Origin: a virus
Lineage: Duplodnaviria; Caudoviricetes
Reading direction: 5' to 3' (one strand)
Virus record (IMG/VR): IMGVR_UViG_3300037280_000106
Span: 1-61,797 of that record
DNA length: 61,797 nt
Program-made: the position numbers and the translations under genes
Notes under the pieces: model-generated
Told to the model about the DNA's origin: nothing
The model's database searches: none
The model's input: only the letters and a program-made list of their open reading frames with translations
In this document: in pieces, positions 1 through 61,797 of the stretch
Position numbering within the stretch: the first letter of the stretch is position 1
How the letters are laid out: each line of letters opens with the position of its first letter

Positions 1-7
1 CATAATT

Positions 8-406
8 GTGTCTGCAAGAAACAAGCCAAATAAGCAAATTATTATCTACAGAGCAGTGCCAAAGGTATTAAGCAATGAAGAAAAAATTTGGGACTATAAG
101 AAGCAACAAGCATATATTCAAAAGTATGGCAAAATGCCACCAAATATTGATAACTGGAAGAATCGAAGCGAGTACTACGGGTATTTATCTGATGAAATTG
201 ACAAGTTGTCTAAAATGCCAGAGGAAGATTTCGACAAAATAAAAATTAGTGATGGCGATTGGGTGACAATTGATTTGCCTTATGCTAAAGTACATGGCGA
301 CAGTAATTTAGGCAAGGGTAAATATAGAATATTGAGAAAGACGGTGTCAGCACATAACTTGTATACCGATGGAAACAGTATGCATGAATGGGGTTATAAC
401 ATATAA
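8..406 (+). CDS. Hypothetical protein, possible ADP-ribosyltransferase-like fold; may begin upstream of the window
   Basis: IYRAVP...GDWVT...YA..H...EWGY gives an R-S/T-E-like pattern; recognised by eye only. Confidence 0.35.
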   Translation: MSARNKPNKQIIIYRAVPKVLSNEEKIWDYKKQQAYIQKYGKMPPNIDNWKNRSEYYGYLSDEIDKLSKMPEEDFDKIKISDGDWVTIDLPYAKVHGDSNLGKGKYRILRKTVSAHNLYTDGNSMHEWGYNI

Positions 407-408
407 TT

Positions 409-1068
409 ATGAAATTATCAGAAATAATCAACGAAGAAATTAACGAAATGGCTTATCCAGCCTCTTTCAGCATGGAAGCATTTAAGAATGCCAGATCATT
501 CGCTGCAAAGGCTAAGTATTGCGCAGAGAGGCTACAGAGGATATCATCAGGTTCAGGTAGGATTGTTTATAAGATCGACGAAGAAAAGGTCTTAAAACTG
601 GCTAAGAATCAAAAAGGAATAGCTCAGAACGAAATGGAATCAGATCAGTACGTTCAGCAACAATATGGCGATATCGTCACAAAATGTTTTGAGTGGGATG
701 ATACTGATAATTATTGGGTGGAAATGGAATTAGCTCAAAAAATGTCTGCTGGCGAGTTTAAAAGAATAGTCGGCGTACCTTTGAATGGCGAAAATTCTTT
801 AGAAATGTGGCTTACTCAAACATTTAAGAATACAAGGGAAAAAGTTTCACCAGAGGTTAATGAATTCTTAGGCGAATCCGAATTTGGTTATAGCCTACAA
901 GACTTTATAGGAAGCTACGGAATGCAGATGTATGACCTTTTTAGACTAAGTTCTTGGGGCAAAGTAAAAAGAGACGGCAAGGATGCTGCTGTTATTGTGG
1001 ACTTTGGACTAAGCGAAGGCGTATGGAAAGACCATTATGCTCCAAAAAAACAACAAAATAGGTGGTAA
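409..1068 (+). CDS. Protein-kinase-like fold protein, possibly virion-packaged
   Basis: Gly loop GSGRIVY, VLKLAK, QNEME helix Glu, IVDFGL (DFG); N-terminal IINEEINE. Confidence 0.55.
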   Translation: MKLSEIINEEINEMAYPASFSMEAFKNARSFAAKAKYCAERLQRISSGSGRIVYKIDEEKVLKLAKNQKGIAQNEMESDQYVQQQYGDIVTKCFEWDDTDNYWVEMELAQKMSAGEFKRIVGVPLNGENSLEMWLTQTFKNTREKVSPEVNEFLGESEFGYSLQDFIGSYGMQMYDLFRLSSWGKVKRDGKDAAVIVDFGLSEGVWKDHYAPKKQQNRW

Positions 1069-1115
1069 GTTGTAACCTTTATTTATGAATTACGTATTTA
1101 TATAAAAATATTGAC

Positions 1116-1580
1116 ATGAGAACTGATAAAATACTTATTAAAGAGGATTACGTTTCAAGATTACGTGACCTTGCTGGCATATCAACAGTTATCAATGAGG
1201 ACGTTGACAAAATCTTAATCAAAGAAGATATGGATGCACCTGTTGAAACAGTGCTTAACGGCATGAGCAATCAGAAAGCAAGAACATATGTTGGAAACGT
1301 TGCAAGAAAAGCCTTTCACACAGGTATTTATAGAGACGATTCATGGCAACCAGTAGCCGCAATCTACAAAGCATTAGATAATGCTGGCATTGACTACGAT
1401 ATGACAGGTTCACAGTATTCGCCTGAATTTCCAAATACATATAAGAAATGGGAACTCACTTTCAAGTTTACAAACGACAAAGGTAGACCCAGCGAGTTGC
1501 ATGGACAAATAATGGCGGCTGGTGCAGGTTCAGTTGAACAGCCATTAGACAGATATGATATGAACTTCACGATATATTAA
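1116..1580 (+). CDS. Hypothetical, probable late/virion protein
   Basis: GTATTTAT at 1094; N-terminal RLRDLAGI and repeated DKILIKED/INE motifs. Confidence 0.45.
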   Translation: MRTDKILIKEDYVSRLRDLAGISTVINEDVDKILIKEDMDAPVETVLNGMSNQKARTYVGNVARKAFHTGIYRDDSWQPVAAIYKALDNAGIDYDMTGSQYSPEFPNTYKKWELTFKFTNDKGRPSELHGQIMAAGAGSVEQPLDRYDMNFTIY

Positions 1581-1675
1581 ATTCCGTTTTTAAGCTCACC
1601 TCGAAAAGGTTATGAAATATTCATTTATTTTGTAACCTTTTTTTGTTTTCATCGTATAAGCTATAAACAATTACA

Positions 1676-2023
1676 ATGAAAGTAATAATTGCTGGCGGCA
1701 GAGACTTTTACGACTATAAGAAATTAAAGTCAGCTTGCTCGTATTTCTTGAAAAATGAGCCAAATGCAGAGATTGTAAGCGGTGCTGCTAATGGGGCAGA
1801 CAAGCTTGGCGAACGATATGCCAGAGAACATGGACTAAGAATATCAAGTCACCCTGCTGATTGGGATAGGTATAAAAAGAGTGCTGGCTACATTCGAAAT
1901 AAAGAAATGGCAGAATATGCTGATGCTTTAATCGCTTTCTGGGATGGTAAAAGCAAAGGTACTAAGCACATGATTGACCTTGCCAGAGAGCATGGATTAA
2001 AAGTTCGAGTAATTTCTTATTAA
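1676..2023 (+). CDS. YspA-like SLOG family protein (DUF2493-like)
   Basis: KVIIAGGRDF, IVSGAANGAD, AGYIRNKEMA, AFWDGKSKGTKHMI. Confidence 0.85.
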   Translation: MKVIIAGGRDFYDYKKLKSACSYFLKNEPNAEIVSGAANGADKLGERYAREHGLRISSHPADWDRYKKSAGYIRNKEMAEYADALIAFWDGKSKGTKHMIDLAREHGLKVRVISY

Positions 2024-2082
2024 TTTTGTAACCTTTTTAAAAACACAACGTATAAGCACATATAACAATTAAAAATAAAGCA

Positions 2083-2682
2083 ATGATTTTAGCAAACATC
2101 ACAACATATATCGGTCAAGACGCTGACGCTCAGCATTATTACTGTAGTTACGTAAAAAAGACTTGTGATGGTCTTCCTAAAGAACATTATAGCGAAGGAA
2201 GTTCCGACAGAGAATACTTGTCAAGAATTGTTGACGATCCTCTGGAAGTGAAAAGAATGAAAGCATCTGGCAGTCGATGGTACATTGGACAAGTGACAAC
2301 ACAATATGTTTCAATTGATCAAATTCACCAACAATTAAAAACAACGTTTGCTGATCAAGATATTATCACTTACTATGAACATAGGCTTTTCAAAAATACT
2401 ATGTTTATCAAAGACGGCGTCGATGTTGGTATAGCTATCTTCGGCGAAATATGGACAACTGTTCCTAGCTCGTACTATAAGGATTTGATTTCTGACGATG
2501 TTATAGTTAAGATCAGATGTTGTTATTGCGGTCATGAGTACACACTTGACGAAGTAACATACCAACAAGATACCATTGATAATGACGGCAATAAAAGAGA
2601 TTGGGTTCGATTTACAAGGAAACGAGACATGGACGATACATGTTGCAGAGAATTTGATTTAGAATGGAACGTAACGCTATGA
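2083..2682 (+). CDS. Hypothetical protein with Cys pairs
   Basis: ORF downstream of the promoter motif at 2027; CCYCG...CC. Confidence 0.55.
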   Translation: MILANITTYIGQDADAQHYYCSYVKKTCDGLPKEHYSEGSSDREYLSRIVDDPLEVKRMKASGSRWYIGQVTTQYVSIDQIHQQLKTTFADQDIITYYEHRLFKNTMFIKDGVDVGIAIFGEIWTTVPSSYYKDLISDDVIVKIRCCYCGHEYTLDEVTYQQDTIDNDGNKRDWVRFTRKRDMDDTCCREFDLEWNVTL

Positions 2683-3026
2683 ACGACGAAAAATATCTCA
2701 AGGCTTTAAAATATCTCAATCATGCAACAATAAAAAGATTATTTGAGTTGAATGATGGCAAGATTGACGATTTCTTTGTCAGGGGTGTGGCACGCATTAT
2801 TAGCCATACACGTAATTTAAAAGCTATTGACAGTACTGGCTTGCTGTTGGTAAATGATGATACCGAAGAAATTAGTGTTAATATTCATACGGCGCATATT
2901 CATCCTAGTAAGATCATTGACTATGAGGTTGTCGGCGACTATGTACGAGTTGCTTTAATCGAACAAAGACTTTACAAGTCAACATCAGTAGTTCTTTACG
3001 CAGAAATTAATAAACAATTATTATGA
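2664..3026 (+). CDS. Hypothetical protein
   Basis: ORF packed between and overlapping its neighbours. Confidence 0.5.
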   Translation: MERNAMNDEKYLKALKYLNHATIKRLFELNDGKIDDFFVRGVARIISHTRNLKAIDSTGLLLVNDDTEEISVNIHTAHIHPSKIIDYEVVGDYVRVALIEQRLYKSTSVVLYAEINKQLL

Positions 3027-3244
3027 AAAAGTGGGAATACAAATACGTTAAATCTGATTACATTGATAATCATCGTCATGATCTAACTGAGTATCTGAAT
3101 ACGATGGGCGAAGAAGGATGGGAACTTGTCACATGCACAGTCCATGACAGCGGATATGCTGGCGACAGTACTCATATCGAGAATCTTGTTTTCAAAAGAA
3201 AAATAGAGAAAGCCGTAAAGAAATCGGATATTACTCTCTGTTAA
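3023..3244 (+). CDS. DUF4177-like small protein
   Basis: KWEYK...LNTMGEEGWELV signature. Confidence 0.7.
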   Translation: MKKWEYKYVKSDYIDNHRHDLTEYLNTMGEEGWELVTCTVHDSGYAGDSTHIENLVFKRKIEKAVKKSDITLC

Positions 3245-3426
3245 AGATATTGCGGAATGCACGTAGATATCAACGTAAATTATAGAGATTTCTAAAGGGA
3301 ATCATAACAGTAGCGATATTTCTCTAACTTGCGTGGTTGAGAAATATCTATATAATTAAACTCCAAAGGGAATCACAAGATAATAAAGGGGTGGGAAAAA
3401 TAGTTATGGATAGAAAGCCTGTAGTG

Positions 3427-3936
3427 TTACTTACAGGCTTTCTTCTTTGGTAGAATACTATCCTTAATATCTAACAGGTCAGAGGTTTTGATCAGTACTG
3501 TTTTTTCATTTTTTCGGGGTCTACAATAAAATCTATATAATTCTGGCGTATGAACAATACGTAAGTCTTTAACTTTATCAATAATAAATTTCTGCAATGC
3601 AGCCTTTGTGACGACTATAAACGAATTTATTTGCTCAAATGCGAAATAGTCTGCTTCGCCAAATAGCCAACCTGCTCTACCGTCAAGCATAAGCTCAACC
3701 CATTGGATATTTTCATTTGTTGATTCGTCATGTCTGTTAACGCTTTTCAATCCTTTGATTTCAAACTTTTTAGTAACTTGCTGAGGCGTACCCATAAAAA
3801 AAATCACAGCCCTGTCCCAATGCTCAAACATATTTTGAGACTTTGTTGCTTCATATGTATTTGGAAATAAGGCAGCAAATTCATCTTCAACCAATTCACC
3901 TATTGCTCGGCATCTTTCCTTTTCTTCTTCTAACAT
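3427..3936 (-). CDS. Putative PD-(D/E)xK nuclease-fold protein, divergent from the cas operon
   Basis: E...HWD...FEIKG, WVEL, GWLFGEADYFAFE; minus-strand TATATTTG promoter-like site near 3952-3959. Confidence 0.5.
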   Translation of the reverse strand: MLEEEKERCRAIGELVEDEFAALFPNTYEATKSQNMFEHWDRAVIFFMGTPQQVTKKFEIKGLKSVNRHDESTNENIQWVELMLDGRAGWLFGEADYFAFEQINSFIVVTKAALQKFIIDKVKDLRIVHTPELYRFYCRPRKNEKTVLIKTSDLLDIKDSILPKKKACK

Positions 3937-3990
3937 ATATTAAGTATTTTTGCAAATATATGCCATTATATTGAAAAAAGAAAGTATTTT

Positions 3991-4019
3991 TGTAACATTA
4001 TTAAATTAATAACGTATAA
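3991..4019 (+). promoter_or_regulatory. ECF-like phage promoter TGTAAC-N16-CGTATAA upstream of cas5 (one of 28 copies)
   Basis: tgtaac attattaaattaataa cgtataa; the same motif precedes many operons. Confidence 0.8.
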
Positions 4020-4037
4020 TCACTAAAATAAATACAT

Positions 4038-4607
4038 ATGCATGCAGTAAAATATACAGGAGACTTTGGTTTTATAAAGCCTTTTTCAGCATTAAGAGAC
4101 ATTAAAACATATAGCGTCTTAGGCTTAACGCCGTCAATTGTTATGGGCATTGAAACTAAATTATTTGGCGATTGTGCCAATAGAATCATTAGTCACAGAC
4201 TTTCATTTACAAATATTGTTTCAATGAAAGAACAAGCAACGTCAATTGGATATAAGATTGATAAAAATAAAAATAATACTTATCGTAAAAAGATTGGTTC
4301 AGTTATTGAAAGATTTGTGTTAGTAAATCCGTGTCTATATTTATTAGTTAATACGATAGAAGAAGCTGAGGAAATGAGTTGCCAAAACATAAGGCTTACT
4401 CGCAACGAAGAAATATTATTTCCAAGTAAAGACATTATCACTGTTAATGATCAAAATGCTTTTGATAGTGACGATTTTGAAGGCTACGAATTGGTATCAT
4501 GCGATGAAAACAATTTAAATGGTCAGTACTATGGCTCAAACAAATATACTGGTAAAGATCAGTATGCCTTTATGAAAGTCGTAGGAATACCAGAAGTCTT
4601 GAAATAA
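4038..4607 (+). CDS. cas5: CRISPR-associated Cas5 (type I-B-like)
   Basis: N-terminal YTGDFGFIKPF..RD..TYS...TPS RAMP motif; first gene of the cas operon. Confidence 0.75.
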   Translation: MHAVKYTGDFGFIKPFSALRDIKTYSVLGLTPSIVMGIETKLFGDCANRIISHRLSFTNIVSMKEQATSIGYKIDKNKNNTYRKKIGSVIERFVLVNPCLYLLVNTIEEAEEMSCQNIRLTRNEEILFPSKDIITVNDQNAFDSDDFEGYELVSCDENNLNGQYYGSNKYTGKDQYAFMKVVGIPEVLK

Positions 4608-6742
4608 TGGATAAAAGACACTTAGATGTACTTGCAAAAAGTATGCCTGATGGTACTTCACTATATCATCACCTATATGATGTTGGTCAGACTGCAAGAA
4701 TTTTCGCAAAGCACTTAAATTTTAATAGTGATACTGCTCAAAAAGGTGGGATATTCCATGATATAGGTAAAGCATCCACGCTTCAACAAGAAGTATTTGA
4801 CGTTGATTATGTAGACAATATTAATCGTGAAGTTTTTAGGCATGAGATATGTTCATTATTCTTTTTGTCATGTTTCGATAAAAGCATATGGAATGACTTA
4901 ATAGACTACGTGTCAGGACATCATAAATCGGTTGTAGATGATGCAAAACTACGAGGACTAATCGATCTAGTTGATATATATGGCTTCGATTATGTATTTG
5001 AGAGACATGCTACTAATTTCGAGCAATGGTCTGAAATGGCTCTTGATATATTGGAAAGTTTGGGGATTGAGCGAGTTGTACTAACGAGGGAAATGGCTAA
5101 AGATAACTTATTATATGCTTATAATTATCTATGTGCTGCAATTGAGAATAATAGTATCAGCAAACTCAGAGGCGTTTTAATTGGCTCAGACCATTTTGCG
5201 TCGGCTTTAAGGTACTCAACAATGAGACAACTTAATCGATTATTTAAAATTCCAAATATCGATTTTTATCATAATAGAGTATCAGATGAAAAATTATATC
5301 CTTTAGCATTCAAAACGATTGACTCAATAAAGCCACACACAATTATCATTGCGCCAACTGGAAGTGGTAAAACTGATTGCGTGATGAAAAGAACCAGAGG
5401 AAGAATCATGTATACATTACCTCAAACAGTTTCTATAAATTCAATGTATCAAAGACTTAAAAATAATTTAAGTGCTGATAATGAGGATTTAGATATCAGA
5501 GTGCTGCATTCAACGTCCAGAATAGTTGTTGATAATGGTAATATTACTGAAAAAGTAATGCAATCAAAAATAGGCGCATCGATCAAGGTAACGACGCCGC
5601 ACCAACTTCTTGAAATAGTATTTGGTGTGCAAGGCTATGAAGCAACTGTATGCGATCTAATTGGGTGTGACATAATACTGGATGAAATTCATACGTACTC
5701 TGATAAGATTCAGGCGTCTGTAGTAAAAATGATTGAACTATTGAATATGCTCGATTGTCGCATACATATCTGTACAGCAACTATATCATCAAAGCTTAAA
5801 GACAAAATTATTTCCATCTTAGGCGAAGATAATATTGAGATAATTACTCTAACAAAAGAAGAAACGAATACTTATGATAGGCATATAATACATAAGCATG
5901 ACATACGAACAAAGAACAATACACTTGATGATAAACTTATCGAAATTGTAACTAACACCGTAAAGAAAAACGAAAAAGTATTAATTGTAAAAAATCAGGT
6001 GGCGCATTCACAAATTGTTTACAATCAAATTGCGCCAATGTTTCCTGATATACCTGTTATTCTAATACATAGTCGTTTTAAAAGAGGTGCAAGAATTGAA
6101 TTAGAAAGAAAACTGACAGAGCTTAATTATGACAGAGATTCAGCATGTATTGTCATTGCCACACAAGTAGTCGAAGTAAGCTTGGATATAAGCTTGCACG
6201 TACTTATAACAGACTGCGCAACCATTGACGCATTAATACAACGATTGGGTAGAATAAATCGAATTCGTAATGCATCGACACTAGGCTTATTAATGCATGC
6301 GTACATAATTAAGCCACCAACATCAGATTATGAAGCCAACCCATATTCATTAAGATATTTAAATAAAACTTACGATGTTTTAAGGGATGGACAGGTTTTA
6401 AGAGAATGTGATCTGCAAAAATATATTGATTATGTGTATGACGATGTTGAGTTTACGTCAATAGATGCTGAGAGCATTTTGGTTAACGGAAAAATAGTTA
6501 TACCAAAATTAACGCATCATGCGAGATCATGCCTTTATAAACAATTTGATATATCGTCTGCGGTACTGATAACAAATTGTGATGTTGATGCGTATATCGA
6601 AGCGAATTTTGAGGAAAAGCTTAAGTTTGAAATACCTGTTCAGTTTTACACAATCGGAAAGTTGAACTTAAAACAGTTGCCAACAGGTGCATTTATTATT
6701 CCTGATAATTTCTATGACGAAAAATTAGGATTAATATTATAA
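4607..6742 (+). CDS. cas3: CRISPR-associated nuclease-helicase Cas3
   Basis: HD domain (HH, FHDIGK, RHE, GHH, SDH) and SF2 helicase (APTGSGKT, DEIH, TAT, HSRF, ATQVVEVSLDI, QRLGRINR). Confidence 0.95.
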   Translation: MDKRHLDVLAKSMPDGTSLYHHLYDVGQTARIFAKHLNFNSDTAQKGGIFHDIGKASTLQQEVFDVDYVDNINREVFRHEICSLFFLSCFDKSIWNDLIDYVSGHHKSVVDDAKLRGLIDLVDIYGFDYVFERHATNFEQWSEMALDILESLGIERVVLTREMAKDNLLYAYNYLCAAIENNSISKLRGVLIGSDHFASALRYSTMRQLNRLFKIPNIDFYHNRVSDEKLYPLAFKTIDSIKPHTIIIAPTGSGKTDCVMKRTRGRIMYTLPQTVSINSMYQRLKNNLSADNEDLDIRVLHSTSRIVVDNGNITEKVMQSKIGASIKVTTPHQLLEIVFGVQGYEATVCDLIGCDIILDEIHTYSDKIQASVVKMIELLNMLDCRIHICTATISSKLKDKIISILGEDNIEIITLTKEETNTYDRHIIHKHDIRTKNNTLDDKLIEIVTNTVKKNEKVLIVKNQVAHSQIVYNQIAPMFPDIPVILIHSRFKRGARIELERKLTELNYDRDSACIVIATQVVEVSLDISLHVLITDCATIDALIQRLGRINRIRNASTLGLLMHAYIIKPPTSDYEANPYSLRYLNKTYDVLRDGQVLRECDLQKYIDYVYDDVEFTSIDAESILVNGKIVIPKLTHHARSCLYKQFDISSAVLITNCDVDAYIEANFEEKLKFEIPVQFYTIGKLNLKQLPTGAFIIPDNFYDEKLGLIL

Positions 6743-6747
6743 AACAC

Positions 6748-6778
6748 TTGCTTATTAATATTATTTGAAATATCTTTG
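6748..6778 (+). promoter_or_regulatory. Bacteroidota housekeeping-type promoter (TTG...TATCTTTG) upstream of cas8
   Basis: TAnnTTTG -7 element with an upstream TTG in the cas3-cas8 gap. Confidence 0.55.
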
Positions 6779-6801
6779 TAAAAAATTAAAAAACTGTAAA
6801 T

Positions 6802-8094
6802 ATGATCGTCTCCAAATATGGTAAATTATTTCTTGACTATTACAATCAAAAAAATAATTGTGCGATAACACCCAAAGAATTTGTGACTGATAAGCTACTA
6901 CCATTTTTATATAATGGCAAAAGACTTATGTTTGTAATGAATTCAATTTTCACAAACCCAAGCAACAAAAAGTATTCTTTTGATGCTAAATTAAAGATGT
7001 TTGTTGAGGGAGTGGAAAACGGCGCATGCGACGCCAGTATTGTCATTGGCGGATTTGCAAAAGGTTTTGATGCCACTACAAGCTTTAATGTTGCTCTGGA
7101 TTACATTCCTAAATATAATGAAGATGATGTTTATTTAAGCTGGATTGGCGGTGCTCTCAGTGTTTCACTAGATACTAACAACATACAGTTTTTATTCAAT
7201 AGTCCTGAAATATTGTATGATATTTATACAGGATGGGAGCGATTAAACGTACTAAACAATGACCCAATTTACAAAGATTTTAGCGAAAATCAAATTAACA
7301 CGTATAATGGCTTATGGTTAAATTATCTCGCAAAGAAATCTAAACGTCCGTCAACACCTGAATTTAACCCTTATATTGATTCGGCTATAAAAAAGGGTGA
7401 TTCGTCATCGCTTATCAATACGTCATGGATATCGCTTTTATTTAATTTAGGCAACAGATATAATTATGATATGGTAAACGCTTATGTTTTCAGATATGTG
7501 AGAGATAATTTTACGTATGGTAATGTGAGCATTTATTTGAAAAAAATGAGCAATATAATTGAATATTTTAGATCAAATTTTGAAGGATATGACTACCTAA
7601 GCACCTTGGAAAATTATGAGAAGGTTGTCGGTAGAAATTCTTTAGACGCAATTTGTCGCTATGGCGTAATTGGCTTAATTCCTTTAAAACCTGAAATATT
7701 AAGGCTTGAGGAAAAATCATATTCTAAAGATGCTGATAAGAATAAATGTTACAACAATATTAATGCTTACGATCAAAAATTTATTAATTTATATATTATG
7801 TCGAAATTAAAATTTACAGACGATCAATTAGATAGCATCGTTAAAGGATTGCACACGTTTAAGGATAGTCCATCAACAAAAAGTAGCGGCACAAAAATTA
7901 TTGAGGAATTATGGAATGCTGGCAATAATTTAAAAGTCGTGAGTGTACTAACAAAGTTTGCCGAATACATTGGAAACGGAATTGAAAAGGAGACCATTTT
8001 ATCAATTGAAGCTCTTTTCAAATCAGAAAAAGTAATTGATTACAGAGAAATTATCGCTGTATTAAAATATAAGTATATAATGTTTAACAAATAA
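6802..8094 (+). CDS. cas8: Type I large subunit Cas8 (I-B-like), probably with an internally translated Cas11 from 7798
   Basis: 430 aa between cas3 and cas7; helical C-terminus; assigned mainly from gene order. Confidence 0.7.
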   Translation: MIVSKYGKLFLDYYNQKNNCAITPKEFVTDKLLPFLYNGKRLMFVMNSIFTNPSNKKYSFDAKLKMFVEGVENGACDASIVIGGFAKGFDATTSFNVALDYIPKYNEDDVYLSWIGGALSVSLDTNNIQFLFNSPEILYDIYTGWERLNVLNNDPIYKDFSENQINTYNGLWLNYLAKKSKRPSTPEFNPYIDSAIKKGDSSSLINTSWISLLFNLGNRYNYDMVNAYVFRYVRDNFTYGNVSIYLKKMSNIIEYFRSNFEGYDYLSTLENYEKVVGRNSLDAICRYGVIGLIPLKPEILRLEEKSYSKDADKNKCYNNINAYDQKFINLYIMSKLKFTDDQLDSIVKGLHTFKDSPSTKSSGTKIIEELWNAGNNLKVVSVLTKFAEYIGNGIEKETILSIEALFKSEKVIDYREIIAVLKYKYIMFNK

Positions 8095-8102
8095 AAATTG
8101 AA

Positions 8103-9203
8103 ATGAAAAAAAATTTAATGATTCGGGGTTTAAAAAAGATTGATTTTACTGTACTATGTGTCGATTCAGGACAGAAAACATATTATGATACAGTATCTGG
8201 TAGAAGCCTTCCATATTCTTCTGGACAACAGATTAAAAAGAGTATCATGAATAACATTTATGATAGCTCAGAATATTTTCCATCACCATTAATATTCTGG
8301 CATAATGCTGAGGGCGCAAAACTTACGCAAGGCGAAGTGATTCCTAAATGCGACCCAAGATACATTGATCAGTTACTTGCTGGATATATGGCTGCTGCCG
8401 CAAAAACTGACGGCGAACAAGAAGCCGTATTAAAAAGTAAAGCACATTTTGCCGTTAGCGCAATGACGCCATTTCACAGTAAATTGGCTGGATTGGTTGA
8501 AGAAAAGGTCATTATAAACAAAATTGACAATCCTGTATATAAACTTCGTAAAGTCGAGAAAAAAGGCGACAACGTTGAGCTATCTGAGTCTGAAATTATT
8601 GAATTCCTAAATGCAAACAATCAGAGATTCAGTAGTATTAAATTGATTCCATTAAAAAGTGGTGATCGTGCCCATAATCGTGCGAACGGAATCTTTAAAT
8701 ATGACGTTGATATCGATTTAGAGAGGCTTTTCAGGGTTTCTGTCTCATTGGGTAGTAATGAGATCAATTCAAAAATTGAAGGCGAATTAAAGGCTGCTGG
8801 TTGGAAAGAAGTGACTATTAAGAATATCACTTATCTCGAAATGCCGAAAGAATTTCATGATGAATATGCTGGCTTAATTGCACACGCCGTATTTAACTGG
8901 AAAATAACCTCAAATAATTCAAGGACATATGACAATATGGCAACCTTTGCAGCGGCTATTTGCACAGACGCAAAAGAAGTCCAGATATGTATGCAGTATG
9001 AGCCGTCAATTGACGACGACAATAAACTTGAAAAGGGCATTGCTTTGGATGGCGGTGGAAATGGTACAAAAATATTCTTAGAGAAATTTGCACTGGAATA
9101 TTTAAACATATCCTTTAATCCTGACGAAGTTACGCCAAAAAACAGAGCGATAACAGACGCTGAACAGTATGTAAAAGAAGCTATTCTCGAATACTATAAA
9201 TAA
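8103..9203 (+). CDS. cas7: CRISPR-associated Cas7 backbone subunit
   Basis: GQKTYYD...PYSSGQQIKKSI, DQLLAGYM, VSAMTPFH; 366 aa upstream of cas6. Confidence 0.8.
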   Translation: MKKNLMIRGLKKIDFTVLCVDSGQKTYYDTVSGRSLPYSSGQQIKKSIMNNIYDSSEYFPSPLIFWHNAEGAKLTQGEVIPKCDPRYIDQLLAGYMAAAAKTDGEQEAVLKSKAHFAVSAMTPFHSKLAGLVEEKVIINKIDNPVYKLRKVEKKGDNVELSESEIIEFLNANNQRFSSIKLIPLKSGDRAHNRANGIFKYDVDIDLERLFRVSVSLGSNEINSKIEGELKAAGWKEVTIKNITYLEMPKEFHDEYAGLIAHAVFNWKITSNNSRTYDNMATFAAAICTDAKEVQICMQYEPSIDDDNKLEKGIALDGGGNGTKIFLEKFALEYLNISFNPDEVTPKNRAITDAEQYVKEAILEYYK

Positions 9204-9208
9204 AAACA

Positions 9209-9910
9209 ATGAGATTCAAAATAACGTTGTCACCAAATGATACGTTGATTCCTTATAACTATAACGACATGATAATTAACTACATTCATGCCGTTATAGG
9301 AAAGGATAACTCGTTTCATGATAAGAAATCGCTATATTCAATTAGTGATCTATATCATCCTTATGATAGTAAGGGTACACCAAAAGGTATCGACTTTAAA
9401 AGCGGTGCGTACTTATTCGTGTCATCTGCCGACAATGAGTTTACAACCAAATTTCTGAGTAATGTATATGATCATCCTGTATTATTCAATGGCATGAAAA
9501 TAGAGTTGATTGAACTTGTACAAATGTACCCACAGAAGATTGCCGACAACACATACAAATATGTTGTCCAATCACCAGTTTTATTACAAAATAAAATAAA
9601 AAAGGATGATGGTAAGTCGTTTACAAACTTTTACACTTATGATGATGATGATCATCCTATTTATATGAAACGAATATTGCTAAGTAAACTCGATGAACTA
9701 AACATAGAATACGACCCGAACGATATTGAAATTTACTTCGATTCATCTTGTCGCAATAAACATATTAAATGGATTAAGGTTCATGGTATCAATAATAAAT
9801 GTTCCAGTTGTCCAGTTATTTTAAAAACAACAAATTCTCAAATACCACAAATACTTTTCGATATCGGAGTGGGACACAGCACAGGCTGTTGTTTTGGCTT
9901 TGTAAAATAA
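9209..9910 (+). CDS. cas6: CRISPR endoribonuclease Cas6
   Basis: MRFKI..IPYNY, SLYSIS, SPVLL, C-terminal G-rich loop GVGHSTGCCFG; adjacent to the array. Confidence 0.9.
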   Translation: MRFKITLSPNDTLIPYNYNDMIINYIHAVIGKDNSFHDKKSLYSISDLYHPYDSKGTPKGIDFKSGAYLFVSSADNEFTTKFLSNVYDHPVLFNGMKIELIELVQMYPQKIADNTYKYVVQSPVLLQNKIKKDDGKSFTNFYTYDDDDHPIYMKRILLSKLDELNIEYDPNDIEIYFDSSCRNKHIKWIKVHGINNKCSSCPVILKTTNSQIPQILFDIGVGHSTGCCFGFVK

Positions 9911-10117
9911 TTAAGGTTGTCGATGTCCAATAGCATGAAAATGATGGCACATCGACAACCTTCTCATTTATAATAGCTTATGATGATATTTAGCACTGCT
10001 TACCAATTATATTGTTAAATAAGTAATGCTAAAAAATGCACATCGACAACTTAAACATAAATCACAATTATAATTATCAAATAATCAACAACTTATAATT
10101 GCTAATTATTTGATCGG
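9911..10117 (+). promoter_or_regulatory. CRISPR leader
   Basis: AT-rich; inverted repeat AAGGTTGTCGATGT (9913-9926)/ACATCGACAACCTT (9949-9962); second GCACATCGACAAC at 10038-10050. Confidence 0.8.
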
Positions 10118-12355
10118 GTTTGAATCGTACTATAGTGGAATGTAAAGATAAAATGAAAACATCAGAAAAGATAATAAAAGCATGTTTGAATCGTACTATA
10201 GTGGAATGTAAAGTCATTAAACAGGTGGTTGCATACAGGAACAAAAGAAGTTTGAATCGTACTATAGTGGAATGTAAAGATCGTAGCACCTGAAACAACG
10301 CCCTTACCTTTTGCGTTTGAATCGTACTATAGTGGAATGTAAAGATGATTTAGAGTATGTTGGCTATATGAATGCTGATGTTTGAATCGTACTATAGTGG
10401 AATGTAAAGAGGGGTAACGGCAAAAGCCAGTTAATAATAGCACTGTTTGAATCGTACTATAGTGGAATGTAAAGACCCAAACAACAGTAACAGCAACAGT
10501 GGTGACGAGTTTGAATCGTACTATAGTGGAATGTAAAGGAATTTCCGTAACGCTGGTGGCGTCGTTGGTCGCAAGTTTGAATCGTACTATAGTGGAATGT
10601 AAAGATTGGGGACAACGTATTAGAAAGCGTTAAACGTTGTTTGAATCGTACTATAGTGGAATGTAAAGATCGCAGGCGTTGTGGCTTTAGGTGCTTCAAT
10701 CAAATGTTTGAATCGTACTATAGTGGAATGTAAAGTGGTTAACTGCATCAATTCGGTTAAGCCTGTTCTTGTTTGAATCGTACTATAGTGGAATGTAAAG
10801 CAATGATAACAGGCGTTTTAAGTAGTATAAATAGTTGTTTAAATAGTACCATACTGGAATGTAAAGTCAACTATAATCTTAACGGCTCTTAAGTTATGAA
10901 GTTTGAATAGTGCTATATGGAATGTAAAGTTGAAAGTAATATCAAAGGATGTCACGTCCTTTATGTTTGAATAGTACCATACTGGAATGTAAAGTCGTTA
11001 CCGTTTATGTCGATACACATGAAGCACGAGTTCGAATAGTACCAATTTGGAATGTAAAGGAGGCAACGTTACAAGCATATCTAAGGGGTAATAGAGTTTG
11101 AATAGTGCCATAGTGGAATGTAAAGTTACGTACAGCATTGACTTTTCCGCTCTTCATCCTATGTTTGAATAGTACCATACTGGAATGTAAAGTATGGTTA
11201 TATGAAAGTAGCTAAAAAGTTGGTAGTTGTTTGAATAGTGCCATAGTGGAATGTAAAGAAAATATGTAAGTCAAATCCAGTTCTTTGAATAGTTTGTTTG
11301 AATCGTATCATAGTGGAATGTAAAGACAAGTCTTATCAATAGCACAGTCGTATTAGATGCTGTTTGAATAGTGCTGTATGGAATGTAAAAAACGAATTCT
11401 TTTTCACATTACTATCTGTTGAGTAAGGCTTGAATTATACCATATGGAATGTAAAGGTTTTATCCATTCAAACGAAATATTTTTCTGTTTGAATAGTGTC
11501 ATATGAAATGTAAAGATAGAACGAAGACTAAGGCGATTAAAGTGCAACACGTGTTTGAATAGTACCATACTGGAATGTAAAAGCCAAAAAATACTTTGTT
11601 TGGATTGATCGAAGGTTGAATAATGCCATACTGGAATGTAAAGGCATCAATAAGGACAGCAAATTCCTGATACCAAGGGTGTTTGAATAGTGCCATAGTG
11701 GAATGTAAAGGAGTCAACGTTACAGGCATATCTAGAGGTAACAGAGTTTGAATGGTACTGGAATGGAATGTAAAGTTAGGGTATTTATCTAAAATAGACC
11801 TTATATAATTTGTTTAAATAGTGTCATATGGAATGTAAAAAGCGTCTGTCCGTTTTTAAGATTGATTTTGTTTAGGGCTTGAATGGTACTGGAATGGAAT
11901 GTAAAGAATAATGGGACAATTGTTTGTATATCTAATAACAGGTTTGAATAGTGTCATATGAGATGTAAAGTTTTCGACGAAACGAAATGACAAAAATTAC
12001 AAGATCAGACTTGAATAGTACTACGTGGAATGTAAAATACAATTTGGAGAGCATGTCATTAAAATGTTTGAATAATACTATGCGGAATGTAAATATCATA
12101 GACGCTGCTTCTTATTGTGTTAATCCTTGTTTGAATTATACCGTATGAAATGTAAAGTATGGAATGTAAATCACACGCCGCAGACCATTAATTTTTTATT
12201 TAATAAGTCTGAATAGTACCATGTGGAATGTAAAAAAATATTGATGTTCATCATTGTCGAGAAATTGCAGAGGTTTGAATTATACCATAGCGGAATGTAA
12301 AGTCAAGATCAAATTCGATCTGTTGAACAAGGAAATTATACCATAGTGGAATAAT
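10118..12355 (+). CRISPR. CRISPR array, about 35 repeats and 34 spacers; leader-proximal repeat GTTTGAATCGTACTATAGTGGAATGTAAAG
   Basis: 11 identical 30-nt repeats (10118-10800), then 29-30-nt variants; spacers mostly 34-38 nt; degenerate terminal repeat near 12331-12355. Confidence 0.98.
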
Positions 12356-12396
12356 CAAACAATCGACAACAAATCAAATTTAGTGTCGATTGTTTG
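12356..12396 (+). terminator. Hairpin at the array trailer
   Basis: CAAACAATCGACA...TGTCGATTGTTTG, overlapping the -35 box of the next promoter. Confidence 0.55.
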
Positions 12397-12436
12397 TAAC
12401 ATTTTTTAATTATTAACGTATAATCAATAAAAGAAT

Positions 12437-12895
12437 ATGCCAAATTACGTTTTTAATAAAATTGAGATCATCGGAACAGACGACCAGATTTTCGAAGTAA
12501 GAGAATTTATTAAGGGTAGACCATTTACGGACGATAAAGAATACTGCATCGACTTCAACAAAATTATTCCATCCCCAGAAGATCGTTCAATTGAATGGTG
12601 TGAAGATAATTGGGGAACTAAATGGAACGCTTTAGATCAGTGCGTTAAAGCCGACGATGTGATCACATTTAGAACTGCTTGGAATTATGTGCCAAGAATA
12701 GTTGAGAGACTAAGTCAATTATTTCCAGCAGTGACATTTAAATATGATGCTTCTAACATGAATGCGCATGTTTTTGAAATATATCTCAATGGCGAGATAA
12801 TTGAAGAAAGCAGCGAGGCATTGCTATATGGCTCAAAATTAGAAGATTTACCAGATGAAGAACCTGATTTTGACGAAAACGATCAATCTTTGTAA
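12437..12895 (+). CDS. DUF1281/YubB ferredoxin-like fold phage protein
   Basis: MPNYV.N, DFNKIIP, WCEDNWGTKWNA, FRTAW, LSQLFP. Confidence 0.7.
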   Translation: MPNYVFNKIEIIGTDDQIFEVREFIKGRPFTDDKEYCIDFNKIIPSPEDRSIEWCEDNWGTKWNALDQCVKADDVITFRTAWNYVPRIVERLSQLFPAVTFKYDASNMNAHVFEIYLNGEIIEESSEALLYGSKLEDLPDEEPDFDENDQSL

Positions 12896-12936
12896 CCTTT
12901 TCAGTTTCTCAACGTATAATCATTAAAATAAACGAT

Positions 12937-15900
12937 ATGTCGCCTTACATTACTCTTATTATTGGTCTCACATTATTATTTAATCTGTACGAGACAATTG
13001 CTGGTCAATGGAGAAAGACCAAATGGTATGTACCTACTGGCGCAGCCATTCTAATTTCAGCCTTTGTGATCTTAGGTTCATTCATCTGTAAGTCAATTTT
13101 TCAAATAATGCTAAATTAAATACAATGAGACAGAAATCAAAATTCATAAAAGCTGAATTAAGGTCTGATATATTTATAAATGCTCAATGGTGCGGAATCA
13201 TGAGAGCAATGGATAATTATGCGGCTCATTATCATGAGGAAAAAATTAAGAAAATACTACGATTCTTTGTAAAAGATTTGGCTGGATCAATTATTTTTAG
13301 AGCACAAACAACTCGTGAATGCTATAATTATATGGTTAATGCCAGCGATCCTTTTATAACTACAGTTGAAGACATTATAGACGAAATCGAAGTACGTGCA
13401 GATGATTTTATGATCGCTTTCAGTGAAGGCGAAAACCCATTAGATTTAAAATTATTTAAATGAAAAAAGAATACTCATGGAAATGTAAGTCGCCTAAGCT
13501 ACTTATATTTAAATTGCTAATTGCTCTGATAATTGTATTGGCAGGTATATGTTATATCGCAAGTACTAACGTTATTGCTATATTGATCTTATTTCCGATT
13601 ATACTATTCTTTCTTGTAATAGCATTCGTGCTGACTTGTGCTATTATTGTTTTATTCATAGCGACGTTACTATCAACGTTTTCCATAAGAAGAACAAGCT
13701 GTGAAGAATACATAAATCGAAAAAGAGGTAATGAGCGTGATTATAATGAGAAAATATTGTAACATTTCGATTTATTAAACGTATAAGTAATAAAAATAAA
13801 GGTCATGGCACAAATTGTATTAAATCAGGAAGTATGGATAGTCCCATCAAGTTATTACAGACCAAATGACAAGCGTGCTGTTCGCTCGGATATTGTCTCA
13901 AAGGTAGGTAAAAAGTACTTTGTTCTTAAAGATCGACCATATGACAAGTTCAGTCTTGAAACGCTTGAACAAGTTACTAATGATAACTACAAGGATCAGG
14001 TGTATTTATCGCATCAGGATATCCTTGACGAAAGGGAATATATAAGGCTTCAACAAGCAATCAAAGAGTTCCTAAGTAGGAATATAAAGGAACTGATCGC
14101 CTTAGATCAATTACAAGAAGTTGCATTAATTTTAGATATTGAATAACTACTGCTATGGATTTCGACATACACTGCCCAAAATGTAACGCAACAATTGGCG
14201 TAACAAGCCACAGTACTGGCTTTAAGCCTGATTATTATTTAGTTAATAAGCATGGACACCCTGTATGCGGAAATTGCGGACATAATCATATTACATATAC
14301 CAGATTTCATCACGTATTACAGATGATTTTAGTCGGTGCTATATTCATTGCCATTGCGTGGTTTATTACTAGTTTCCCTTTTAAATAAATAATTATGGAA
14401 TTCGTTTACAAATTATTCAAATATTCTTACACTCGTGATGCGCAAGGCTCAACAGACAGAGGCGAGGAATATGCTTTAATGCGTGTACCAGCCGATGCAA
14501 GCTTTAATAACAACAGAAGCACATTAATGAATGCAAGGCATAAAAAATGGTATCATGAGATTGATATCGAAAGCGTTGTGGATTTAACAATAAAATTTTA
14601 AAAAATGAAAACAGCTACATTGAAAGTAACCGATCTCGAAAACGGTCACTGGTCGTTAAAAGTTTCCCTTGACAACGGACAAAAATTTGATGCTAATACA
14701 TCAGATGCTGAACTGGTTAGAGATATCCTACAGGACGAATCCGATAATCTAATTAAGCTTGCCACAGTTGCTGCAATACAATTCGTTCTTGATACGAATG
14801 ACGTGGACTATCAGTATGTTGATGCTCAATGGACTGAAATGCATGGATATATGTACCTTGTTGACGATGAAGTGTAATGGAATTAGTCATTAAGCGTGAA
14901 GGCTTTGATATGATTGCGTATTATGACAGCGACGGCAAATTTGAATTTGTCACGAATAATGGTCGTAAGATGATGATCGAAATCTTTCAGGAAGGCGACG
15001 GCTTTGATATCGAAGAAAACAATTACATGTATAAAATGCTTGTATGTAAAGCGGCGTATATTAGAATCATGGATGCAAATATATTCATTCCAAGGTTATT
15101 AATAATTGAGCCTAAAGTGTAACCTTTCAAGAGTTTCATCGTATAACTAATAAAATATCGACATGGTAAAGAAATCGAAAACATTGGAGCAATTGACGAA
15201 GAAAGAACTTATCGAACTGATCATAGAGATCAGACCGAAAGCGACAGCCTATGATGGTATATGTAATAGTCTTGGAATAGAAAACAACATACTTACATAT
15301 ATAAATAGAATGAAAGCAAAGCTGGCTTGTAAAGAAGCTAACGAAAAGCCAAAGTCAATGGATGATAGAATCGATCAAGAATTGACTGAGATACCTATAC
15401 CTATAGGTAAATTTATTCTTGATAATGGTAAAGGCATTTTGTTTACAGACGGAATGTATTATCATATTTTGGAAGTAATTCGATTATTAAAAACTTATAA
15501 GCCATGACATTTAAAGACTTCGTAATTAATAAAATCGGTTACAAAAATTATATTGGATTCTTCCCCAATTTCTATTCAGAGATTGAAATGGTTGAAGTTG
15601 CAACTGAGTGGCATGAGGCAGAATTAGCGTCATTATCGCCTATTAAGGCAACAAAAACTGAGTTATTAGACACTGTTATTAATCTAATGGCAGTACTTGA
15701 TACTCCAATAGGTAGACGTCAAAATAAAGGCGAATTAGCTGACGAAGTGCGTAAACTTGCCAGAGTAATTATCGAATCAAATTCAATACAAAAATAAAAT
15801 CATCATGGGAATATTCAATTTTACAAAGAAAAAGGAACTTGTAACGCCTGTGGAAGTTGAGGTAATGGAGCGTAGTATGCCAAATGGTATGACAAAAAGC

Positions 15901-16737
15901 GAATTCAATCTTATTAAACAGATTCACAACGAATTCGACACGGCGCAAGATCGCCTTTATGCCGAGGCAACTGAGCTTCTCACTAAATTAAAGGTGAAAA
16001 AGCCTACAAATAAATCTATTGAGGAAACTGGACTTAGGCTTCAAAAAATAGGCTTTGTCAATAGTCCAATTGCATTGCAATCACAAGCTATTAACGTTGA
16101 GAGAGATCAAACACGTCAGGCTATAGTGAAAACCGAATCTGAGGCAAATCTGATTCAAATGTATAAGAAAGCATATCCTTTCTTAAAGTTTTTGACAGTA
16201 AGTGAATTAAATCGTGTTTGCGAAAAATATGGCTTAGTTTATGCACCTGTTAAAAATTACATTAAAGACGTGCCAGAGAAGAATATAAAAATGATTGAGG
16301 ATGCTCAGCCATTGCATTTTTTAGATATTCAGAAACCAAAAATGTATGTGAGAGTGACAGATTTTTGGGATTCATGTCCTAGCGAAATTAAGGCGATTTT
16401 AAAAAAGAAAACTGAATATCCTGATAAACATTTGGATGAAACTACACTCAGAGAAGTGATACAAAATGCTGGATATACTGGCAATTATAATGGATGGATA
16501 TATGAAAAAGCTGAAATAATTACTGAACATTTCGACGGCTTATTCATCTGTGCGCCAAAGTCCCACTTTGACTTAACAGGCTTGTCAGAAAATGGCGTGT
16601 TTGGATTCCTGAATATCACGAAGCAAGAAGTGAAAGACCCAATCGTTTTCAGGTATTGCAATGGCGGCGTACAAGTATTATCGAAATGGGGATTGGAAGC
16701 CAGCGACGAAGCTTTGTTGAATCCTATTGATAATTAG
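12937..16737 (+). other. Cluster of 11 hypothetical phage ORFs (12937, 13125, 13460, 13805, 14155, 14395, 14605, 14877, 15163, 15504, 15805), some membrane-bound
   Basis: Tightly packed co-oriented ORFs after promoter motifs at 12891, 13758 and 15118. Confidence 0.65.
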
Positions 16738-16739
16738 TC

Positions 16740-17135
16740 ATGACAGACCTACTTCAAAACTTTTTCGATTCATCTGATCGAAACAGATGGATATACTTTA
16801 CGCATATGAATGTATATGTTCGAAAAAGTTGGCGTAACTATCATCATATTCAGTCAAGTTTGCATTATCAAACATGTCTGGATATTGCAACTGTCGATGT
16901 TGAAGAAGATTATCAACACACTGGACTTTTTAAGGAATTTCTAACACATGCTGAGAGTATTAATATTTTTCCGCTAATCATGGTCGAAAACGTTCATAAT
17001 CCAGTGTTGCCAGAGTTCTTAAAATCAGTTGGCTACGTTGAGTACAATAATTTTAGCTTTATTAAGTTCAATGATCACTGTAAGGAATATGATGATTGGC
17101 AAGCAATTATCGAATCTTTAAAAGATAAACCATGA
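16740..17135 (+). CDS. GNAT-like acetyltransferase
   Basis: LDIATVDVEEDYQHTGLFKEFL resembles GNAT motif A. Confidence 0.5.
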   Translation: MTDLLQNFFDSSDRNRWIYFTHMNVYVRKSWRNYHHIQSSLHYQTCLDIATVDVEEDYQHTGLFKEFLTHAESINIFPLIMVENVHNPVLPEFLKSVGYVEYNNFSFIKFNDHCKEYDDWQAIIESLKDKP

Positions 17136-18142
17136 CAAGAGACGAATTCAGAGAAGGCGTGTTTGCCAGAGATAACCATAAATGTGTTATCTGTGGCAAA
17201 CCTGCTATGGATGCGCATCATATCTTAGAGCGAAGGCTGTTCGATAATGGCGGATATTTCTTCGACAATGGAGCATCTTTATGTTTCAATCATCATATTG
17301 AGGCTGAGCAAACTACGCTTAGTTGTGACGAAATAAGATTGAAAGCTGGCATAACAAATATTGTAATTCCAGAGCATTTCTATGGCGATCAAACTTACGA
17401 TAAGTGGGGTAATATTATTCTACCTACTGAACAACGTATTAAGGGTGAATTGTTTTACGATGAATCTGTTCAAAAAATATTGAAACAAGGTAACGTTTTA
17501 GACTTATTTCAAAAATATGTTAAGTATCAACGAACCTATCATTTACCTTGGAGTAACTTACTAAAGGATGATCGAATCATTAAGGACGATAGTAACTTTA
17601 TAGGCAAGAGAGTAATAGCCACTTTGAAAATGGATGGGGAAAACACTACCATGTATAACGACTACATTCATGCCAGATCATTGGAAAATGCTTCTCATGA
17701 GACAAGGAATTGGGTGAAAGGCTTATGGTCACAGATCGGTTACATGCTTGACGATAACATGCGAATTTGTGGCGAAAATCTTTATGCTCAACATTCCGTT
17801 AAATACGATAGTCTACCTTCATATTTTATGATGTTCTCCATGTGGAGTGACAATACTTGCATGTGTTGGGATGAAACTGTTGAGTATTCAAAGATATTGG
17901 GTTTGGAATTAGTTCCAGTGATTTACGATGGAATCTATAATAAGGATAAGATCATCGCAGCGTTTGAACCTCATAGGCTTACAAATGAGGGCTATGTGAT
18001 CAGGATTGCCGATGAATTCAATTATATTGATTTCAGAAGATCAATTGCCAAGTTCGTTAGACCTGAATTTAGACAAGCTGTCAACAATTCACATGGTCAC
18101 TGGATTTCAAAAAAGATTGAGCCGAATGGTTTAAAGTTGTAA
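17132..18142 (+). CDS. HNH domain fused to an ATP-dependent RNA ligase
   Basis: RDNHKCVICG..DAHHI...NGASLC..HH; ligase motifs KMDGEN, GEN, EGYVIR, AKFV. Confidence 0.85.
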   Translation: MTRDEFREGVFARDNHKCVICGKPAMDAHHILERRLFDNGGYFFDNGASLCFNHHIEAEQTTLSCDEIRLKAGITNIVIPEHFYGDQTYDKWGNIILPTEQRIKGELFYDESVQKILKQGNVLDLFQKYVKYQRTYHLPWSNLLKDDRIIKDDSNFIGKRVIATLKMDGENTTMYNDYIHARSLENASHETRNWVKGLWSQIGYMLDDNMRICGENLYAQHSVKYDSLPSYFMMFSMWSDNTCMCWDETVEYSKILGLELVPVIYDGIYNKDKIIAAFEPHRLTNEGYVIRIADEFNYIDFRRSIAKFVRPEFRQAVNNSHGHWISKKIEPNGLKL

Positions 18143-18180
18143 CCTTTCATATTATTTTACGTATAACTAAGAAAAAAGCT

Positions 18181-18531
18181 ATGAAAAAAATGCCTAAAGT
18201 TGGAGACGAAATATACATCGCAGGTGCGATATATGTATACAGAGGCGAGGATGATGTCGCTGGTGGTTTGGCAACAATTAGTGAGGTTGAAGTTAGTGAT
18301 ACCCTACCAGTTGGTCATATCAATAGAGTATTCGTTAAAGTTAAAGAAGTCCCATATAAATCATATAATTGGGACATTCTCGAAGAGAAACAAGAGCAGC
18401 TTGCAAAGGATTACGCTGGCAGAATAGCTCACCCAGACCCAGACTTGCGTCCTGAATTCAATGACGATAATGAAGGTTGGACGCAAGTCGTGCCGACCAA
18501 TAGCGGATTTGGCGGAAGATATCATCAATAA
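18181..18531 (+). CDS. Hypothetical protein
   Basis: ORF after the promoter motif at 18138. Confidence 0.55.
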   Translation: MKKMPKVGDEIYIAGAIYVYRGEDDVAGGLATISEVEVSDTLPVGHINRVFVKVKEVPYKSYNWDILEEKQEQLAKDYAGRIAHPDPDLRPEFNDDNEGWTQVVPTNSGFGGRYHQ

Positions 18532-18566
18532 ATTTAAATCGTGTGTATTTATGATAAAATATCTAT

Positions 18567-19505
18567 ATGAATAATTACACAAATATACTAAAAATTTTAG
18601 AGGGCTGCTTATTAGGTGATGGACATTTAGAATTGCCGAAAAGGGGCATAAACGCATCTTTTAAATATTTATCCTCTTCAAAAGAGCACACTGAATATGT
18701 TCACTCATTTTTCAAAGAATATTGTAGTGATAATTATCAAACAATAAAAAGAGGCGAATATTATGATAAAAGAACTAATAAAACATATGTCCATTATTAT
18801 TTTAGAACCAAATCATTACCATTTTTTACAGAACAACAAAAAAGGTTTTATATAAACAGAATTAAAATTGTTCCAAAGGATATAGATATTAATAATAATT
18901 CACTATTATTCTGGTTTATCGGTGATGGCGAGCTTGAAAGTAATATAGGCTTTGTGAAGTTGCATACGAATTCTTTCATAAAAAAAGACGTTGAATTTTT
19001 ATGCGAAAAACTAAAAGACTTTAGTGCAAACTTATTACATAAAAAAGATGATCAATATCTAATACGAATACCCAGAAATAAGGTAAAGCATTTTTTGAAC
19101 TTTATTGGCGAATGTCCTATAAATGACTATAAACATAAATGGGATTTCGTTGAGTATAAAAATAAAAATATTGAAATTAATGGCGTTAATCATTATTCCG
19201 AAATATATCCTTTAATAACAGCGGATTTTATTAAGGACGACGTCACAATATATGAACTATGTAAAAAATATGGCGTACCGATCAAAGCAATAAAGAATTA
19301 TTTTGATACAAATGATATTAAATGGAAACCGATAATTACAAAAAAGAAAATTTGTCAATATAATTTAAATGGTAAACTCATAAAAACTTGGAATTCAGGA
19401 CAAGACATAAAAAGGGAATTGAAATTTAATGCGACAGGTATTTCAGAATGTTGTAGAGGACTTAGAAAAAAATATAAAAATTTTATTTGGAAATTTAACA
19501 ATTAA
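18567..19505 (+). CDS. LAGLIDADG homing endonuclease with C-terminal NUMOD1/HTH domain
   Basis: ILEGCLLGDGHL, WFIGDG, KLHTNSF; QYNLNGKLIKTW...ISECCRG...FIWKF. Confidence 0.85.
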   Translation: MNNYTNILKILEGCLLGDGHLELPKRGINASFKYLSSSKEHTEYVHSFFKEYCSDNYQTIKRGEYYDKRTNKTYVHYYFRTKSLPFFTEQQKRFYINRIKIVPKDIDINNNSLLFWFIGDGELESNIGFVKLHTNSFIKKDVEFLCEKLKDFSANLLHKKDDQYLIRIPRNKVKHFLNFIGECPINDYKHKWDFVEYKNKNIEINGVNHYSEIYPLITADFIKDDVTIYELCKKYGVPIKAIKNYFDTNDIKWKPIITKKKICQYNLNGKLIKTWNSGQDIKRELKFNATGISECCRGLRKKYKNFIWKFNN

Positions 19506-19510
19506 ATACA

Positions 19511-20350
19511 ATGGGAAACAAAAAAGATTCATTAGGAGACAGGATTAAATCCAACTACGAAAATAGAACAAGATATCTGTTGCCAAGACGCACATACACT
19601 ATGATCAGAATTGATGGAAAATGCTTTAGTGCTTACACCAAAGGACTTATCAGACCTTTTGATATGAAGTTGGTCAATGATATGGATGAAACTGCAATCT
19701 ATCTTTGCAAGAATATTCAGGGTGCTAAACTTGCTTTCGTTCAATCTGATGAAATTACCATATTGGTAACAGACTTTGACAGTTTAACGTCTGATGCGTG
19801 GTTCGATGGAAACATTCAGAAGATTACAAGCATATCTGCAAGTCTCGCTACGGCTAAATTTAATCAGCTTAGGCTACAAGGCTTTTTTGCTAACTATAGC
19901 GATAAAATTGTTCAAGGTAAAACGAACATAGATATTCAAATATCTGATGATTTAAAGGCTTTTAAACTTGCCACTTTCGACAGTAGGGTGTTTACATTAC
20001 CAACAGCTACAGAGGTCTCAAATGCTTTTATTTGGCGTCAAAATGACACTGTGCGTAACAGTATTAGCTCAGTTGCACAATCTCTATTCAGTCACAAGGA
20101 ATTGATGAATGTAAATACGAATCAAATGCAAGAAATGTGCTTTCAAAAAGGCGTGAACTGGAATGATTTTGACCTTAAATTAAAAAATGGTAGGGTTATC
20201 ATGAAAGTCGAAGAAGAATTCGAAACACCATTTAAGGGTGCTGAATTTAAGCAGTCCAGTTTTACACGTAGTAAGTGGAAAAGTGTTGGCGCACCAACCT
20301 TTACTGCCGATCATTCATTTCTGGATGCGCTGATTCCAAAGAACGATTAA
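19511..20350 (+). CDS. thg1: Thg1-like tRNA-His guanylyltransferase / 3'-5' polymerase
   Basis: RIDGKCFS, FVQSDEI, WFDGNIQK, FDSRVF, WRQND. Confidence 0.92.
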   Translation: MGNKKDSLGDRIKSNYENRTRYLLPRRTYTMIRIDGKCFSAYTKGLIRPFDMKLVNDMDETAIYLCKNIQGAKLAFVQSDEITILVTDFDSLTSDAWFDGNIQKITSISASLATAKFNQLRLQGFFANYSDKIVQGKTNIDIQISDDLKAFKLATFDSRVFTLPTATEVSNAFIWRQNDTVRNSISSVAQSLFSHKELMNVNTNQMQEMCFQKGVNWNDFDLKLKNGRVIMKVEEEFETPFKGAEFKQSSFTRSKWKSVGAPTFTADHSFLDALIPKND

Positions 20351-20397
20351 ATCTTTGTCGCAAATATAGTATCAATTTGCGACAAAGATTTCTTTTT
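20350..20397 (+). terminator. Intrinsic terminator
   Basis: AATCTTTGTCGCAAAT...ATTTGCGACAAAGATT followed by a T-run. Confidence 0.75.
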
Positions 20398-20432
20398 ATA
20401 TATTGCCTTACAAATGTTTAACATAACAATTA

Positions 20433-22159
20433 ATGCCAAGAGGGGATCGCTTTATGACGTGTGATACAATTGAAAGATACGAAAATGGAATGCCTGTTTT
20501 TAAAAAGAAAAGAGCATTCAACACACTAGAAGAAGCTATTAAGGAAGCTAAGAAAGTAAACTCTGGCGACCATATAATTCATAAAGTGGTCGCTTACAGA
20601 TGCGAGTATTGTTTCAAGTTTCATTTAGGCAGAAATGGTCATGAGTTGACAGAGAAAGAACGCCTTAAATTTAAAAATGCAATAAAGAAATAATTATGTC
20701 AATAGAGAAAATTAAAGAAGATATCATTGCAATGAGCAAGGAATTCGACGAAAAGGATGGCTGCGTGACATGTGAATTAAGCATACACAAGGATTCTATT
20801 GATGATTTCGTTAAATTTGTAACAGAAAACACTGATATTAAGCTAGGTAATTGGGTTTTATATGAATGCGAAACATGTGTCGGCTATCATGGTGAAGGCT
20901 ATATCCATGCAAGCATTGAGTCAACTGGCTTCTTCAAATGGTTTAACCAGTCGCAATTAATTAAAATTGTGTAACTTTTTCAGAGTTTAATCGTATAAGA
21001 AAATATGAAAACAAACAGAACATCATCGGAATTTCAATTTGGCTTTTATGTCGGCGAGTATATCGTCCACAGGTTTCTGCCGACACTGGATATTTATTGT
21101 CAGGGTGCTACTACTCAGGTCATAAAAGTTAATGACGAAGATAGAATTGAATATGAAAGGCTTGAAGGATTATATGCCGAAAAAATATGGGGTAATATGA
21201 CTAATGAGTCATATGCATCAGAATTCTTGGCTTCAAGGAAATTTGGTCAGTCACTGCAAGAAAAGTATATGCCAGCTGAACTTATATGCTATTTGCAGCC
21301 TCTTACAATAGCAAACATCGACGAATTTAAAAAAGGATTGAGGGATTCAATTTGGAATTCGGATGTTTCTTGCTATGATAGCCAACCAGAAAATGTAACA
21401 ATATATGACGAGATCGGTACAAAGGGTCACGTGTTTTTTACAATAATTAAATTTAATTTAATCAAATACGATTATGAGTGACGAGAAGAAATTTGTCGAA
21501 TCGGCAACAATAGCTCTGGAAAAATATAATGAGCTGAGGGATTTTAAAAGGAATCTTGAAGATGGTTTCGTATTTAAGATCAAGAAAAATCGATATTCCG
21601 ATGAAAAACTATCATATATCTCAATGGAAGATGCTGTGATAGAAATAGCTAATGCAAATGAAGTGCTTATGAAAGATATTAAACGTTTAACTACGCAGAA
21701 TGACGAATATTTTGCTGGAAACGAAAAGTTGAAGGTTAAGTTGTCGAAAATGTCTATCTGGGAATTCATTAAATGGAGACGTAACATATTATGAAAACAA
21801 TAACTCTTAAATACGATTATAGTACGATTCTTGAAGACGTATTAAAAATCATTGAATACCCATGTTTGATCAGCATTATAAAAATGAATGATAATGACAC
21901 TTATGATTATAAGCATGATTTTTACGCTGGAGCATGGGCACATGATTGTATTCGGGACGTAAAGGTTGCGTTATACCTCGACGATGACACTAAGAACCTA
22001 ACAGACGGATTAGTAGTTATTAACGTTTTTGACGTGCCTGAATATGTTAAATATGTGACGAAGCAAGGCGGCGTCATTAGGTCTGACACTCGACATGCTT
22101 ATTTCTCAGCGTCTGAGGCTGAGATTATTGACTATTATAAAAAAATAAGTGTAAAATAA
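20433..22159 (+). other. Five hypothetical ORFs (20433 with CxxC..H, 20696, 21005, 21474, 21791)
   Basis: Packed co-oriented ORFs. Confidence 0.6.
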
Positions 22160-22274
22160 TTAACATCTATGAAAATGGCACTATTTATATTAAATATGTG
22201 AAATGTGTGAATATTGAAGTATTTTTAACATATTGTGATCAATAAATAAGTGAATGTGGTAAAAATATACCGTT

Positions 22275-22919
22275 ATGGCAAAATTAATTAGTGATAACTC
22301 AAGCAGTGAGCAAAAAAGAAGCCTTGCTAGAAAATTTATAGATGATATAGTTCATCACAGATTCCTAATTGTTGCATTAACAATTTATTTCGGAATCGCT
22401 TATGCTTTTATACCTCCACTGGTCAATCAACTGAAAGCATTAAAATCAATTAGCAAAAATTTATCTGGCGTAAACTATCATGCTGACAGACATAAGTCAA
22501 TTAGTTTTGGGACTCATGAGTTTGCAGAACTAATACCATCAGATAGTATTCCTGATTTAATTAGATTGTTTAAAAAGGGCGACGATTTGGCAGATTATTG
22601 CGATGCTAACAACAGTCCCGACATTGAAAGAGCAATTGGTAGTATGTGCCACTATCAAATAATATTCAAACGTGCCTCTAATATAAACTTCATATTAATT
22701 GCTCATGGTAATATTAACGTATCATTCATTCCTAGTATTAAGTCTGGATATTTTACTGAAATTTTGACAAAAGATCGTGATAATTATTATAATACATTGA
22801 AAACAAGCACAGAAAAAATTGATATCACAAACATTGGCATGGATAAGATCATCAACAACGATAAGATCATCAACAACGATAAGATCATCAACAACGATAC
22901 AGTACAAACCATTAAATAA
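22275..22919 (+). CDS. Membrane-anchored hypothetical protein
   Basis: N-terminal hydrophobic segment; C-terminal DKIINN repeated three times. Confidence 0.55.
   Translation: MAKLISDNSSSEQKRSLARKFIDDIVHHRFLIVALTIYFGIAYAFIPPLVNQLKALKSISKNLSGVNYHADRHKSISFGTHEFAELIPSDSIPDLIRLFKKGDDLADYCDANNSPDIERAIGSMCHYQIIFKRASNINFILIAHGNINVSFIPSIKSGYFTEILTKDRDNYYNTLKTSTEKIDITNIGMDKIINNDKIINNDKIINNDTVQTIK
22842..22898 (+). repeat. In-frame 18-bp tandem repeat x3 (GATAAGATCATCAACAAC)
   Basis: Seen directly in the sequence. Confidence 0.9.
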
Positions 22920-22924
22920 ATAAT

Positions 22925-25900
22925 ATGTTAACAGAATTTAAATTTGATAAAGAAGATTTCGACAAAATCATTGAGCTTGAAATGATGCGTGAAACAGTCG
23001 AAAATAGTATCTTAAATCATCGAGCGAATATGTCTATCAAATACGGATATATTCATAACCAAGAAACAATGCCAAGTCCCAAGGGAGCACCATATTTTAT
23101 GGCTGAACCGAGAGTAGAGTAAAATCATCGTCAAAATAATTTAAAAAAGGTTGCATTAATTTGTAACCTTTTTTGTTTTTACACGTATAACACTAAAATT
23201 ACTATAAATGAAAACATTTATTAAAACATTTTGGGCAGCATTTAAGGATGGTAAAATAACGATTGGCTTTACATGGCTATTCTTTTTTTGTGTATCGCTT
23301 ACAGGTAAAACGCCGCACACAGTATTTGAGAATTTCTTAATAAGCGGCGCATTTTCAATAATTGGCTGCTCGATAATTATAATATTAATATTAACAGGCA
23401 TATATCCCTCTAATCAACATGGAAAAAACAGGTAGAAAAATACCGATAACAGCGGCTAAAGCTATTGCCAATAATTATGGCTATACGCAAGTGATTATAC
23501 ATGCCTTCGATGGCGAAACTGGAATTCAGAGTGTTGCCACTTTTGGTAAGACTCTCGACGATTGTAAAAATGCTGCGGATGGCGGTAATGTAATAAAAAG
23601 ATTGATGGGTTGGCCCGAAGAAATGTGTCATGCCGTACCAGCAAGAAGAACTAAAAAACCAAAAAACGACGCACTATGAAAAATTCATCGTCACTCATTG
23701 CAACAAAATTCTTTATAATACTGGCTTTTGTTATAGGCATTTATATGCAAGCGTGTAAGCCAGATACCAGAGTATATGCAGAGCCAATAAAAAAGAACCT
23801 ACCAGTCGTAGACGGATATCAACAATACGTATGTGTTATTGATAGTTGCGAATATTTAGTATCTGGGACTGGCAATTCTCACAACATATGCCATAAAGGT
23901 AATTGTAAATTCTGCGCCGAACGTAGAAAAAAAGAACTTGTAACCTTATTAAATGAATTACGTATAACCAATAAAGAATAATATACTATGGAGAAGAAAT
24001 TAACAACATTTGAAGAGGTTGCAAAGACAACTGAAAGGCAAATAGTTCAATCGTGTCTTGAAACGATAAGACTTGAATCTACAATTCCATTGTCTGAAAT
24101 GATCGGCAGACTAACAGCAATATCAAATCGCATTGACTCAAAACAACTTGGCTTTGAGCCTCAATTACATTTCGATGAATACGCCAATCATGTCACTATA
24201 TTGATTTCTAAGCATGAAACAGACGAATCCTTTAACAAACGTGTAGCAAAGCTGCTTACACAAATTAACGCCAAAGAAATGCGTGAAATGAATAAAGAGA
24301 AGCAAAATGCCGACCGCATTAGATTGAAACATGACCATTATCTGGAAATGAAGGCATGGGCATTACAATCTGGCTTACCATTATGAAAACATTACATAAC
24401 ATACTTAGCTTAAAAACAGATGTTACTTCTGATCACGGATTCAGACCGTTAAATTCGCCTCAATCACTCAATCACTGCGGCAATGGTATTTACAATATAA
24501 TTGAGAATCCAAAAACCGATCTGGTAAGTACCGATATACTTAAATATATTGAGTTACTTGAAAACAATTCATTTGCTGGATGGACAGAAGACGAAGAAAA
24601 AGGCTATCGCACTGCTTGTGAATCAATTGCTGAAAAAATTAAAAAGTTGAAGAAATGAAATTAACATCGGTACAACAAAATATTATCTCAAAAATGAGAG
24701 AAGGCTATGAATTAGGTCATTTTCGTGGCGTTACAAAGTCATTCTACTCAATTCAAAAAGGCGGATGCGGAAAGGGTGGAGCAACTGTAAATATTACATT
24801 TCCGACATTTGCCGCACTTAGAAGTATGAATTTAATTCAGCCATTCGGAGTTAATACGTTTAGCCTTTCAAGATATGAACTATCTGAACTAGGTAAGACA
24901 GTTTTATTGAATTTGTTGTAACCTTTTTTATTTCTGTACGTATAAGTAATAAAGATATAAATCATGAGACTATTCAACTGGCTTAAAAACTTAGGTAAAT
25001 CAAAAAAGAAAGACGCTGATACTGATCAAATATCTGGCTGTTATAACAGAAGCGCATGCAAATGCGGAAAACAGGGTTATTATGTCACCGTTTATAACGA
25101 CCATAAATTAGCCAATGGATTTCCCTATACTGAAACTCTTTGTTTAGACTGTATGAAAGTACTTTGCGACAGAGGATGCGTGGTTGCCTTATGAAAGACC
25201 TATATAAAATGTCTGGATTCAAATTTATCGGTATTGGCGGTATTAAATGCCCTTGTTGCGGCAATGGATTAACAAAGAAAGGTAGGCATAAAGCTACTAA
25301 GCATATGTTTTCGAGCCTAAGACGATCTGTTTTAAAACGCTTAACATTTAAAGAAATTCGTGATGAAACAGATAATTAAATACCATCTTGAATATAAACC
25401 AGTACTATCGTTTACACTCGTAGACGTGCCTGACGAGCCAGTTGTAATGGAAATGCAGCAATTCTTATTTAATTCAGATCAAATTGACAAAATAAATGCC
25501 CTTATAGCCGAAATGAATGAATCATTAATGGCTGCGGCAATAATACCTTTAAAATATTAAAAAAATGATAAGAGAAGACAATTTACTATTTAGACTTGAA
25601 TGTGAACGACGCATTCCGAAATACATTAGAGTTGATGGCATTAGCTATAGGCTTCACTGTATTAAACAATTTCACATAATATCATACGTGGAATATGACG
25701 GCGAAAAAAACAACTATAATAAGCAATTGCCTAAGAGTTATTATCATAATCATGAAATGACGTCGTCAGAAGCTATTGATAAATTTATTAATAGGCTTCA
25801 ATCAATTCACTATGAGGTGCTTGATGAAATTGTTTCGAGAGATAAAACATTCCTGAGAGAGCTTACAGAGCTTATCAACAAGTACAGCAAAGAGAATGAT

Positions 25901-26214
25901 AGCAATACGCCTGATTACATTTTGGCTGAGTATATGATTAATGCTCTGAATGCCTTCAATATAGCAAAGAATACTATTGACGAACGTAATGCCAGAGGAT
26001 AATGTCATATAAAAACAAAGACGAACTACGCTTATTAAAAGGTAAAGTAGGTATATTTTATAATTATGGTAATGAGAAAGCCCTTGTTATTGGAAAGCTT
26101 AATAGTGTCACAGCTAATGGTAAATGTGAAAATGAGGACGATGTTTATTTTGATGAATTTGAACCGAAATCTAAAGAGCAATTACTAAAGTTGGTATATT
26201 TACTATTTAAATAA
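22925..26214 (+). other. Cluster of about 12 small hypothetical ORFs
   Basis: Packed ORFs after promoter motifs at 23162, 23939 and 24917. Confidence 0.6.
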
Positions 26215-26252
26215 CCGTTGAGATAAACGGATAGTGCATACAAATTTTTTAA

Positions 26253-26789
26253 ATGCCGAGATTAAAGAAAACACCAGTAAAATCAAAAACAAAAGTAGTA
26301 TCGTTAATTGAAATGGAAGAGTCTATTGCCAAAATGTTCGGCATTAGAACAAACATAATCGTACCAAATATCTCATGGGGTCTCAATGGCATGCATGAGT
26401 GTGATTTACTTATAGTTAGACCATCAGGTTACGCTATAGAGGTTGAAATTAAGCGATCTAAGTCAGACCTTAAAGCCGATTTCAAAAAGAAACATGATCA
26501 CTCTGACACAAGGATTCAAAAGTTTTATTATGCTTTACCAGAAGAATTACTGGCTACTTGCATTGAACTAATACCAGCTAGATGCGGAATTATTACGGTG
26601 TCTAAATTGAGAAGCACAGTGATTGCAAAGATGCACAGAGACATACCAGCAGGTAAATGCCGAAAGCTTACAGATGATGAAATGTTTAAAGTGGCAAAAT
26701 TGGGCGTAATGAGGGTATGGAATCTTAAACGAAAGCTTGCCGTTGTGAATGATAAGCTTGATGAATTAAATTTTATTAAGATATTGTAA
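26253..26789 (+). CDS. MmcB-like PD-(D/E)xK nuclease
   Basis: HECDLL...YAIEVEIKRSKSDLKADFKK...FYYALP...CGII. Confidence 0.65.
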   Translation: MPRLKKTPVKSKTKVVSLIEMEESIAKMFGIRTNIIVPNISWGLNGMHECDLLIVRPSGYAIEVEIKRSKSDLKADFKKKHDHSDTRIQKFYYALPEELLATCIELIPARCGIITVSKLRSTVIAKMHRDIPAGKCRKLTDDEMFKVAKLGVMRVWNLKRKLAVVNDKLDELNFIKIL

Positions 26790-27059
26790 CCTTTTGAGAG
26801 TTTTAACGTATAACATTGAAACAAATATAATAAAATATGAAAAATTCAATTACTTTAAATGCTGTAGAAATACAGTCTGGTTTATCAAGGGTTAAGTTAG
26901 CCGAAGGTCTAATTTCACAATTACCTGTAAATCATGATAGTAGAAACACATGGTTATTAAACTATGGTACGAGCTTAAAGGCTACTCAAATGCGAATAGA
27001 GAGGGATTTAGGGTTTGACTTGGAAACCGAAAGTTGCGAAATCACAAAATAAGTATTAA

Positions 27060-28193
27060 ATGAAACGAATTAGCATTGATCCACGTGTAGATTACATAAA
27101 GAAACTGGAAGCAATTTCCTTTAATTTTCACTCTCTAGGCGGAGTATATTGGGATGAATCAGCTTACTATGCATTTAACATGCGACAGGTTGACGAGCTT
27201 GAAAAGGCTACCAATGACTTATATGAAATGATGCTTACTGCCGTTCAATATGTTATTGACAATAAGCTTTACAAAAAACTACGCATTGACAGCACTTTGA
27301 TTCCATTGATTGAGCAGTCATGGGAAGATGAACATCCTAGCGTATATGGTCGTTTTGACTTTGGCTACGATGGTATTAATGCACCAAAAATGCTTGAATT
27401 CAATGCAGATACGCCAACGTCATTATACGAAGGCTCTGTTGTTCAATGGCATTGGATGCAAGAAGTCTTCAAAGACAAAGATCAGTTTAACTCGATTCAT
27501 GAAAAATTGATTGAGTATTGGAAAAGTTGCTTAAGCTATTTTGCCGATGAAACTGTATACTTTACATCTGCCGACACAATCGAAGACTTTACAACTGTTG
27601 AGTATCTTCGTGACACATGTTCACAAGCTGGCTTAAGTACGAAATTCATTGACATTAAGGACATTGGATGGGACAATGATAACGAAATTTTTGTTGATCT
27701 GGATGGTAACAATATCGTGAATATCTTTAAGCTTTATCCTTGGGAATGGCTGATCGACGAAGAATTTGGTAAAAATATTTTGGTCGAGAGTGAAAATACC
27801 ATTTGGTTCGAGCCAGCTTGGAAATCAATTTTGAGTAATAAAGGAATTTTGCCTATCTTATGGCAGTTGTTTCCCAATCATCCAAATCTATTGCCAGCAT
27901 ATTTCGATTCTTCTCATGGTATGAGAGATTACGTTGAGAAGCCAATTTACTCACGTGAAGGTGCAAATGTAACAATCTATCGTGAAGGCACTATCGTTGA
28001 GTCAACAGATGGCGATTACGGCGACGAAGGGTTTATCTATCAGGAATTCTATCAGTTACCATGTTTCAATGGTAATTATCCAATCATTGGAAGTTGGGTT
28101 ATCGGCGGAGAAAGTGCTGGAATGGGAATTAGAGAATGTAAAACCCTTATCACGGATAACCAAAGCAGATTTTTACCTCACGTCATAATTTAA
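27060..28193 (+). CDS. Glutathionylspermidine synthase family ATP-grasp ligase (YgiC-like)
   Basis: YGRFDF, LEFNADTPTSLYE, FKLYPWEW, EPAWK.ILSNKG, KPIYSREGANV, IGSW, GIRE. Confidence 0.92.
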   Translation: MKRISIDPRVDYIKKLEAISFNFHSLGGVYWDESAYYAFNMRQVDELEKATNDLYEMMLTAVQYVIDNKLYKKLRIDSTLIPLIEQSWEDEHPSVYGRFDFGYDGINAPKMLEFNADTPTSLYEGSVVQWHWMQEVFKDKDQFNSIHEKLIEYWKSCLSYFADETVYFTSADTIEDFTTVEYLRDTCSQAGLSTKFIDIKDIGWDNDNEIFVDLDGNNIVNIFKLYPWEWLIDEEFGKNILVESENTIWFEPAWKSILSNKGILPILWQLFPNHPNLLPAYFDSSHGMRDYVEKPIYSREGANVTIYREGTIVESTDGDYGDEGFIYQEFYQLPCFNGNYPIIGSWVIGGESAGMGIRECKTLITDNQSRFLPHVII

Positions 28194-28198
28194 TCGTC

Positions 28199-28890
28199 AT
28201 GAGAATTAAAGTTACAGCGAGTAATATTGCCGATATCCAGAAATATCTTGGCAAGCATCTTATATTTACCAACATGATTGTTCTTTTTGACAATCTGGTA
28301 TTTGAAAAGGTCGAAAAAAAAGGTAAAATATTGGGTTTTATACCTGATAACACTATCGAATACGTGATAACAAATTTAAATGTTACGTATTATGATCATA
28401 TCGAAGGCGGATTATGCAGTGGAATGGCAAATCGTGATTTTTTAGAAAAGCTATTATTCTACTATGACTTCGACGATAGAAGAAAAGACTATCTGAAAAT
28501 GGTATGTCAATTTGAAGCTTTTAACAAATTAAAACAAAATTCATGTCAAAAAAAGTAACTGATAAACAATTTGAAGCATTAAATGCTATCATTGGCAAAC
28601 GAATTTTGATTGGCGATTTCATATACGTCTTTACAAAACCTGTATATGAATTAGTATCTGAAAGACAAGGTTTCCTACGCCAATTCAATCTGCAAAGGTA
28701 TCTTATTGAGCTTACAGCATCTTATGTTGTTCGATCTGATGGTAGCACTATAGAAGATCAGTCTCTTAGCGATTCATCATTAAAAATGTTATTTTTTCTC
28801 GACTTGGATGCTTGCCGTAAAAAGTACTTGAAATTCGAAACGCAATATATGGCAATGGAAAAGCAATTTAATGCCTTAAATCAAAAATAA
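28199..28890 (+). other. Two hypothetical ORFs (28199-28558 and 28543-28890), possibly distant paralogues
   Basis: Similar length; shared GK..I....and RRK.YLK..Q patterns. Confidence 0.45.
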
Positions 28891-28954
28891 TCGCATTAAT
28901 TTGTAACATTTTAAAAGTTATATCGTATAATTATTAAATTAAAACAAATAAAGT

Positions 28955-29311
28955 ATGAAACGATTTTTATTTATCGTGAGCTTGATGATTGCATTCGTCG
29001 CTTGCGAAGATCAGAAGCCTCTTGAAGGAGCACAAATGGTACGTGATGTTAAATCATCAATTTTTACGACGGTTCAAACAAGGCACATTTCGGGCTTTGA
29101 TATTCGTACCACAACCGATACCATTCATAATGAACAGGGTATGGTTGTGAAAATTATCTCGCATCTTGACACAATTCCTCAAATGGGCATCACTAAAGAC
29201 ACTTTGAATACAGGTCGAAAGTATGTTGATGCCGAAGGCGATGAATACGAAAAAGACACGGTTATTGTGCATCCTAGGGATTATCAAATGTATATCTCTG
29301 TAAAAAATTAA
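28955..29311 (+). CDS. Putative lipoprotein
   Basis: Signal peptide with FVAC lipobox. Confidence 0.6.
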   Translation: MKRFLFIVSLMIAFVACEDQKPLEGAQMVRDVKSSIFTTVQTRHISGFDIRTTTDTIHNEQGMVVKIISHLDTIPQMGITKDTLNTGRKYVDAEGDEYEKDTVIVHPRDYQMYISVKN

Positions 29312-29314
29312 AGG

Positions 29315-29695
29315 ATGAAAAAGAGTAAAGTAATTACTATTGGCTTGTTAGCTTTGTCCATTGCGGCTTGCACAAGTCACGAAAAGAAACAACGTCAAAC
29401 AGTTAATGAACAAGGACAACCTGTTTATTATGTTGACAATGGACAAGGTTATCAGCATGGTGGTATATCGCCTTTCTGGATTTTCTACGCATATCATATG
29501 GGTTCTATGGGCAGAGTTAGTTCTTACCCTACTTATGTTCATCGTAGCAGCGGAAGAAATGGCTCATACCATATGACCTCAAATGGTCAACGATCAACGT
29601 TTTCAAGGTCAACATCTGTTTCGAGAAGCGGTATTGCAAAAAGTGGAATATCTCGTGGCGGATTTGGAAGCTCTGGACACTCGGCTACATCATAG
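29315..29695 (+). CDS. YgiB/DUF1190-like lipoprotein
   Basis: Lipobox IAAC; Ser/Gly-rich tail ending SRGGFGSS; near a YgiC-like gene. Confidence 0.65.
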   Translation: MKKSKVITIGLLALSIAACTSHEKKQRQTVNEQGQPVYYVDNGQGYQHGGISPFWIFYAYHMGSMGRVSSYPTYVHRSSGRNGSYHMTSNGQRSTFSRSTSVSRSGIAKSGISRGGFGSSGHSATS

Positions 29696-29771
29696 TCTGA
29701 TAAAAAAGGTTGCATTATTTGTAACCTTTTTTAAAATACAACGTATAAGTAATAAATTAAAACATTATATC

Positions 29772-30209
29772 ATGTCAGTAAAAATTCAGATCAACAGTGT
29801 TGAAGCACTTGAAAGACTTATCGGTGGAAACACTGAAATCGAAATCGAATTAAGACAATCAGTCGTTGAAAATTTTATGAAAAAGCATATCAATGCAATT
29901 GCCAACAGCAAGGTGTCGGCGGCAGTTACCAAAGACGTTTTGGCTGAATTGATTGTTCCAGCAAAAGATTACAGAAGTTCTGAATCACTTACTGCAAAAG
30001 CCAAAGACTTGTTACACAATACAATCGATTACCAATTCAAAACAATTTTGAACGAAGCACTTGATAAATATTTGACAGATACTGGAATTGATACACTTAT
30101 TAAAGAAAAGGCTTCTTACATTGCTGAAACTTTAACAAACGCCAGAATTGACGAAAGATTTGACAGACAAGTTGACGCTGAAATAAAAAAGAGATTAGGC
30201 TTGAAATAA
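29772..30209 (+). CDS. Hypothetical protein (start reassigned to MSVKIQ)
   Basis: ATG lies after the promoter at 29720; the longer ORF would overlap the hairpin and promoter. Confidence 0.6.
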   Translation: MSVKIQINSVEALERLIGGNTEIEIELRQSVVENFMKKHINAIANSKVSAAVTKDVLAELIVPAKDYRSSESLTAKAKDLLHNTIDYQFKTILNEALDKYLTDTGIDTLIKEKASYIAETLTNARIDERFDRQVDAEIKKRLGLK

Positions 30210-30283
30210 TTGCTTATTTTTGTAACCTTTTCAAAGTTTCAACGTATAAGTAGAAAATAAGTTCATTAAAACATTTAAGATAT

Positions 30284-30359
30284 GGCGGATTTTAGCTCAG
30301 TTCGGTAGAGCAGCCCAGCAAGGCAGGTCACTGGTTCGAATCCTTTACGTCCGCCGCCA
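30284..30359 (+). ncRNA. tRNA-like RNA with truncated anticodon arm and encoded CCA
   Basis: GGCGGAT/GTCCGCC stem, TAGCTCAGTTCGGTAGAGC D-arm, GGTTCGAATCC T-loop; anticodon arm only GCC-CAGCAA-GGC. Confidence 0.65.
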
Positions 30360-30435
30360 CATTCGCATGGGAACATGCAAGTTATCCATAATAAAGCTGT
30401 AATAACATATGATAAAAGCAGTATAAAAGTGGATA

Positions 30436-30512
30436 TGCGAGATAGCTCAGGTCTGGTAAGAGCGTGCCCACACATGTGGGCAAGGTCAGGTGTTCAAATC
30501 ATCTTCTCGCTA
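30436..30512 (+). ncRNA. tRNA-like RNA with non-canonical anticodon arm (TGCCC-ACACATGT-GGGCA)
   Basis: GCGAGA/TCTCGC acceptor, D-arm, GTTCAAATC T-loop; 8-nt self-pairing loop. Confidence 0.65.
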
Positions 30513-30531
30513 CAAATTAAAATTAAAAATA

Positions 30532-30813
30532 ATGGAAAAATATGAAGCTGGCAATACTCAGCCTGAGTTTATAGCTCTAAGAGAACAGATTTGCAATTCG
30601 TTGGCGAATTTAAATGACAATTTAAGTACGATTAATAGTAGAATTGATCTTCTAAATTTTAATCCTATTATAAAAGAGCCACGTTGCGAGGAAGAAGCTG
30701 ATAAAGGCAAAGGTACAAGTGCTATTGATAATCTCCAATACATTCTCGATGAAATCGACAGACTTATTGTCCTTACAAATACTTCGAGAACAAATATTTG
30801 TAGATTTATCTAA
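30532..30813 (+). CDS. Hypothetical protein (start reassigned to MEKYE)
   Basis: The upstream extension would overlap the tRNA-like RNA. Confidence 0.55.
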   Translation: MEKYEAGNTQPEFIALREQICNSLANLNDNLSTINSRIDLLNFNPIIKEPRCEEEADKGKGTSAIDNLQYILDEIDRLIVLTNTSRTNICRFI

Positions 30814-30829
30814 TAAAGTTCATTGAAAA

Positions 30830-31260
30830 TATTGTGAAAAGCGGCATCCGATTTTAGCGGCTGTGCGAGTCACATTAAGGCGGTAAACATGATTTAACAT
30901 GTTGTAATTTATTACGGTTATCCTACTGCCTTCGAAAATAAACTCTTTTGCTAAAAGCAAAACGACAGTATAAGTTACCTAAAGGTCAGTGTATAGACTG
31001 ACGATTCAAGGGGTTTGGCGCAACCAGACTCAATCAAAACTTAGTAGCCTTAACATGGCTATGTACTGAGATCATGCAAAGATCGTGTTTTGTGGATAGA
31101 TGGTATGGCACTTGAAAAAATGCCGCTGTTAGCCATTACGTGATCGGTTAGATTCCGATTACCATTTCCTTGCAAGAACAAAAGAGATAGAAAAGGTTCT
31201 GAGGCTCAAACCTCATTGAAGTCGACGGATGATATGAGGACTTAATCTCAGACCTTTTTG
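30830..31260 (+). ncRNA. Candidate structured non-coding RNA(s), including a degenerate tRNA-like unit at 31099-31167
   Basis: No ORF, boxA-like motif upstream, many hairpins; ATGGTA/TACCAT acceptor with ATCGG-TTAGATT-CCGAT T-arm. Confidence 0.5.
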
Positions 31261-31364
31261 TTAAAATATTCGCAGGTATATCACGATACGTGCAAATTTG
31301 CTCTTTTATGACCAATGTCTAATAACGTGATTGACGACAATAGGCTTAAAGAGTGTACAAAGGA

Positions 31365-31435
31365 AGTACCGTAGCTCAGTTGGATAGAGCGTCTTCTAAC
31401 GAGGAAGGTCATAGGTTCGAACCCTGTCGGTATAA
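31365..31435 (+). ncRNA. tRNA-like RNA (Arg-TCT-like remnant) lacking the 5' anticodon stem
   Basis: GTACCG/CGGTAT acceptor, TAGCTCAGTTGGATAGAGC, CTTCTAA loop without a stem, GGTTCGAACCC. Confidence 0.6.
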
Positions 31436-31521
31436 CAATTATGATACCTTGCATAGGAATATGCAAATTGCTTATAATAAAAACGTAATAAGCTAGAATA
31501 AAAGCGTAATAAAAATGAGTA

Positions 31522-31597
31522 TGTGGAATAGCTTAGTCTGGGCTAAAGCACTACATTGATACTGTAGAGATCGTTGGCTCAAATCCAACTTCCGCAA
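31522..31597 (+). tRNA. tRNA-Ile(GAT)
   Basis: TGTGGAA/TTCCGCA acceptor; CTACA-TTGATAC-TGTAG anticodon arm; GTTGG-CTCAAAT-CCAAC T-arm. Confidence 0.75.
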
Positions 31598-31619
31598 CTA
31601 AAAGAAGTTCTTTGAAAAT

Positions 31620-31945
31620 AAACGCCTAAGAGTGTGAGAGGAAGAAGCCAACGGTAAGACGGTCAACTCACAAATCTCTGCTCTATGGTGTGTTTTATTG
31701 TGAATTAAAAACAGGCGTAGTATCATAAAGGCATCTATGTATGTCACGCATAGACTTATCGCCGATTGTCAATTTGATACAGTTCACAAAAATATAACAA
31801 AGAGTGCCACATAAAGTCCCCGATGTCTTGGGGATCGACGGCATAAGTGGTTTAGCGACTCAAAAGTTCGGCACTCACGGAATTTGTAACCGTATTTTAA
31901 GGACTAAAATTATGTCAAGACTGACGTGGGAAAGACCTCAAAAAT
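31620..31945 (+). ncRNA. Candidate structured non-coding RNA
   Basis: No ORF; boxA-like motif upstream; long-range stems ACGCCT/AGGCGT and GAGTGCC/GGCACTC. Confidence 0.45.
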
Positions 31946-32016
31946 TGGCTAGATAGTTCAAGTTGGATAGAACGTCTGGATCGAGAAAGTCGCAGGTTCG
32001 AACCCTGCCTAGCCAG
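31946..32016 (+). ncRNA. tRNA-like RNA with truncated anticodon arm
   Basis: TGGCTAG/CTAGCCA acceptor, GTTC..GAAC D-stem, GCAGG-TTCGAAC-CCTGC T-arm; arm only TCT-GGATCG-AGA. Confidence 0.65.
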
Positions 32017-32038
32017 CAAATTTAAAATTCTTACAGTC

Positions 32039-32308
32039 ATGGGAAAAGCATTAATTGCTATATTAGTTATTATATTTTTATATGTTGGTCTACATAGATA
32101 TGAACAAATTCAGAACTATGAGGCAAAAGTAAAAACATACAATACAATTGTCGTACTTAATGATTCAATAAGAAACGAAATTGCTGCTGGTAAGGCTTAT
32201 TATAATTATCTTATTTATAAAAGAGAAGTTATAAGAGAATGCAACAGACGTAATGTCGAATTGGACATGGACGCAATTGACTTAGCATACGAGCAATTAA
32301 AAAAATAA
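32039..32308 (+). CDS. Membrane-anchored hypothetical protein
   Basis: N-terminal hydrophobic helix. Confidence 0.55.
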   Translation: MGKALIAILVIIFLYVGLHRYEQIQNYEAKVKTYNTIVVLNDSIRNEIAAGKAYYNYLIYKREVIRECNRRNVELDMDAIDLAYEQLKK

Positions 32309-32439
32309 TATATGGGACACTATTGCGATTATTACGATTTTTACAGTGAGAGAGATCAGATTTTAAAAATGCGTAGAGAGAAAAAGCACAAGGTATCCTG
32401 TGCGATAGGTCATTCAAAACGTAAAAAGAAACGTTAAAA

Positions 32440-32835
32440 TATGAACGTGGTTTCATAAGGTGTTTTTCAATCGTATACAGGTTGAGAGCATTGAGGGGAG
32501 TTTTAAGAGTGAAAGTATAGGAAGATCGATTAATTCCTAATGATAGCGATTAATAGCGGCTCGTTGCCGCACATGTTTCACCATGAGGGCTTTTGAGGGT
32601 ATGCATACTTTCTTAAGTTATTGACTGCCAAGTCTAAAACGCTGAGATATCTAAGGCGATGCGGATTATAGTCTCTAAAACTCAACAGAATAAAGATAAG
32701 TTCAGTTCTGCTTAAGGTAAATAGTAACATGCGTAGTATGTTAAAGGTCAATACCGAGATCGTTATTTGCTGAGAGTTCAGGCACTGCCAGAAGGTAGGT
32801 TAGCCAAATTATGACTTGGTAAGTCAGACCAGAAA
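32440..32835 (+). ncRNA. Candidate large structured non-coding RNA
   Basis: About 400 nt without an ORF inside the tRNA island, with several short hairpins. Confidence 0.4.
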
Positions 32836-32850
32836 TGTTCTTTAAAGGTT

Positions 32851-32928
32851 TGCGATGTGGTTCGTAGTGCTATAGTGGAATGTAAAACTGCATAAGTCAG
32901 CTTGTCGGTGAAAATCCGATCATCGCAA
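32851..32928 (+). ncRNA. tRNA-scaffold RNA containing a solitary CRISPR repeat (32865-32887)
   Basis: TGCGATG/CATCGCA acceptor, GTCGG-TGAAAAT-CCGAT T-arm; internal TAGTGCTATAGTGGAATGTAAA matches the array repeats. Confidence 0.75.
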
Positions 32929-32959
32929 ATCTTTTTTTAATTTTTAAGTACGTAATATC

Positions 32960-33408
32960 ATGGGAAGAACACTAGAAGACTTTGACAAATTCACTACACA
33001 AGACTTATTCGACGAAATCCTTAGCATGGAGAAAGGCGATCTGTATGATGGTTGTAGTAGCAAAGGCTTACAGCGTGAACAAAATGCCGCAAAAAAAGTG
33101 TTCGGAGAACGAATGCAAAAATTAGGATTTGATTGGATTTTATAAAATTAAAGATGAAGAAAAACACAATATTTATAATTATAATGCTTGCTCTATGTCT
33201 TGCTGTCGCAGCATATTCCGCTTACAGCGTATCAAGTAGTTATGATAGAATGATTTTAGCTATTGACAAGGCATCTAACGATGCATATGTTCAAGGTTTG
33301 GTTGACGGTATGAACTTTAAAAACATAAATGATACGTCAAAAATCAATTACAGATATAAATTGGTCTTAGTGGGGGATTCCATTCTAAAGCCAATCAAAA
33401 AAAAATAA
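32960..33408 (+). other. Two small hypothetical ORFs (32960-33145; 33133-33408 with a signal/TM segment)
   Basis: ORF track. Confidence 0.5.
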
Positions 33409-33565
33409 GAACACCACTCGGCTGACGTTTGGGTTCGATTAATAGCTGATGAAGTATCAGGGTTGTTAGAACCATGATGAAATATGGGAATTTACTTTGA
33501 GTAGTCGGCTATTTTTATTGTATTTTTTGTAACAAATTTTAATTTGTAACGTATAAGTAATAAAT

Positions 33566-33700
33566 GGCGGAATAGCGAAATTGGTACACGTTATATTTGG
33601 ACTATGGGCGATGTTTAACGATAAGACAAACTCTAAATTCCATTTATAAGCTCAGACTTATCGCTTACGAGTGCTACTGGTTCGAGTCCAGTTTCTGCCA
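33566..33700 (+). ncRNA. Leu-type tRNA-like RNA with an insertion of roughly 50 nt in the anticodon region
   Basis: GGCGGAA/TTCTGCC acceptor, GCGAAATTGGTACACG D-arm, ACTGG-TTCGAGT-CCAGT T-arm; 135 nt; directly after the promoter at 33528. Confidence 0.65.
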
Positions 33701-33773
33701 CAGGTCGGGTAATGCCCGAATGAACTTTGGAGTGCGAGGTAGCCAAAGCCAGATCGAAAAAATGCTCGCCCAT

Positions 33774-33852
33774 GTCGATTTAGCTCAGTCTGGTAGAGCA
33801 GCGTAAATCCTACAACGGTGGTTGGTCGGAAGTTCGAATCTTCCATTCGGCA
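33774..33852 (+). ncRNA. tRNA-like RNA with scrambled anticodon arm
   Basis: TAGCTCAGTCTGGTAGAGC D-arm, GGAAG-TTCGAAT-CTTCC T-arm. Confidence 0.6.
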
Positions 33853-33939
33853 CAATGCAGTATTCTCCGAAAGGAACGAGCATTAATAGTAACATCGCCA
33901 GCGAGGTTCGCACTAAAGCTTTAGCAACTGGCATTTTAT

Positions 33940-34139
33940 GGAGTTATGCGACAGGGATTTGTCGCACCTATTTATAGGATTGTAATGACCTGTTTATAGG
34001 ATGGCAATGATGCAGAAAAGAATTATTGAGTAGTAACATTTAGCTGATGTTACGATTCAACCGATCTGTAATCATAAATAAAAATAGCAATTGCGCAGTT
34101 GCTTATTTTAGCCTTTGGGTTCGACTCCCTTTAGCTTCA
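33940..34139 (+). ncRNA. 200-nt RNA closed by a tRNA-like acceptor stem and T-arm
   Basis: GGAGTTA/TAGCTTC-A, GGG-TTCGACT-CCC, internal hairpins such as TGCGAC/GTCGCA. Confidence 0.55.
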
Positions 34140-34144
34140 CATTA

Positions 34145-34304
34145 GGAGAGGCGGCTCATAAAAATCTGGAAAATCCAGATGCTGAAAAGTATAAAAAATT
34201 CTTCTCCGCACAGTACATGAGGTATAATTGTTCGCTGTATATGGCTTAAGTAACATATATGGAATCGTCTTAAAAAATGAGCAAGGCTGAGACATACCTC
34301 TCCA
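34145..34304 (+). ncRNA. 160-nt RNA closed by an acceptor-like stem
   Basis: GGAGAGG/CCTCTCC-A, GCTCAT/ATGAGC, ATCTGG-AAAAT-CCAGAT hairpin. Confidence 0.45.
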
Positions 34305-34314
34305 CATTAATACA

Positions 34315-34355
34315 CCTTCCATGCCTCTCTAAGATGCACACTTGGAAGGTTTTTT
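34315..34355 (+). terminator. Hairpin with T-tract ending the RNA island
   Basis: ACCTTCCA...TGGAAGGT followed by Ts. Confidence 0.55.
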
Positions 34356-34614
34356 CTTTAAAAATACATTGTTATGGAAATTTATTTTGTTTTTGATCTT
34401 GTAGCATTTTTCGCATTCCTTATATGTACAATCGTAAGCTTCGGAATGTCTGATCTTTACTCTGATATCTGTGAAAAGAAATGTTGGCATAATTATGGAA
34501 TGTTCTATGGAGTGATGACTGTTATATGTTTACTTGTTTTAGTATTGTTAATAATCATCGGAATAAAGACAGCATAAATTGTAACAAATGCAATTTTCCA
34601 ACGTATAAGCAAGT

Positions 34615-34902
34615 ATGAATCAAAAATTAGATCGATTATTAAAGGGTGAGACATTCACTACAAACGAAAAGGGTAATTCAATGTCGCCTCTCATTAAGTC
34701 TGGTCAGGATCATATACTTGCGCCTGTTAAACTAGAAGAACTCGTTAATGGCGATATTGTTTATTGCAAAGTAAGGGGTAATTTTTATACGCATCTAGTA
34801 AAGGCAATCAGCAAAGAAAGAGGTGTCTTAATTGGCAATAATCGGGGTAATATCAATGGATGGACTAAACAAGTCTACGGTAAAGTAATTAAAATAATTT
34901 AA
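34615..34902 (+). CDS. Peptidase S24/S26-like domain protein
   Basis: KGNSMSPLIKSG, GDIVYCKV, YTHLV, NGW...VYGKV. Confidence 0.65.
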   Translation: MNQKLDRLLKGETFTTNEKGNSMSPLIKSGQDHILAPVKLEELVNGDIVYCKVRGNFYTHLVKAISKERGVLIGNNRGNINGWTKQVYGKVIKII

Positions 34903-34912
34903 ATAGTATAGT

Positions 34913-37900
34913 ATGAAGGTGATTAATAAAACTGAAACCATTATGAACATAATGGATGCCATTAAAAGCGAAAACTCTGATGGCGTGAATCTGGAAAAGC
35001 TGGCTGAAAAGCTTAAAAACCCTACAGATGAATTTATTTTGAATATGGCAACTTATTACAATGCCGTAATTGTTTACGAAGACAAAACTGTATAACATGA
35101 ATTGTATTGAGAAATTCTTAGAATGGCTTCCCTTCTCATTTGAGTCTGAAATGAAGCGTATTGACAAAAGCTTTATTAAGATAATGAATGATAGAACTGC
35201 TAACTTGGACTATGATGCGATGGCAAAAAGCTATCAGTCAGATAAATCGGAAAGCGAAAAGCCTATTGCTGATATTTTGGTAGATATCATGAATAAACCA
35301 TGTGAGATTAAAAAACAAGACAATGGCGTTGTTGTGTATCTTTGGCGACCAGATTCCTTTGAATTCGTTTTGGTAATGCTCGACGAAATCAGTAAACGTA
35401 TGGGTAGACCCTCGAAAATTGATATGAAGGCTTACATGAATGATGTTATTCCTACGAAATATTACTCATATGATTGGCATAAAACACTGCCAATTATGTC
35501 ACTTACATGCCTTTGTAGCGAAGTGTCAAAAAAACACCATGATCGCATGGACGTCATACTTATTGTCACGAACAATATAAACATCTAAGCCATGTTACAT
35601 AGTAATACATTGGGTTCGGTGACTAAATATCCTGTCTTGGAAGCTTTAACAACTAAGTTACAGGAATTGAATGACAACCAAAGAATTTATATCGTAAGCT
35701 TATTAAATAGGTTTGATCTTGTGATTAAAAACGCCCGAAAGATCGAAGATTTCCAATTCAGAAATTACATTTTAACTTTAGTCCGAAAGGATTATCTTGA
35801 AAAAATTGACGAATTCATGGTAAAATATGACAATAAGTCTATGACATACTTGAAGTGCTTCATGATAGCTAGAATAAGAAATGAGATTATTCCAGATACT
35901 TTTAAGTAAATTGTTGTAACCTTTTTATTACAAGTACGTATAAGTAAATAAAAACAAATGAAAACAAGACTCTATCTGATCGTAATTATTTTACTCATGG
36001 CTATTCAAAGCGTTGATGCAGTGAATACAAAACCTTTACAATGCGTACTCACTGAGAAATACGGCATGTATGAAAAGGCTGAAACTGATACCGATGGCTA
36101 TACGTCATACATATGGGAGACTTCTCTGAATGACTTCTCAAAGGGAATGATCGAGACTATTAGTAAATATGTTGGCGATTTGCCCTACAATAAAGTAATC
36201 GGAAGATACTATGGCGACGCAATCCCAGCTGTTGCTGATATTGTTGAGTGGGAAAGTCAAACAATCTATGTCTCAATGGTTAAAGTTTACGGTAAGTTAG
36301 AGGTTGATGGCACTAATTTTGAAGTAATGAGTCTAAGCGTAATCATAAAAAATAAGAATGGTAAGCTTAACTCAAAAAATCAACACACAGTACAAGAAAG
36401 ATTACGTCCTTAATTTATAAACGAATACAAATAAAAACATGATATTTCAAATTTATTTTACTCTGGTTCTTTTAGCCTTTGCCACTAGACTAATGGCTGA
36501 TACAAACACTGATCATGATATTCTCAATCATATTGAAAGGCATCCTAAATGGAAAATGGTTTCAAATATCGCTGGATGGACGTTATTTGCGTTAGCTGTG
36601 ATAGCATTCCTGTATTTCATATGGTGCTTTCCGAAACCATCATATATTCTATAACCAAGAAATTAATACAATGGAAAAGAGAAATTTAACAATTACTGTA
36701 ACTGGAAATGCTGGTTCAGGTAAGTCACACCTTTTATACCTGCTTAAAGGGTTTCTACGTGACAATGGCTTCGATGTGAACCATCATGTAGGTCATGACT
36801 TTGACTCTGAAATAGGCTTCGATTGGTGCGTTGACACTAATTTCAACAAAGCTGTCGAAGCATTGAGAGCAAATACGACTATAACGATTAACGAGGTTCA
36901 AACAGCACGTGAGCCTGTAAAATAAGCACTATGCACGAAATTACAATTGAGGAACTGAAAAATGGTAATACCATTTTTGTAAAGAAATTTGGCACAGATA
37001 TGACTGTAGCCGAAATAACCAAATTGCCAAACAAAAGCTATGAAATAACTTTTGAAAATGGCGATACAATGATCTGTAAACCACGTACTAAACTGGAATT
37101 ACATGTTGGAAGTAATTAAAATAGGCGAAGCAGAAATAATCTTACAGGATTACGAATTCGGTAAAGGTAAAATAATAATTGCTGCACCTGATTGCAATTT
37201 CTCGTATCAATGGGGTGCTATGAATAACAATATTAGAGGATTTTTACTATCTAGTAACACTGATTACATTGTGAGGGCACTTAGCAACTCCAATGATAGA
37301 GGCGTATTTGATGCTAAAGCGACCTTAAAGGCTGTTAGACATTATATCCGAAAAGAAATGTTTCATGAGTTGCCTTGGTACAAATGGCGTGAAGCACAAA
37401 AAGAACTTCGATCAGAATTCAAACGGATTGAAAGCGATTGCGAAGACGAAAGAGAATTTGTCGATAGAATGCAGCGAATTAAAGATATTTGCTTTGACAT
37501 TGATGATCATAGAGAAGAAAGAGATTTTAAAGAAACCATTGGGGCATTTTGTGATGAACCTTGGAATTTTATCTGCAAAGGCGATTCGTATGAAACGAAT
37601 TATTTAAAAAAATTATTTCCATTATTACAAAAAGAGTTGAAAAGATGAAGCTATTCATAACAGATTTTGCTGACCCTAGTGTTGGCTTGTTTCAAGCATC
37701 TTATGATGTAGTGTGCCCTTTTGAAAAAGAAGACGTTCATGCTTTGTCATTCTTCAAAGAGGAAATCAAAAAAATATACTCGGAATTTGCCGAAGGAAAA
37801 GTAGTCGCAGAGTATGACTTTGAAAGGCTTGATCGAAATGAAAGCGAAATACCAGAAGAAATTGAACATGACACATATGGCGTTATCGAAGATTGACGAA

Positions 37901-38542
37901 GAATATGTTCTGGAAAGAATAAAAAATGAATTCTGGATTGATCGTTACGGTGCATGTCATTATTACACTGGAACACTTGAAGATGCGTATCAAGTCACGT
38001 CCTTTCATTTCAATATTGCTAGAAACCTCTATCCAACAGTTAAATATCCTGACGATGTACTAACGAGATTAGGATGGATTGCCGTTGGTTCGGGTTCTTA
38101 TAAGCCTGAGATTTGTAAAAGTCCCACTGATAGTCAATGCCGCACAATGCGTAAATTGGGACATTGCTCAATTACATTATATAATGGAACAGAATTAATG
38201 CTATAATTATGCAAGAGATTTACATGGAAGTAACACTCCAATATATGTTTGCTATTGGTAAAATGGCTGACGCACAAGCACTTGTTGACAAATCAACCCA
38301 ACATGTGCTTGAAACAGTGAGTTATATTAAGATGAAGCCAGAAAATGAGCCGACCAATTAAAGATACGCCTATATTATATGGCGAAGATGCCCGAAGTTT
38401 CATTTATAACCATGAGCATGCTGTAAAGCTTCCAATTGAGGTTCGTGAAAGAATGCAAAAAAATTATGAAAAAATTTGTAATCTTTCCAATGGCGGCAAC
38501 CTCTCTGGAAATACTTGTCAACAGACGGTTATACAATCGTAA
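34913..38542 (+). other. Cluster of about 11 hypothetical ORFs, including a secreted protein (35958), a short P-loop ORF (36671, GNAGSGKS) and an antitoxin-like peptide (38345)
   Basis: Packed ORFs; motifs as stated. Confidence 0.55.
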
Positions 38543-38599
38543 GTGGATTACATGGACTAATAAAATTCATAGTAGTATTTATGTGAAAAATAAACTACT

Positions 38600-39124
38600 A
38601 TGGAACAAAAAATAAGCGATCTTGGAGTTAACTTGATAAAGCACTACGAGCAATTAAATGATGGCGACTTACAAGCAATAGGACTACAACCAAAGCCAGA
38701 TGTAAGTGGATATATGACAATTGGTTATGGTCGTGTTTTAATTAGACCACAAGGCGGATATATAAAAACAATTGCGGACGTTGCCAAATATTTTCCTCAA
38801 TATCTTACAATTGACGAACCACAGGCAGCGCAATATCTTAAAGAGGATTGCGATAGATTTGAAGACAGCATCAATTCACTTGACTTACAACTAAGTCAAG
38901 GTCAATTTGACGCACTCGTTTCATTCGCATTTAATGTTGGGTTTGGTGCTTTAAAGGGATCAACCCTATTAAAAAGAATTAAAGGCATTGTTAGCACACC
39001 TTCAATTGAGGTCTGCTTTGGAATGTGGAATAAGTCTGCTGGCGTTGCTTACAGAGGTCTTACTTTTCGTCGCCAATCAGAATCTTTGCTGTATAGTACT
39101 GGCGTACTTAAATTTTTCAATTAA
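38600..39124 (+). CDS. Endolysin, GH24 (T4-like) lysozyme
   Basis: LIKHYE...D..G..TIGYG, QFDALVSFAFNVG, STLLK, GLTFRRQSE; GTATTTAT upstream. Confidence 0.9.
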   Translation: MEQKISDLGVNLIKHYEQLNDGDLQAIGLQPKPDVSGYMTIGYGRVLIRPQGGYIKTIADVAKYFPQYLTIDEPQAAQYLKEDCDRFEDSINSLDLQLSQGQFDALVSFAFNVGFGALKGSTLLKRIKGIVSTPSIEVCFGMWNKSAGVAYRGLTFRRQSESLLYSTGVLKFFN

Positions 39125-39125
39125 G

Positions 39126-39578
39126 ATGAAAAAAGAAACTAAGAGAGAAGTATCAAATATAGCTAAGAGGCTTAATGAGATACTTGATACGTATAACCCA
39201 TCATCGGCTACGCCGCCACCATCGTCAATGGCTGGGGGAACAACATTAGTACCCGATGAAACTGGCAATCATCCTCAAATGCGCACAGACGAGCAAACAG
39301 CACCGTTACCGCCACAAGTGAACGCAGCATCAACAACGCCACCAACCACTGCTCAAAGTGCTCCTATGGCATCGGACGTAAGGACATTGCAAAAAGCAAC
39401 TTCCAATGCCAATACTGTTAATAATGCTAGCAAGCGTATTAATACTGCAACGGAGTTTCCACAAGCATTTAAGCTATGGTTTGGCTCTTTAGGATATAAG
39501 CCAGAGAATCCAGCTATTTCAATCATGCGTGTGAGATTAGAAATTGAAAAAGCCATGCGTGAAATGGGATATAAATAA
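39126..39578 (+). CDS. Hypothetical late protein, Pro/Thr-rich (start reassigned to MKKETK)
   Basis: ATG just after the lysozyme stop codon. Confidence 0.55.
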   Translation: MKKETKREVSNIAKRLNEILDTYNPSSATPPPSSMAGGTTLVPDETGNHPQMRTDEQTAPLPPQVNAASTTPPTTAQSAPMASDVRTLQKATSNANTVNNASKRINTATEFPQAFKLWFGSLGYKPENPAISIMRVRLEIEKAMREMGYK

Positions 39579-39665
39579 TAAGATATTCAATGAGTTATAA
39601 AAAGGTTGCATTAATTTGTAACCTTTTTTTGTTTTACACGTATAAGCTAAAAACAATTAACAACT

Positions 39666-40182
39666 ATGGAAAAGGAAATGAAATATTTGGTTGGTGAGTT
39701 TCAGATAACTGGCAATAATCAGATTAACGTCGATCTGGTATGTAAAGATTGGGGACATTTATGGGTAATCCTTCAACATGAGGATACCTATAGGCTGGTA
39801 AAGTATGTTCGTAAAGATTCACAAAACACAGCCCTAAAGACTGACATATCACAGATACAGGCACTCGAAATAATTAAGAAATTGAATTTAACAGGAAGCG
39901 AAACATTTTTACGCTGTTCAACAGCTTGGAGGTAATATTATGAATAAGAACGAAGCATATCAGGAAATGAAGAAAGGTAATGCTGTTAAAGGCGAGTACT
40001 ATACCGATGAAGAATACGCATTCATTAATGCAGAAGGCAAAATCGAAACAGAAGAAGGCTGCGTTCATGGCGGCAGATTCGATGAATTCTGGGATAGAAT
40101 ACAGGTAGAGGAAGGCTGGTCATTATATACAGGTGTAAGGAATCCTGTTACGCCAAGAAAGAAATTCAACATTTTTAATTAA
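39666..40182 (+). other. Two small hypothetical ORFs (39666-39935 and 39940-40182)
   Basis: Follow the promoter motif at 39617. Confidence 0.55.
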
Positions 40183-40230
40183 TTGGCGGATTTTGACTAT
40201 GCGCACAGTATTTATAATGAAAATAATTAA

Positions 40231-41064
40231 ATGAAAGAAAAATATAAAAATGAATTGAAAATTATAGATACTCAAGAAAAAGCATATCTACTTGGTTTTA
40301 TGTATGGTGATGGAACTATTAGCACATATACTGAAATAAATGGTAGAATAAGACACCTATCAAGAATATCTATATGTATTGATGATAAGGATATGCTTTT
40401 ACAACTGTTAAGCATATTTCCATATTTTAATGTTGGGTATTTTGATTTTTCAAAATACAATTTAAATAGCAAGAAACAAATTTCATTGTCAAAATCATCA
40501 AAAGAATTATACAATGATCTTCTCTCGAACGGCTTATTTCCAAGAAAATCGTATGAAAATGCTTGTAAGCTAAAATTACCTGATATTAATCAATTGTTAA
40601 TACCACATTTTATTAGAGGCTTTTTTGATGCTGATGGTAGCGTATATATTCCAACACGTAGAAGAAATTTATTAACAATGGAATTCAGTTCTGTATCGAT
40701 GGAATTACTTGAAAGCCTTAATATATATTTAAAATCAAAAAATATTAATTGCTGGAAGATTAACACCAAGCATCCAAGCAAGGGTAGGCAAACATGCCAT
40801 GCACTAGTATTCAATAAAACTGCTGAAATTCAAAAATTAATTGACCTAATGTATAAGGATTCGATCATATTTTTAAAGAGAAAAAAAGAAAAATGTATTC
40901 TCTACAAGCCTGTTGATAAGGTCGGCGATAGAAATATGACTTGCAAATTTTGCGGTAGTAATAGAGTGCAAAAAAATGGAACTAGAGGCGACTCAACAAG
41001 ATTTATTTGCGATGATTGTATGAAAGGATTTTCAATAAAAACTGTAACCTTTTTAAATAAATAA
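40231..41064 (+). CDS. LAGLIDADG homing endonuclease with C-terminal Zn ribbon
   Basis: AYLLGFMYGDG, HFIRGFFDADGS, CKFCGS...KNG...FICDDC. Confidence 0.88.
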   Translation: MKEKYKNELKIIDTQEKAYLLGFMYGDGTISTYTEINGRIRHLSRISICIDDKDMLLQLLSIFPYFNVGYFDFSKYNLNSKKQISLSKSSKELYNDLLSNGLFPRKSYENACKLKLPDINQLLIPHFIRGFFDADGSVYIPTRRRNLLTMEFSSVSMELLESLNIYLKSKNINCWKINTKHPSKGRQTCHALVFNKTAEIQKLIDLMYKDSIIFLKRKKEKCILYKPVDKVGDRNMTCKFCGSNRVQKNGTRGDSTRFICDDCMKGFSIKTVTFLNK

Positions 41065-41102
41065 CGTATAAGCATATATAAACAATTAAAATAAAAATAA
41101 AA

Positions 41103-43358
41103 ATGATAATTGACACAATTTTAAATGACGCCGAGATAGTCGAAACTAATAACAGTTCCGCAAGAGAAATGCGTATTAGTGATAATGCTGCTCAAATTTT
41201 CTTTAAAATGTTTACAAAGAACACCTATTCCAATCCGATTGGTAGTATTGTTCGTGAAATCACTAGTAATTGTTTTGATAGTCATATTGAAGCAAATGTC
41301 GTGAAACCTATTTTACTTCGAAGAGGAACCGATTCTCATACAAGAATGGAATATATTTCATTTATTGATTTTGGCGTAGGCATGTCGCCAGATAGAATTA
41401 AAAATGTTTATGAGGTATTATTTACGAGCACAAAGCAAAATGATAACACGCAGATAGGCGGATTTGGGCTGGGGTCGAAAAGTTGTCTGGCTTACTACAG
41501 ACAAGTAGGTGACAGAGTTACCGAACAGGATAACAGTTTCTTCGTTATCACGATTTACGATTCAAAAAAATATACATATTGCATCTATGAAGGCCCTAAA
41601 ACCCCTCTTATCAATCTGATGCATGTTGAAGAATGTCTTGAAGGTAATGGTACGGAAGTTCGTATCCCTGTCTTAGGTAAAGATATGTATAAATTCGAAA
41701 CTGAGATTGTTAAACAATTATATTATTTCGATAGCATAATCTTCGAAGGCTTTGAAAATTACAAAATCACCAACGAGTTCAATGTACTACGAGGCAAAAA
41801 CTTTGTATATAGAGGATCACATTATTCAGATACCATGCACATATGTTTAGGAAAAGTAGCATATCCTATTAATTATGATGTTCTTGAACTCGATTCATCT
41901 AATTACAGTCTACCGATTGCTATTAAGCTTGAAATTGGCGATGTCAATGTCATAACCTCACGTGAAGCCATTGACTATTCGGAAGCCACTATTAAATTGT
42001 TGGTGAAAAAGATGAATGAAGCTAAGGCTGAAATCGAGACTTTAATTTCTGCACAATATGATAATGTCGTAACGCTTAAAGATTATTTTAACTACAAAGC
42101 GAACTTTGGCAAGCTGTATTTGCCAAATAACATGGAAATGGACTTTGGTAACCTGTATAAAATAGCTAATATTAAGTTAAACAATTTCGTACATGGTGAT
42201 ATACCAATGATTTCAGATAGATTGATGTTCAATAATCTATACAGAACAACATTGTATGGTAAAAAAGTAGGCGATCGTAATAAAGGTATATATTTTGATG
42301 GTGCTTATTCTCAATTAGGTCAGGACAATTTGTATTTAACTGGCAATGCTTACAGACGAAAAGTGCTTAAACATCAGTATATTCGGAGCAAACATGAAAC
42401 GAATTATCTAATCAGTGCAAATCCGTATTCCAAAACTGTAAATTCATTTGCTGAAATATTTAATGTTGAACGTTCAGAACTTTCAAGAACCGACGATCAG
42501 GGCGATGTTCAAATGTCTGAAATGTACATTAAAATGCTTGCTATGGTTGAAGCATATCAGGAAATTGTTGAGGAACAAATTCCTAAATATGAGGACATTG
42601 TTGTACCTGAAACATTCAAAACTACCAGATTATATTCGGTAGACAAAGAAAACATTACAATATCAATGGTTTACAGGTATGATGTTGTTAACAGAGTTAC
42701 AATGAAATTCACTGAACTCGCTAAGTTCAAAGGTACGATTATCTATACGGACTTTGAGAAGATCAATATATTGAAACGTGCAAGCGACGTATTTGAAGAC
42801 TTATTTTCGCCTAGAACTGAGGTTACAAGGAGTTACGATAAACGCAGCGGTTTTTACGACAGCAAGAACAAAGCGAAAGTAATGTTTATCATGGTGTCGA
42901 AAGCCAACATGAAAAGACTTAAACAATTAAGGGACATTTGTGATGTGGATGATATATACAGCAGACTGTTTTATCGTAAAGCAGATTTAGTTCAGAATAG
43001 TTATCATATTGGTAGAATCTTTGTACAATATTCCTCGCTTGATCCATTTTACAGGTCGGAAGACTTTAAAAGTATCTTTCCCGAAATCGGTGCTAAACTG
43101 ACTGAGTTGACGAATTTTTTGCATCTGAACCAAACGAAGCAACTCTTTAAGACTACTTCGGAATTAACACTTGAAAGATTCTTTAAAATAGACAAGGATA
43201 AACAACCTGCTAAGATTATGAAATATTTTAAAACGATCACGAAGATTGACGAGATATGTAAAAAGTATAGTCATATCTTCCAATTCATTAATATTCCAAA
43301 TAATTACGGAAGCAACCCAGAGTTCTCCAAATTCATAAAATCGATTATAAAAATATAG
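41103..43358 (+). CDS. rIIA: rIIA-like protein (GHKL/HATPase N-terminus)
   Basis: YSNPIGSIVREITSNCFDSH, DFGVGMS, STK, IGGFGLGSKS, NGTEV, SREAIDY; followed by an rIIB-like gene. Confidence 0.85.
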   Translation: MIIDTILNDAEIVETNNSSAREMRISDNAAQIFFKMFTKNTYSNPIGSIVREITSNCFDSHIEANVVKPILLRRGTDSHTRMEYISFIDFGVGMSPDRIKNVYEVLFTSTKQNDNTQIGGFGLGSKSCLAYYRQVGDRVTEQDNSFFVITIYDSKKYTYCIYEGPKTPLINLMHVEECLEGNGTEVRIPVLGKDMYKFETEIVKQLYYFDSIIFEGFENYKITNEFNVLRGKNFVYRGSHYSDTMHICLGKVAYPINYDVLELDSSNYSLPIAIKLEIGDVNVITSREAIDYSEATIKLLVKKMNEAKAEIETLISAQYDNVVTLKDYFNYKANFGKLYLPNNMEMDFGNLYKIANIKLNNFVHGDIPMISDRLMFNNLYRTTLYGKKVGDRNKGIYFDGAYSQLGQDNLYLTGNAYRRKVLKHQYIRSKHETNYLISANPYSKTVNSFAEIFNVERSELSRTDDQGDVQMSEMYIKMLAMVEAYQEIVEEQIPKYEDIVVPETFKTTRLYSVDKENITISMVYRYDVVNRVTMKFTELAKFKGTIIYTDFEKINILKRASDVFEDLFSPRTEVTRSYDKRSGFYDSKNKAKVMFIMVSKANMKRLKQLRDICDVDDIYSRLFYRKADLVQNSYHIGRIFVQYSSLDPFYRSEDFKSIFPEIGAKLTELTNFLHLNQTKQLFKTTSELTLERFFKIDKDKQPAKIMKYFKTITKIDEICKKYSHIFQFINIPNNYGSNPEFSKFIKSIIKI

Positions 43359-43427
43359 GAAATAATCGACGGTTTTTGTAACAAAAATAAAGTATTAACG
43401 TATAAGTAATAAATCAATACGATTCAA

Positions 43428-44765
43428 ATGAATATATTAAACGCAATTAAAATCGGAAACATTATCAATCTGTCTGTTAATGGTATCTTGGAGAAAAAGA
43501 TTTGTGCTTCGAGTGAAGAAGCTAAGAGCATTTTTGCCATGATCTTAAAGACAAAGGCTGATCCGACAGACCTGAATGTAAAGAACCTTTATTTGTTTCT
43601 TAATAACAAGGTTCGAGAAGTCATTGTCGCTGGCTTCGAATGCGATCTTATCGACGGAAACATCTACCTTGAAGGCTTTAATACGCCAGTTCCAAATGCA
43701 ATTCTTGACGTAGTTAAGGACTATCATGAGAATGAATTTCCTTACGATGTAATCGTAAGCTTCTGGAAATTGTTGATGATCAATCCTGACGAAAAGGTTC
43801 GCAAATCTTTGTTCGACTTCATCAGCAAATTCAATTTGGTCTTGACCAATCATGGCTATTTCTTAGCGTACAAAGCAGTAAAGCTTTATGTTGACCCTAA
43901 ACCAGTCGCCGAAGCTAAAAAGATTGCAGCAAAAGCCGAAGCTGATCGCTTAACAACTGATCAAGCACAATTGGATTTAAGCATTGCCGCAAATCAGTCA
44001 AATAGCTTAACTGAACTTGAAAAGCTTGTTGTAAGTGAATTCAACAAAGTGAAAAACGTTTGGAAATGTGCTCCAAAGAATTACACTGTTTATACTACCG
44101 ATGTTGACGGCAAGTTTCACGCTACCGAAACAAAGACAATTGATAAATGGGATTTGTCCGCCAAAAAAGTCACTAAAGTAGGTTGCCTTAAAAGACTGTT
44201 TGAAGACATTCCAGTACAGATCAATGTACCAGTCGCTGCTCCAGTTGTAGTTGAGGCTATCGAAGCACCTGTTGAAGTTGTTGAACCTACGATCATCTAT
44301 ACTGACAAACGTACTGGTACATTCCAGATCATTTTAGGTCAGCCTGTTCATATGGACAGAAAAAAATGCGATGGCGACCCGAATCAGGATTGTAGCTATG
44401 GTCTACATGTTGGAAGTACTCAATATGTTGAGATCTTTGCAGGTGCGACCGATACAGTTCTGTTATGCTTGGTGAACCCAGCGCATGTTGTAGCTGTGCC
44501 AACCTCAGATTCAAGTAAAATGAGGGTTTCAGAATACTTCCCAATCAGTGTTATCAGTCGTACAGGCACTAAAATCAATGCAATTGAGCCTTCATTTTTC
44601 GAAAGTGATTACATTGAATATGAAAAAGCCGAATTAAATGACATGGTTGCAAAAATTCTCAAAGAACAAAAGCCAATCGAGGATTCTCTGAAATCTAAGA
44701 CTGATAAAAGACCTTTAGCAGATATGCTGAAAATTATCCAAACACGTATAATTGATTTAAAATAA
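43428..44765 (+). CDS. rIIB: rIIB-like protein
   Basis: FWKLLMINP, LFDF, GYFLAYKAV, CSYGLHVG, VNPAHVVAVP, KMRVSEY. Confidence 0.85.
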   Translation: MNILNAIKIGNIINLSVNGILEKKICASSEEAKSIFAMILKTKADPTDLNVKNLYLFLNNKVREVIVAGFECDLIDGNIYLEGFNTPVPNAILDVVKDYHENEFPYDVIVSFWKLLMINPDEKVRKSLFDFISKFNLVLTNHGYFLAYKAVKLYVDPKPVAEAKKIAAKAEADRLTTDQAQLDLSIAANQSNSLTELEKLVVSEFNKVKNVWKCAPKNYTVYTTDVDGKFHATETKTIDKWDLSAKKVTKVGCLKRLFEDIPVQINVPVAAPVVVEAIEAPVEVVEPTIIYTDKRTGTFQIILGQPVHMDRKKCDGDPNQDCSYGLHVGSTQYVEIFAGATDTVLLCLVNPAHVVAVPTSDSSKMRVSEYFPISVISRTGTKINAIEPSFFESDYIEYEKAELNDMVAKILKEQKPIEDSLKSKTDKRPLADMLKIIQTRIIDLK

Positions 44766-44774
44766 GAAAATACA

Positions 44775-45363
44775 ATGTCCAAAAAAAGGAAATGCGCAGC
44801 CGATTATCGTATCGACTATAAGAGTGCTGTTGATACTCTAGCTTATGTTGAGAGTAAGATCAGGGAACGTCTTTACGACTTGGCTTCGGCTAATCCCGAA
44901 GTGCCTATCATGACAGCAGTTAACGGTGACACACTTAACAAAGCTAAATCGCTCGTTAATAAGTATTACATTGAAACGCTGAATATTGAAACTCAGTTTT
45001 ATTTCATTGAACTCATTGAAAAGTTTAACGCTGACTTGATTGGTAAGCAATTGGAAATCGATTTCTCAAAAATTTAAGTAAATGAAAAACGAAAAAGCGC
45101 AAATCAGTTCCTTTAGGACTTTACCTAAAGGAACTATATTTTACTCACTTGATGGTCACAGTACCGTTATATACGATAAGGACATTGTGGTAAAAATGTT
45201 GAACGATAATACCCACACCGCAAATGGTAGAGTGCAAAAACTTAACTTTGACATGTACACATATGTTCCGACATTGTCCGATGATATTGAAGAACCTGAT
45301 CTATGTTTTGACTACGATCAATCATTACCTTACACTTTGCCAACTTCAATCTTTGTGCGATGA
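44775..45363 (+). other. Two hypothetical ORFs (44775-45077 and 45082-45363)
   Basis: ORF track. Confidence 0.55.
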
Positions 45364-45800
45364 TTAAATATGTAAAAGGCGACGCCACGCAACCAATTGG
45401 CGAAGGCGGAAAATTGATTATTCATTGCTGTAACGATGAAATAAAATGGGGGGCTGGTTTCGTTCTTGCTCTTAGTAAACGATGGAAACAGCCAGAAGCA
45501 ATGTTCAGAGCTTTAAAAAATCCTGTTCTTGGCGATGTTCAATTCGTTCCAGTTGAGCCAAACATAATCGTTGTAAACATGATTGGTCAGCATGGCATCA
45601 AAGCATTGCCAAATGATAGCCCAATTAGGTATGACGCAATCAACACAGCATTGAAAAAAGTAAATGCTTATGCCATAAAATACAGATACACAGTACATTG
45701 CCCACGTTTTGGCGCAGGTTTAGCTGGTGGGAATTGGAATGTAATTGAAGCTTTGATAAATGCAAACATTACCGTTGATGTGACTGTTTATGACTTCTAA
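45360..45800 (+). CDS. Macrodomain (ADP-ribose-processing) protein
   Basis: YVKGDAT, IIHCCN, WGAGF, PRFGAGLAGGNW. Confidence 0.88.
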   Translation: MIKYVKGDATQPIGEGGKLIIHCCNDEIKWGAGFVLALSKRWKQPEAMFRALKNPVLGDVQFVPVEPNIIVVNMIGQHGIKALPNDSPIRYDAINTALKKVNAYAIKYRYTVHCPRFGAGLAGGNWNVIEALINANITVDVTVYDF

Positions 45801-46656
45801 AAAGGCTACAATGACCGTTCGGTATGGTATATACGGCGGAGACATAATGTACCTATCAATAAATATCTTCACTGGTAGGGACAGCAATAAGGCTTACGAT
45901 AAGCATGTGGTCGAATCATTTAATTCGGGTAACTTTGTTGTGGACTGGTATAATGCTATCAATTATGCTGCTAGACATATAAATGAATATGATATAACAT
46001 ATTCTGATGGTATTAAAGACTTCTTAAATTTATCCGAATTATATGAAGAAGTCTTTTTGAAAAATTATAATGGCACTTGGCAGCTAACTAATTTAAAACC
46101 AGTTGATTCTGAAAAGTATTTTGGGTTGTACATTGAAAAGGGCAATTCTTCTCAGTCATGGGAAGAATATAGAAACTATTGCAAAAATTATCAAGACTAA
46201 AGTTAATTAAATATTTATATACAAAAATTGTATTTTGTTATGAGCATACCTGACACATTTTTACAAATCGATCTCAATCTTCCTGACAACACCGAAAAAT
46301 TGTCGGAAGCAGAGGTAAAAATCGAAAAATTCAAAGAAAGATTAGCTAAATTGCAAAGCACTGGCGAAATTAGCAATCAAACTCATGAGCCGCTTTATGA
46401 TGAAACAGTGTTAATGCTTGATTATCTGGGAAGATTATCAAAGCCTGTCTTCGGAGTTGAGGATATTATCGAATCCGTGTACTTCAAAGAATACATTGCC
46501 GAGCCAAATAAAGTAAAAAGACTTTGGTACGAGCATTATGAGTACGTACATCATCCGTACACTATTCTAAAAAAACGGTGTTATACGATTCTCGAAGACC
46601 TTGACGACGAGTTTTTCAGAGTAAACCATTGCTTTCCGAGCAACTATTACTTATAA
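45790..46656 (+). other. Two hypothetical ORFs (45790-46200 and 46228/46240-46656)
   Basis: ORF track; ATATTTAT at 46211. Confidence 0.55.
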
Positions 46657-46659
46657 GCC

Positions 46660-46983
46660 ATGAAAAAGCTAATAAGGGATAAGATAGTCAGGTACTATAA
46701 GGAAAGCGAATTTGAGCATATAACAAGTCAGGAAGAATTGAATAAATTCTATGCTTTAAAAGTTTATGAGGAACTTGACGAAATCCAGCGATCAGATCAT
46801 AAAGACGTTACCGAATTCGCTGATCTTATTCAAGTAGCTATATCGTTTGCAAATGCAAATGGATTCACGTTACCCATAGTAATGACTGCGGTGCAAAAAA
46901 AGGCTGATGAAAAAGGTGAGTTTAGCGATATAGCATTGCTAAATCTAAACCCAAACAATCCCAGCAACAAGGTTTATAGATAA
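46660..46983 (+). CDS. MazG-like / PRA-PH NTP pyrophosphohydrolase
   Basis: KLIRDKI, KVYEELDE, EFADLIQV, KKADEKGEF. Confidence 0.75.
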   Translation: MKKLIRDKIVRYYKESEFEHITSQEELNKFYALKVYEELDEIQRSDHKDVTEFADLIQVAISFANANGFTLPIVMTAVQKKADEKGEFSDIALLNLNPNNPSNKVYR

Positions 46984-46989
46984 ATTACG

Positions 46990-47030
46990 ATGCCTGAAAG
47001 TGCAATATATAACACTTTCAGGCATTTTTT
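46990..47030 (+). terminator. Intrinsic terminator
   Basis: ATGCCTGAAAGTG...CACTTTCAGGCAT followed by a T-run. Confidence 0.75.
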
Positions 47031-47123
47031 GCTCATTATTGCCAGAATTGTTGTATAATGTGCAATATATTGCACAAAAACGCTATATTTTGTCGTAAAT
47101 AGCCAACATATTAGCAAATATTA

Positions 47124-47197
47124 TCGCATGAAAAATCATACTATAAGTCTAAATAGGCTAGTTTTGTATGATTTTTCATGCGAAAACTAGCCTATTT
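47124..47197. repeat. Interleaved inverted repeats A-B-A'-B' (18 bp and 15 bp)
   Basis: TCGCATGAAAAATCATAC/GTATGATTTTTCATGCGA; AAATAGGCTAGTTTT/AAAACTAGCCTATTT. Confidence 0.85.
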
Positions 47198-47280
47198 CGC
47201 ATCTTTCAGAAAAAAAAGTAAGTATATTTGTAACAAAAACAATTTTTGTTCGTATAAGTATAATAATAAAGACGTAAAAT

Positions 47281-47730
47281 ATGGTAAAAAAAACAATGAT
47301 GCTGATCGCAATTATAATGGCAATTTCGCTACTTAGCGGATTTGTAGTGGCAAATAAGTCATCCACAGGCGAAGGAAATGAACTTACATTGATGAATGTC
47401 TACAATGAACTATGCAGACTTGACGTAAAGGATAAAAACATCGTCATGGCGCAAGTAAGACTGGAAACAGGACATTTAAAAAAAATATCACATAAAAATA
47501 ACTTATTTGGTTTTAAAGGACTCAATGGAAAATACAGAACTTATCCAACATGGCAGACCAGCGTTGAAGCGTTTAAAGTATGGCAAGATAAGTATTTCGT
47601 GAGTGGAAGCTACATAGATTTTATAATAAAAAAGAAATATGCTGATAACATGCATGCATATATTATAAATCTAAAAAAAATAATGAAAAAGTATAACAAA
47701 GTCAACGAAAGCTATGAGCTTATAAATTGA
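47281..47730 (+). CDS. Glucosaminidase (GH73-like) peptidoglycan hydrolase with signal peptide
   Basis: IVMAQVRLETG, NNLFG, Y..W..SV, YA...Y. Confidence 0.7.
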   Translation: MVKKTMMLIAIIMAISLLSGFVVANKSSTGEGNELTLMNVYNELCRLDVKDKNIVMAQVRLETGHLKKISHKNNLFGFKGLNGKYRTYPTWQTSVEAFKVWQDKYFVSGSYIDFIIKKKYADNMHAYIINLKKIMKKYNKVNESYELIN

Positions 47731-47764
47731 TGTTATAGCATTTTAAACTCGAAAAACATAGAAA

Positions 47765-48715
47765 ATGAAAGATACGCACTCCAAAATTATTCAGATATTA
47801 TCTGAATTCTTAGAAAAAAACCCTGAACAAAGGTTCGGACAAGCACTTTTTAATTTAAACATTAATCAGCATAAATACGATATATCGTCAATTATTAATC
47901 CGTCAGAGGTAAGCTATCAAATGCGAGACATTTACAATGACAGTGATAAATGCATGGCGGATAGAGTTAATGAATCTGGAAGTATTTTTAACTTAGAATC
48001 AGCACAAGATGTCACAATCCATTGAATTTACAATAGAGTATGTAGTCCTAAACTCGCAGGGCAGAGTTATAAAGGATGGTGAAATTATAGTGAAGCACAA
48101 AGCAACCAAATTCGAGGCTCAATGCTCATTAGAGATATATTTACAAAAGAAGTACCCTGAGTTCAAGTCCATGATCGTTAATAAATGCACTGAATCTAGT
48201 CCATTTATGGGCTTATTTAACGATATATTTGGCAAAAATAAGAATAATCCCTTTGGAGGATCAAATCCATTTAAATTTTAGTACTCATGATTTTAAAACT
48301 TGACACCGTAGCTAAGACCATTCAAATTGATGGCACTGTAAACGCTTATGAATTACTCAAAGCATTGAAGGTAATGCTTCCAGAAGGCTTGTGGAAGGAA
48401 TTTAACATATTTCAAAAGCCAACTGAATACATTTATAATCCTGTCTATCCGTCGTATCCCGTTTATCCGTATACGTCGCCATATATTTGGAATCCAAATA
48501 GTCCTGTGGTAACATTACCTTGGCTATATACTGGCGGAACTTGTAATGATACTGTTACTTGTAATGGTACAGTGACTAGTTCCAGTTCGAATTATACAAT
48601 TGGTATGGATGCTGCTGTTACTGGAAATAATGCCACCATTAATATTCTTAAAAAAAGCATTTTGAATGAAGGCGTATACGAAATTGTTTTAATGCCTGAA
48701 AACGAAACTAAATAA
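47765..48715 (+). other. Three hypothetical ORFs (47765, 48009, 48287)
   Basis: ORF track. Confidence 0.55.
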
Positions 48716-48754
48716 TTTTACGAGTATTTATCATTGTGGGGATAAAGCCTTACA

Positions 48755-49636
48755 ATGATAAATATGAAAAGTACCACACATGATGAATTTGCAAAAATGC
48801 TGCATGATCATAATTCTGAACTTACAATTATGTCTAAATTTACAGGATTACGCAATAAAATTATAGTAAAAGACATTGACAATATTACATATAATGTCGT
48901 AGCTAATAGTTTACTGATTAATATTCAACCGAGAATAGTTTCAGCTATTAATAGAATAGAGGCTTTTAATATAAAAATGCATAAAATATTTCCAAATCTA
49001 CGCATAATCGACGAATATATAGCAGGTAATGTGAAAATGCGGATTATTGATGATTTAGGCATTGAATATTTCGTTAAGCCTGAAAGTGTTTTATTGGGAC
49101 GTTATCCATCTATTGAAACAGCGATAGATAAAAATAAAGCATTTGCGTTAAAAGCAAGGGTAATTCATGGCGACAGATATGACTATAGCCAAAGCATTTA
49201 TTTTAGAGATAAGGTAAAACTTAAGATAATTTGCAAAGATCATGGCGCATTCGAACAGCAGCCAAATGCTCACATAAAATGCAAAGCTGGGTGTCCAGTT
49301 TGTAACATTGCAAGAGGGTGGAGTAAAACTCAATGGCTTAATTATGGTAAGGACAAAGATTGTTTAGTTTATATTATTAAATGCTTTAATAATGATGAAG
49401 AATTTATTAAAATCGGAATGACAACTCAAACAACAAAAAAGCGATTTAATGATATTAGAAGTATGCCATATAATTACGAAGTCATTAAAGAGCATTTGTG
49501 TTCAGCAGAAGAAGCTTGGAGTTTAGAGAAGGAATATCATCAAAAATTCAAAGAATATAAATATTTGCCAAAAATAACATTTCATGGAATACAAGAATGC
49601 TTTAATATTAACACACTTAAAAATTTTAATTTATGA
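48755..49636 (+). CDS. GIY-YIG/T5orf172-like homing endonuclease with Zn-binding segment
   Basis: HGDRYDYS, ICKDHG, GCPVC, VYII...FIKIGMT...RF...E..H...ECF. Confidence 0.75.
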   Translation: MINMKSTTHDEFAKMLHDHNSELTIMSKFTGLRNKIIVKDIDNITYNVVANSLLINIQPRIVSAINRIEAFNIKMHKIFPNLRIIDEYIAGNVKMRIIDDLGIEYFVKPESVLLGRYPSIETAIDKNKAFALKARVIHGDRYDYSQSIYFRDKVKLKIICKDHGAFEQQPNAHIKCKAGCPVCNIARGWSKTQWLNYGKDKDCLVYIIKCFNNDEEFIKIGMTTQTTKKRFNDIRSMPYNYEVIKEHLCSAEEAWSLEKEYHQKFKEYKYLPKITFHGIQECFNINTLKNFNL

Positions 49637-50484
49637 TTATAGTTTACCACCGAAAGGATAATGATGGCTTCTGCAGTGCCGCCATTATTAGAAAAAAATA
49701 TCCCGATGCCGAATTTATTGGCTGGAATTATGGCGACGAGTGTAAACAATTTCTTGACTTCATTGACGAAGAAATAATTGTCGTAGACATTTCATTTCCG
49801 ATGAATATAATGTATAATATTGCTAGCCGCAATAAGCTTACATGGATTGATCATCACGCATCGAAAATTGCGGACTATATTGCTTTCGAGCATTCTTTTG
49901 ATAATAATATTAATGTTGTTCTTGAAGTTGGTAGAGCCGCTTGCGAATTGACATGGGAATATATCTTCCCAGATAAAATGATGCCAGCATCTGTTGAATA
50001 TCTTGGAATGTATGATACATGGCGTGGATACGGCTCAGACGAATGGAATCATAATACATTGCCATTTGAATATGGTATGAGATCGATTTGCTCAAGTCTT
50101 GAAACATTTCCGAAATTTATTCTCAATTATGATGAAGACGGTGCTATTGATAGCATAATTAATAATGGCAGAATCGTAATTGGCTACCAAAATGTTGTCG
50201 ATTCAAAACTATGTTCAGCAAATTCATTTATACGCAGTTTTAAAGGTTATAGAGCACTTTGTTTAAATGTTCCTTACATTGACTCGAATACAATGCAAAG
50301 TGTTTTTAACGCCTCTGAACACGATTTAATGCTATCATTTGTTTATACTGGTAAACATTGGAGTTGTAGTCTGCGTAGCGTCGGAGATTTAGATGTTAGT
50401 GCTATTGCTAAATCAATGGGCGGCGGTGGACATAAAAATGCCGCTGGATTCGAAGTTAAAAGCTTTGAGGACATCTTTGACTAA
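49633..50484 (+). CDS. DHH/DHHA1 phosphoesterase
   Basis: YH..DNDG, VDIS, WIDHH, SLRS, GGGGHKNAAGF. Confidence 0.9.
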   Translation: MIIVYHRKDNDGFCSAAIIRKKYPDAEFIGWNYGDECKQFLDFIDEEIIVVDISFPMNIMYNIASRNKLTWIDHHASKIADYIAFEHSFDNNINVVLEVGRAACELTWEYIFPDKMMPASVEYLGMYDTWRGYGSDEWNHNTLPFEYGMRSICSSLETFPKFILNYDEDGAIDSIINNGRIVIGYQNVVDSKLCSANSFIRSFKGYRALCLNVPYIDSNTMQSVFNASEHDLMLSFVYTGKHWSCSLRSVGDLDVSAIAKSMGGGGHKNAAGFEVKSFEDIFD

Positions 50485-50505
50485 CTAAATACTAGAAATA
50501 TTTTT

Positions 50506-50543
50506 TAAAATCGCCAATCGGATTAATTTCGGTTGGCGATTTT
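50506..50543 (+). terminator. Intrinsic terminator
   Basis: AAAATCGCCAATCGGA...TTCGGTTGGCGATTTT. Confidence 0.65.
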
Positions 50544-50578
50544 GCTTTATATTCGTATTTATGTATAAATATTTTACT

Positions 50579-50818
50579 ATGTCAAATCTATCCGAATCAA
50601 CATTCATTAGTTATGAGCCAGTCAAACTGATTGACGAAGTATCAACACAGCTTTATTATATTGGAACATCAAATTTTGGAAATGCATCAAATTCAGCTGT
50701 ATGGAAAATAAAAAAAATTGAGAAAATTGGCAACGTGTGGAGTCTTGCTGCATATCCTGACGGAAATCAAGATTATAAATTCGTTTGGGATGAAAGAGGA
50801 AATTATAACTATATTTAA
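50579..50818 (+). CDS. Small tail-associated protein (start probably MSNLSE)
   Basis: GTATTTAT at 50555; directly upstream of the tailspike gene. Confidence 0.5.
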   Translation: MSNLSESTFISYEPVKLIDEVSTQLYYIGTSNFGNASNSAVWKIKKIEKIGNVWSLAAYPDGNQDYKFVWDERGNYNYI

Positions 50819-50830
50819 TACCAATTAAAA

Positions 50831-53800
50831 ATGGCAAAACTAACCACAGACTTATTAACAGGCGTTCAATTCTTATTGAATATTGATTTACCTGTAAGCG
50901 GTTCGTCAATAATCGAAACCGATCCGACCGTTCCAAATTATATTAAGCAAATATCATCAGGTGATATTGCTAACTGGAATTCTAAACAGCCTGCTGGAAA
51001 TTATCAGTCGGCTTCGGGATTTACTGCCCATGCTACTGACTTAAATATTCATTATGCTCAGTCTGGCATCACTATAACTGAAAGTCAGGTAACTAATCTA
51101 TCTACAGATTTAGCGAATAGATCACTAACAGGACACACTCATTCACAATATTTAACGACCGAAAATGACCCGACAGTACCTGATAATGTTAAGGCTATAA
51201 CTACTGGCGATACAGCTAACTGGAATTCTAAACAGCCTGCTGGCGATTATGTGCTTACGCCTACTTTTACAGGACATACTAGCGATTTGACAATTCACTA
51301 TCAGCAATCTGGTATAACTATTACCGAAAATCAGGTGACTAATCTTGTTAACGATTTAGCTGGCAAGTCATCTACTGGACATACACATACTGGCGTATAT
51401 CAGCCTATTGGAGCATATTTAGTCACTGCTGATATTGCTGGCAAAGAAGACTCTAGCAATAAAGTGACAATTATAACATCAGGTTCTACAAATACTCAAT
51501 ACCCAAGTGCTAAGCTTCTTTATGATCAATTAGCAACTAAACAGCCAACAGGGGCTTATTTAACGTCATTCACTGAAACCGATCCCACTGTTCCAGCTAA
51601 TGTTAAGGCAATAACTACAGGCGACACCACCAACTGGAATTCAAAGCAAGCTTCTGGCGATTATGTGCTTACGCCTACATTTACAGGACATACCGCCAAT
51701 GCTACTATACACTATGCACAGTCTGGTATAACTATTACCGAAAGTCAAGTGACAAACCTTGTTAATGACTTAGCTGGTAAGTCATCTACAGGGCATACGC
51801 ATACAGGCGTTTATCAGCCTGTTGGCAGTTATTTAGTCGCTGCTGATATTACAGGCAAAGAAGATAGTTCTAACAAAGTAACAATTATAACATCAGGTTC
51901 TACTAACACTCAATATCCAAGTGCTAAATTGCTTTATGACCAATTAGCAACCAAACAGCCAACAGGAGCTTATTTATTGCCTGCTGATATTACAGGTAAA
52001 ATGAATTTAAATCAAGCTAGCCGCCAGACAATTATAAATGGCGCACCCACATTCAGCGAAGGCTTGACATTAGGAACTAATCCAACAGGAACAACTTTTG
52101 AAGCAGGTAAAATTTATTATGATGCCCCTAATAAAACTTTGGGAATTTGCATTGATACTGATGTTACAATACAATTAGGTCAGGAGGAACTTGTTTTATG
52201 TTATAACAATACTGGCGCAGATATTCCTAACGGTATGATGGTATACCCAACAGGCGCAAATGGCGATATGCCTACGATAGCTTTAGCTAGAGCTGATAAC
52301 ACTGTTTTAGGATCATTCCTAGACATTGGTATGACTACACAGGTTATACCGAATGGACAAAGTGGATTTGTTACAAACAGAGGAATTGTTCATAACATAG
52401 ATACGTCTGCTTTTGTTGCTGGCGATACATTATATCTTAGCACATCTGTTTGGGGTGGCGTAACCAAAGTGCCGCCTACCAGCATTGACGACTTCTTGGT
52501 AAAAGTAGGTGTGGCATTAATGATAAGTCCAACTGTAGGTTCAATATATGTTAGACAAATTCTAAATAATAGAATAACTGACCTTGTTGATGTTGCCATT
52601 GATACGCCTATCGTTGATCAAACTTTAGTATGGAATGGCTTGAACTGGATCAACAAAAACTTGGCATCAGTAAATGCTGGTATTGGAGTTAATTTCTATC
52701 TTGATGATACTCAGATTATAACAGGCGGAACGCAATCAGTCGCATTACATACACTATCAAAAGTGCCAGTAACAACAACCGAAGTTATTGATCAGGTCAC
52801 GCTTGTAACAGGAAATTTAACACAAATATTAGACAGATACTTGTATGACGTGGCATTGGGCGGAACGCAAATAGACGCTGGCGCATGGGGTTTTAACACA
52901 TACTGTATGGTCAATAACTCTGGAGGTATTGCCACAATTCCTGTGACAATGCGTAAAGTTGTTGCTGGTACAGGCACTGTGACGATTACAGGCACTGGAA
53001 CATCAAGAACAGCCACAGTATCAGGCGGAACGCCATTTGTTGCTGGCGACGTAAATGCAAATATGACGCTTTCTGGTCTACTTAGAACTTCAACTGCTAT
53101 ATTTAGAATCATTGCTTATACCAGTACTTCTGTAGTTACTGTTGAGACATTGACAACATATGTTAATGAGGCTAATGTCGCATACAGCAATCATAAATTT
53201 TTATTTACTGATAATATAACCGAAATTAATCAAACAACTGTTGGCTTAACCACAACAAATTCATTTCAGCCTGCTTTTAGCATAAATGCTACTGATAAAT
53301 TGGGCGTGACTTATTATGGTCAGAGTGACACAAATAACAGAACTGTTACACTTTATCATAATGGAACAACCCATTATACTAATTTCACGACGCCTTTAGT
53401 TATTAGACATAATGACTTATCTGGATTACAAGGCGGTACGTCAACAGAAAGATACCATGTACCAGCCGCTACTGCAACGTTGCTAGCTGCTTTAACATCA
53501 ACTTCTGATGAATTAAATGCGTTGCATGGCATTCCATCGGGCTTAACCGCCACTGAATTAGGATATGTTGATGGCGTAACATCGTCTATTCAAACGCAAT
53601 TAAATGCTAAACTCGGTAAAGTTAGAACTACATATTCTATAACAGGCGCAACGACCTTATCATCAACGCATGCAGGTGCAACCATTGAATGTAACGGAAC
53701 ATTTGCACTAACATTGGGTAATGCTACGCAGCAGGGCACAATTATTGATATTGTAAATGTTGGCACTGGTATTATTACATTGGCAGCGTCTACAACGATT

Positions 53801-55711
53801 TTGAGTAGAGATGGACTATTAACATTGAGCAAGCAGTATTCTAAAGTAACTGCTTATCATCAAGGATCGAATATATGGATCATATATGATATATTACCAT
53901 CTGAATTAATTTATTTATCAGGAACTACCTCAAATGTTCAAACTCAATTAAATGCTAAATTATCAGCTACTAATAACAAGTTGATACCATCAGATTTCGT
54001 GTGGACAGGCACATTAACAGGCTCGAATCTAACATGGGTTATAACATACAGTCATACAATTAGTGGAAATGTTACGATTCCATCTGGTGTAACTCTCGTC
54101 TTTATGGGTGGATCATTAAATGGCATCACAACGTTAACAGGTACTAATACAAAAATAATTGCTGATGACGCCAATATCATTTCAGCAACAACAATTGATG
54201 GAACATGGTATTCTGATCATGTATGGTTTAAATGGTTTGGGGCAAAGGGCGATGCTGTCACCGATGATTATGTTAAAGGTCAGCAATTACTAGATTGGGC
54301 TTATTCTAATCACTCTATGAAAGTTTACATGGGTGTCGGACGTTTTAATGTGACTGCAAGCGGTTTCACAATAAAAACTGACTTTGAAGGCGAAGGCAAT
54401 AGAACGTATGGATACAATAGTGAGATATATAATCGTACAACCGCAGGCTATGGCGTAAAAATTGCTGAAAGATATATAGCATTGGCAAACTTCACTGTAT
54501 ATGGCAATGCAACAGCAAATTACGGTGTTGGTGCAACCTGTGGAGACGGCGTTCTGTTCGATGGCACAATTTATACAGGAATTCAATATGTCACGCTAAG
54601 AAATGTTGTATCTATTAGAAATTCTTATGGATTTAGATTCACAGGCGGCGCATGGTTAATAAATATTTATGATAGCTATGCGATTGAAAATCTTTACGAC
54701 GGATTCAATTGCGATAGTGCTGAAAGTGCCCCGACAAATACAGGTCAAAAAAATGATATAAACTACTACTCTTGCACATCAACAGGTAATGGACGTAATG
54801 GTTGGACTATTTGGGGTATGAGCTTACATTTTTATGGTTGTGACGCCGAATTAAATTATGGTTCTGGTGTTGATATTACAAGTGTCTTATCTCCAAACAG
54901 AACCTTTGATGTTGACAATTACAATACATTAATAAGTGGCATGCATTTCGAAGGAAATGGTCGTGGATCAATCCACGTTGCTGCTGGTATTTATAATGGA
55001 CATTATTTCTACTGTAGAGGTTTGATTGTTGAAGGCTGCTATTCATATGAGGATACCGCTTTATTTAAAGGAGGCTGGGTTAATTCAATATTATTTGAAT
55101 CTTATGGTAGTGTAAACGAAGGAACTGGAGCAATTAGAACGATTAGAATTGAAAAAAATACATTTACAGGCTCACATGCTGTTTATTGTAATTTCAACGG
55201 TTTATTAGATGCTCAATCGTCAATAGACTTGCCAACAGATACTCATTATGTTGGATTCGGTAGAGCAGCGAATCCTAATCAGTATAGAACGCTTGTTGTT
55301 TCAGGGTATTTTTATGCTAAAGGTGTTACATGGACAAACGTTTTACGTTCTGAAACTGTTGCCACTGGAACAGTTGTGGCATTTCCATTAACGCTTCCAA
55401 CAAACTGTAACATACAGCAATACAAGATTTGGGTTCAAACAGACGCCACCAATTATACGGTGACATTCAATACCATTTCAAGGGATGCTCTAGCTGGTAT
55501 TGGTGCTTATAGTAATTCATTAATATATTCAGATGCAATCACTGGAAACTCTGGAAGCAAATTAGTGAATTCATCAACAACAGGAAATTATACAGCATCA
55601 AATCGTGTTGTTGAGGCAAGTAATGATATGTATCTCACAATTACCATAACCATCATAACGCCAGGCACATACCTATACTTAGGCAATCCTGTTATATTGT
55701 ATAAACCTTAA
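50831..55711 (+). CDS. Tail fibre/tailspike with N-terminal repeats and a C-terminal beta-helix (putative depolymerase)
   Basis: 1626 aa, Thr/Gly-rich; E(T/N)DPTVP repeats, GHTH motifs, SSIQTQLNAK, WFGAKGDAVTDD, GN-rich beta-helix pattern. Confidence 0.8.
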   Translation: MAKLTTDLLTGVQFLLNIDLPVSGSSIIETDPTVPNYIKQISSGDIANWNSKQPAGNYQSASGFTAHATDLNIHYAQSGITITESQVTNLSTDLANRSLTGHTHSQYLTTENDPTVPDNVKAITTGDTANWNSKQPAGDYVLTPTFTGHTSDLTIHYQQSGITITENQVTNLVNDLAGKSSTGHTHTGVYQPIGAYLVTADIAGKEDSSNKVTIITSGSTNTQYPSAKLLYDQLATKQPTGAYLTSFTETDPTVPANVKAITTGDTTNWNSKQASGDYVLTPTFTGHTANATIHYAQSGITITESQVTNLVNDLAGKSSTGHTHTGVYQPVGSYLVAADITGKEDSSNKVTIITSGSTNTQYPSAKLLYDQLATKQPTGAYLLPADITGKMNLNQASRQTIINGAPTFSEGLTLGTNPTGTTFEAGKIYYDAPNKTLGICIDTDVTIQLGQEELVLCYNNTGADIPNGMMVYPTGANGDMPTIALARADNTVLGSFLDIGMTTQVIPNGQSGFVTNRGIVHNIDTSAFVAGDTLYLSTSVWGGVTKVPPTSIDDFLVKVGVALMISPTVGSIYVRQILNNRITDLVDVAIDTPIVDQTLVWNGLNWINKNLASVNAGIGVNFYLDDTQIITGGTQSVALHTLSKVPVTTTEVIDQVTLVTGNLTQILDRYLYDVALGGTQIDAGAWGFNTYCMVNNSGGIATIPVTMRKVVAGTGTVTITGTGTSRTATVSGGTPFVAGDVNANMTLSGLLRTSTAIFRIIAYTSTSVVTVETLTTYVNEANVAYSNHKFLFTDNITEINQTTVGLTTTNSFQPAFSINATDKLGVTYYGQSDTNNRTVTLYHNGTTHYTNFTTPLVIRHNDLSGLQGGTSTERYHVPAATATLLAALTSTSDELNALHGIPSGLTATELGYVDGVTSSIQTQLNAKLGKVRTTYSITGATTLSSTHAGATIECNGTFALTLGNATQQGTIIDIVNVGTGIITLAASTTILSRDGLLTLSKQYSKVTAYHQGSNIWIIYDILPSELIYLSGTTSNVQTQLNAKLSATNNKLIPSDFVWTGTLTGSNLTWVITYSHTISGNVTIPSGVTLVFMGGSLNGITTLTGTNTKIIADDANIISATTIDGTWYSDHVWFKWFGAKGDAVTDDYVKGQQLLDWAYSNHSMKVYMGVGRFNVTASGFTIKTDFEGEGNRTYGYNSEIYNRTTAGYGVKIAERYIALANFTVYGNATANYGVGATCGDGVLFDGTIYTGIQYVTLRNVVSIRNSYGFRFTGGAWLINIYDSYAIENLYDGFNCDSAESAPTNTGQKNDINYYSCTSTGNGRNGWTIWGMSLHFYGCDAELNYGSGVDITSVLSPNRTFDVDNYNTLISGMHFEGNGRGSIHVAAGIYNGHYFYCRGLIVEGCYSYEDTALFKGGWVNSILFESYGSVNEGTGAIRTIRIEKNTFTGSHAVYCNFNGLLDAQSSIDLPTDTHYVGFGRAANPNQYRTLVVSGYFYAKGVTWTNVLRSETVATGTVVAFPLTLPTNCNIQQYKIWVQTDATNYTVTFNTISRDALAGIGAYSNSLIYSDAITGNSGSKLVNSSTTGNYTASNRVVEASNDMYLTITITIITPGTYLYLGNPVILYKP
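50915..51980 (+). repeat. Internal coding repeats starting at 50915, 51161 and 51575 (last two units about 414 bp)
   Basis: Near-identical peptide blocks with synonymous DNA differences. Confidence 0.85.
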
Positions 55712-55724
55712 GTCTTATCACTAT

Positions 55725-55762
55725 AAAAATCCGTAAATTAGAAATGATTTACGGATTTTTTA
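55725..55762 (+). terminator. Intrinsic terminator, possibly bidirectional
   Basis: AAAAATCCGTAAAT...ATTTACGGATTTTT. Confidence 0.75.
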
Positions 55763-55831
55763 TTTAATAACTATCAAAATCTGTAACAAACAAAAAGTTT
55801 GCTCGTATAAGCGAGAAAATAATACGAACGA

Positions 55832-56716
55832 ATGACAGATTTAGAAGTTATTAACAAATTGCTTGCTTCGAAAAAGCCAAGCGATATTTTTGAGGCTGAT
55901 TGGAAGAAAACATACATTACGTATTCCAAGCTAATTCATCCAGACTATAGTTCATTATCCAAAGCAAGCGAAGCAATGGCAATCCTCAACGGTTATAAGG
56001 ATTTAAAGGAAAATGGCGCAGAGTATGAGGATGAAGCTGGTAAGTTTCGTGTCTTTGACGATAAGATAGTCTACGCAGTGACTGCGGCGAATAAAGCTTT
56101 AATCACCGCTTCGTACAATAACTATCGAATCTTCAAACAAAAAACAGATGCTGCTTCAAAGAACTTTCAGAAATACATGCCTGAAAGCATGGAATTAACT
56201 GCCGATAAACTTACCGTACATTTATTGAATCGAGCAGTACCTCTTACAAATCAAAAATTGTCACAAGAGCATGTTAATTGGATATTCAGCAGACTGTTTG
56301 AATACTCATTATATATTCAAAGTCAAGGTTATTCCCATTTAGGCTTTAATCCGACATCTGTATTCGTCGTGCCAGTTAATCATGGCATTATATGCACGAC
56401 TTTTTATCACATGGCAAAACTGGACGGCAAAGCTAAGACAATTTCAGCAAAATACAAAATGTGGTATCCAGCAACGCTTTTTACAAAGAAAATTGCGACA
56501 GATGATATTGATCTCGAATTAGCAAAGAAGATATCCTTATACTTGCTTGGCGACAAATCAGCCGCTGGTATGAAGCTAAAGACTGATAACTCCATTCACA
56601 AGGAGATATTAAGTTTCCTGATCACAAAACACGAATGCTCTTTAGATACCTATGCCAAGTACAGGGAACTATTGAAGAAGCATTTTCCGCCAAAATTTTT
56701 TGATTTGAATTTGTAA
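55832..56716 (+). CDS. J-domain-like N-terminus fused to a degenerate kinase-like domain
   Basis: Y..YSKLIHPD (HPD); HVNWIFSRL, GYSHLGFNPTSVFVVPVNHG, DIDL. Confidence 0.55.
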   Translation: MTDLEVINKLLASKKPSDIFEADWKKTYITYSKLIHPDYSSLSKASEAMAILNGYKDLKENGAEYEDEAGKFRVFDDKIVYAVTAANKALITASYNNYRIFKQKTDAASKNFQKYMPESMELTADKLTVHLLNRAVPLTNQKLSQEHVNWIFSRLFEYSLYIQSQGYSHLGFNPTSVFVVPVNHGIICTTFYHMAKLDGKAKTISAKYKMWYPATLFTKKIATDDIDLELAKKISLYLLGDKSAAGMKLKTDNSIHKEILSFLITKHECSLDTYAKYRELLKKHFPPKFFDLNL

Positions 56717-56814
56717 AAATAATTGCAAAATTTTGTAACATTTTTAAAGTTCATACGTATAAGTTATTTTAAGTATCAATATAAACATCAATTTTTAATT
56801 TAAATTTTATTATC

Positions 56815-56940
56815 ATGGGAAATCCAGTACATTCAGAATTCAAGTCTTTCGAAGAGGAAGCAGCAGCATCAGAAAATGCAACAGTGGTAGCACCAGCAGA
56901 AGAAGTTGCTAACGTTGTAACACCTGAGCCAGAAGCATAA
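56815..56940 (+). CDS. 41-aa acidic peptide (MGNPVHSEFKSFEEEAAASENATVVAPAEEVANVVTPEPEA)
   Basis: Follows the promoter at 56734; TAATG coupling to the vWA gene. Confidence 0.55.
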   Translation: MGNPVHSEFKSFEEEAAASENATVVAPAEEVANVVTPEPEA

Positions 56941-57863
56941 TGGGCGGTGGAAAATGGACGGAAGATGCGTTTGCAACCATAAGCGCATCCAAAAGAGGTA
57001 AATCGGCTTCGGAAATCTTCGCAAGCGAAGAATCAGTTGATATGACCCCAAAGATTCTTGTTGACAAGAACAGAGAATCAAGGGATAGCGACGAGCATCC
57101 AGAATCTTTAGCCGTAATGGTATTTGTCGATGTTACAGGCAGCATGGGAATGGTTCCTGAAAATATCGTAAAAAACAATCTTGGTGGACTGATGAACACC
57201 ATCATCGACAATGGCATCAAAGACCCACAGGTCATGTTTGGAGCAATTGGAGATCATATCAGCGACGACTCTCCGCTTCAATTAGGTCAATTTGAATCAG
57301 AGACAACTTTGATTGACAGCTGGCTTACAAAAATGTACATCGAAAGAGGCGGTGGCGGTGGTAATCACGAAAGCTACCTGTTAGCTTGGCTTACTGCTGG
57401 AAGGCACACTTCGATTGACTGTTTCGAAAAAAGAAGCGTAAAAGGTTTCTTATTCACAATCGGCGACGAACGTAGCTGGACTGAAATCAATTCTAATTAT
57501 CTGAAAAAGGTAATGGGGTATACTCAATCCGAAGACGTTACTGACGTACAGTTGCTTGCAGAAGCACAGCGAATGTATAATGTATACCACATTCATGTAA
57601 ATGAAACTGGTTACAGAAACGACTCGCTCGTATTCAACTACTGGAAAGATTTGATGGGACAGAATTTCATTGTTCTTGAAGACTACACCACGATTTGCGA
57701 AACTATCGCCACCGTTATTGCCATGCAGAATGGTATTGACATGGAAAAAGTAACTAGCAAATTTAGTGCAAAAACATCCAGCACAGTTACCAATGCTTTA
57801 ATGGTATTGTCTAAATCAGGCGATTCTATTTCAAAGAACGATACAGGGGTTATTGAACTATAA
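56940..57863 (+). CDS. vWA (MIDAS) domain protein
   Basis: MGGGKW, DVTGSMG, AIGD, QLGQFES, GGGG..ESY, FTIGDE. Confidence 0.85.
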   Translation: MGGGKWTEDAFATISASKRGKSASEIFASEESVDMTPKILVDKNRESRDSDEHPESLAVMVFVDVTGSMGMVPENIVKNNLGGLMNTIIDNGIKDPQVMFGAIGDHISDDSPLQLGQFESETTLIDSWLTKMYIERGGGGGNHESYLLAWLTAGRHTSIDCFEKRSVKGFLFTIGDERSWTEINSNYLKKVMGYTQSEDVTDVQLLAEAQRMYNVYHIHVNETGYRNDSLVFNYWKDLMGQNFIVLEDYTTICETIATVIAMQNGIDMEKVTSKFSAKTSSTVTNALMVLSKSGDSISKNDTGVIEL

Positions 57864-57961
57864 CAACTGACACGAATATAAAAGGCGATGATATTAAATT
57901 ATTATCGCCTTTTTTGTAACCTTTTATATTTTATACCGTATAAATTATAAACAATCACAAT

Positions 57962-58477
57962 ATGAATAACGGAAAAGACTATAGTGACGAAGACAAGCAA
58001 GCTTCAAAAGACTTCGGCGACACAGGCATCAATTATGGTAACGAGATCAGTTTAGCATATGACTACAATTGTCGTAAAATAGAAGCGGATGCCGAGGCAG
58101 AAACAGCGTTGGCTGAGTTCGAAGCTGAAATGAGATATGTGCAAAGAGGTATTGTTCGAAAAAATAATGCCGCTGTAATGTTTGTCAAAGATAATATCTC
58201 ATATGATTTCGATCTAATTGAATTAGACGATCTTGATTGGCAACATATCGGATATGTTGAAGTCGAAGAAACTGACGAAAAGGAATCAGGATATTCGGAC
58301 TATAAATTTTACTATGAAAAGGGTGATCGTAAGTTAAAATATATGCGTCAGGACGATGAAGGCGACTATCATAACTTAGTATGGCAAACCGTAGGATATC
58401 TCGGTGACGATTACTCAGGCTATTTGCTTTTTCCATTAAAAGATGGAAGATACTGGAAAATATTGTATTCTTGTTAA
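57962..58477 (+). CDS. Hypothetical acidic protein
   Basis: Follows the terminator-promoter at 57880-57943. Confidence 0.55.
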   Translation: MNNGKDYSDEDKQASKDFGDTGINYGNEISLAYDYNCRKIEADAEAETALAEFEAEMRYVQRGIVRKNNAAVMFVKDNISYDFDLIELDDLDWQHIGYVEVEETDEKESGYSDYKFYYEKGDRKLKYMRQDDEGDYHNLVWQTVGYLGDDYSGYLLFPLKDGRYWKILYSC

Positions 58478-58497
58478 TTAACTGTAAAAAATAATAT

Positions 58498-59658
58498 ATG
58501 GAAGCTAGTGTTGTAGTCGGGCTAGGATATGGCGACGAGGGTAAGGGAAGCATGGTTAATTTCCTTTGTAAAAAATATTATAAAAAGCCGCTAGTGGTCA
58601 GGTACTCTAGCGGCCACCAAGTAGGACATACTGTTGTCGAAGGTGATAAAAGACATGTCTTTTCAAATTTCGGCTCAGGAACGCTATCAAATGCGCCTAC
58701 ATACTGGTCTGAATACTGTACCGTCAATCCTTCCGCAATAAGATCAGAGGGGAAAGCACTAGCGGCATTGAAAGTGTTTCCGACATTATACATAAACGAC
58801 AACGCTATGATCACAACGCCATATGATATATTAAAAAATCGTATGGTTGAAACAAAAAACAGGCATGGAAGTGTTGGCGTTGGGTTTGGCACGACGATTC
58901 AAAGAAATGAGGATCATTTCAAATTATATGCCAGAGACTTACGTTACCCAAAGGTGTTCGAAGCCAAATTAAAACAAATTAGCGACGTTTACTATAAAGA
59001 AACTTTTAAAGAATATCCAGCAGATTACATCGAAAAGCATATTGCCAATTTTAAGGCTGATTGTAAGCACATTCTACATGAATGCATGTTTTCTTCAAGT
59101 CTTTGGGAAGTTCTTGAACATGGGTACTATAAACATATTATATTTGAAGGTAATCAGGGTATCATGCTTGATCAAGACTTTGGGTTCTTTCCGAATGTTA
59201 CCAGAGGTAGTACCACTTCAAAAAATGCTTTTGAGTTGATGAAGTCAATTAAGATGAATCCTAGTAATGCTGACGTTTATTATATAACACGTGCTTATGC
59301 TACTCGTCACGGTAATGGCGAATTGGCTAATGAAGGCATGCCCACATCATATATCAAAGACAATCCGCTTGAAACGAATGTATTAGGCGAATTTCAAGGA
59401 CATTTCAGAAAAGCACCACTTGATTTAGAAACATTAAAGTATGCAATGTCTTGTGATAAAACTTTCAATCAGAATGGAACGTCAATGCTGGCTGTAACAT
59501 GTCTTGACCAAATTCCAGAAAGAATACCGATCATAAATGGCGATAAGATTGATTTATTATATCCATCACAAATCGGCTCAATTCTGAATATTAGTCCGCA
59601 AAACATCTTGGTGAGCAATTCAGACAAAGGACTATTTGTAAATCCAATTGAACTATGA
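58498..59658 (+). CDS. Divergent adenylosuccinate synthetase-like protein
   Basis: GLGYGDEGKG, GHQVGHT, FGSGT, HGSVGVG, FEGNQG.MLD, P.VT, TRAYATRHGNG, TCLD. Confidence 0.85.
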   Translation: MEASVVVGLGYGDEGKGSMVNFLCKKYYKKPLVVRYSSGHQVGHTVVEGDKRHVFSNFGSGTLSNAPTYWSEYCTVNPSAIRSEGKALAALKVFPTLYINDNAMITTPYDILKNRMVETKNRHGSVGVGFGTTIQRNEDHFKLYARDLRYPKVFEAKLKQISDVYYKETFKEYPADYIEKHIANFKADCKHILHECMFSSSLWEVLEHGYYKHIIFEGNQGIMLDQDFGFFPNVTRGSTTSKNAFELMKSIKMNPSNADVYYITRAYATRHGNGELANEGMPTSYIKDNPLETNVLGEFQGHFRKAPLDLETLKYAMSCDKTFNQNGTSMLAVTCLDQIPERIPIINGDKIDLLYPSQIGSILNISPQNILVSNSDKGLFVNPIEL

Positions 59659-60225
59659 TAAACGTTGCTTATAAAATTGTTGAGAAACAGCCAGATGGCT
59701 CTTACAAGTTTTTATTTTATAACAGAAGAAAAACTTTTGGGTTTGGGAACGTTCTTATAGCCGAAAAGAAATGGGGTTATGATGGCTATAATACCGATGG
59801 CTCAAAAAAGCTTTATATGACAGGTATTCATGTGATAGAAACACTTGAACTGTGCTTGAAGTATCTGAAACGCTTTAAAAGAACTGACAATAAAGCAATT
59901 GTTTTTTGTGAAGTTGAAGCTGTGCGTAGGAAGCCACGTAGTCGATATGGTGTTATGCTTGCCGACAGTGCTGTTGTGCTTTCGGAAGTATTTATTCCAT
60001 ATGAGCAGAAGTAGAAAAAAGACACCGATTGAAAGGCATGCTGGGGATTCACAAAAAGAGAGTAAACAGCAGTGTAATAGAATTTTTCGACGTGTCAGTA
60101 AAATCAATATTGGCATGGACAGCGACCCTTTGTTTAATAAAAATGAAGCGTTAGATGAATATAGCATGAGTGGTGATGGTAAACGCTATGTTAAAGACGT
60201 ATGTGAAAGACATATGAGGAAGTAA
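59655..60225 (+). other. Two hypothetical ORFs (59655-60014; 60001-60225, MSRSRKKTPI)
   Basis: ORF track, second start reassigned. Confidence 0.55.
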
Positions 60226-60327
60226 ATATTTTACATATGTGTATAATTGTCATAATGATCAAATAAAATCCTTATCCCAAGTTGTTTTTGTTAATTTTCT
60301 GTATTTATACTAAACGGTAAATTAATC

Positions 60328-60603
60328 ATGGCAGCAGCAGATACTCTAAACAAAAATGTCCAAGTACCGATTTGGGCAATCGGTACAATAATGACAATTT
60401 TAATTGCATTATTTTCGTTTACTTATAGTTTTAGCAAGGAATTCAGTAAGGTGGCAACGCAAATCGAATTAAATACTGTTGATATTAGATATTTACAGCA
60501 AACCAAAACTGATAAGGAAACAATTTTCACAATTGTTAATACGTTAGAACGCATCGAAACTAAATTGGATAATCATATTGCGCAGTCCGCAAGTAGATAT
60601 TAA
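60328..60603 (+). CDS. Single-TM coiled-coil late protein (holin-like candidate)
   Basis: GTATTTAT at 60301; TM segment then LERIETKLD. Confidence 0.4.
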   Translation: MAAADTLNKNVQVPIWAIGTIMTILIALFSFTYSFSKEFSKVATQIELNTVDIRYLQQTKTDKETIFTIVNTLERIETKLDNHIAQSASRY

Positions 60604-60714
60604 TCAATAATCAATGCTTAATATTATAGCGAAGTATCTAAAAAATACTTCGCTTTTTTTGTAACAAAAAATCAAAACCACCGTATAAGTAATAAATTCG
60701 TCTGGATATTCCAG

Positions 60715-61797
60715 ATGTGTAAAATAATTTATATGGGCTATTTAACAACAATCACTATTTACAATGACGGCTGTGATCAAATTACAAAAAATCCAAAAGA
60801 ATTTGCGGAAAAAGTAGAAAAGGCTTGCATGGGCGTGTATACCAGAAATGATGGAAATGAAAATTCATTCGGTCTAGGCAATCACAGCAATTTAGTCACA
60901 GTTCAAGATCCTAGGCATATGGACGATAATACGATATACATGCACATGGGAAATACTGTATGCGAAATGAATGCGTATTCCATGCGTACAACACATCTGA
61001 TGGTCAATTCGCCCGCTTTCTTTGACAAAATGTTAAAAGAAATGGAATTTCAGGTCAAAAAGTTAAAACAGCGAAAAAAGGAGTATTATGTCGCAAAGAA
61101 ATAATGCGAAAAATTCGATGTGTCCTGTCGTAACCGTCATGTCATGCAAGGTCGGCGGCGTTTATAGTCTGGAATATCCAGACGGATGCGACAATTGCGA
61201 AATGCTTAATTGGTGGGTTGCATTTAAAACTGAAAAGGAATGTAATGACACATGGATTAAACAAAATCAAGATAATATCGAAGCAGTCGAAGAATACTAT
61301 AAAAAATATACCATATGATTGAAATCATTAAGAATGACTGCCGATGGTGTAAGCATTTAAAAAGAGAAGAGGACGGCGCATGGGGTGAATCGATGTATTT
61401 TTGGTATGAATGTGAATCAACATCATATCATAATTTGAGGTCATTTCCATTCGCCGCTACCAAGTGCAAAAAATTTGAGCAATCTGAATATTACACGAAA
61501 AAAACATATAGCTATGACGGAAAAAGATATAATTTCGGCGTATTGTAAGATCAGGACGATTGATCAAACAATTCCCGATGAAGTTTTAGACTTCATGAAA
61601 GAGGCTGCTATCGAAAAGCTTGTTAAAGCCGATCAAGACGATGCAAACTGGATTCCATATAGTTTCAACATATTGGCATCACGCCCAAAGGTGTCTGGCA
61701 AATATTTTGTCTGTCGTAAAGATGGTAAAGTACATTGGGAAACATGGAACGGTAGTGGATGGGCTTACAATGAAGCATCTATTAAGTATTGGAAAGA
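60715..61797 (+). other. Hypothetical ORFs (60715, 61088, 61315) and a partial ORF from 61514 running off the window
   Basis: ORF track and manual reading. Confidence 0.55.

Follow-up and report, generated by a model that had tools for sequence, protein, structure and literature searches.

Does a cas operon and CRISPR array found on a fragment of phage DNA form a working interference system, from where did it come, and how would it gain spacers with no adaptation genes beside it? The stretch analysed here (hereafter the window) is the entire IMG/VR record IMGVR_UViG_3300037280_000106 (61,797 nt, classed as linear and ~19% complete), part of the genome of a large peat-soil phage; that genome is probably longer than 200 kb, as 61.8 kb were rated as 19% of the whole.

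The phage fragment and its cas genes

The window contains rIIA, rIIB, an RNA ligase gene and several homing endonuclease genes, together with a tRNA cluster, genes resembling Thg1 and PurZ, and numerous PHROG-only families. Genes for capsid, portal or terminase were not identified in the window, no housekeeping gene was present among the 37 ORFs scanned, and no transposase was found among the scanned neighbours of the cas locus. The phage-type genes, the PHROG families and the classification of the record as a virus by IMG/VR bear out an initial sequence-only reading of the window, which had described the locus as flanked by phage genes. Nearly all genes are co-directional and have in common a promoter-like motif, which that reading had called a phage promoter. 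The motif is truly repeated: TTGTAACA-N17-CGTATAAT is present three times without mismatch (at 3990, 12394 and 28901), against none in 100 shuffles, and its 3′ half, AACGTATAAK, has 23 matches against 10.2 expected and precedes several other ORFs as well. We regard it as a putative promoter.

Five ORFs in the order cas5-cas3-cas8-cas7-cas6 occupy 4038–9910, precisely as first read (Table 1). The PADLOC type I-B models cover all five proteins over nearly their whole length and the HMM subtype call is I-B. Pfam and NCBIfam were far weaker on Cas5, Cas8 and Cas7, and NCBIfam curated cut-offs were missed by cas3_HD (41.7 versus 43.45 bits), Cas7 (21.5 versus 72.75) and Cas6 (50.3 versus 58.65). 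The Cas6 protein matches Pfam Cas_Cas6_C with an E value of 4.6e-9. Cas3 scored 193.6 bits against NCBIfam TIGR01587 cas3_core (cut-off 102.45) and contains the Pfam domains HD, DEAD, Helicase_C and Cas3-like_C_2.

Conservation was assessed at columns at least 95% conserved among homologues (73 homologues for Cas5). Cas3 keeps 135 of 157 such columns, including those of the HD, GxGKT and DExH motifs, which confirms the HD and helicase motifs noted at the outset; among the residues kept are H51 D52, H105 H106, T251 G252 G254 K255 T256, D359 E360 H362 and Q545 R546 G548 R549. Changes are numerous in Cas5 (17/49 columns changed, 32 kept), Cas7 (29/87 changed, 58 kept) and Cas8 (19/43 changed, 24 kept), and 7 of 23 columns are changed in Cas6. 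A Cas11-like product could start at internal Met codons of cas8b, at residues 249 and 333. Together, these sequence data support reading the locus as an interference module of type I-B, carried by a phage fragment, in which Cas3 looks intact.

Table 1 Features of the cas locus, the CRISPR array and their surroundings in the window.
Feature	Position	Strand	Description
Promoter-like motif	3990..4020	+	TTGTAACA-N17-CGTATAAT; 18 nt upstream of the cas5 start codon
cas5b	4038..4607	+	189 aa; PADLOC Cas5 CAS-I-B, E 1e-42, residues 1-185 on profile 1-175/178
cas3, HD nuclease fused to SF2 helicase	4607..6742	+	711 aa; PADLOC Cas3b, E 2e-240
cas8b, large subunit	6802..8094	+	430 aa; PADLOC Cas8b CAS-I-B, E 2.3e-56, residues 1-429 on profile 1-418/419
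cas7b, backbone subunit	8103..9203	+	366 aa; PADLOC Cas7b, E 1.8e-74
cas6b, crRNA endoribonuclease	9209..9910	+	233 aa; last in operon; PADLOC Cas6b, E 3.3e-48
Leader	9911..10117	+	inverted repeat GTTGTCGAT-N26-ATCGACAAC (9916-9959)
Leader-proximal array	10118..10800	+	11 identical 30-nt repeats GTTTGAATCGTACTATAGTGGAATGTAAAG, separated by 10 spacers of 34-37 nt
Distal array	10837..12302	+	23 diverged repeats, 2-7 differences each; spacers 28-49 nt
Decayed terminal 35th repeat	12327..12356	+	ATGTAAAG end lost; by reading the sequence
Trailer hairpin	12356..12396	+	ATCGACA / TGTCGAT half-sites as in leader; runs into promoter-like motif 12394-12424
Solitary repeat-like unit	32857..32887	+	20 kb from array; exact TGGAATGTAAA at 32876

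The CRISPR array and its flanking elements

The array, which the sequence-only reading had only implied, spans 10118–12302 and consists of 34 repeats followed by a decayed 35th. The repeats run in the orientation of the cas genes and resemble those of related I-B arrays. The identity of the eleven leader-proximal repeats indicates that new spacers have entered at the leader end. The distal repeats have conserved ends and a variable middle: identity to repeat 1 is 95% over the opening 8 columns and 96% over the final 12, compared to 66% over the 11 in between. A few are changed near the handle (GAAATG, GAGATG). Of the spacers, 15 and 25 form a pair of diverged copies that agree at 19 of 20 core bases, and in run X17 a deletion lies between identical repeats at 10965 and 11163. 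The repeat 3′ end is ATGTAAAG as opposed to the ATTGAAA of the I-B lineage, and none of 54 related arrays has an ATGTAAA ending.

The leader contains a further ATCGACAAC at 10042 and a -10-like AACTTATAAT at 10090–10099 and meets repeat 1 at a CGG junction; four of the five exact window copies of ATCGACAAC flank the array. Alignment with 11 related leaders revealed that the inverted repeat is common to them and that the window has ~82 nt extra; the CGG junction, too, is common to bacterial loci. Half of the related leaders compared (25 of 50) have TCGACA at positions -85 to -89. The last 23 bases of the solitary repeat-like unit match array repeat 16 at 22 of 23 positions, and the unit lies within a predicted fold of -28.5 kcal/mol (z -3.44) that is followed by a U run. 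The unit may be a stand-alone crRNA-like RNA, and whether it is part of the CRISPR system is uncertain.

Origin of the module and the missing adaptation genes

Of 400 candidate stretches from GTDB genomes, 385 contained a Cas7 relative. From these, 80 loci, mostly of Bacteroidota, were kept; their Cas7 proteins are 34–41% identical to that of the window. The usual layout of this Bacteroidota I-B lineage is cas6-cas5-cas3-cas8-cas7-cas4-cas1-cas2-array. Of 81 related loci, 64 yielded the full set of five genes, with cas6 first in every one of the 64, and the cas5-cas3-cas8-cas7 order is common to these loci and the window. Window Cas3 falls inside a Bacteroidota-dominated clade (SH-aLRT 97) on an end branch of 1.11, compared to a median of 0.23. 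The module is assigned to an I-B lineage widespread in Bacteroidota, of which it is an unusually diverged member. A Bacteroidota host is suggested solely by Cas phylogeny.

A six-frame Pfam search of all 61,797 bases produced no match to Cas1, Cas2 or Cas4 at E <= 1, in agreement with the original statement that cas1, cas2 and cas4 are absent from the window, which covers ~19% of the phage genome. These genes may lie in the ~81% of the genome beyond the record. Of the 62 related loci that have room, 54 carry cas4-cas1 directly behind cas7, where the window has cas6 and the leader. The precedent that had been invoked, Cas1-less systems in huge phages, is a real one: almost all huge-phage CRISPR systems are described in PMC7162821 as being without Cas1, Cas2 and Cas4. 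Dependence on host Cas1-Cas2, as originally proposed, is plausible. The eleven identical leader-proximal repeats and a leader with a bacterial-type inverted repeat and CGG junction point toward such use, while the ATGTAAAG repeat end, which differs from that of all 54 related arrays, is a point against easy cross-use.

Constraint on the locus and candidate targets

The sequence-only reading had called this an active interference system. Leaving aside the dependence on host proteins, that claim gains indirect support from the Cas3 motifs, from synonymous variants and from spacer-identical sequences. In peat metagenomes, 27 of the 40 variant sites listed (of 67) are third codon positions (binomial p 1e-5); among the sites listed, which lie in cas5, cas3 and cas8, 30 of 37 affected codons are synonymous in co-occurring strains. 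Spacer 4 is matched by one contig each in runs X1 and X17 that matches only 10345–10379, and spacer 29 by one contig in run X20 that matches only 11971–12003, an exact match of 33 nt. All three contigs have non-repeat flanks and come from the same peat habitat, and the putative protospacers lie in DNA that reads as coding sequence. The three bases preceding them differ (CAA and CCA), with one contig per run. It is possible that these matches are self-matches to DNA elsewhere in the phage genome. Against GenBank phages the best spacer hit had an E of 2, the level of chance, and no match was found for the spacers in 401 Bacteroidota genomes or in the window itself and 81 related loci, nor for spacers 4 and 29 in IMG/VR. 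The Cas3 motifs, synonymous variants, kept repeat ends, leader inverted repeat and spacer matches, all features of sequence, argue for function of the locus.

Alternative explanations and proposed mechanism

We consider it quite probable that a large peat phage carries a type I-B interference module whose source is the I-B lineage common among Bacteroidota and which diverged strongly thereafter. The most serious alternative, which we nevertheless regard as unlikely, is that the system is complete, with cas4, cas1 and cas2 elsewhere in the phage genome and its own adaptation as in Vibrio phage ICP1. About four fifths of the genome lies outside the record, the identical leader-proximal repeats indicate repeated spacer uptake, and a repeat end seen in none of the 54 related arrays would be in keeping with a cognate, phage-encoded integrase; however, the usual place of cas4-cas1 is taken, a second large phage contig (237 kb, ~65% complete) has the same five genes and no Cas1, Cas2 or Cas4, and such genes are absent from nearly all huge-phage systems in the account of PMC7162821. 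Somewhat less likely still is a module aimed mainly at the host, against its genes or defence islands, or at repression rather than at competing phages. PMC7162821 reports phage spacers that target transcription and translation genes of the host, and both putative protospacers read as coding, but neither the 401 sampled Bacteroidota genomes nor the 80 related loci from genomes contain a match to any spacer, a weak argument given this small sample, and the intact Cas3 favours degradation over repression.

That the genes and array were captured once and now form a non-working relic is improbable. Divergence of 23 of the 34 repeats, the very long branch of the Cas proteins, the many changes at family-conserved residues of Cas5, Cas7 and Cas8 and the failure to find a target in the databases searched would fit decay, yet none of the five ORFs is interrupted or truncated, the catalytic motifs of Cas3 are kept, the variant codons listed are mostly synonymous between co-occurring strains, repeat divergence spares both ends, and even the distal spacer 29 still has its exact counterpart in the habitat. 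Least probable of all is that the contig is not phage, instead being a bacterial chromosome, plasmid or other element with an ordinary truncated I-B locus. Seven of 61 bacterial loci with room are likewise without cas4-cas1-cas2 beside cas7, two of them (L050 and L072) clearly chromosomal, and neither capsid nor portal nor terminase genes were identified in the window. Against this reading stand the virus classification, the phage-type and PHROG-only gene content, the co-directional genes with their common motif and the lack of housekeeping genes among the ORFs scanned.

In the favoured reading of a diverged interference module on a phage, the operon and array would be transcribed rightward during infection, and Cas6 would cleave each repeat 8 nt from its end to give crRNAs with an ATGTAAAG 5′ handle. 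Cascade would assemble on these crRNAs from Cas8b, Cas7 and Cas5, perhaps joined by Cas11 from within cas8b, and would bind matching PAM-adjacent DNA, after which Cas3 would be recruited and the target shredded. The targets would be other DNA elements of the same peat communities, most likely competing phages or other mobile elements. Spacers would be taken up by a host I-B Cas4-Cas1-Cas2 acting in trans or by phage genes that lie beyond the record.

Comparison with known systems

Among the closest known systems are the type I-B loci of Bacteroidota (the 'cas8b6' form, as described for Bacteroides fragilis; PMC5704556, PMC9367070). These have the same five effector families, the cas5-cas3-cas8-cas7 core, repeats of 29–30 nt and spacers of ~35–37 nt, alike in the window, as well as a similar repeat 5′ half (best match 24/30 bases, in the array of G206) and the GTTGTCGAT...ATCGACAAC leader inverted repeat. 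By contrast, the window locus lies on a phage, is without cas4-cas1-cas2, has cas6 moved from first to last, ends its repeats in ATGTAAAG and not ATTGAAA(C/T), encodes proteins only 34–46% identical and on a long branch, and has a phage-type -10 element in the extra bases of its leader.

A second phage-borne locus of this family, L001, is located on the 237 kb IMG/VR contig mentioned above, where cas6-cas5-cas3-cas8-cas7 is followed by a 10-repeat array and the whole record has no Cas1, Cas2 or Cas4. Unlike the window, L001 retains the gene order of bacterial loci and repeats that end in ATTGAAAT, and its Cas3 branches among Prevotella proteins, to which it is 67% identical. Its flanks have no clear homology to the window, and the contig has no rIIA. 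The two Cas3 proteins are apart in the best tree, although the AU test does not reject grouping them (p 0.108).

Of the other systems compared, the provirus-encoded incomplete I-B of Haloferax (PMC12596717) is also a mobile-element I-B without an adaptation module, but is archaeal and integrated. The type I-B CRISPR-associated transposons, in the description of PMC11656645, are likewise mobile and without an adaptation module, but have lost the Cas3 that is intact in the window and reside inside Tn7-like elements. The same source describes Vibrio phage ICP1, whose type I system, like that of the window, includes both Cas3 and an array and serves as a weapon; that system is, however, an I-F with its own adaptation module and the PLE island as target, whereas the window is I-B with no adaptation genes seen. 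The adaptation-less systems of huge phages reported by Al-Shayeb et al. 2020 (PMC7162821) resemble the window in being phage-borne, without Cas1, Cas2 and Cas4, and with effector catalytic residues kept; the probable genome size of more than 200 kb is a further point in common. The arrays described there have a median of six repeats, compared to 34 in the window, and the type I example is an I-C variant with a helicase replacing Cas3, in contrast to the canonical HD-helicase Cas3 of the window. CRISPR-Cas without adaptation genes is already known in big phages, and the locus described here is a strongly diverged form of it.

A predicted type I-B interference module

Judged from its sequence, the locus on this fragment of a large phage from peat is a type I-B interference module that looks intact and under selection and has a long array. 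The five ORFs all run in one direction, and PADLOC models of subtype I-B cover each of them end to end, which supplies the subtype call for what the sequence-only reading had described as a type I-B-like Cascade set plus Cas3; the order it gave, cas5-cas3-cas8-cas7-cas6, is the one found at 4038-9910. Cas3 unites an HD nuclease with an SF2 helicase: Pfam recognises its HD, DEAD-box, and Cas3 C-terminal domains, and the NCBIfam model cas3_core (TIGR01587) scores above its cut-off. The C-terminal domain of Cas6 is also recognised by Pfam, while the NCBIfam cas3_HD, Cas7, and Cas6 models score below their cut-offs. Cas8b, the signature subunit of the subtype, drew no match from Pfam or NCBIfam and shares 24-33% identity with the cas8 products of related loci; PADLOC identifies it, like Cas7, Cas5, and Cas6, as of I-B type. 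Given full-length PADLOC matches and some NCBIfam scores below cut-off, these proteins are clear but diverged I-B members.

Features of the cas locus and of the phage fragment that carries it
Feature	Position	Strand	Assignment or description
169-aa ORF	3427-3936	-	divergent from the cas operon
cas5b	4038-4607	+	PADLOC I-B model, E 1e-42
cas3	4607-6742	+	PADLOC Cas3b, E 2e-240
cas8b	6802-8094	+	PADLOC Cas8b CAS-I-B, E 2.3e-56, profile positions 1-418/419
cas7b	8103-9203	+	PADLOC Cas7b, E 1.8e-74
cas6b	9209-9910	+	PADLOC Cas6b, E 3.3e-48
Leader	9911-10117		207 nt, 3' of cas6
Leader inverted repeat	9916-9959		GTTGTCGAT ... ATCGACAAC
CRISPR array	10118-12302		34 repeats of 29-30 nt, 33 spacers in between, mostly 34-37 nt
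Spacer 4	10345-10379		matched in runs X1 and X17
Spacer 15	11060-11095		diverged copy of spacer 25
Spacer 25	11711-11745		diverged copy of spacer 15
Part of spacer 29	11971-12003		33 of 37 nt, matched in run X20
35th repeat	near 12327-12356		decayed
Homing-endonuclease-like genes	17132-18142, 18567-19505, 40231-41064, 48755-49636		HNH, LAGLIDADG, and other types
ORF-poor tRNA region	30200-35000		four to five tRNA or tRNA-like genes
Predicted stem structure	32844-32934		-28.5 kcal/mol, z -3.44; U run after
Solitary repeat-like unit	32857-32887	+	20 kb from the array
abiF RNA	34315-34350		Rfam match, 38.1 bits vs gathering score 37
rIIA	41103-43358
rIIB	43428-44765
Adenylosuccinate-synthetase homologue	58498-59658	+	phrog_1211 (E 1.8e-57), PF00709; PurZ or PurA

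The claim of an intact Cas3 is borne out at the level of residues: across 71 homologues, 157 columns show conservation of 95% or more, and the phage protein keeps 135 of them, among them the HD, Walker A, and DExH motifs as well as motif VI. The other subunits are more altered than Cas3, keeping 58 of 87 such columns in Cas7, 32 of 49 in Cas5, 24 of 43 in Cas8, and 16 of 23 in Cas6. Contigs from four peat runs compared with the locus showed that a variant strain co-occurs. Among the 40 differences listed, with 27 more beyond the listing, 27 fall at third codon positions (p 1e-5), and 30 of the 37 affected codons are synonymous. This pattern suggests that the locus is under purifying selection, an indirect sign of the predicted RNA-guided DNA interference.

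Array and repeat end

Repeats 1-11 are identical (GTTTGAATCGTACTATAGTGGAATGTAAAG); each of the remaining 23 departs from repeat 1 in 2-7 places. The departures gather in the middle 11 columns, which are only 66% identical to repeat 1 against 95-96% for the 8 columns at the start and the 12 at the end, a pattern expected if the parts that form the crRNA handle were under selection, and unlike uniform decay. The 11 identical repeats at the leader end, beside older diverged ones, would be the trace of repeated spacer uptake after a variant repeat became leader-proximal. Peat contigs break at the proximal array because these repeats are identical, so that gain or loss of leader-end spacers is unreadable there. 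One run lacks three array units between two identical repeats (deletion from 10961 to 11160), and the array is thus polymorphic in nature. Spacers 15 and 25 share 19 of 20 core bases and are similar in the remainder; either a unit was duplicated and then drifted, or both were taken from variants of one target.

In type I systems the last eight bases of the repeat become the crRNA 5' handle. In the window these are ATGTAAAG, an end seen in none of 54 related arrays, all of which close with ATTGAAA plus one base (C, T or G in the lineage); the host-type repeat is the ATTGAAAC repeat. Two of three further arrays, from a sample of 401 genomes, also end in ATTGAAA plus a base, and the third ends in ATTGAGAC. 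Taken with how strongly Cas5, Cas7, Cas8, and Cas6 have diverged, the altered repeat end suggests that guide and complex co-evolved away from the bacterial form. A degenerate repeat pattern gave three single matches in IMG/VR, none of them an array, and one match among metagenome contigs. The latter, the 3.2-kb contig L085, is the only other carrier of the ATGTAAA-ended repeat type found. It has no cas genes and holds a mini-array of about six repeats with this same end, then ~260 nt of other sequence with TTCGACAAC, then a second array beginning at the contig end.

A solitary repeat-like unit lies in the ORF-poor tRNA region. Its last 23 bases match array repeat 16 at 22 positions, its 5' part is diverged, and it sits within a predicted stem structure; the 43 nt 3' of it have no convincing match within the window. 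A possible role for the unit is that of an independent RNA, crRNA-like or regulatory. The same region contains several copies of AACGTATAAG, and three of its tRNA or tRNA-like genes have odd anticodon loops in the ARAGORN predictions.

Leader and promoter-like motif

The leader starts with an inverted repeat that corresponds to the lineage-type feature GTTGTCGAT-N(21-26)-ATCGACAA. Half-sites also occur at 10042 and, past the array, at 12362, and the array is flanked by four of the window's five exact ATCGACAAC copies. Many Bacteroidota I-B loci (L004-L076) carry this inverted repeat ~86-118 nt 5' of the first repeat, with a third half-site near -207: 25 of the 50 related leaders have TCGACA at -85 to -89, with the reverse half-site near -117 and -207. 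The Bacteroides fragilis leader likewise contains ATCGACA, as printed in PMC5704556. Conservation of the half-sites in sequence suggests a candidate protein-binding site.

In an alignment with 11 related leaders the element lines up, and the window has ~82 extra bases between it and repeat 1. Within these bases, 18 nt ahead of repeat 1, is AACTTATAAT, which differs by one mismatch from the 3' part of a motif repeated in the phage; the CGG immediately before repeat 1 is common to six of the 11 aligned leaders. We read the leader as a retained family leader that appears to have been fitted with a putative phage promoter element.

The phage motif, TTGTAACA-N17-CGTATAAT, is found 18 nt before cas5, just past the array, and at 28901 (3 copies vs 0 in 100 shuffles). 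Its 3' half also stands 5' of several further ORFs, rIIA and rIIB among them. The "phage promoter" that had been placed before the locus thus corresponds to a real repeated motif and fits a putative promoter; a generic sigma-70 scan gave 45 sites against 52 expected, no excess. Loose contig ends at 3984, 3987, 4032, 12409, and 12431 are most simply explained as other copies of the promoter motif and were not counted towards an alternative cassette. A joint from 4009 to 6901 in a contig of peat run X17 was discounted, its shorter side comprising only 23 letters.

Spacer matches

The spacer search proposed from the sequence alone yielded no target in databases; protospacer-like matches to two spacers occur in the habitat. 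The whole array had a best match of E 2 among GenBank phages, which is chance; among the matches listed, those of the spacers to the array-less window and 81 related loci were at most 18 nt long and, at the thresholds applied, at chance level; exact scans of IMG/VR returned none for either spacer 4 or a 33-nt part of spacer 29. Against 4 and then 401 Bacteroidota genomes, the array found only arrays with related repeats and three short matches (31-34 nt, 88-90% identity, E about 3e-4 to 5.5e-4), which we treated as chance. In the peat metagenomes, contig pieces from runs X1 and X17 fit only spacer 4 and then continue into non-repeat sequence, as does a piece from run X20 that fits only part of spacer 29; each of these matches rests on one contig per run. 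The three bases before these protospacer-like matches are CAA and CCA (two cases only), and CCA fits the CCN-type PAM implied for the B. fragilis I-B system in PMC9367070. The matching elements may even belong to stretches of this phage's own genome outside the fragment. Beside the signal of purifying selection, these protospacer-like contigs are the other indirect sign of the predicted interference.

Adaptation genes

Pfam models of Cas1, Cas2, and Cas4 matched none of the six reading frames of the 61,797-base fragment at E <= 1, and tblastn with three Bacteroides hominis adaptation proteins gave only chance matches in the window (E >= 4.6). Both searches agree with the earlier statement that the window holds no cas1, cas2 or cas4; this absence applies to the locus and the fragment and not to the phage, about four fifths of whose genome is missing. 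Huge phages with CRISPR-Cas systems lacking adaptation genes, to which the locus had been likened, have already been described (PMC7162821, PMC11656645). The dependence on host Cas1-Cas2 that had been proposed from the sequence alone would be a plausible arrangement.

One candidate for a local adaptation gene was the 169-aa ORF, the only sizeable opposite-strand gene near the operon. Pfam, NCBIfam, PADLOC, and PHROG all lacked a match to it. Its relatives, 160-170 aa proteins, form a large family that carries no name (801 matches at E <= 1e-3, no Pfam model). A structure model from the single sequence had pLDDT 41, and one from 81 homologues pLDDT 95.5. The latter has a PD-(D/E)xK fold, nearest to NhoI (Z 9.4), I-Ssp6803I (Z 9.0), and Hjc (Z 7.8), with E17, H39, D41, and K61 conserved. 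No result marks the ORF as a Cas4: BLASTP against a bacterial Cas4 gave E 0.08, and no Cas4 chain stood among the structure matches listed. The modelled protein is probably a separate small nuclease, perhaps a homing endonuclease.

Phage context

CheckV rates the linear record as 19% complete, from which we infer a full genome of ~300 kb; a size above 200 kb is an extrapolation, the longest contig with the same Cas7 measuring 65,225 bases. That the locus is flanked by phage genes, as first read, agrees with its place in an IMG/VR virus record that encodes rIIA, rIIB, and further phage-typical genes: an RNA ligase, several homing endonucleases, a Thg1-like enzyme, a PurZ-like adenylosuccinate synthetase, and a tRNA cluster. 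The fragment has no capsid, portal or terminase genes. Homing-endonuclease-like genes are dense, and the RNA ligase carries one of the HNH domains as a fusion. The annotation of phrog_1211 is that of a 2-aminoadenine (Z-base) pathway enzyme, and the PurZ-like gene hints at possible DNA modification by the phage.

Sequence identical or nearly so to the contig occurs in 24 runs labelled peat metagenome, which may represent one campaign; no RNA runs are listed among them. The deepest peat run, X1, covers the locus about 55-fold. The only relative of the phage found is a 13.6-kb IMG/VR contig whose DNA is 76-82% identical to the window at 37.9-46.4 kb and whose rIIA is 75% identical. A search for a close cultured relative turned up none. 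Megablast of the locus against GenBank phages gave no match, and tblastn with Cas3 found five records there, all partial (26-38% identity).

Significance

The finding reported from the sequence alone is real and mostly as described. It leaves the general picture unchanged, since phage-borne CRISPR-Cas without adaptation genes is already established. Its value is that of a well-defined case, a I-B system with a canonical Cas3 and an array unusually long for a phage, with signs of selection in repeats, leader, and genes, matches in the same peat samples, and a bacterial sister lineage. It is set apart by its canonical Cas3 and its long array, by the move of cas6, by a changed repeat end beside a family leader that is retained, and by protospacer-like matches in the habitat. 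It further records that an inverted repeat is conserved in the leaders of the Bacteroidota I-B lineage, and it brings two questions within reach of ordinary experiments: how Cas1-less phage arrays acquire spacers, and whether a phage and its host, each with a system of the same subtype, show cross-talk or insulation between the two.

A further reading, which we consider improbable, is a private crRNA code. The change of the repeat end from ATTGAAA to ATGTAAAG and the changed Cas6 and Cascade would separate the phage crRNAs from those of a host I-B system; host Cas4-Cas1-Cas2 would still load spacers, and the solitary unit would be a stand-alone guide or regulatory RNA. Under this private-code reading, host Cas4-Cas1-Cas2 could still load the phage array because the leader inverted repeat and the CGG junction are kept.

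Relatives, origin, and comparison with known systems

A single-sequence Cas7 query found nothing in IMG/VR; when 400 candidate stretches from GTDB genomes were searched with a Cas7 profile, 385 contained relatives. From these 80 loci were kept, mostly Bacteroidota (34-41% identity). The complete set of five genes was detected in 64 of 81 loci and was ordered cas6-cas5-cas3-cas8-cas7 in every one. Where at least 2.3 kb lay beyond cas7 (62 loci), cas4 and cas1 come after it in 54 and cas2 in 51, with the array next. This I-B form is the one described in Bacteroides fragilis, whose large subunit is named cas8b6 in PMC5704556. No adaptation genes stand beside cas7 in seven of 61 bacterial loci with room, two of them plainly chromosomal. 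At L050 (1-5124), a locus in a Chitinophagales MAG, an I-B effector operon without adjacent cas4-cas1-cas2 directly follows a Cas9-like gene (RuvC_III, HNH); the two systems may share adaptation genes.

Another phage-borne relative is L001, a 237-kb IMG/VR contig (~65% complete) with cas6-cas5-cas3-cas8-cas7 and a 10-repeat array; its whole record is likewise without Cas1, Cas2, and Cas4. In the Cas3 tree L001 nests in Prevotellaceae (67% identity), and the window forms an end branch of 1.11 substitutions per site, against a median of 0.23, inside a Bacteroidota-dominated clade. The best tree suggests two separate captures. A single origin, uniting the two phage Cas3 proteins, was not rejected by an AU test (p 0.108), so that the case for independent capture is made by the best tree, by gene order and repeat end, and by the flanks of L001, which are unrelated to the window. 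L001 also has no rIIA. A type I-B CRISPR-associated transposon would also be a mobile carrier of such genes; in these, Cas3 is lost and Tn7-like tns genes are linked. The window keeps an intact Cas3, and Pfam and PHROG found no transposase families among the flanking ORFs scanned, and this identity was rejected.

Among the closest known systems is the Bacteroidota I-B lineage, with its layout cas6-cas5-cas3-cas8-cas7-cas4-cas1-cas2. The window has the core cas5-cas3-cas8-cas7 in common with it, but cas6 comes last instead of first and occupies the usual place of cas4-cas1-cas2, and the shared leader inverted repeat lies ~82 nt further from repeat 1.

Follow-up and report, generated by a model that had tools for sequence, protein, structure and literature searches.

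The tRNA clusters of T4-type phages encode stable non-tRNA RNAs with tRNA-like ends, and we know of no CRISPR-derived segment in any of these stable, tRNA-shaped RNAs. The combination of guide RNAs with tRNAs is familiar from engineered polycistronic tRNA-guide RNA arrays, which are man-made and in which the guide is flanked by real tRNAs. Viral RNAs that resemble crRNAs have been described under several names. Racr are RNA anti-CRISPRs that are described as arising from solitary repeat units in phages (PMC10651486). Cracr are presented as viral crRNA-like RNAs in which one repeat-like unit is followed by a spacer-like stretch and this, in turn, by a rho-independent terminator, with spacers that are shorter than those of arrays (bioRxiv 10.1101/2024.10.29.618823). 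CreA/CreR mini-arrays and standalone repeats are reported from within CRISPR-cas loci, with a match threshold of 16 bp (bioRxiv 10.1101/2023.03.03.530964). Among the papers listed by our literature search, supplements aside, none describes a natural tRNA-scaffolded crRNA.

Phage record and CRISPR-Cas locus

The 61.8-kb stretch of DNA analysed here (the window) corresponds to an entire IMG/VR record (G000). CheckV estimates its completeness at 19%, and the window is thus a fragment of a very large phage; it encodes homologues of rIIA and rIIB. The phage carries a compact type I cas set, in which the genes for Cas3, a 430-aa protein, a Cas7-like protein and Cas6 are followed by the array (Table 1). 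No adaptation gene was recognised among the eight window proteins scanned. PDB sequence searches with a 189-aa ORF, the Cas7-like protein and Cas6 yielded nothing useful, the best match being a Cas6 chain (E = 0.0045).

The leader-proximal repeat, present in 11 identical copies of 30 nt, reads GTTTGAATCGTACTATAGTGGAATGTAAAG, most array spacers measure 33-37 nt, and a terminator-like hairpin (12356-12396) lies directly 3' of the array. When compared with G001 and L030 (both introduced below) and with the rest of the window, the spacers showed only chance runs of 13-15 nt. The distal two-thirds of the array (10837-12352) is a mosaic of repeat variants, and the near-duplicate spacers at 11060-11095 and 11711-11745, together with the truncated final repeat, suggest a segmental duplication in this part. 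Hairpins sharing ATCGACAAC are found at both array ends (9913-9962, 10037-10055 and 12356-12396).

Table 1. Features of the window and of the corresponding locus of the relative (L009).
Feature	Position	Strand	Remarks
cas3	4607-6742	+	Cas3 core, 193.6 bits
430-aa gene without assignment	6802-8094	+	between cas3 and the cas7-like gene
cas7-like gene	8103-9203	+	Cas7/Cst2/DevR type I-B model, E = 1e-4, below cut-off
cas6	9209-9910	+	PF01881, 37.6 bits; TIGR01877, 50.3 bits, below the 58.65 cut-off
CRISPR array	10118-12352	+	11 identical 30-nt repeats, about 23 degenerate, last repeat truncated
Abnormal tRNA-like genes, window	30286-30354, 30436-30513, 31365-31436, 31947-32015, 33566-33700, 33774-33853		
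Abnormal tRNA-like genes, L009	1493-1559, 4411-4501		L009 coordinates
tRNA-Ile(GAT)	31522-31598		only normal-looking tRNA in the island
Conserved noncoding locus, three modules	32440-32940	+	no + strand ORF >26 aa; L009 2474-3215
tRNA-shaped RNA, expanded, long arms, encoded ACCA end	32443-32583 (141 nt)	+	L009 2474-2617
Middle domain	32584-32843	+	235/259 aligned bases identical to L009
3' domain with the repeat piece	32844-32938	+	third module of the noncoding locus
Closing helix, 5' strand AAAGGUUUGCGAUG	32844-32857	+	pairs with 32921-32934 (predicted, 14 bp); last 7 nt form the 'acceptor strand' of the sequence-only reading
Linker UGGUUCG before the variable arm	32858-32864	+	conserved; 21/21 identity to L009 over 32844-32864
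Variable arm	between ...GTGGTTCG and ACTGCATAAG...	+	filled by the 22-mer in the window
CRISPR-repeat-derived 22-mer TAGTGCTATAGTGGAATGTAAA	32865-32886	+	matches three array variants at 21/22
Small predicted hairpin CUGC-AUAA-G(U)CAG	32888-32900	+	consensus fold
T-arm-like predicted hairpin GUCGG-UGAAAAU-CCGAU	32904-32920	+	5 bp, 7-nt loop, non-canonical; loop U to C in L009
Closing helix, 3' strand CAUCGCAAAUCUUU, into a 7-T run	32921-32938	+	terminator-like; T-run 32932-32938

A repeat fragment outside the array

A pattern search with the 22-mer of Table 1 at up to three mismatches returned 20 matches in the window, namely 19 in the array (10125-11709) and the piece itself, and none of 100 shuffles contained any match. 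The piece has the orientation of the array; it differs at one position from the array variants at 11103, 11236 and 11688 and at two positions from the leader-proximal repeat with its 11 identical copies. An nhmmer search with a profile built from 34 array repeats recovered it with E = 1.2e-4 and 19.5 bits (profile positions 10-31 of 32), as the sole significant off-array match in the window and G001 taken together (about 157 kb); the closest other repeat match was that at 12334-12352. In local alignments to the repeats, its score was reached by 0 of 2000 shuffles. These comparisons mark the 22-mer as genuinely derived from the phage's own repeat, of which it copies the 3' two-thirds (repeat positions 8-29; 22/30, 73%), with the 5' GTTTGAA missing.

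An earlier reading of the DNA made from its letters only (the sequence-only reading) had singled out this match (21/22 at 32865-32886) as a solitary copy, and pattern search, nhmmer and shuffles agree with it. It had also noted that the repeat 3' end with the future 8-nt handle is included, and this is so: the piece spans the would-be Cas6 site 32879/32880, behind which the handle AUGUAAA(A), AUGUAAAA, occupies 32880-32887. No ORF of at least 20 aa overlaps the 22-mer, which is intergenic.

The stretch was found in 24 DNA runs labelled peat metagenome, with no RNA run among those listed, and the four runs that were examined contained no variants. Contigs from two of the four (X21 record 3 and X22 record 6) bridge the 22-mer with 0 differences, and those from the other two stop at 32879-32906. 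Because independent assemblies bridge it identically, the 22-mer is not an assembly artefact.

A conserved noncoding locus in a tRNA-like island

One related phage was found, with the locus L009 in G001 (= L017); L024, which lies in a 328.5-kb contig, agrees with L009 at 100% over 4734 nt. G001 is syntenic with the window from 29.7 kb onward, with coding DNA 70-84% identical; the comparison is one with a single relative, whose contig ends at window position ~29.7 kb, before the position at which a CRISPR locus would be expected. In both phages, the sequence around the variable arm belongs to a noncoding locus with three modules (Table 1), none of which is matched by an Rfam family. Identity between the phages amounts to 91-100% in the middle and 3' parts, as compared with 70-84% for the neighbouring genes. 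We consider 32440-32940 a candidate new structured phage RNA.

Although the first module, which is tRNA-shaped, is only 68.6% identical between the window and the relative, separate predictions for the two arrive at one four-way fold. In the relative's copy, the T-loop is canonical and a G3-U70 pair occurs; this copy matches the Rfam tmRNA model weakly, at 11.1 bits (E = 0.03), against a gathering score of 47. At the window copy (32443-32583), Rfam gave no tmRNA match and the tmRNA mode of ARAGORN was silent even at lowered thresholds. In the middle domain, the block insertions of the relative total 171 nt, and the changes between the two phages in a predicted long-range helix are compatible with wobble pairing. 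A permuted or two-piece tmRNA, in which GGAAUGU of the repeat piece would form a duplex with the upstream acceptor strand, was considered and rejected, as the duplex was not convincing against shuffles: it has -7.8 kcal/mol in the window, reached by 477 and 405 of 2000 shuffles, and the corresponding test in the relative gave -12.7 kcal/mol, reached by 67 and 104 of 2000.

tRNA-like genes abound in the 4 kb that contain the locus, and in all of them except the tRNA-Ile the anticodon arm is too short or too long; the relative shows the same. These abnormal genes have good acceptor, D and T arms. Their anticodon regions consist of 4-6 nt in place of 11, or of 18, 29 or >51 nt, and ARAGORN assigns them two-base 'anticodons'. 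Downstream, an abiF RNA motif (RF03085) scores above its gathering score of 37 in both phages (window 34315-34350, 38.1 bits; L009 4857-4892, 40.5 bits). Over this stretch, the window and G001 share 96% identity, and the surroundings of the motif (33880-34359) are 91% identical to L030. The motif is named after an abortive-infection gene, and the phage copy could be a decoy. At 31697-31788, a noncoding block of 92 nt matches G001 at 100%, with identity of ~75% around it; nothing in the predicted fold of the block stands out (z = -1.5).

Predicted fold of the 3' domain

The third module is predicted to form a domain that is closed by a long helix and runs into a U-run (Table 1). Its minimum free energy corresponds to a z-score of -3.9, a stability that 0 of 200 shuffles attained. 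The consensus fold contains the small hairpin at 32888-32900, which competes with an alternative in the minimum free energy fold, where the repeat piece is predicted to pair with ACUGC (32864-32891). A consensus terminator scan placed a terminator-like site at 32906-32925. The closing helix is identical in L009 with all 14 pairs invariant, and hence shows no covariation.

The sequence-only reading had taken this domain for a tRNA scaffold with an apparently intact 3' half of a tRNA(CAT). Several of its elements are confirmed: the pairing of TGCGATG with CATCGCA is real and extends to 14 bp (32844-32857 with 32921-32934), and both the hairpin GTCGG-TGAAAAT-CCGAT (32904-32920) and the T-run (32932-32938) are present. 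The intact tRNA half itself did not hold up. With the Rfam tRNA model (RF00005) at E<=10, no match was obtained in 32420-32950 (531 nt), nor was there one at the 3' domain in a scan of 30200-34600 (4.4 kb), though seven other tRNA-like matches were found there, and ARAGORN made no tRNA call at the domain at default thresholds. The T-loop reads UGAAAAU, as opposed to UUCgAaU in the Rfam tRNA consensus, and the D-arm position of the would-be tRNA is occupied by the repeat piece. Once its threshold was lowered to 80% (-ps80), ARAGORN drew a tRNA-Tyr(GUA) cloverleaf at 32850-32929 with a long variable arm and the anticodon loop AUGUAAA; this cloverleaf is not kept in L009. What stands of the scaffold is a closed domain followed by a U-run, which is loosely cloverleaf-shaped only and is not a tRNA by standard detectors. 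Similarly, the boxA-like motif that had been noted, TGTTCTTTAAA, is present once, yet one or more matches of this kind turn up in 32 of 100 shuffles, so that it is not above chance.

A resemblance between the closing-helix arm and the hairpin at the start of the CRISPR leader just after cas6 (9913-9962; 11 of 13 bases) was judged too weak. With up to two mismatches, the arm pattern has four matches in the window (the helix itself twice and the leader hairpin twice), and with up to three mismatches, it has 25 as compared with 19.3 expected.

The variable arm in the relative

The flanks of the variable arm are nearly identical in the two phages, at 21/21 positions on the left and 51/52 on the right, U-run included. 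Given that coding DNA is only 70-84% identical, the flanks are strongly constrained independently of the repeat. Between them, the 22-nt repeat piece of the window stands against an unrelated 99-nt insert in L009; the alignment of this segment has 13/22 identical positions and 77 extra bases in L009. The nhmmer repeat profile found no match at the relative's arm in G001, and 440 of 2000 shuffles score as well as the insert against the repeats. Directly before (A/C)CACTGC/ACTGC at the right junction, TGTAAA is common to both phages, so that only ~16 nt need to have come from the array. The same noncoding locus of the relative contains two further block insertions, and such insertions are as expected of peripheral arms in a structured RNA.

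We also asked whether the 99-nt insert might be the repeat of another system. It is unique within G001 and the window, and a scan of IMG/VR with its 3' 17-mer led to one chance match, in L037, and to no array; this idea was rejected accordingly.

These data bear on the ~40-nt guide that the sequence-only reading had proposed downstream of the repeat piece. As the stretch is 51/52 identical in L009, where no repeat is recognisable, it is conserved for a repeat-independent reason. Since the insert is unique and not repeat-like, the guide is scaffold under constraint, which exists without the repeat, in an RNA whose arm tolerates replacement. The same reading had named a random one-off insertion in related phages as evidence against itself, and the unrelated 99-nt insert of the single relative fits this description.

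Exact scans of IMG/VR and of metagenome contigs with the conserved RNA blocks returned only the same relative. Loci L016 and L018-L023 have a 19-20-nt seed in common with the locus, or nothing, and a junction 24-mer gave 0 matches. With the neighbouring 61-aa protein as query, only L009 was found, and with Cas7 no relative. The RIIA query led to L030, a contig that starts at window ~33880, outside the noncoding locus. The phage collection contained no match over the noncoding locus.

Target searches and candidate hosts

In the window, the would-be guide (32888-32928) reaches a best identity of 23/41, as compared with 22-25 in 20 shuffles, and a longest run of 11 nt, as compared with 9-15; its best seed-anchored run is 8 nt. 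A 35-nt guide pattern with every sixth base free had 0 matches in 185,579 species (one genome each), which speaks against tRNA genes of hosts being targeted. With a 21-nt seed version, IMG/VR yielded only the relative's own locus, and no seed-proximal match was present in G001 or in six CRISPR-linked loci (76 kb) of a possible host, G002. The proposed action against tRNA genes or competing elements is thus left without a protospacer-like target in the window, the 185,579 species genomes, IMG/VR and the 76 kb of G002, searches that cover about one-fifth of the phage genome and one unproven host.

The repeat family is present in G002, a Candidatus Omnitrophota MAG, and in an Anaeromicropila MAG; among 401 sampled genomes of the phylum of G002, G002 is the only one that contains it. 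This MAG carries three Cas6 homologues and several short arrays with the repeat GTTTTAATCGTACCATAGTGGAATGTAAAG, which differs from the leader-proximal repeat of the phage at 2/30 positions. At least three of its arrays (L026 7945, L027 565-790 and L028, minus strand) share a ~90-nt leader. The solitary 22-mer is closer to the phage's own array variants. G002 is a possible host, or a possible source of the phage's CRISPR system.

Comparison with described RNAs

The 22-mer resembles Racr in being a lone repeat copy that is intergenic, lies on the strand that would be transcribed, has no other repeat within 100 bp and occurs in a phage with a possible host of nearly the same repeat. Unlike a near full-length repeat, it comprises only 22/30 positions. 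The SRUFinder rule takes at least 90% repeat coverage as a full match, and the 22-mer, at 73%, is a 'partial match' in its terms (PMC10651486). Moreover, Racr directly follows its own promoter, whereas the 22-mer lies at the end of a long conserved structured RNA, and the window phage carries its own cas genes and array.

The likeness to Cracr lies in the same three parts in the same order: a repeat-like unit (32865-32887), a spacer-like stretch (32888-32931) and a helix followed by seven T. The spacer-like stretch is longer than the array spacers, in contrast to the short spacers of Cracr. What defines Cracr, a partial match of the spacer to a PAM-flanked promoter of a cas or toxin gene, was sought here in the window, G001, the 76 kb of G002 loci and the species genomes and not found. 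Finally, repeat and stretch are not conserved together, as the relative has the stretch (51/52) but no repeat.

With CreA/CreR, the locus shares a partial or degenerate off-array repeat, the match of which exceeds the 16-bp threshold, and cas genes with a weak, below-cut-off match to a type I-B Cas7 model. In contrast to them, the 22-mer is located 20.5 kb from the cas locus rather than in or beside it and constitutes a single repeat-like unit, and neither a promoter target nor a toxin partner was seen for it. By description, the locus is comparable to the stable RNAs of T4-type phages in that a non-tRNA RNA with tRNA-like ends is encoded among phage tRNA genes, and the window phage has rIIA/rIIB homologues as T4-type phages do. 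Engineered tRNA-guide arrays have in common with the locus the idea of a guide RNA with tRNA-like processing signals, but the window scaffold is not a tRNA and its processing is hypothetical.

Origin and possible function of the repeat piece

We give about even chances to the reading that we prefer, in which the 22-mer is a fragment of the repeat that recombination brought, specifically in this lineage, into a permissive arm of a structured phage RNA, and has no guide function. Short-tract recombination or template switching with the array would have placed it there in the window's lineage, and the TGTAAA shared at the right junction would have helped. The arm would accept almost any filler, 22 nt in the window and 99 unrelated nt in the relative, and the repeat piece would fold back on the conserved ACUGC to form it. 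The downstream 'guide' would be scaffold rather than spacer, made up of the small hairpin, the T-arm-like hairpin, the 3' strand of the closing helix and the U-run, and we count in favour of this that it is mostly base-paired in both predicted folds. The repeat piece would then be dispensable for the conserved function of the RNA, and any contact with Cas proteins would be incidental. We infer the recombination origin as well as the transcription and the folds of the locus. Against the scar count the 21/22 identity, the array orientation, the retained handle-bearing 3' part, the intergenic position and the terminator right behind it, features that together resemble a working solitary-repeat RNA. 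Furthermore, a fragment under no selection should degenerate with time, which is what happened to many distal array repeats.

The main rival, conceivable if doubtful, is that the locus gives rise to a working crRNA-like RNA of the Racr/Cracr kind, with a repeat-like unit, a spacer-like stretch and a terminator. A Cas6 cut of the long precursor at 32879/32880, or its trimming by tRNA-processing enzymes, would yield AUGUAAAA plus ~44 nt, which would load Cas5/Cas7. The product would either titrate the Cascade of a host with a near-identical repeat or steer the Cascade of phage or host to a partly matching promoter. The layout is consistent with the architecture described for Cracr (bioRxiv 10.1101/2024.10.29.618823) and with solitary repeat units as reported (PMC10651486), and the handle-bearing part of the repeat is retained at 21/22, its ending ...GTAAAA recurring in the array repeats at 11361, 11553, 11811, 12008 and 12206. 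Genes for Cas6, a Cas7-like protein and Cas3 are present in the phage, G002 carries the GTTTTAATCGTACCATAGTGGAATGTAAAG arrays and its Cas6 homologues, and the spacer-like stretch is conserved at 51/52. Yet the relative keeps that stretch without a detectable repeat, and no seed-proximal target was found in the window, G001, the 76 kb of G002 loci, the species genomes or IMG/VR. At 44 nt, the stretch exceeds the 33-37 nt of most array spacers, and it is predicted to be largely paired. Coverage of 22/30 repeat positions (73%) compares with 90% for an SRUFinder full match, the 5' third of the repeat being missing. A Cas6 that acts on unstructured repeats of this class needs the 5' end of the repeat. 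Since the one relative lacks the piece, a functional guide or decoy RNA made from it is no more than possible.

We think it unlikely that such an RNA is made as part of a tRNA-shaped fold. In that scenario, a CRISPR-carrying jumbo phage would produce a crRNA-like RNA from the 3' end of its tRNA-island transcript, and a Cas6, encoded by the phage or by an Omnitrophota-type host with the near-identical repeat, would cut at 32879/32880. This would leave the handle and a conserved structured tail as a Cascade decoy or regulatory guide, and the arm would be swapped between related phages according to the Cas system met. Improbable in our view is an ancestral repeat in both phages, which would have been kept along with CRISPR-Cas in the window's lineage and destroyed by insertions in that of the relative. 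The left junction of L009 reads GGTTCGAAT, which is also how the array variant at 11030 begins (GTTCGAAT...), its right junction is TGTAAA, and G001 ends before the position of the CRISPR locus, so that a loss there along with the cas genes is compatible with the data; but GGTTCGAAT is a common T-loop motif of the Rfam tRNA consensus, and the similarity of L009 to the repeats is insignificant (440/2000 shuffles for the left part and 1082/2000 for the right part). We attach very little probability to a decayed true tRNA gene with an anticodon arm that merely resembles the repeat: the cloverleaf that ARAGORN draws with -ps80 (32850-32929, anticodon loop AUGUAAA) and the location among tRNA-like genes would suit it, whereas the 21/22 match is beyond chance resemblance, and the domain shows no default call, no Rfam match, a weak D-arm, a non-canonical T-loop and no such cloverleaf in L009.

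Should the repeat piece be functional, it would represent a natural guide-like or decoy RNA in a tRNA-shaped scaffold, from a phage that owns a type I system. It would thereby link the processing of phage tRNA-island RNAs to CRISPR conflict and mirror the engineered tRNA-guide arrays. If the piece is a recombination scar, it calls for caution, as distant partial repeats would need comparative support before they are labelled as RNAs with an anti-CRISPR or regulatory role. On both readings, the firmer finding is the scaffold, a noncoding locus of ~500 nt that matches no Rfam family and is largely better conserved than the genes nearby.
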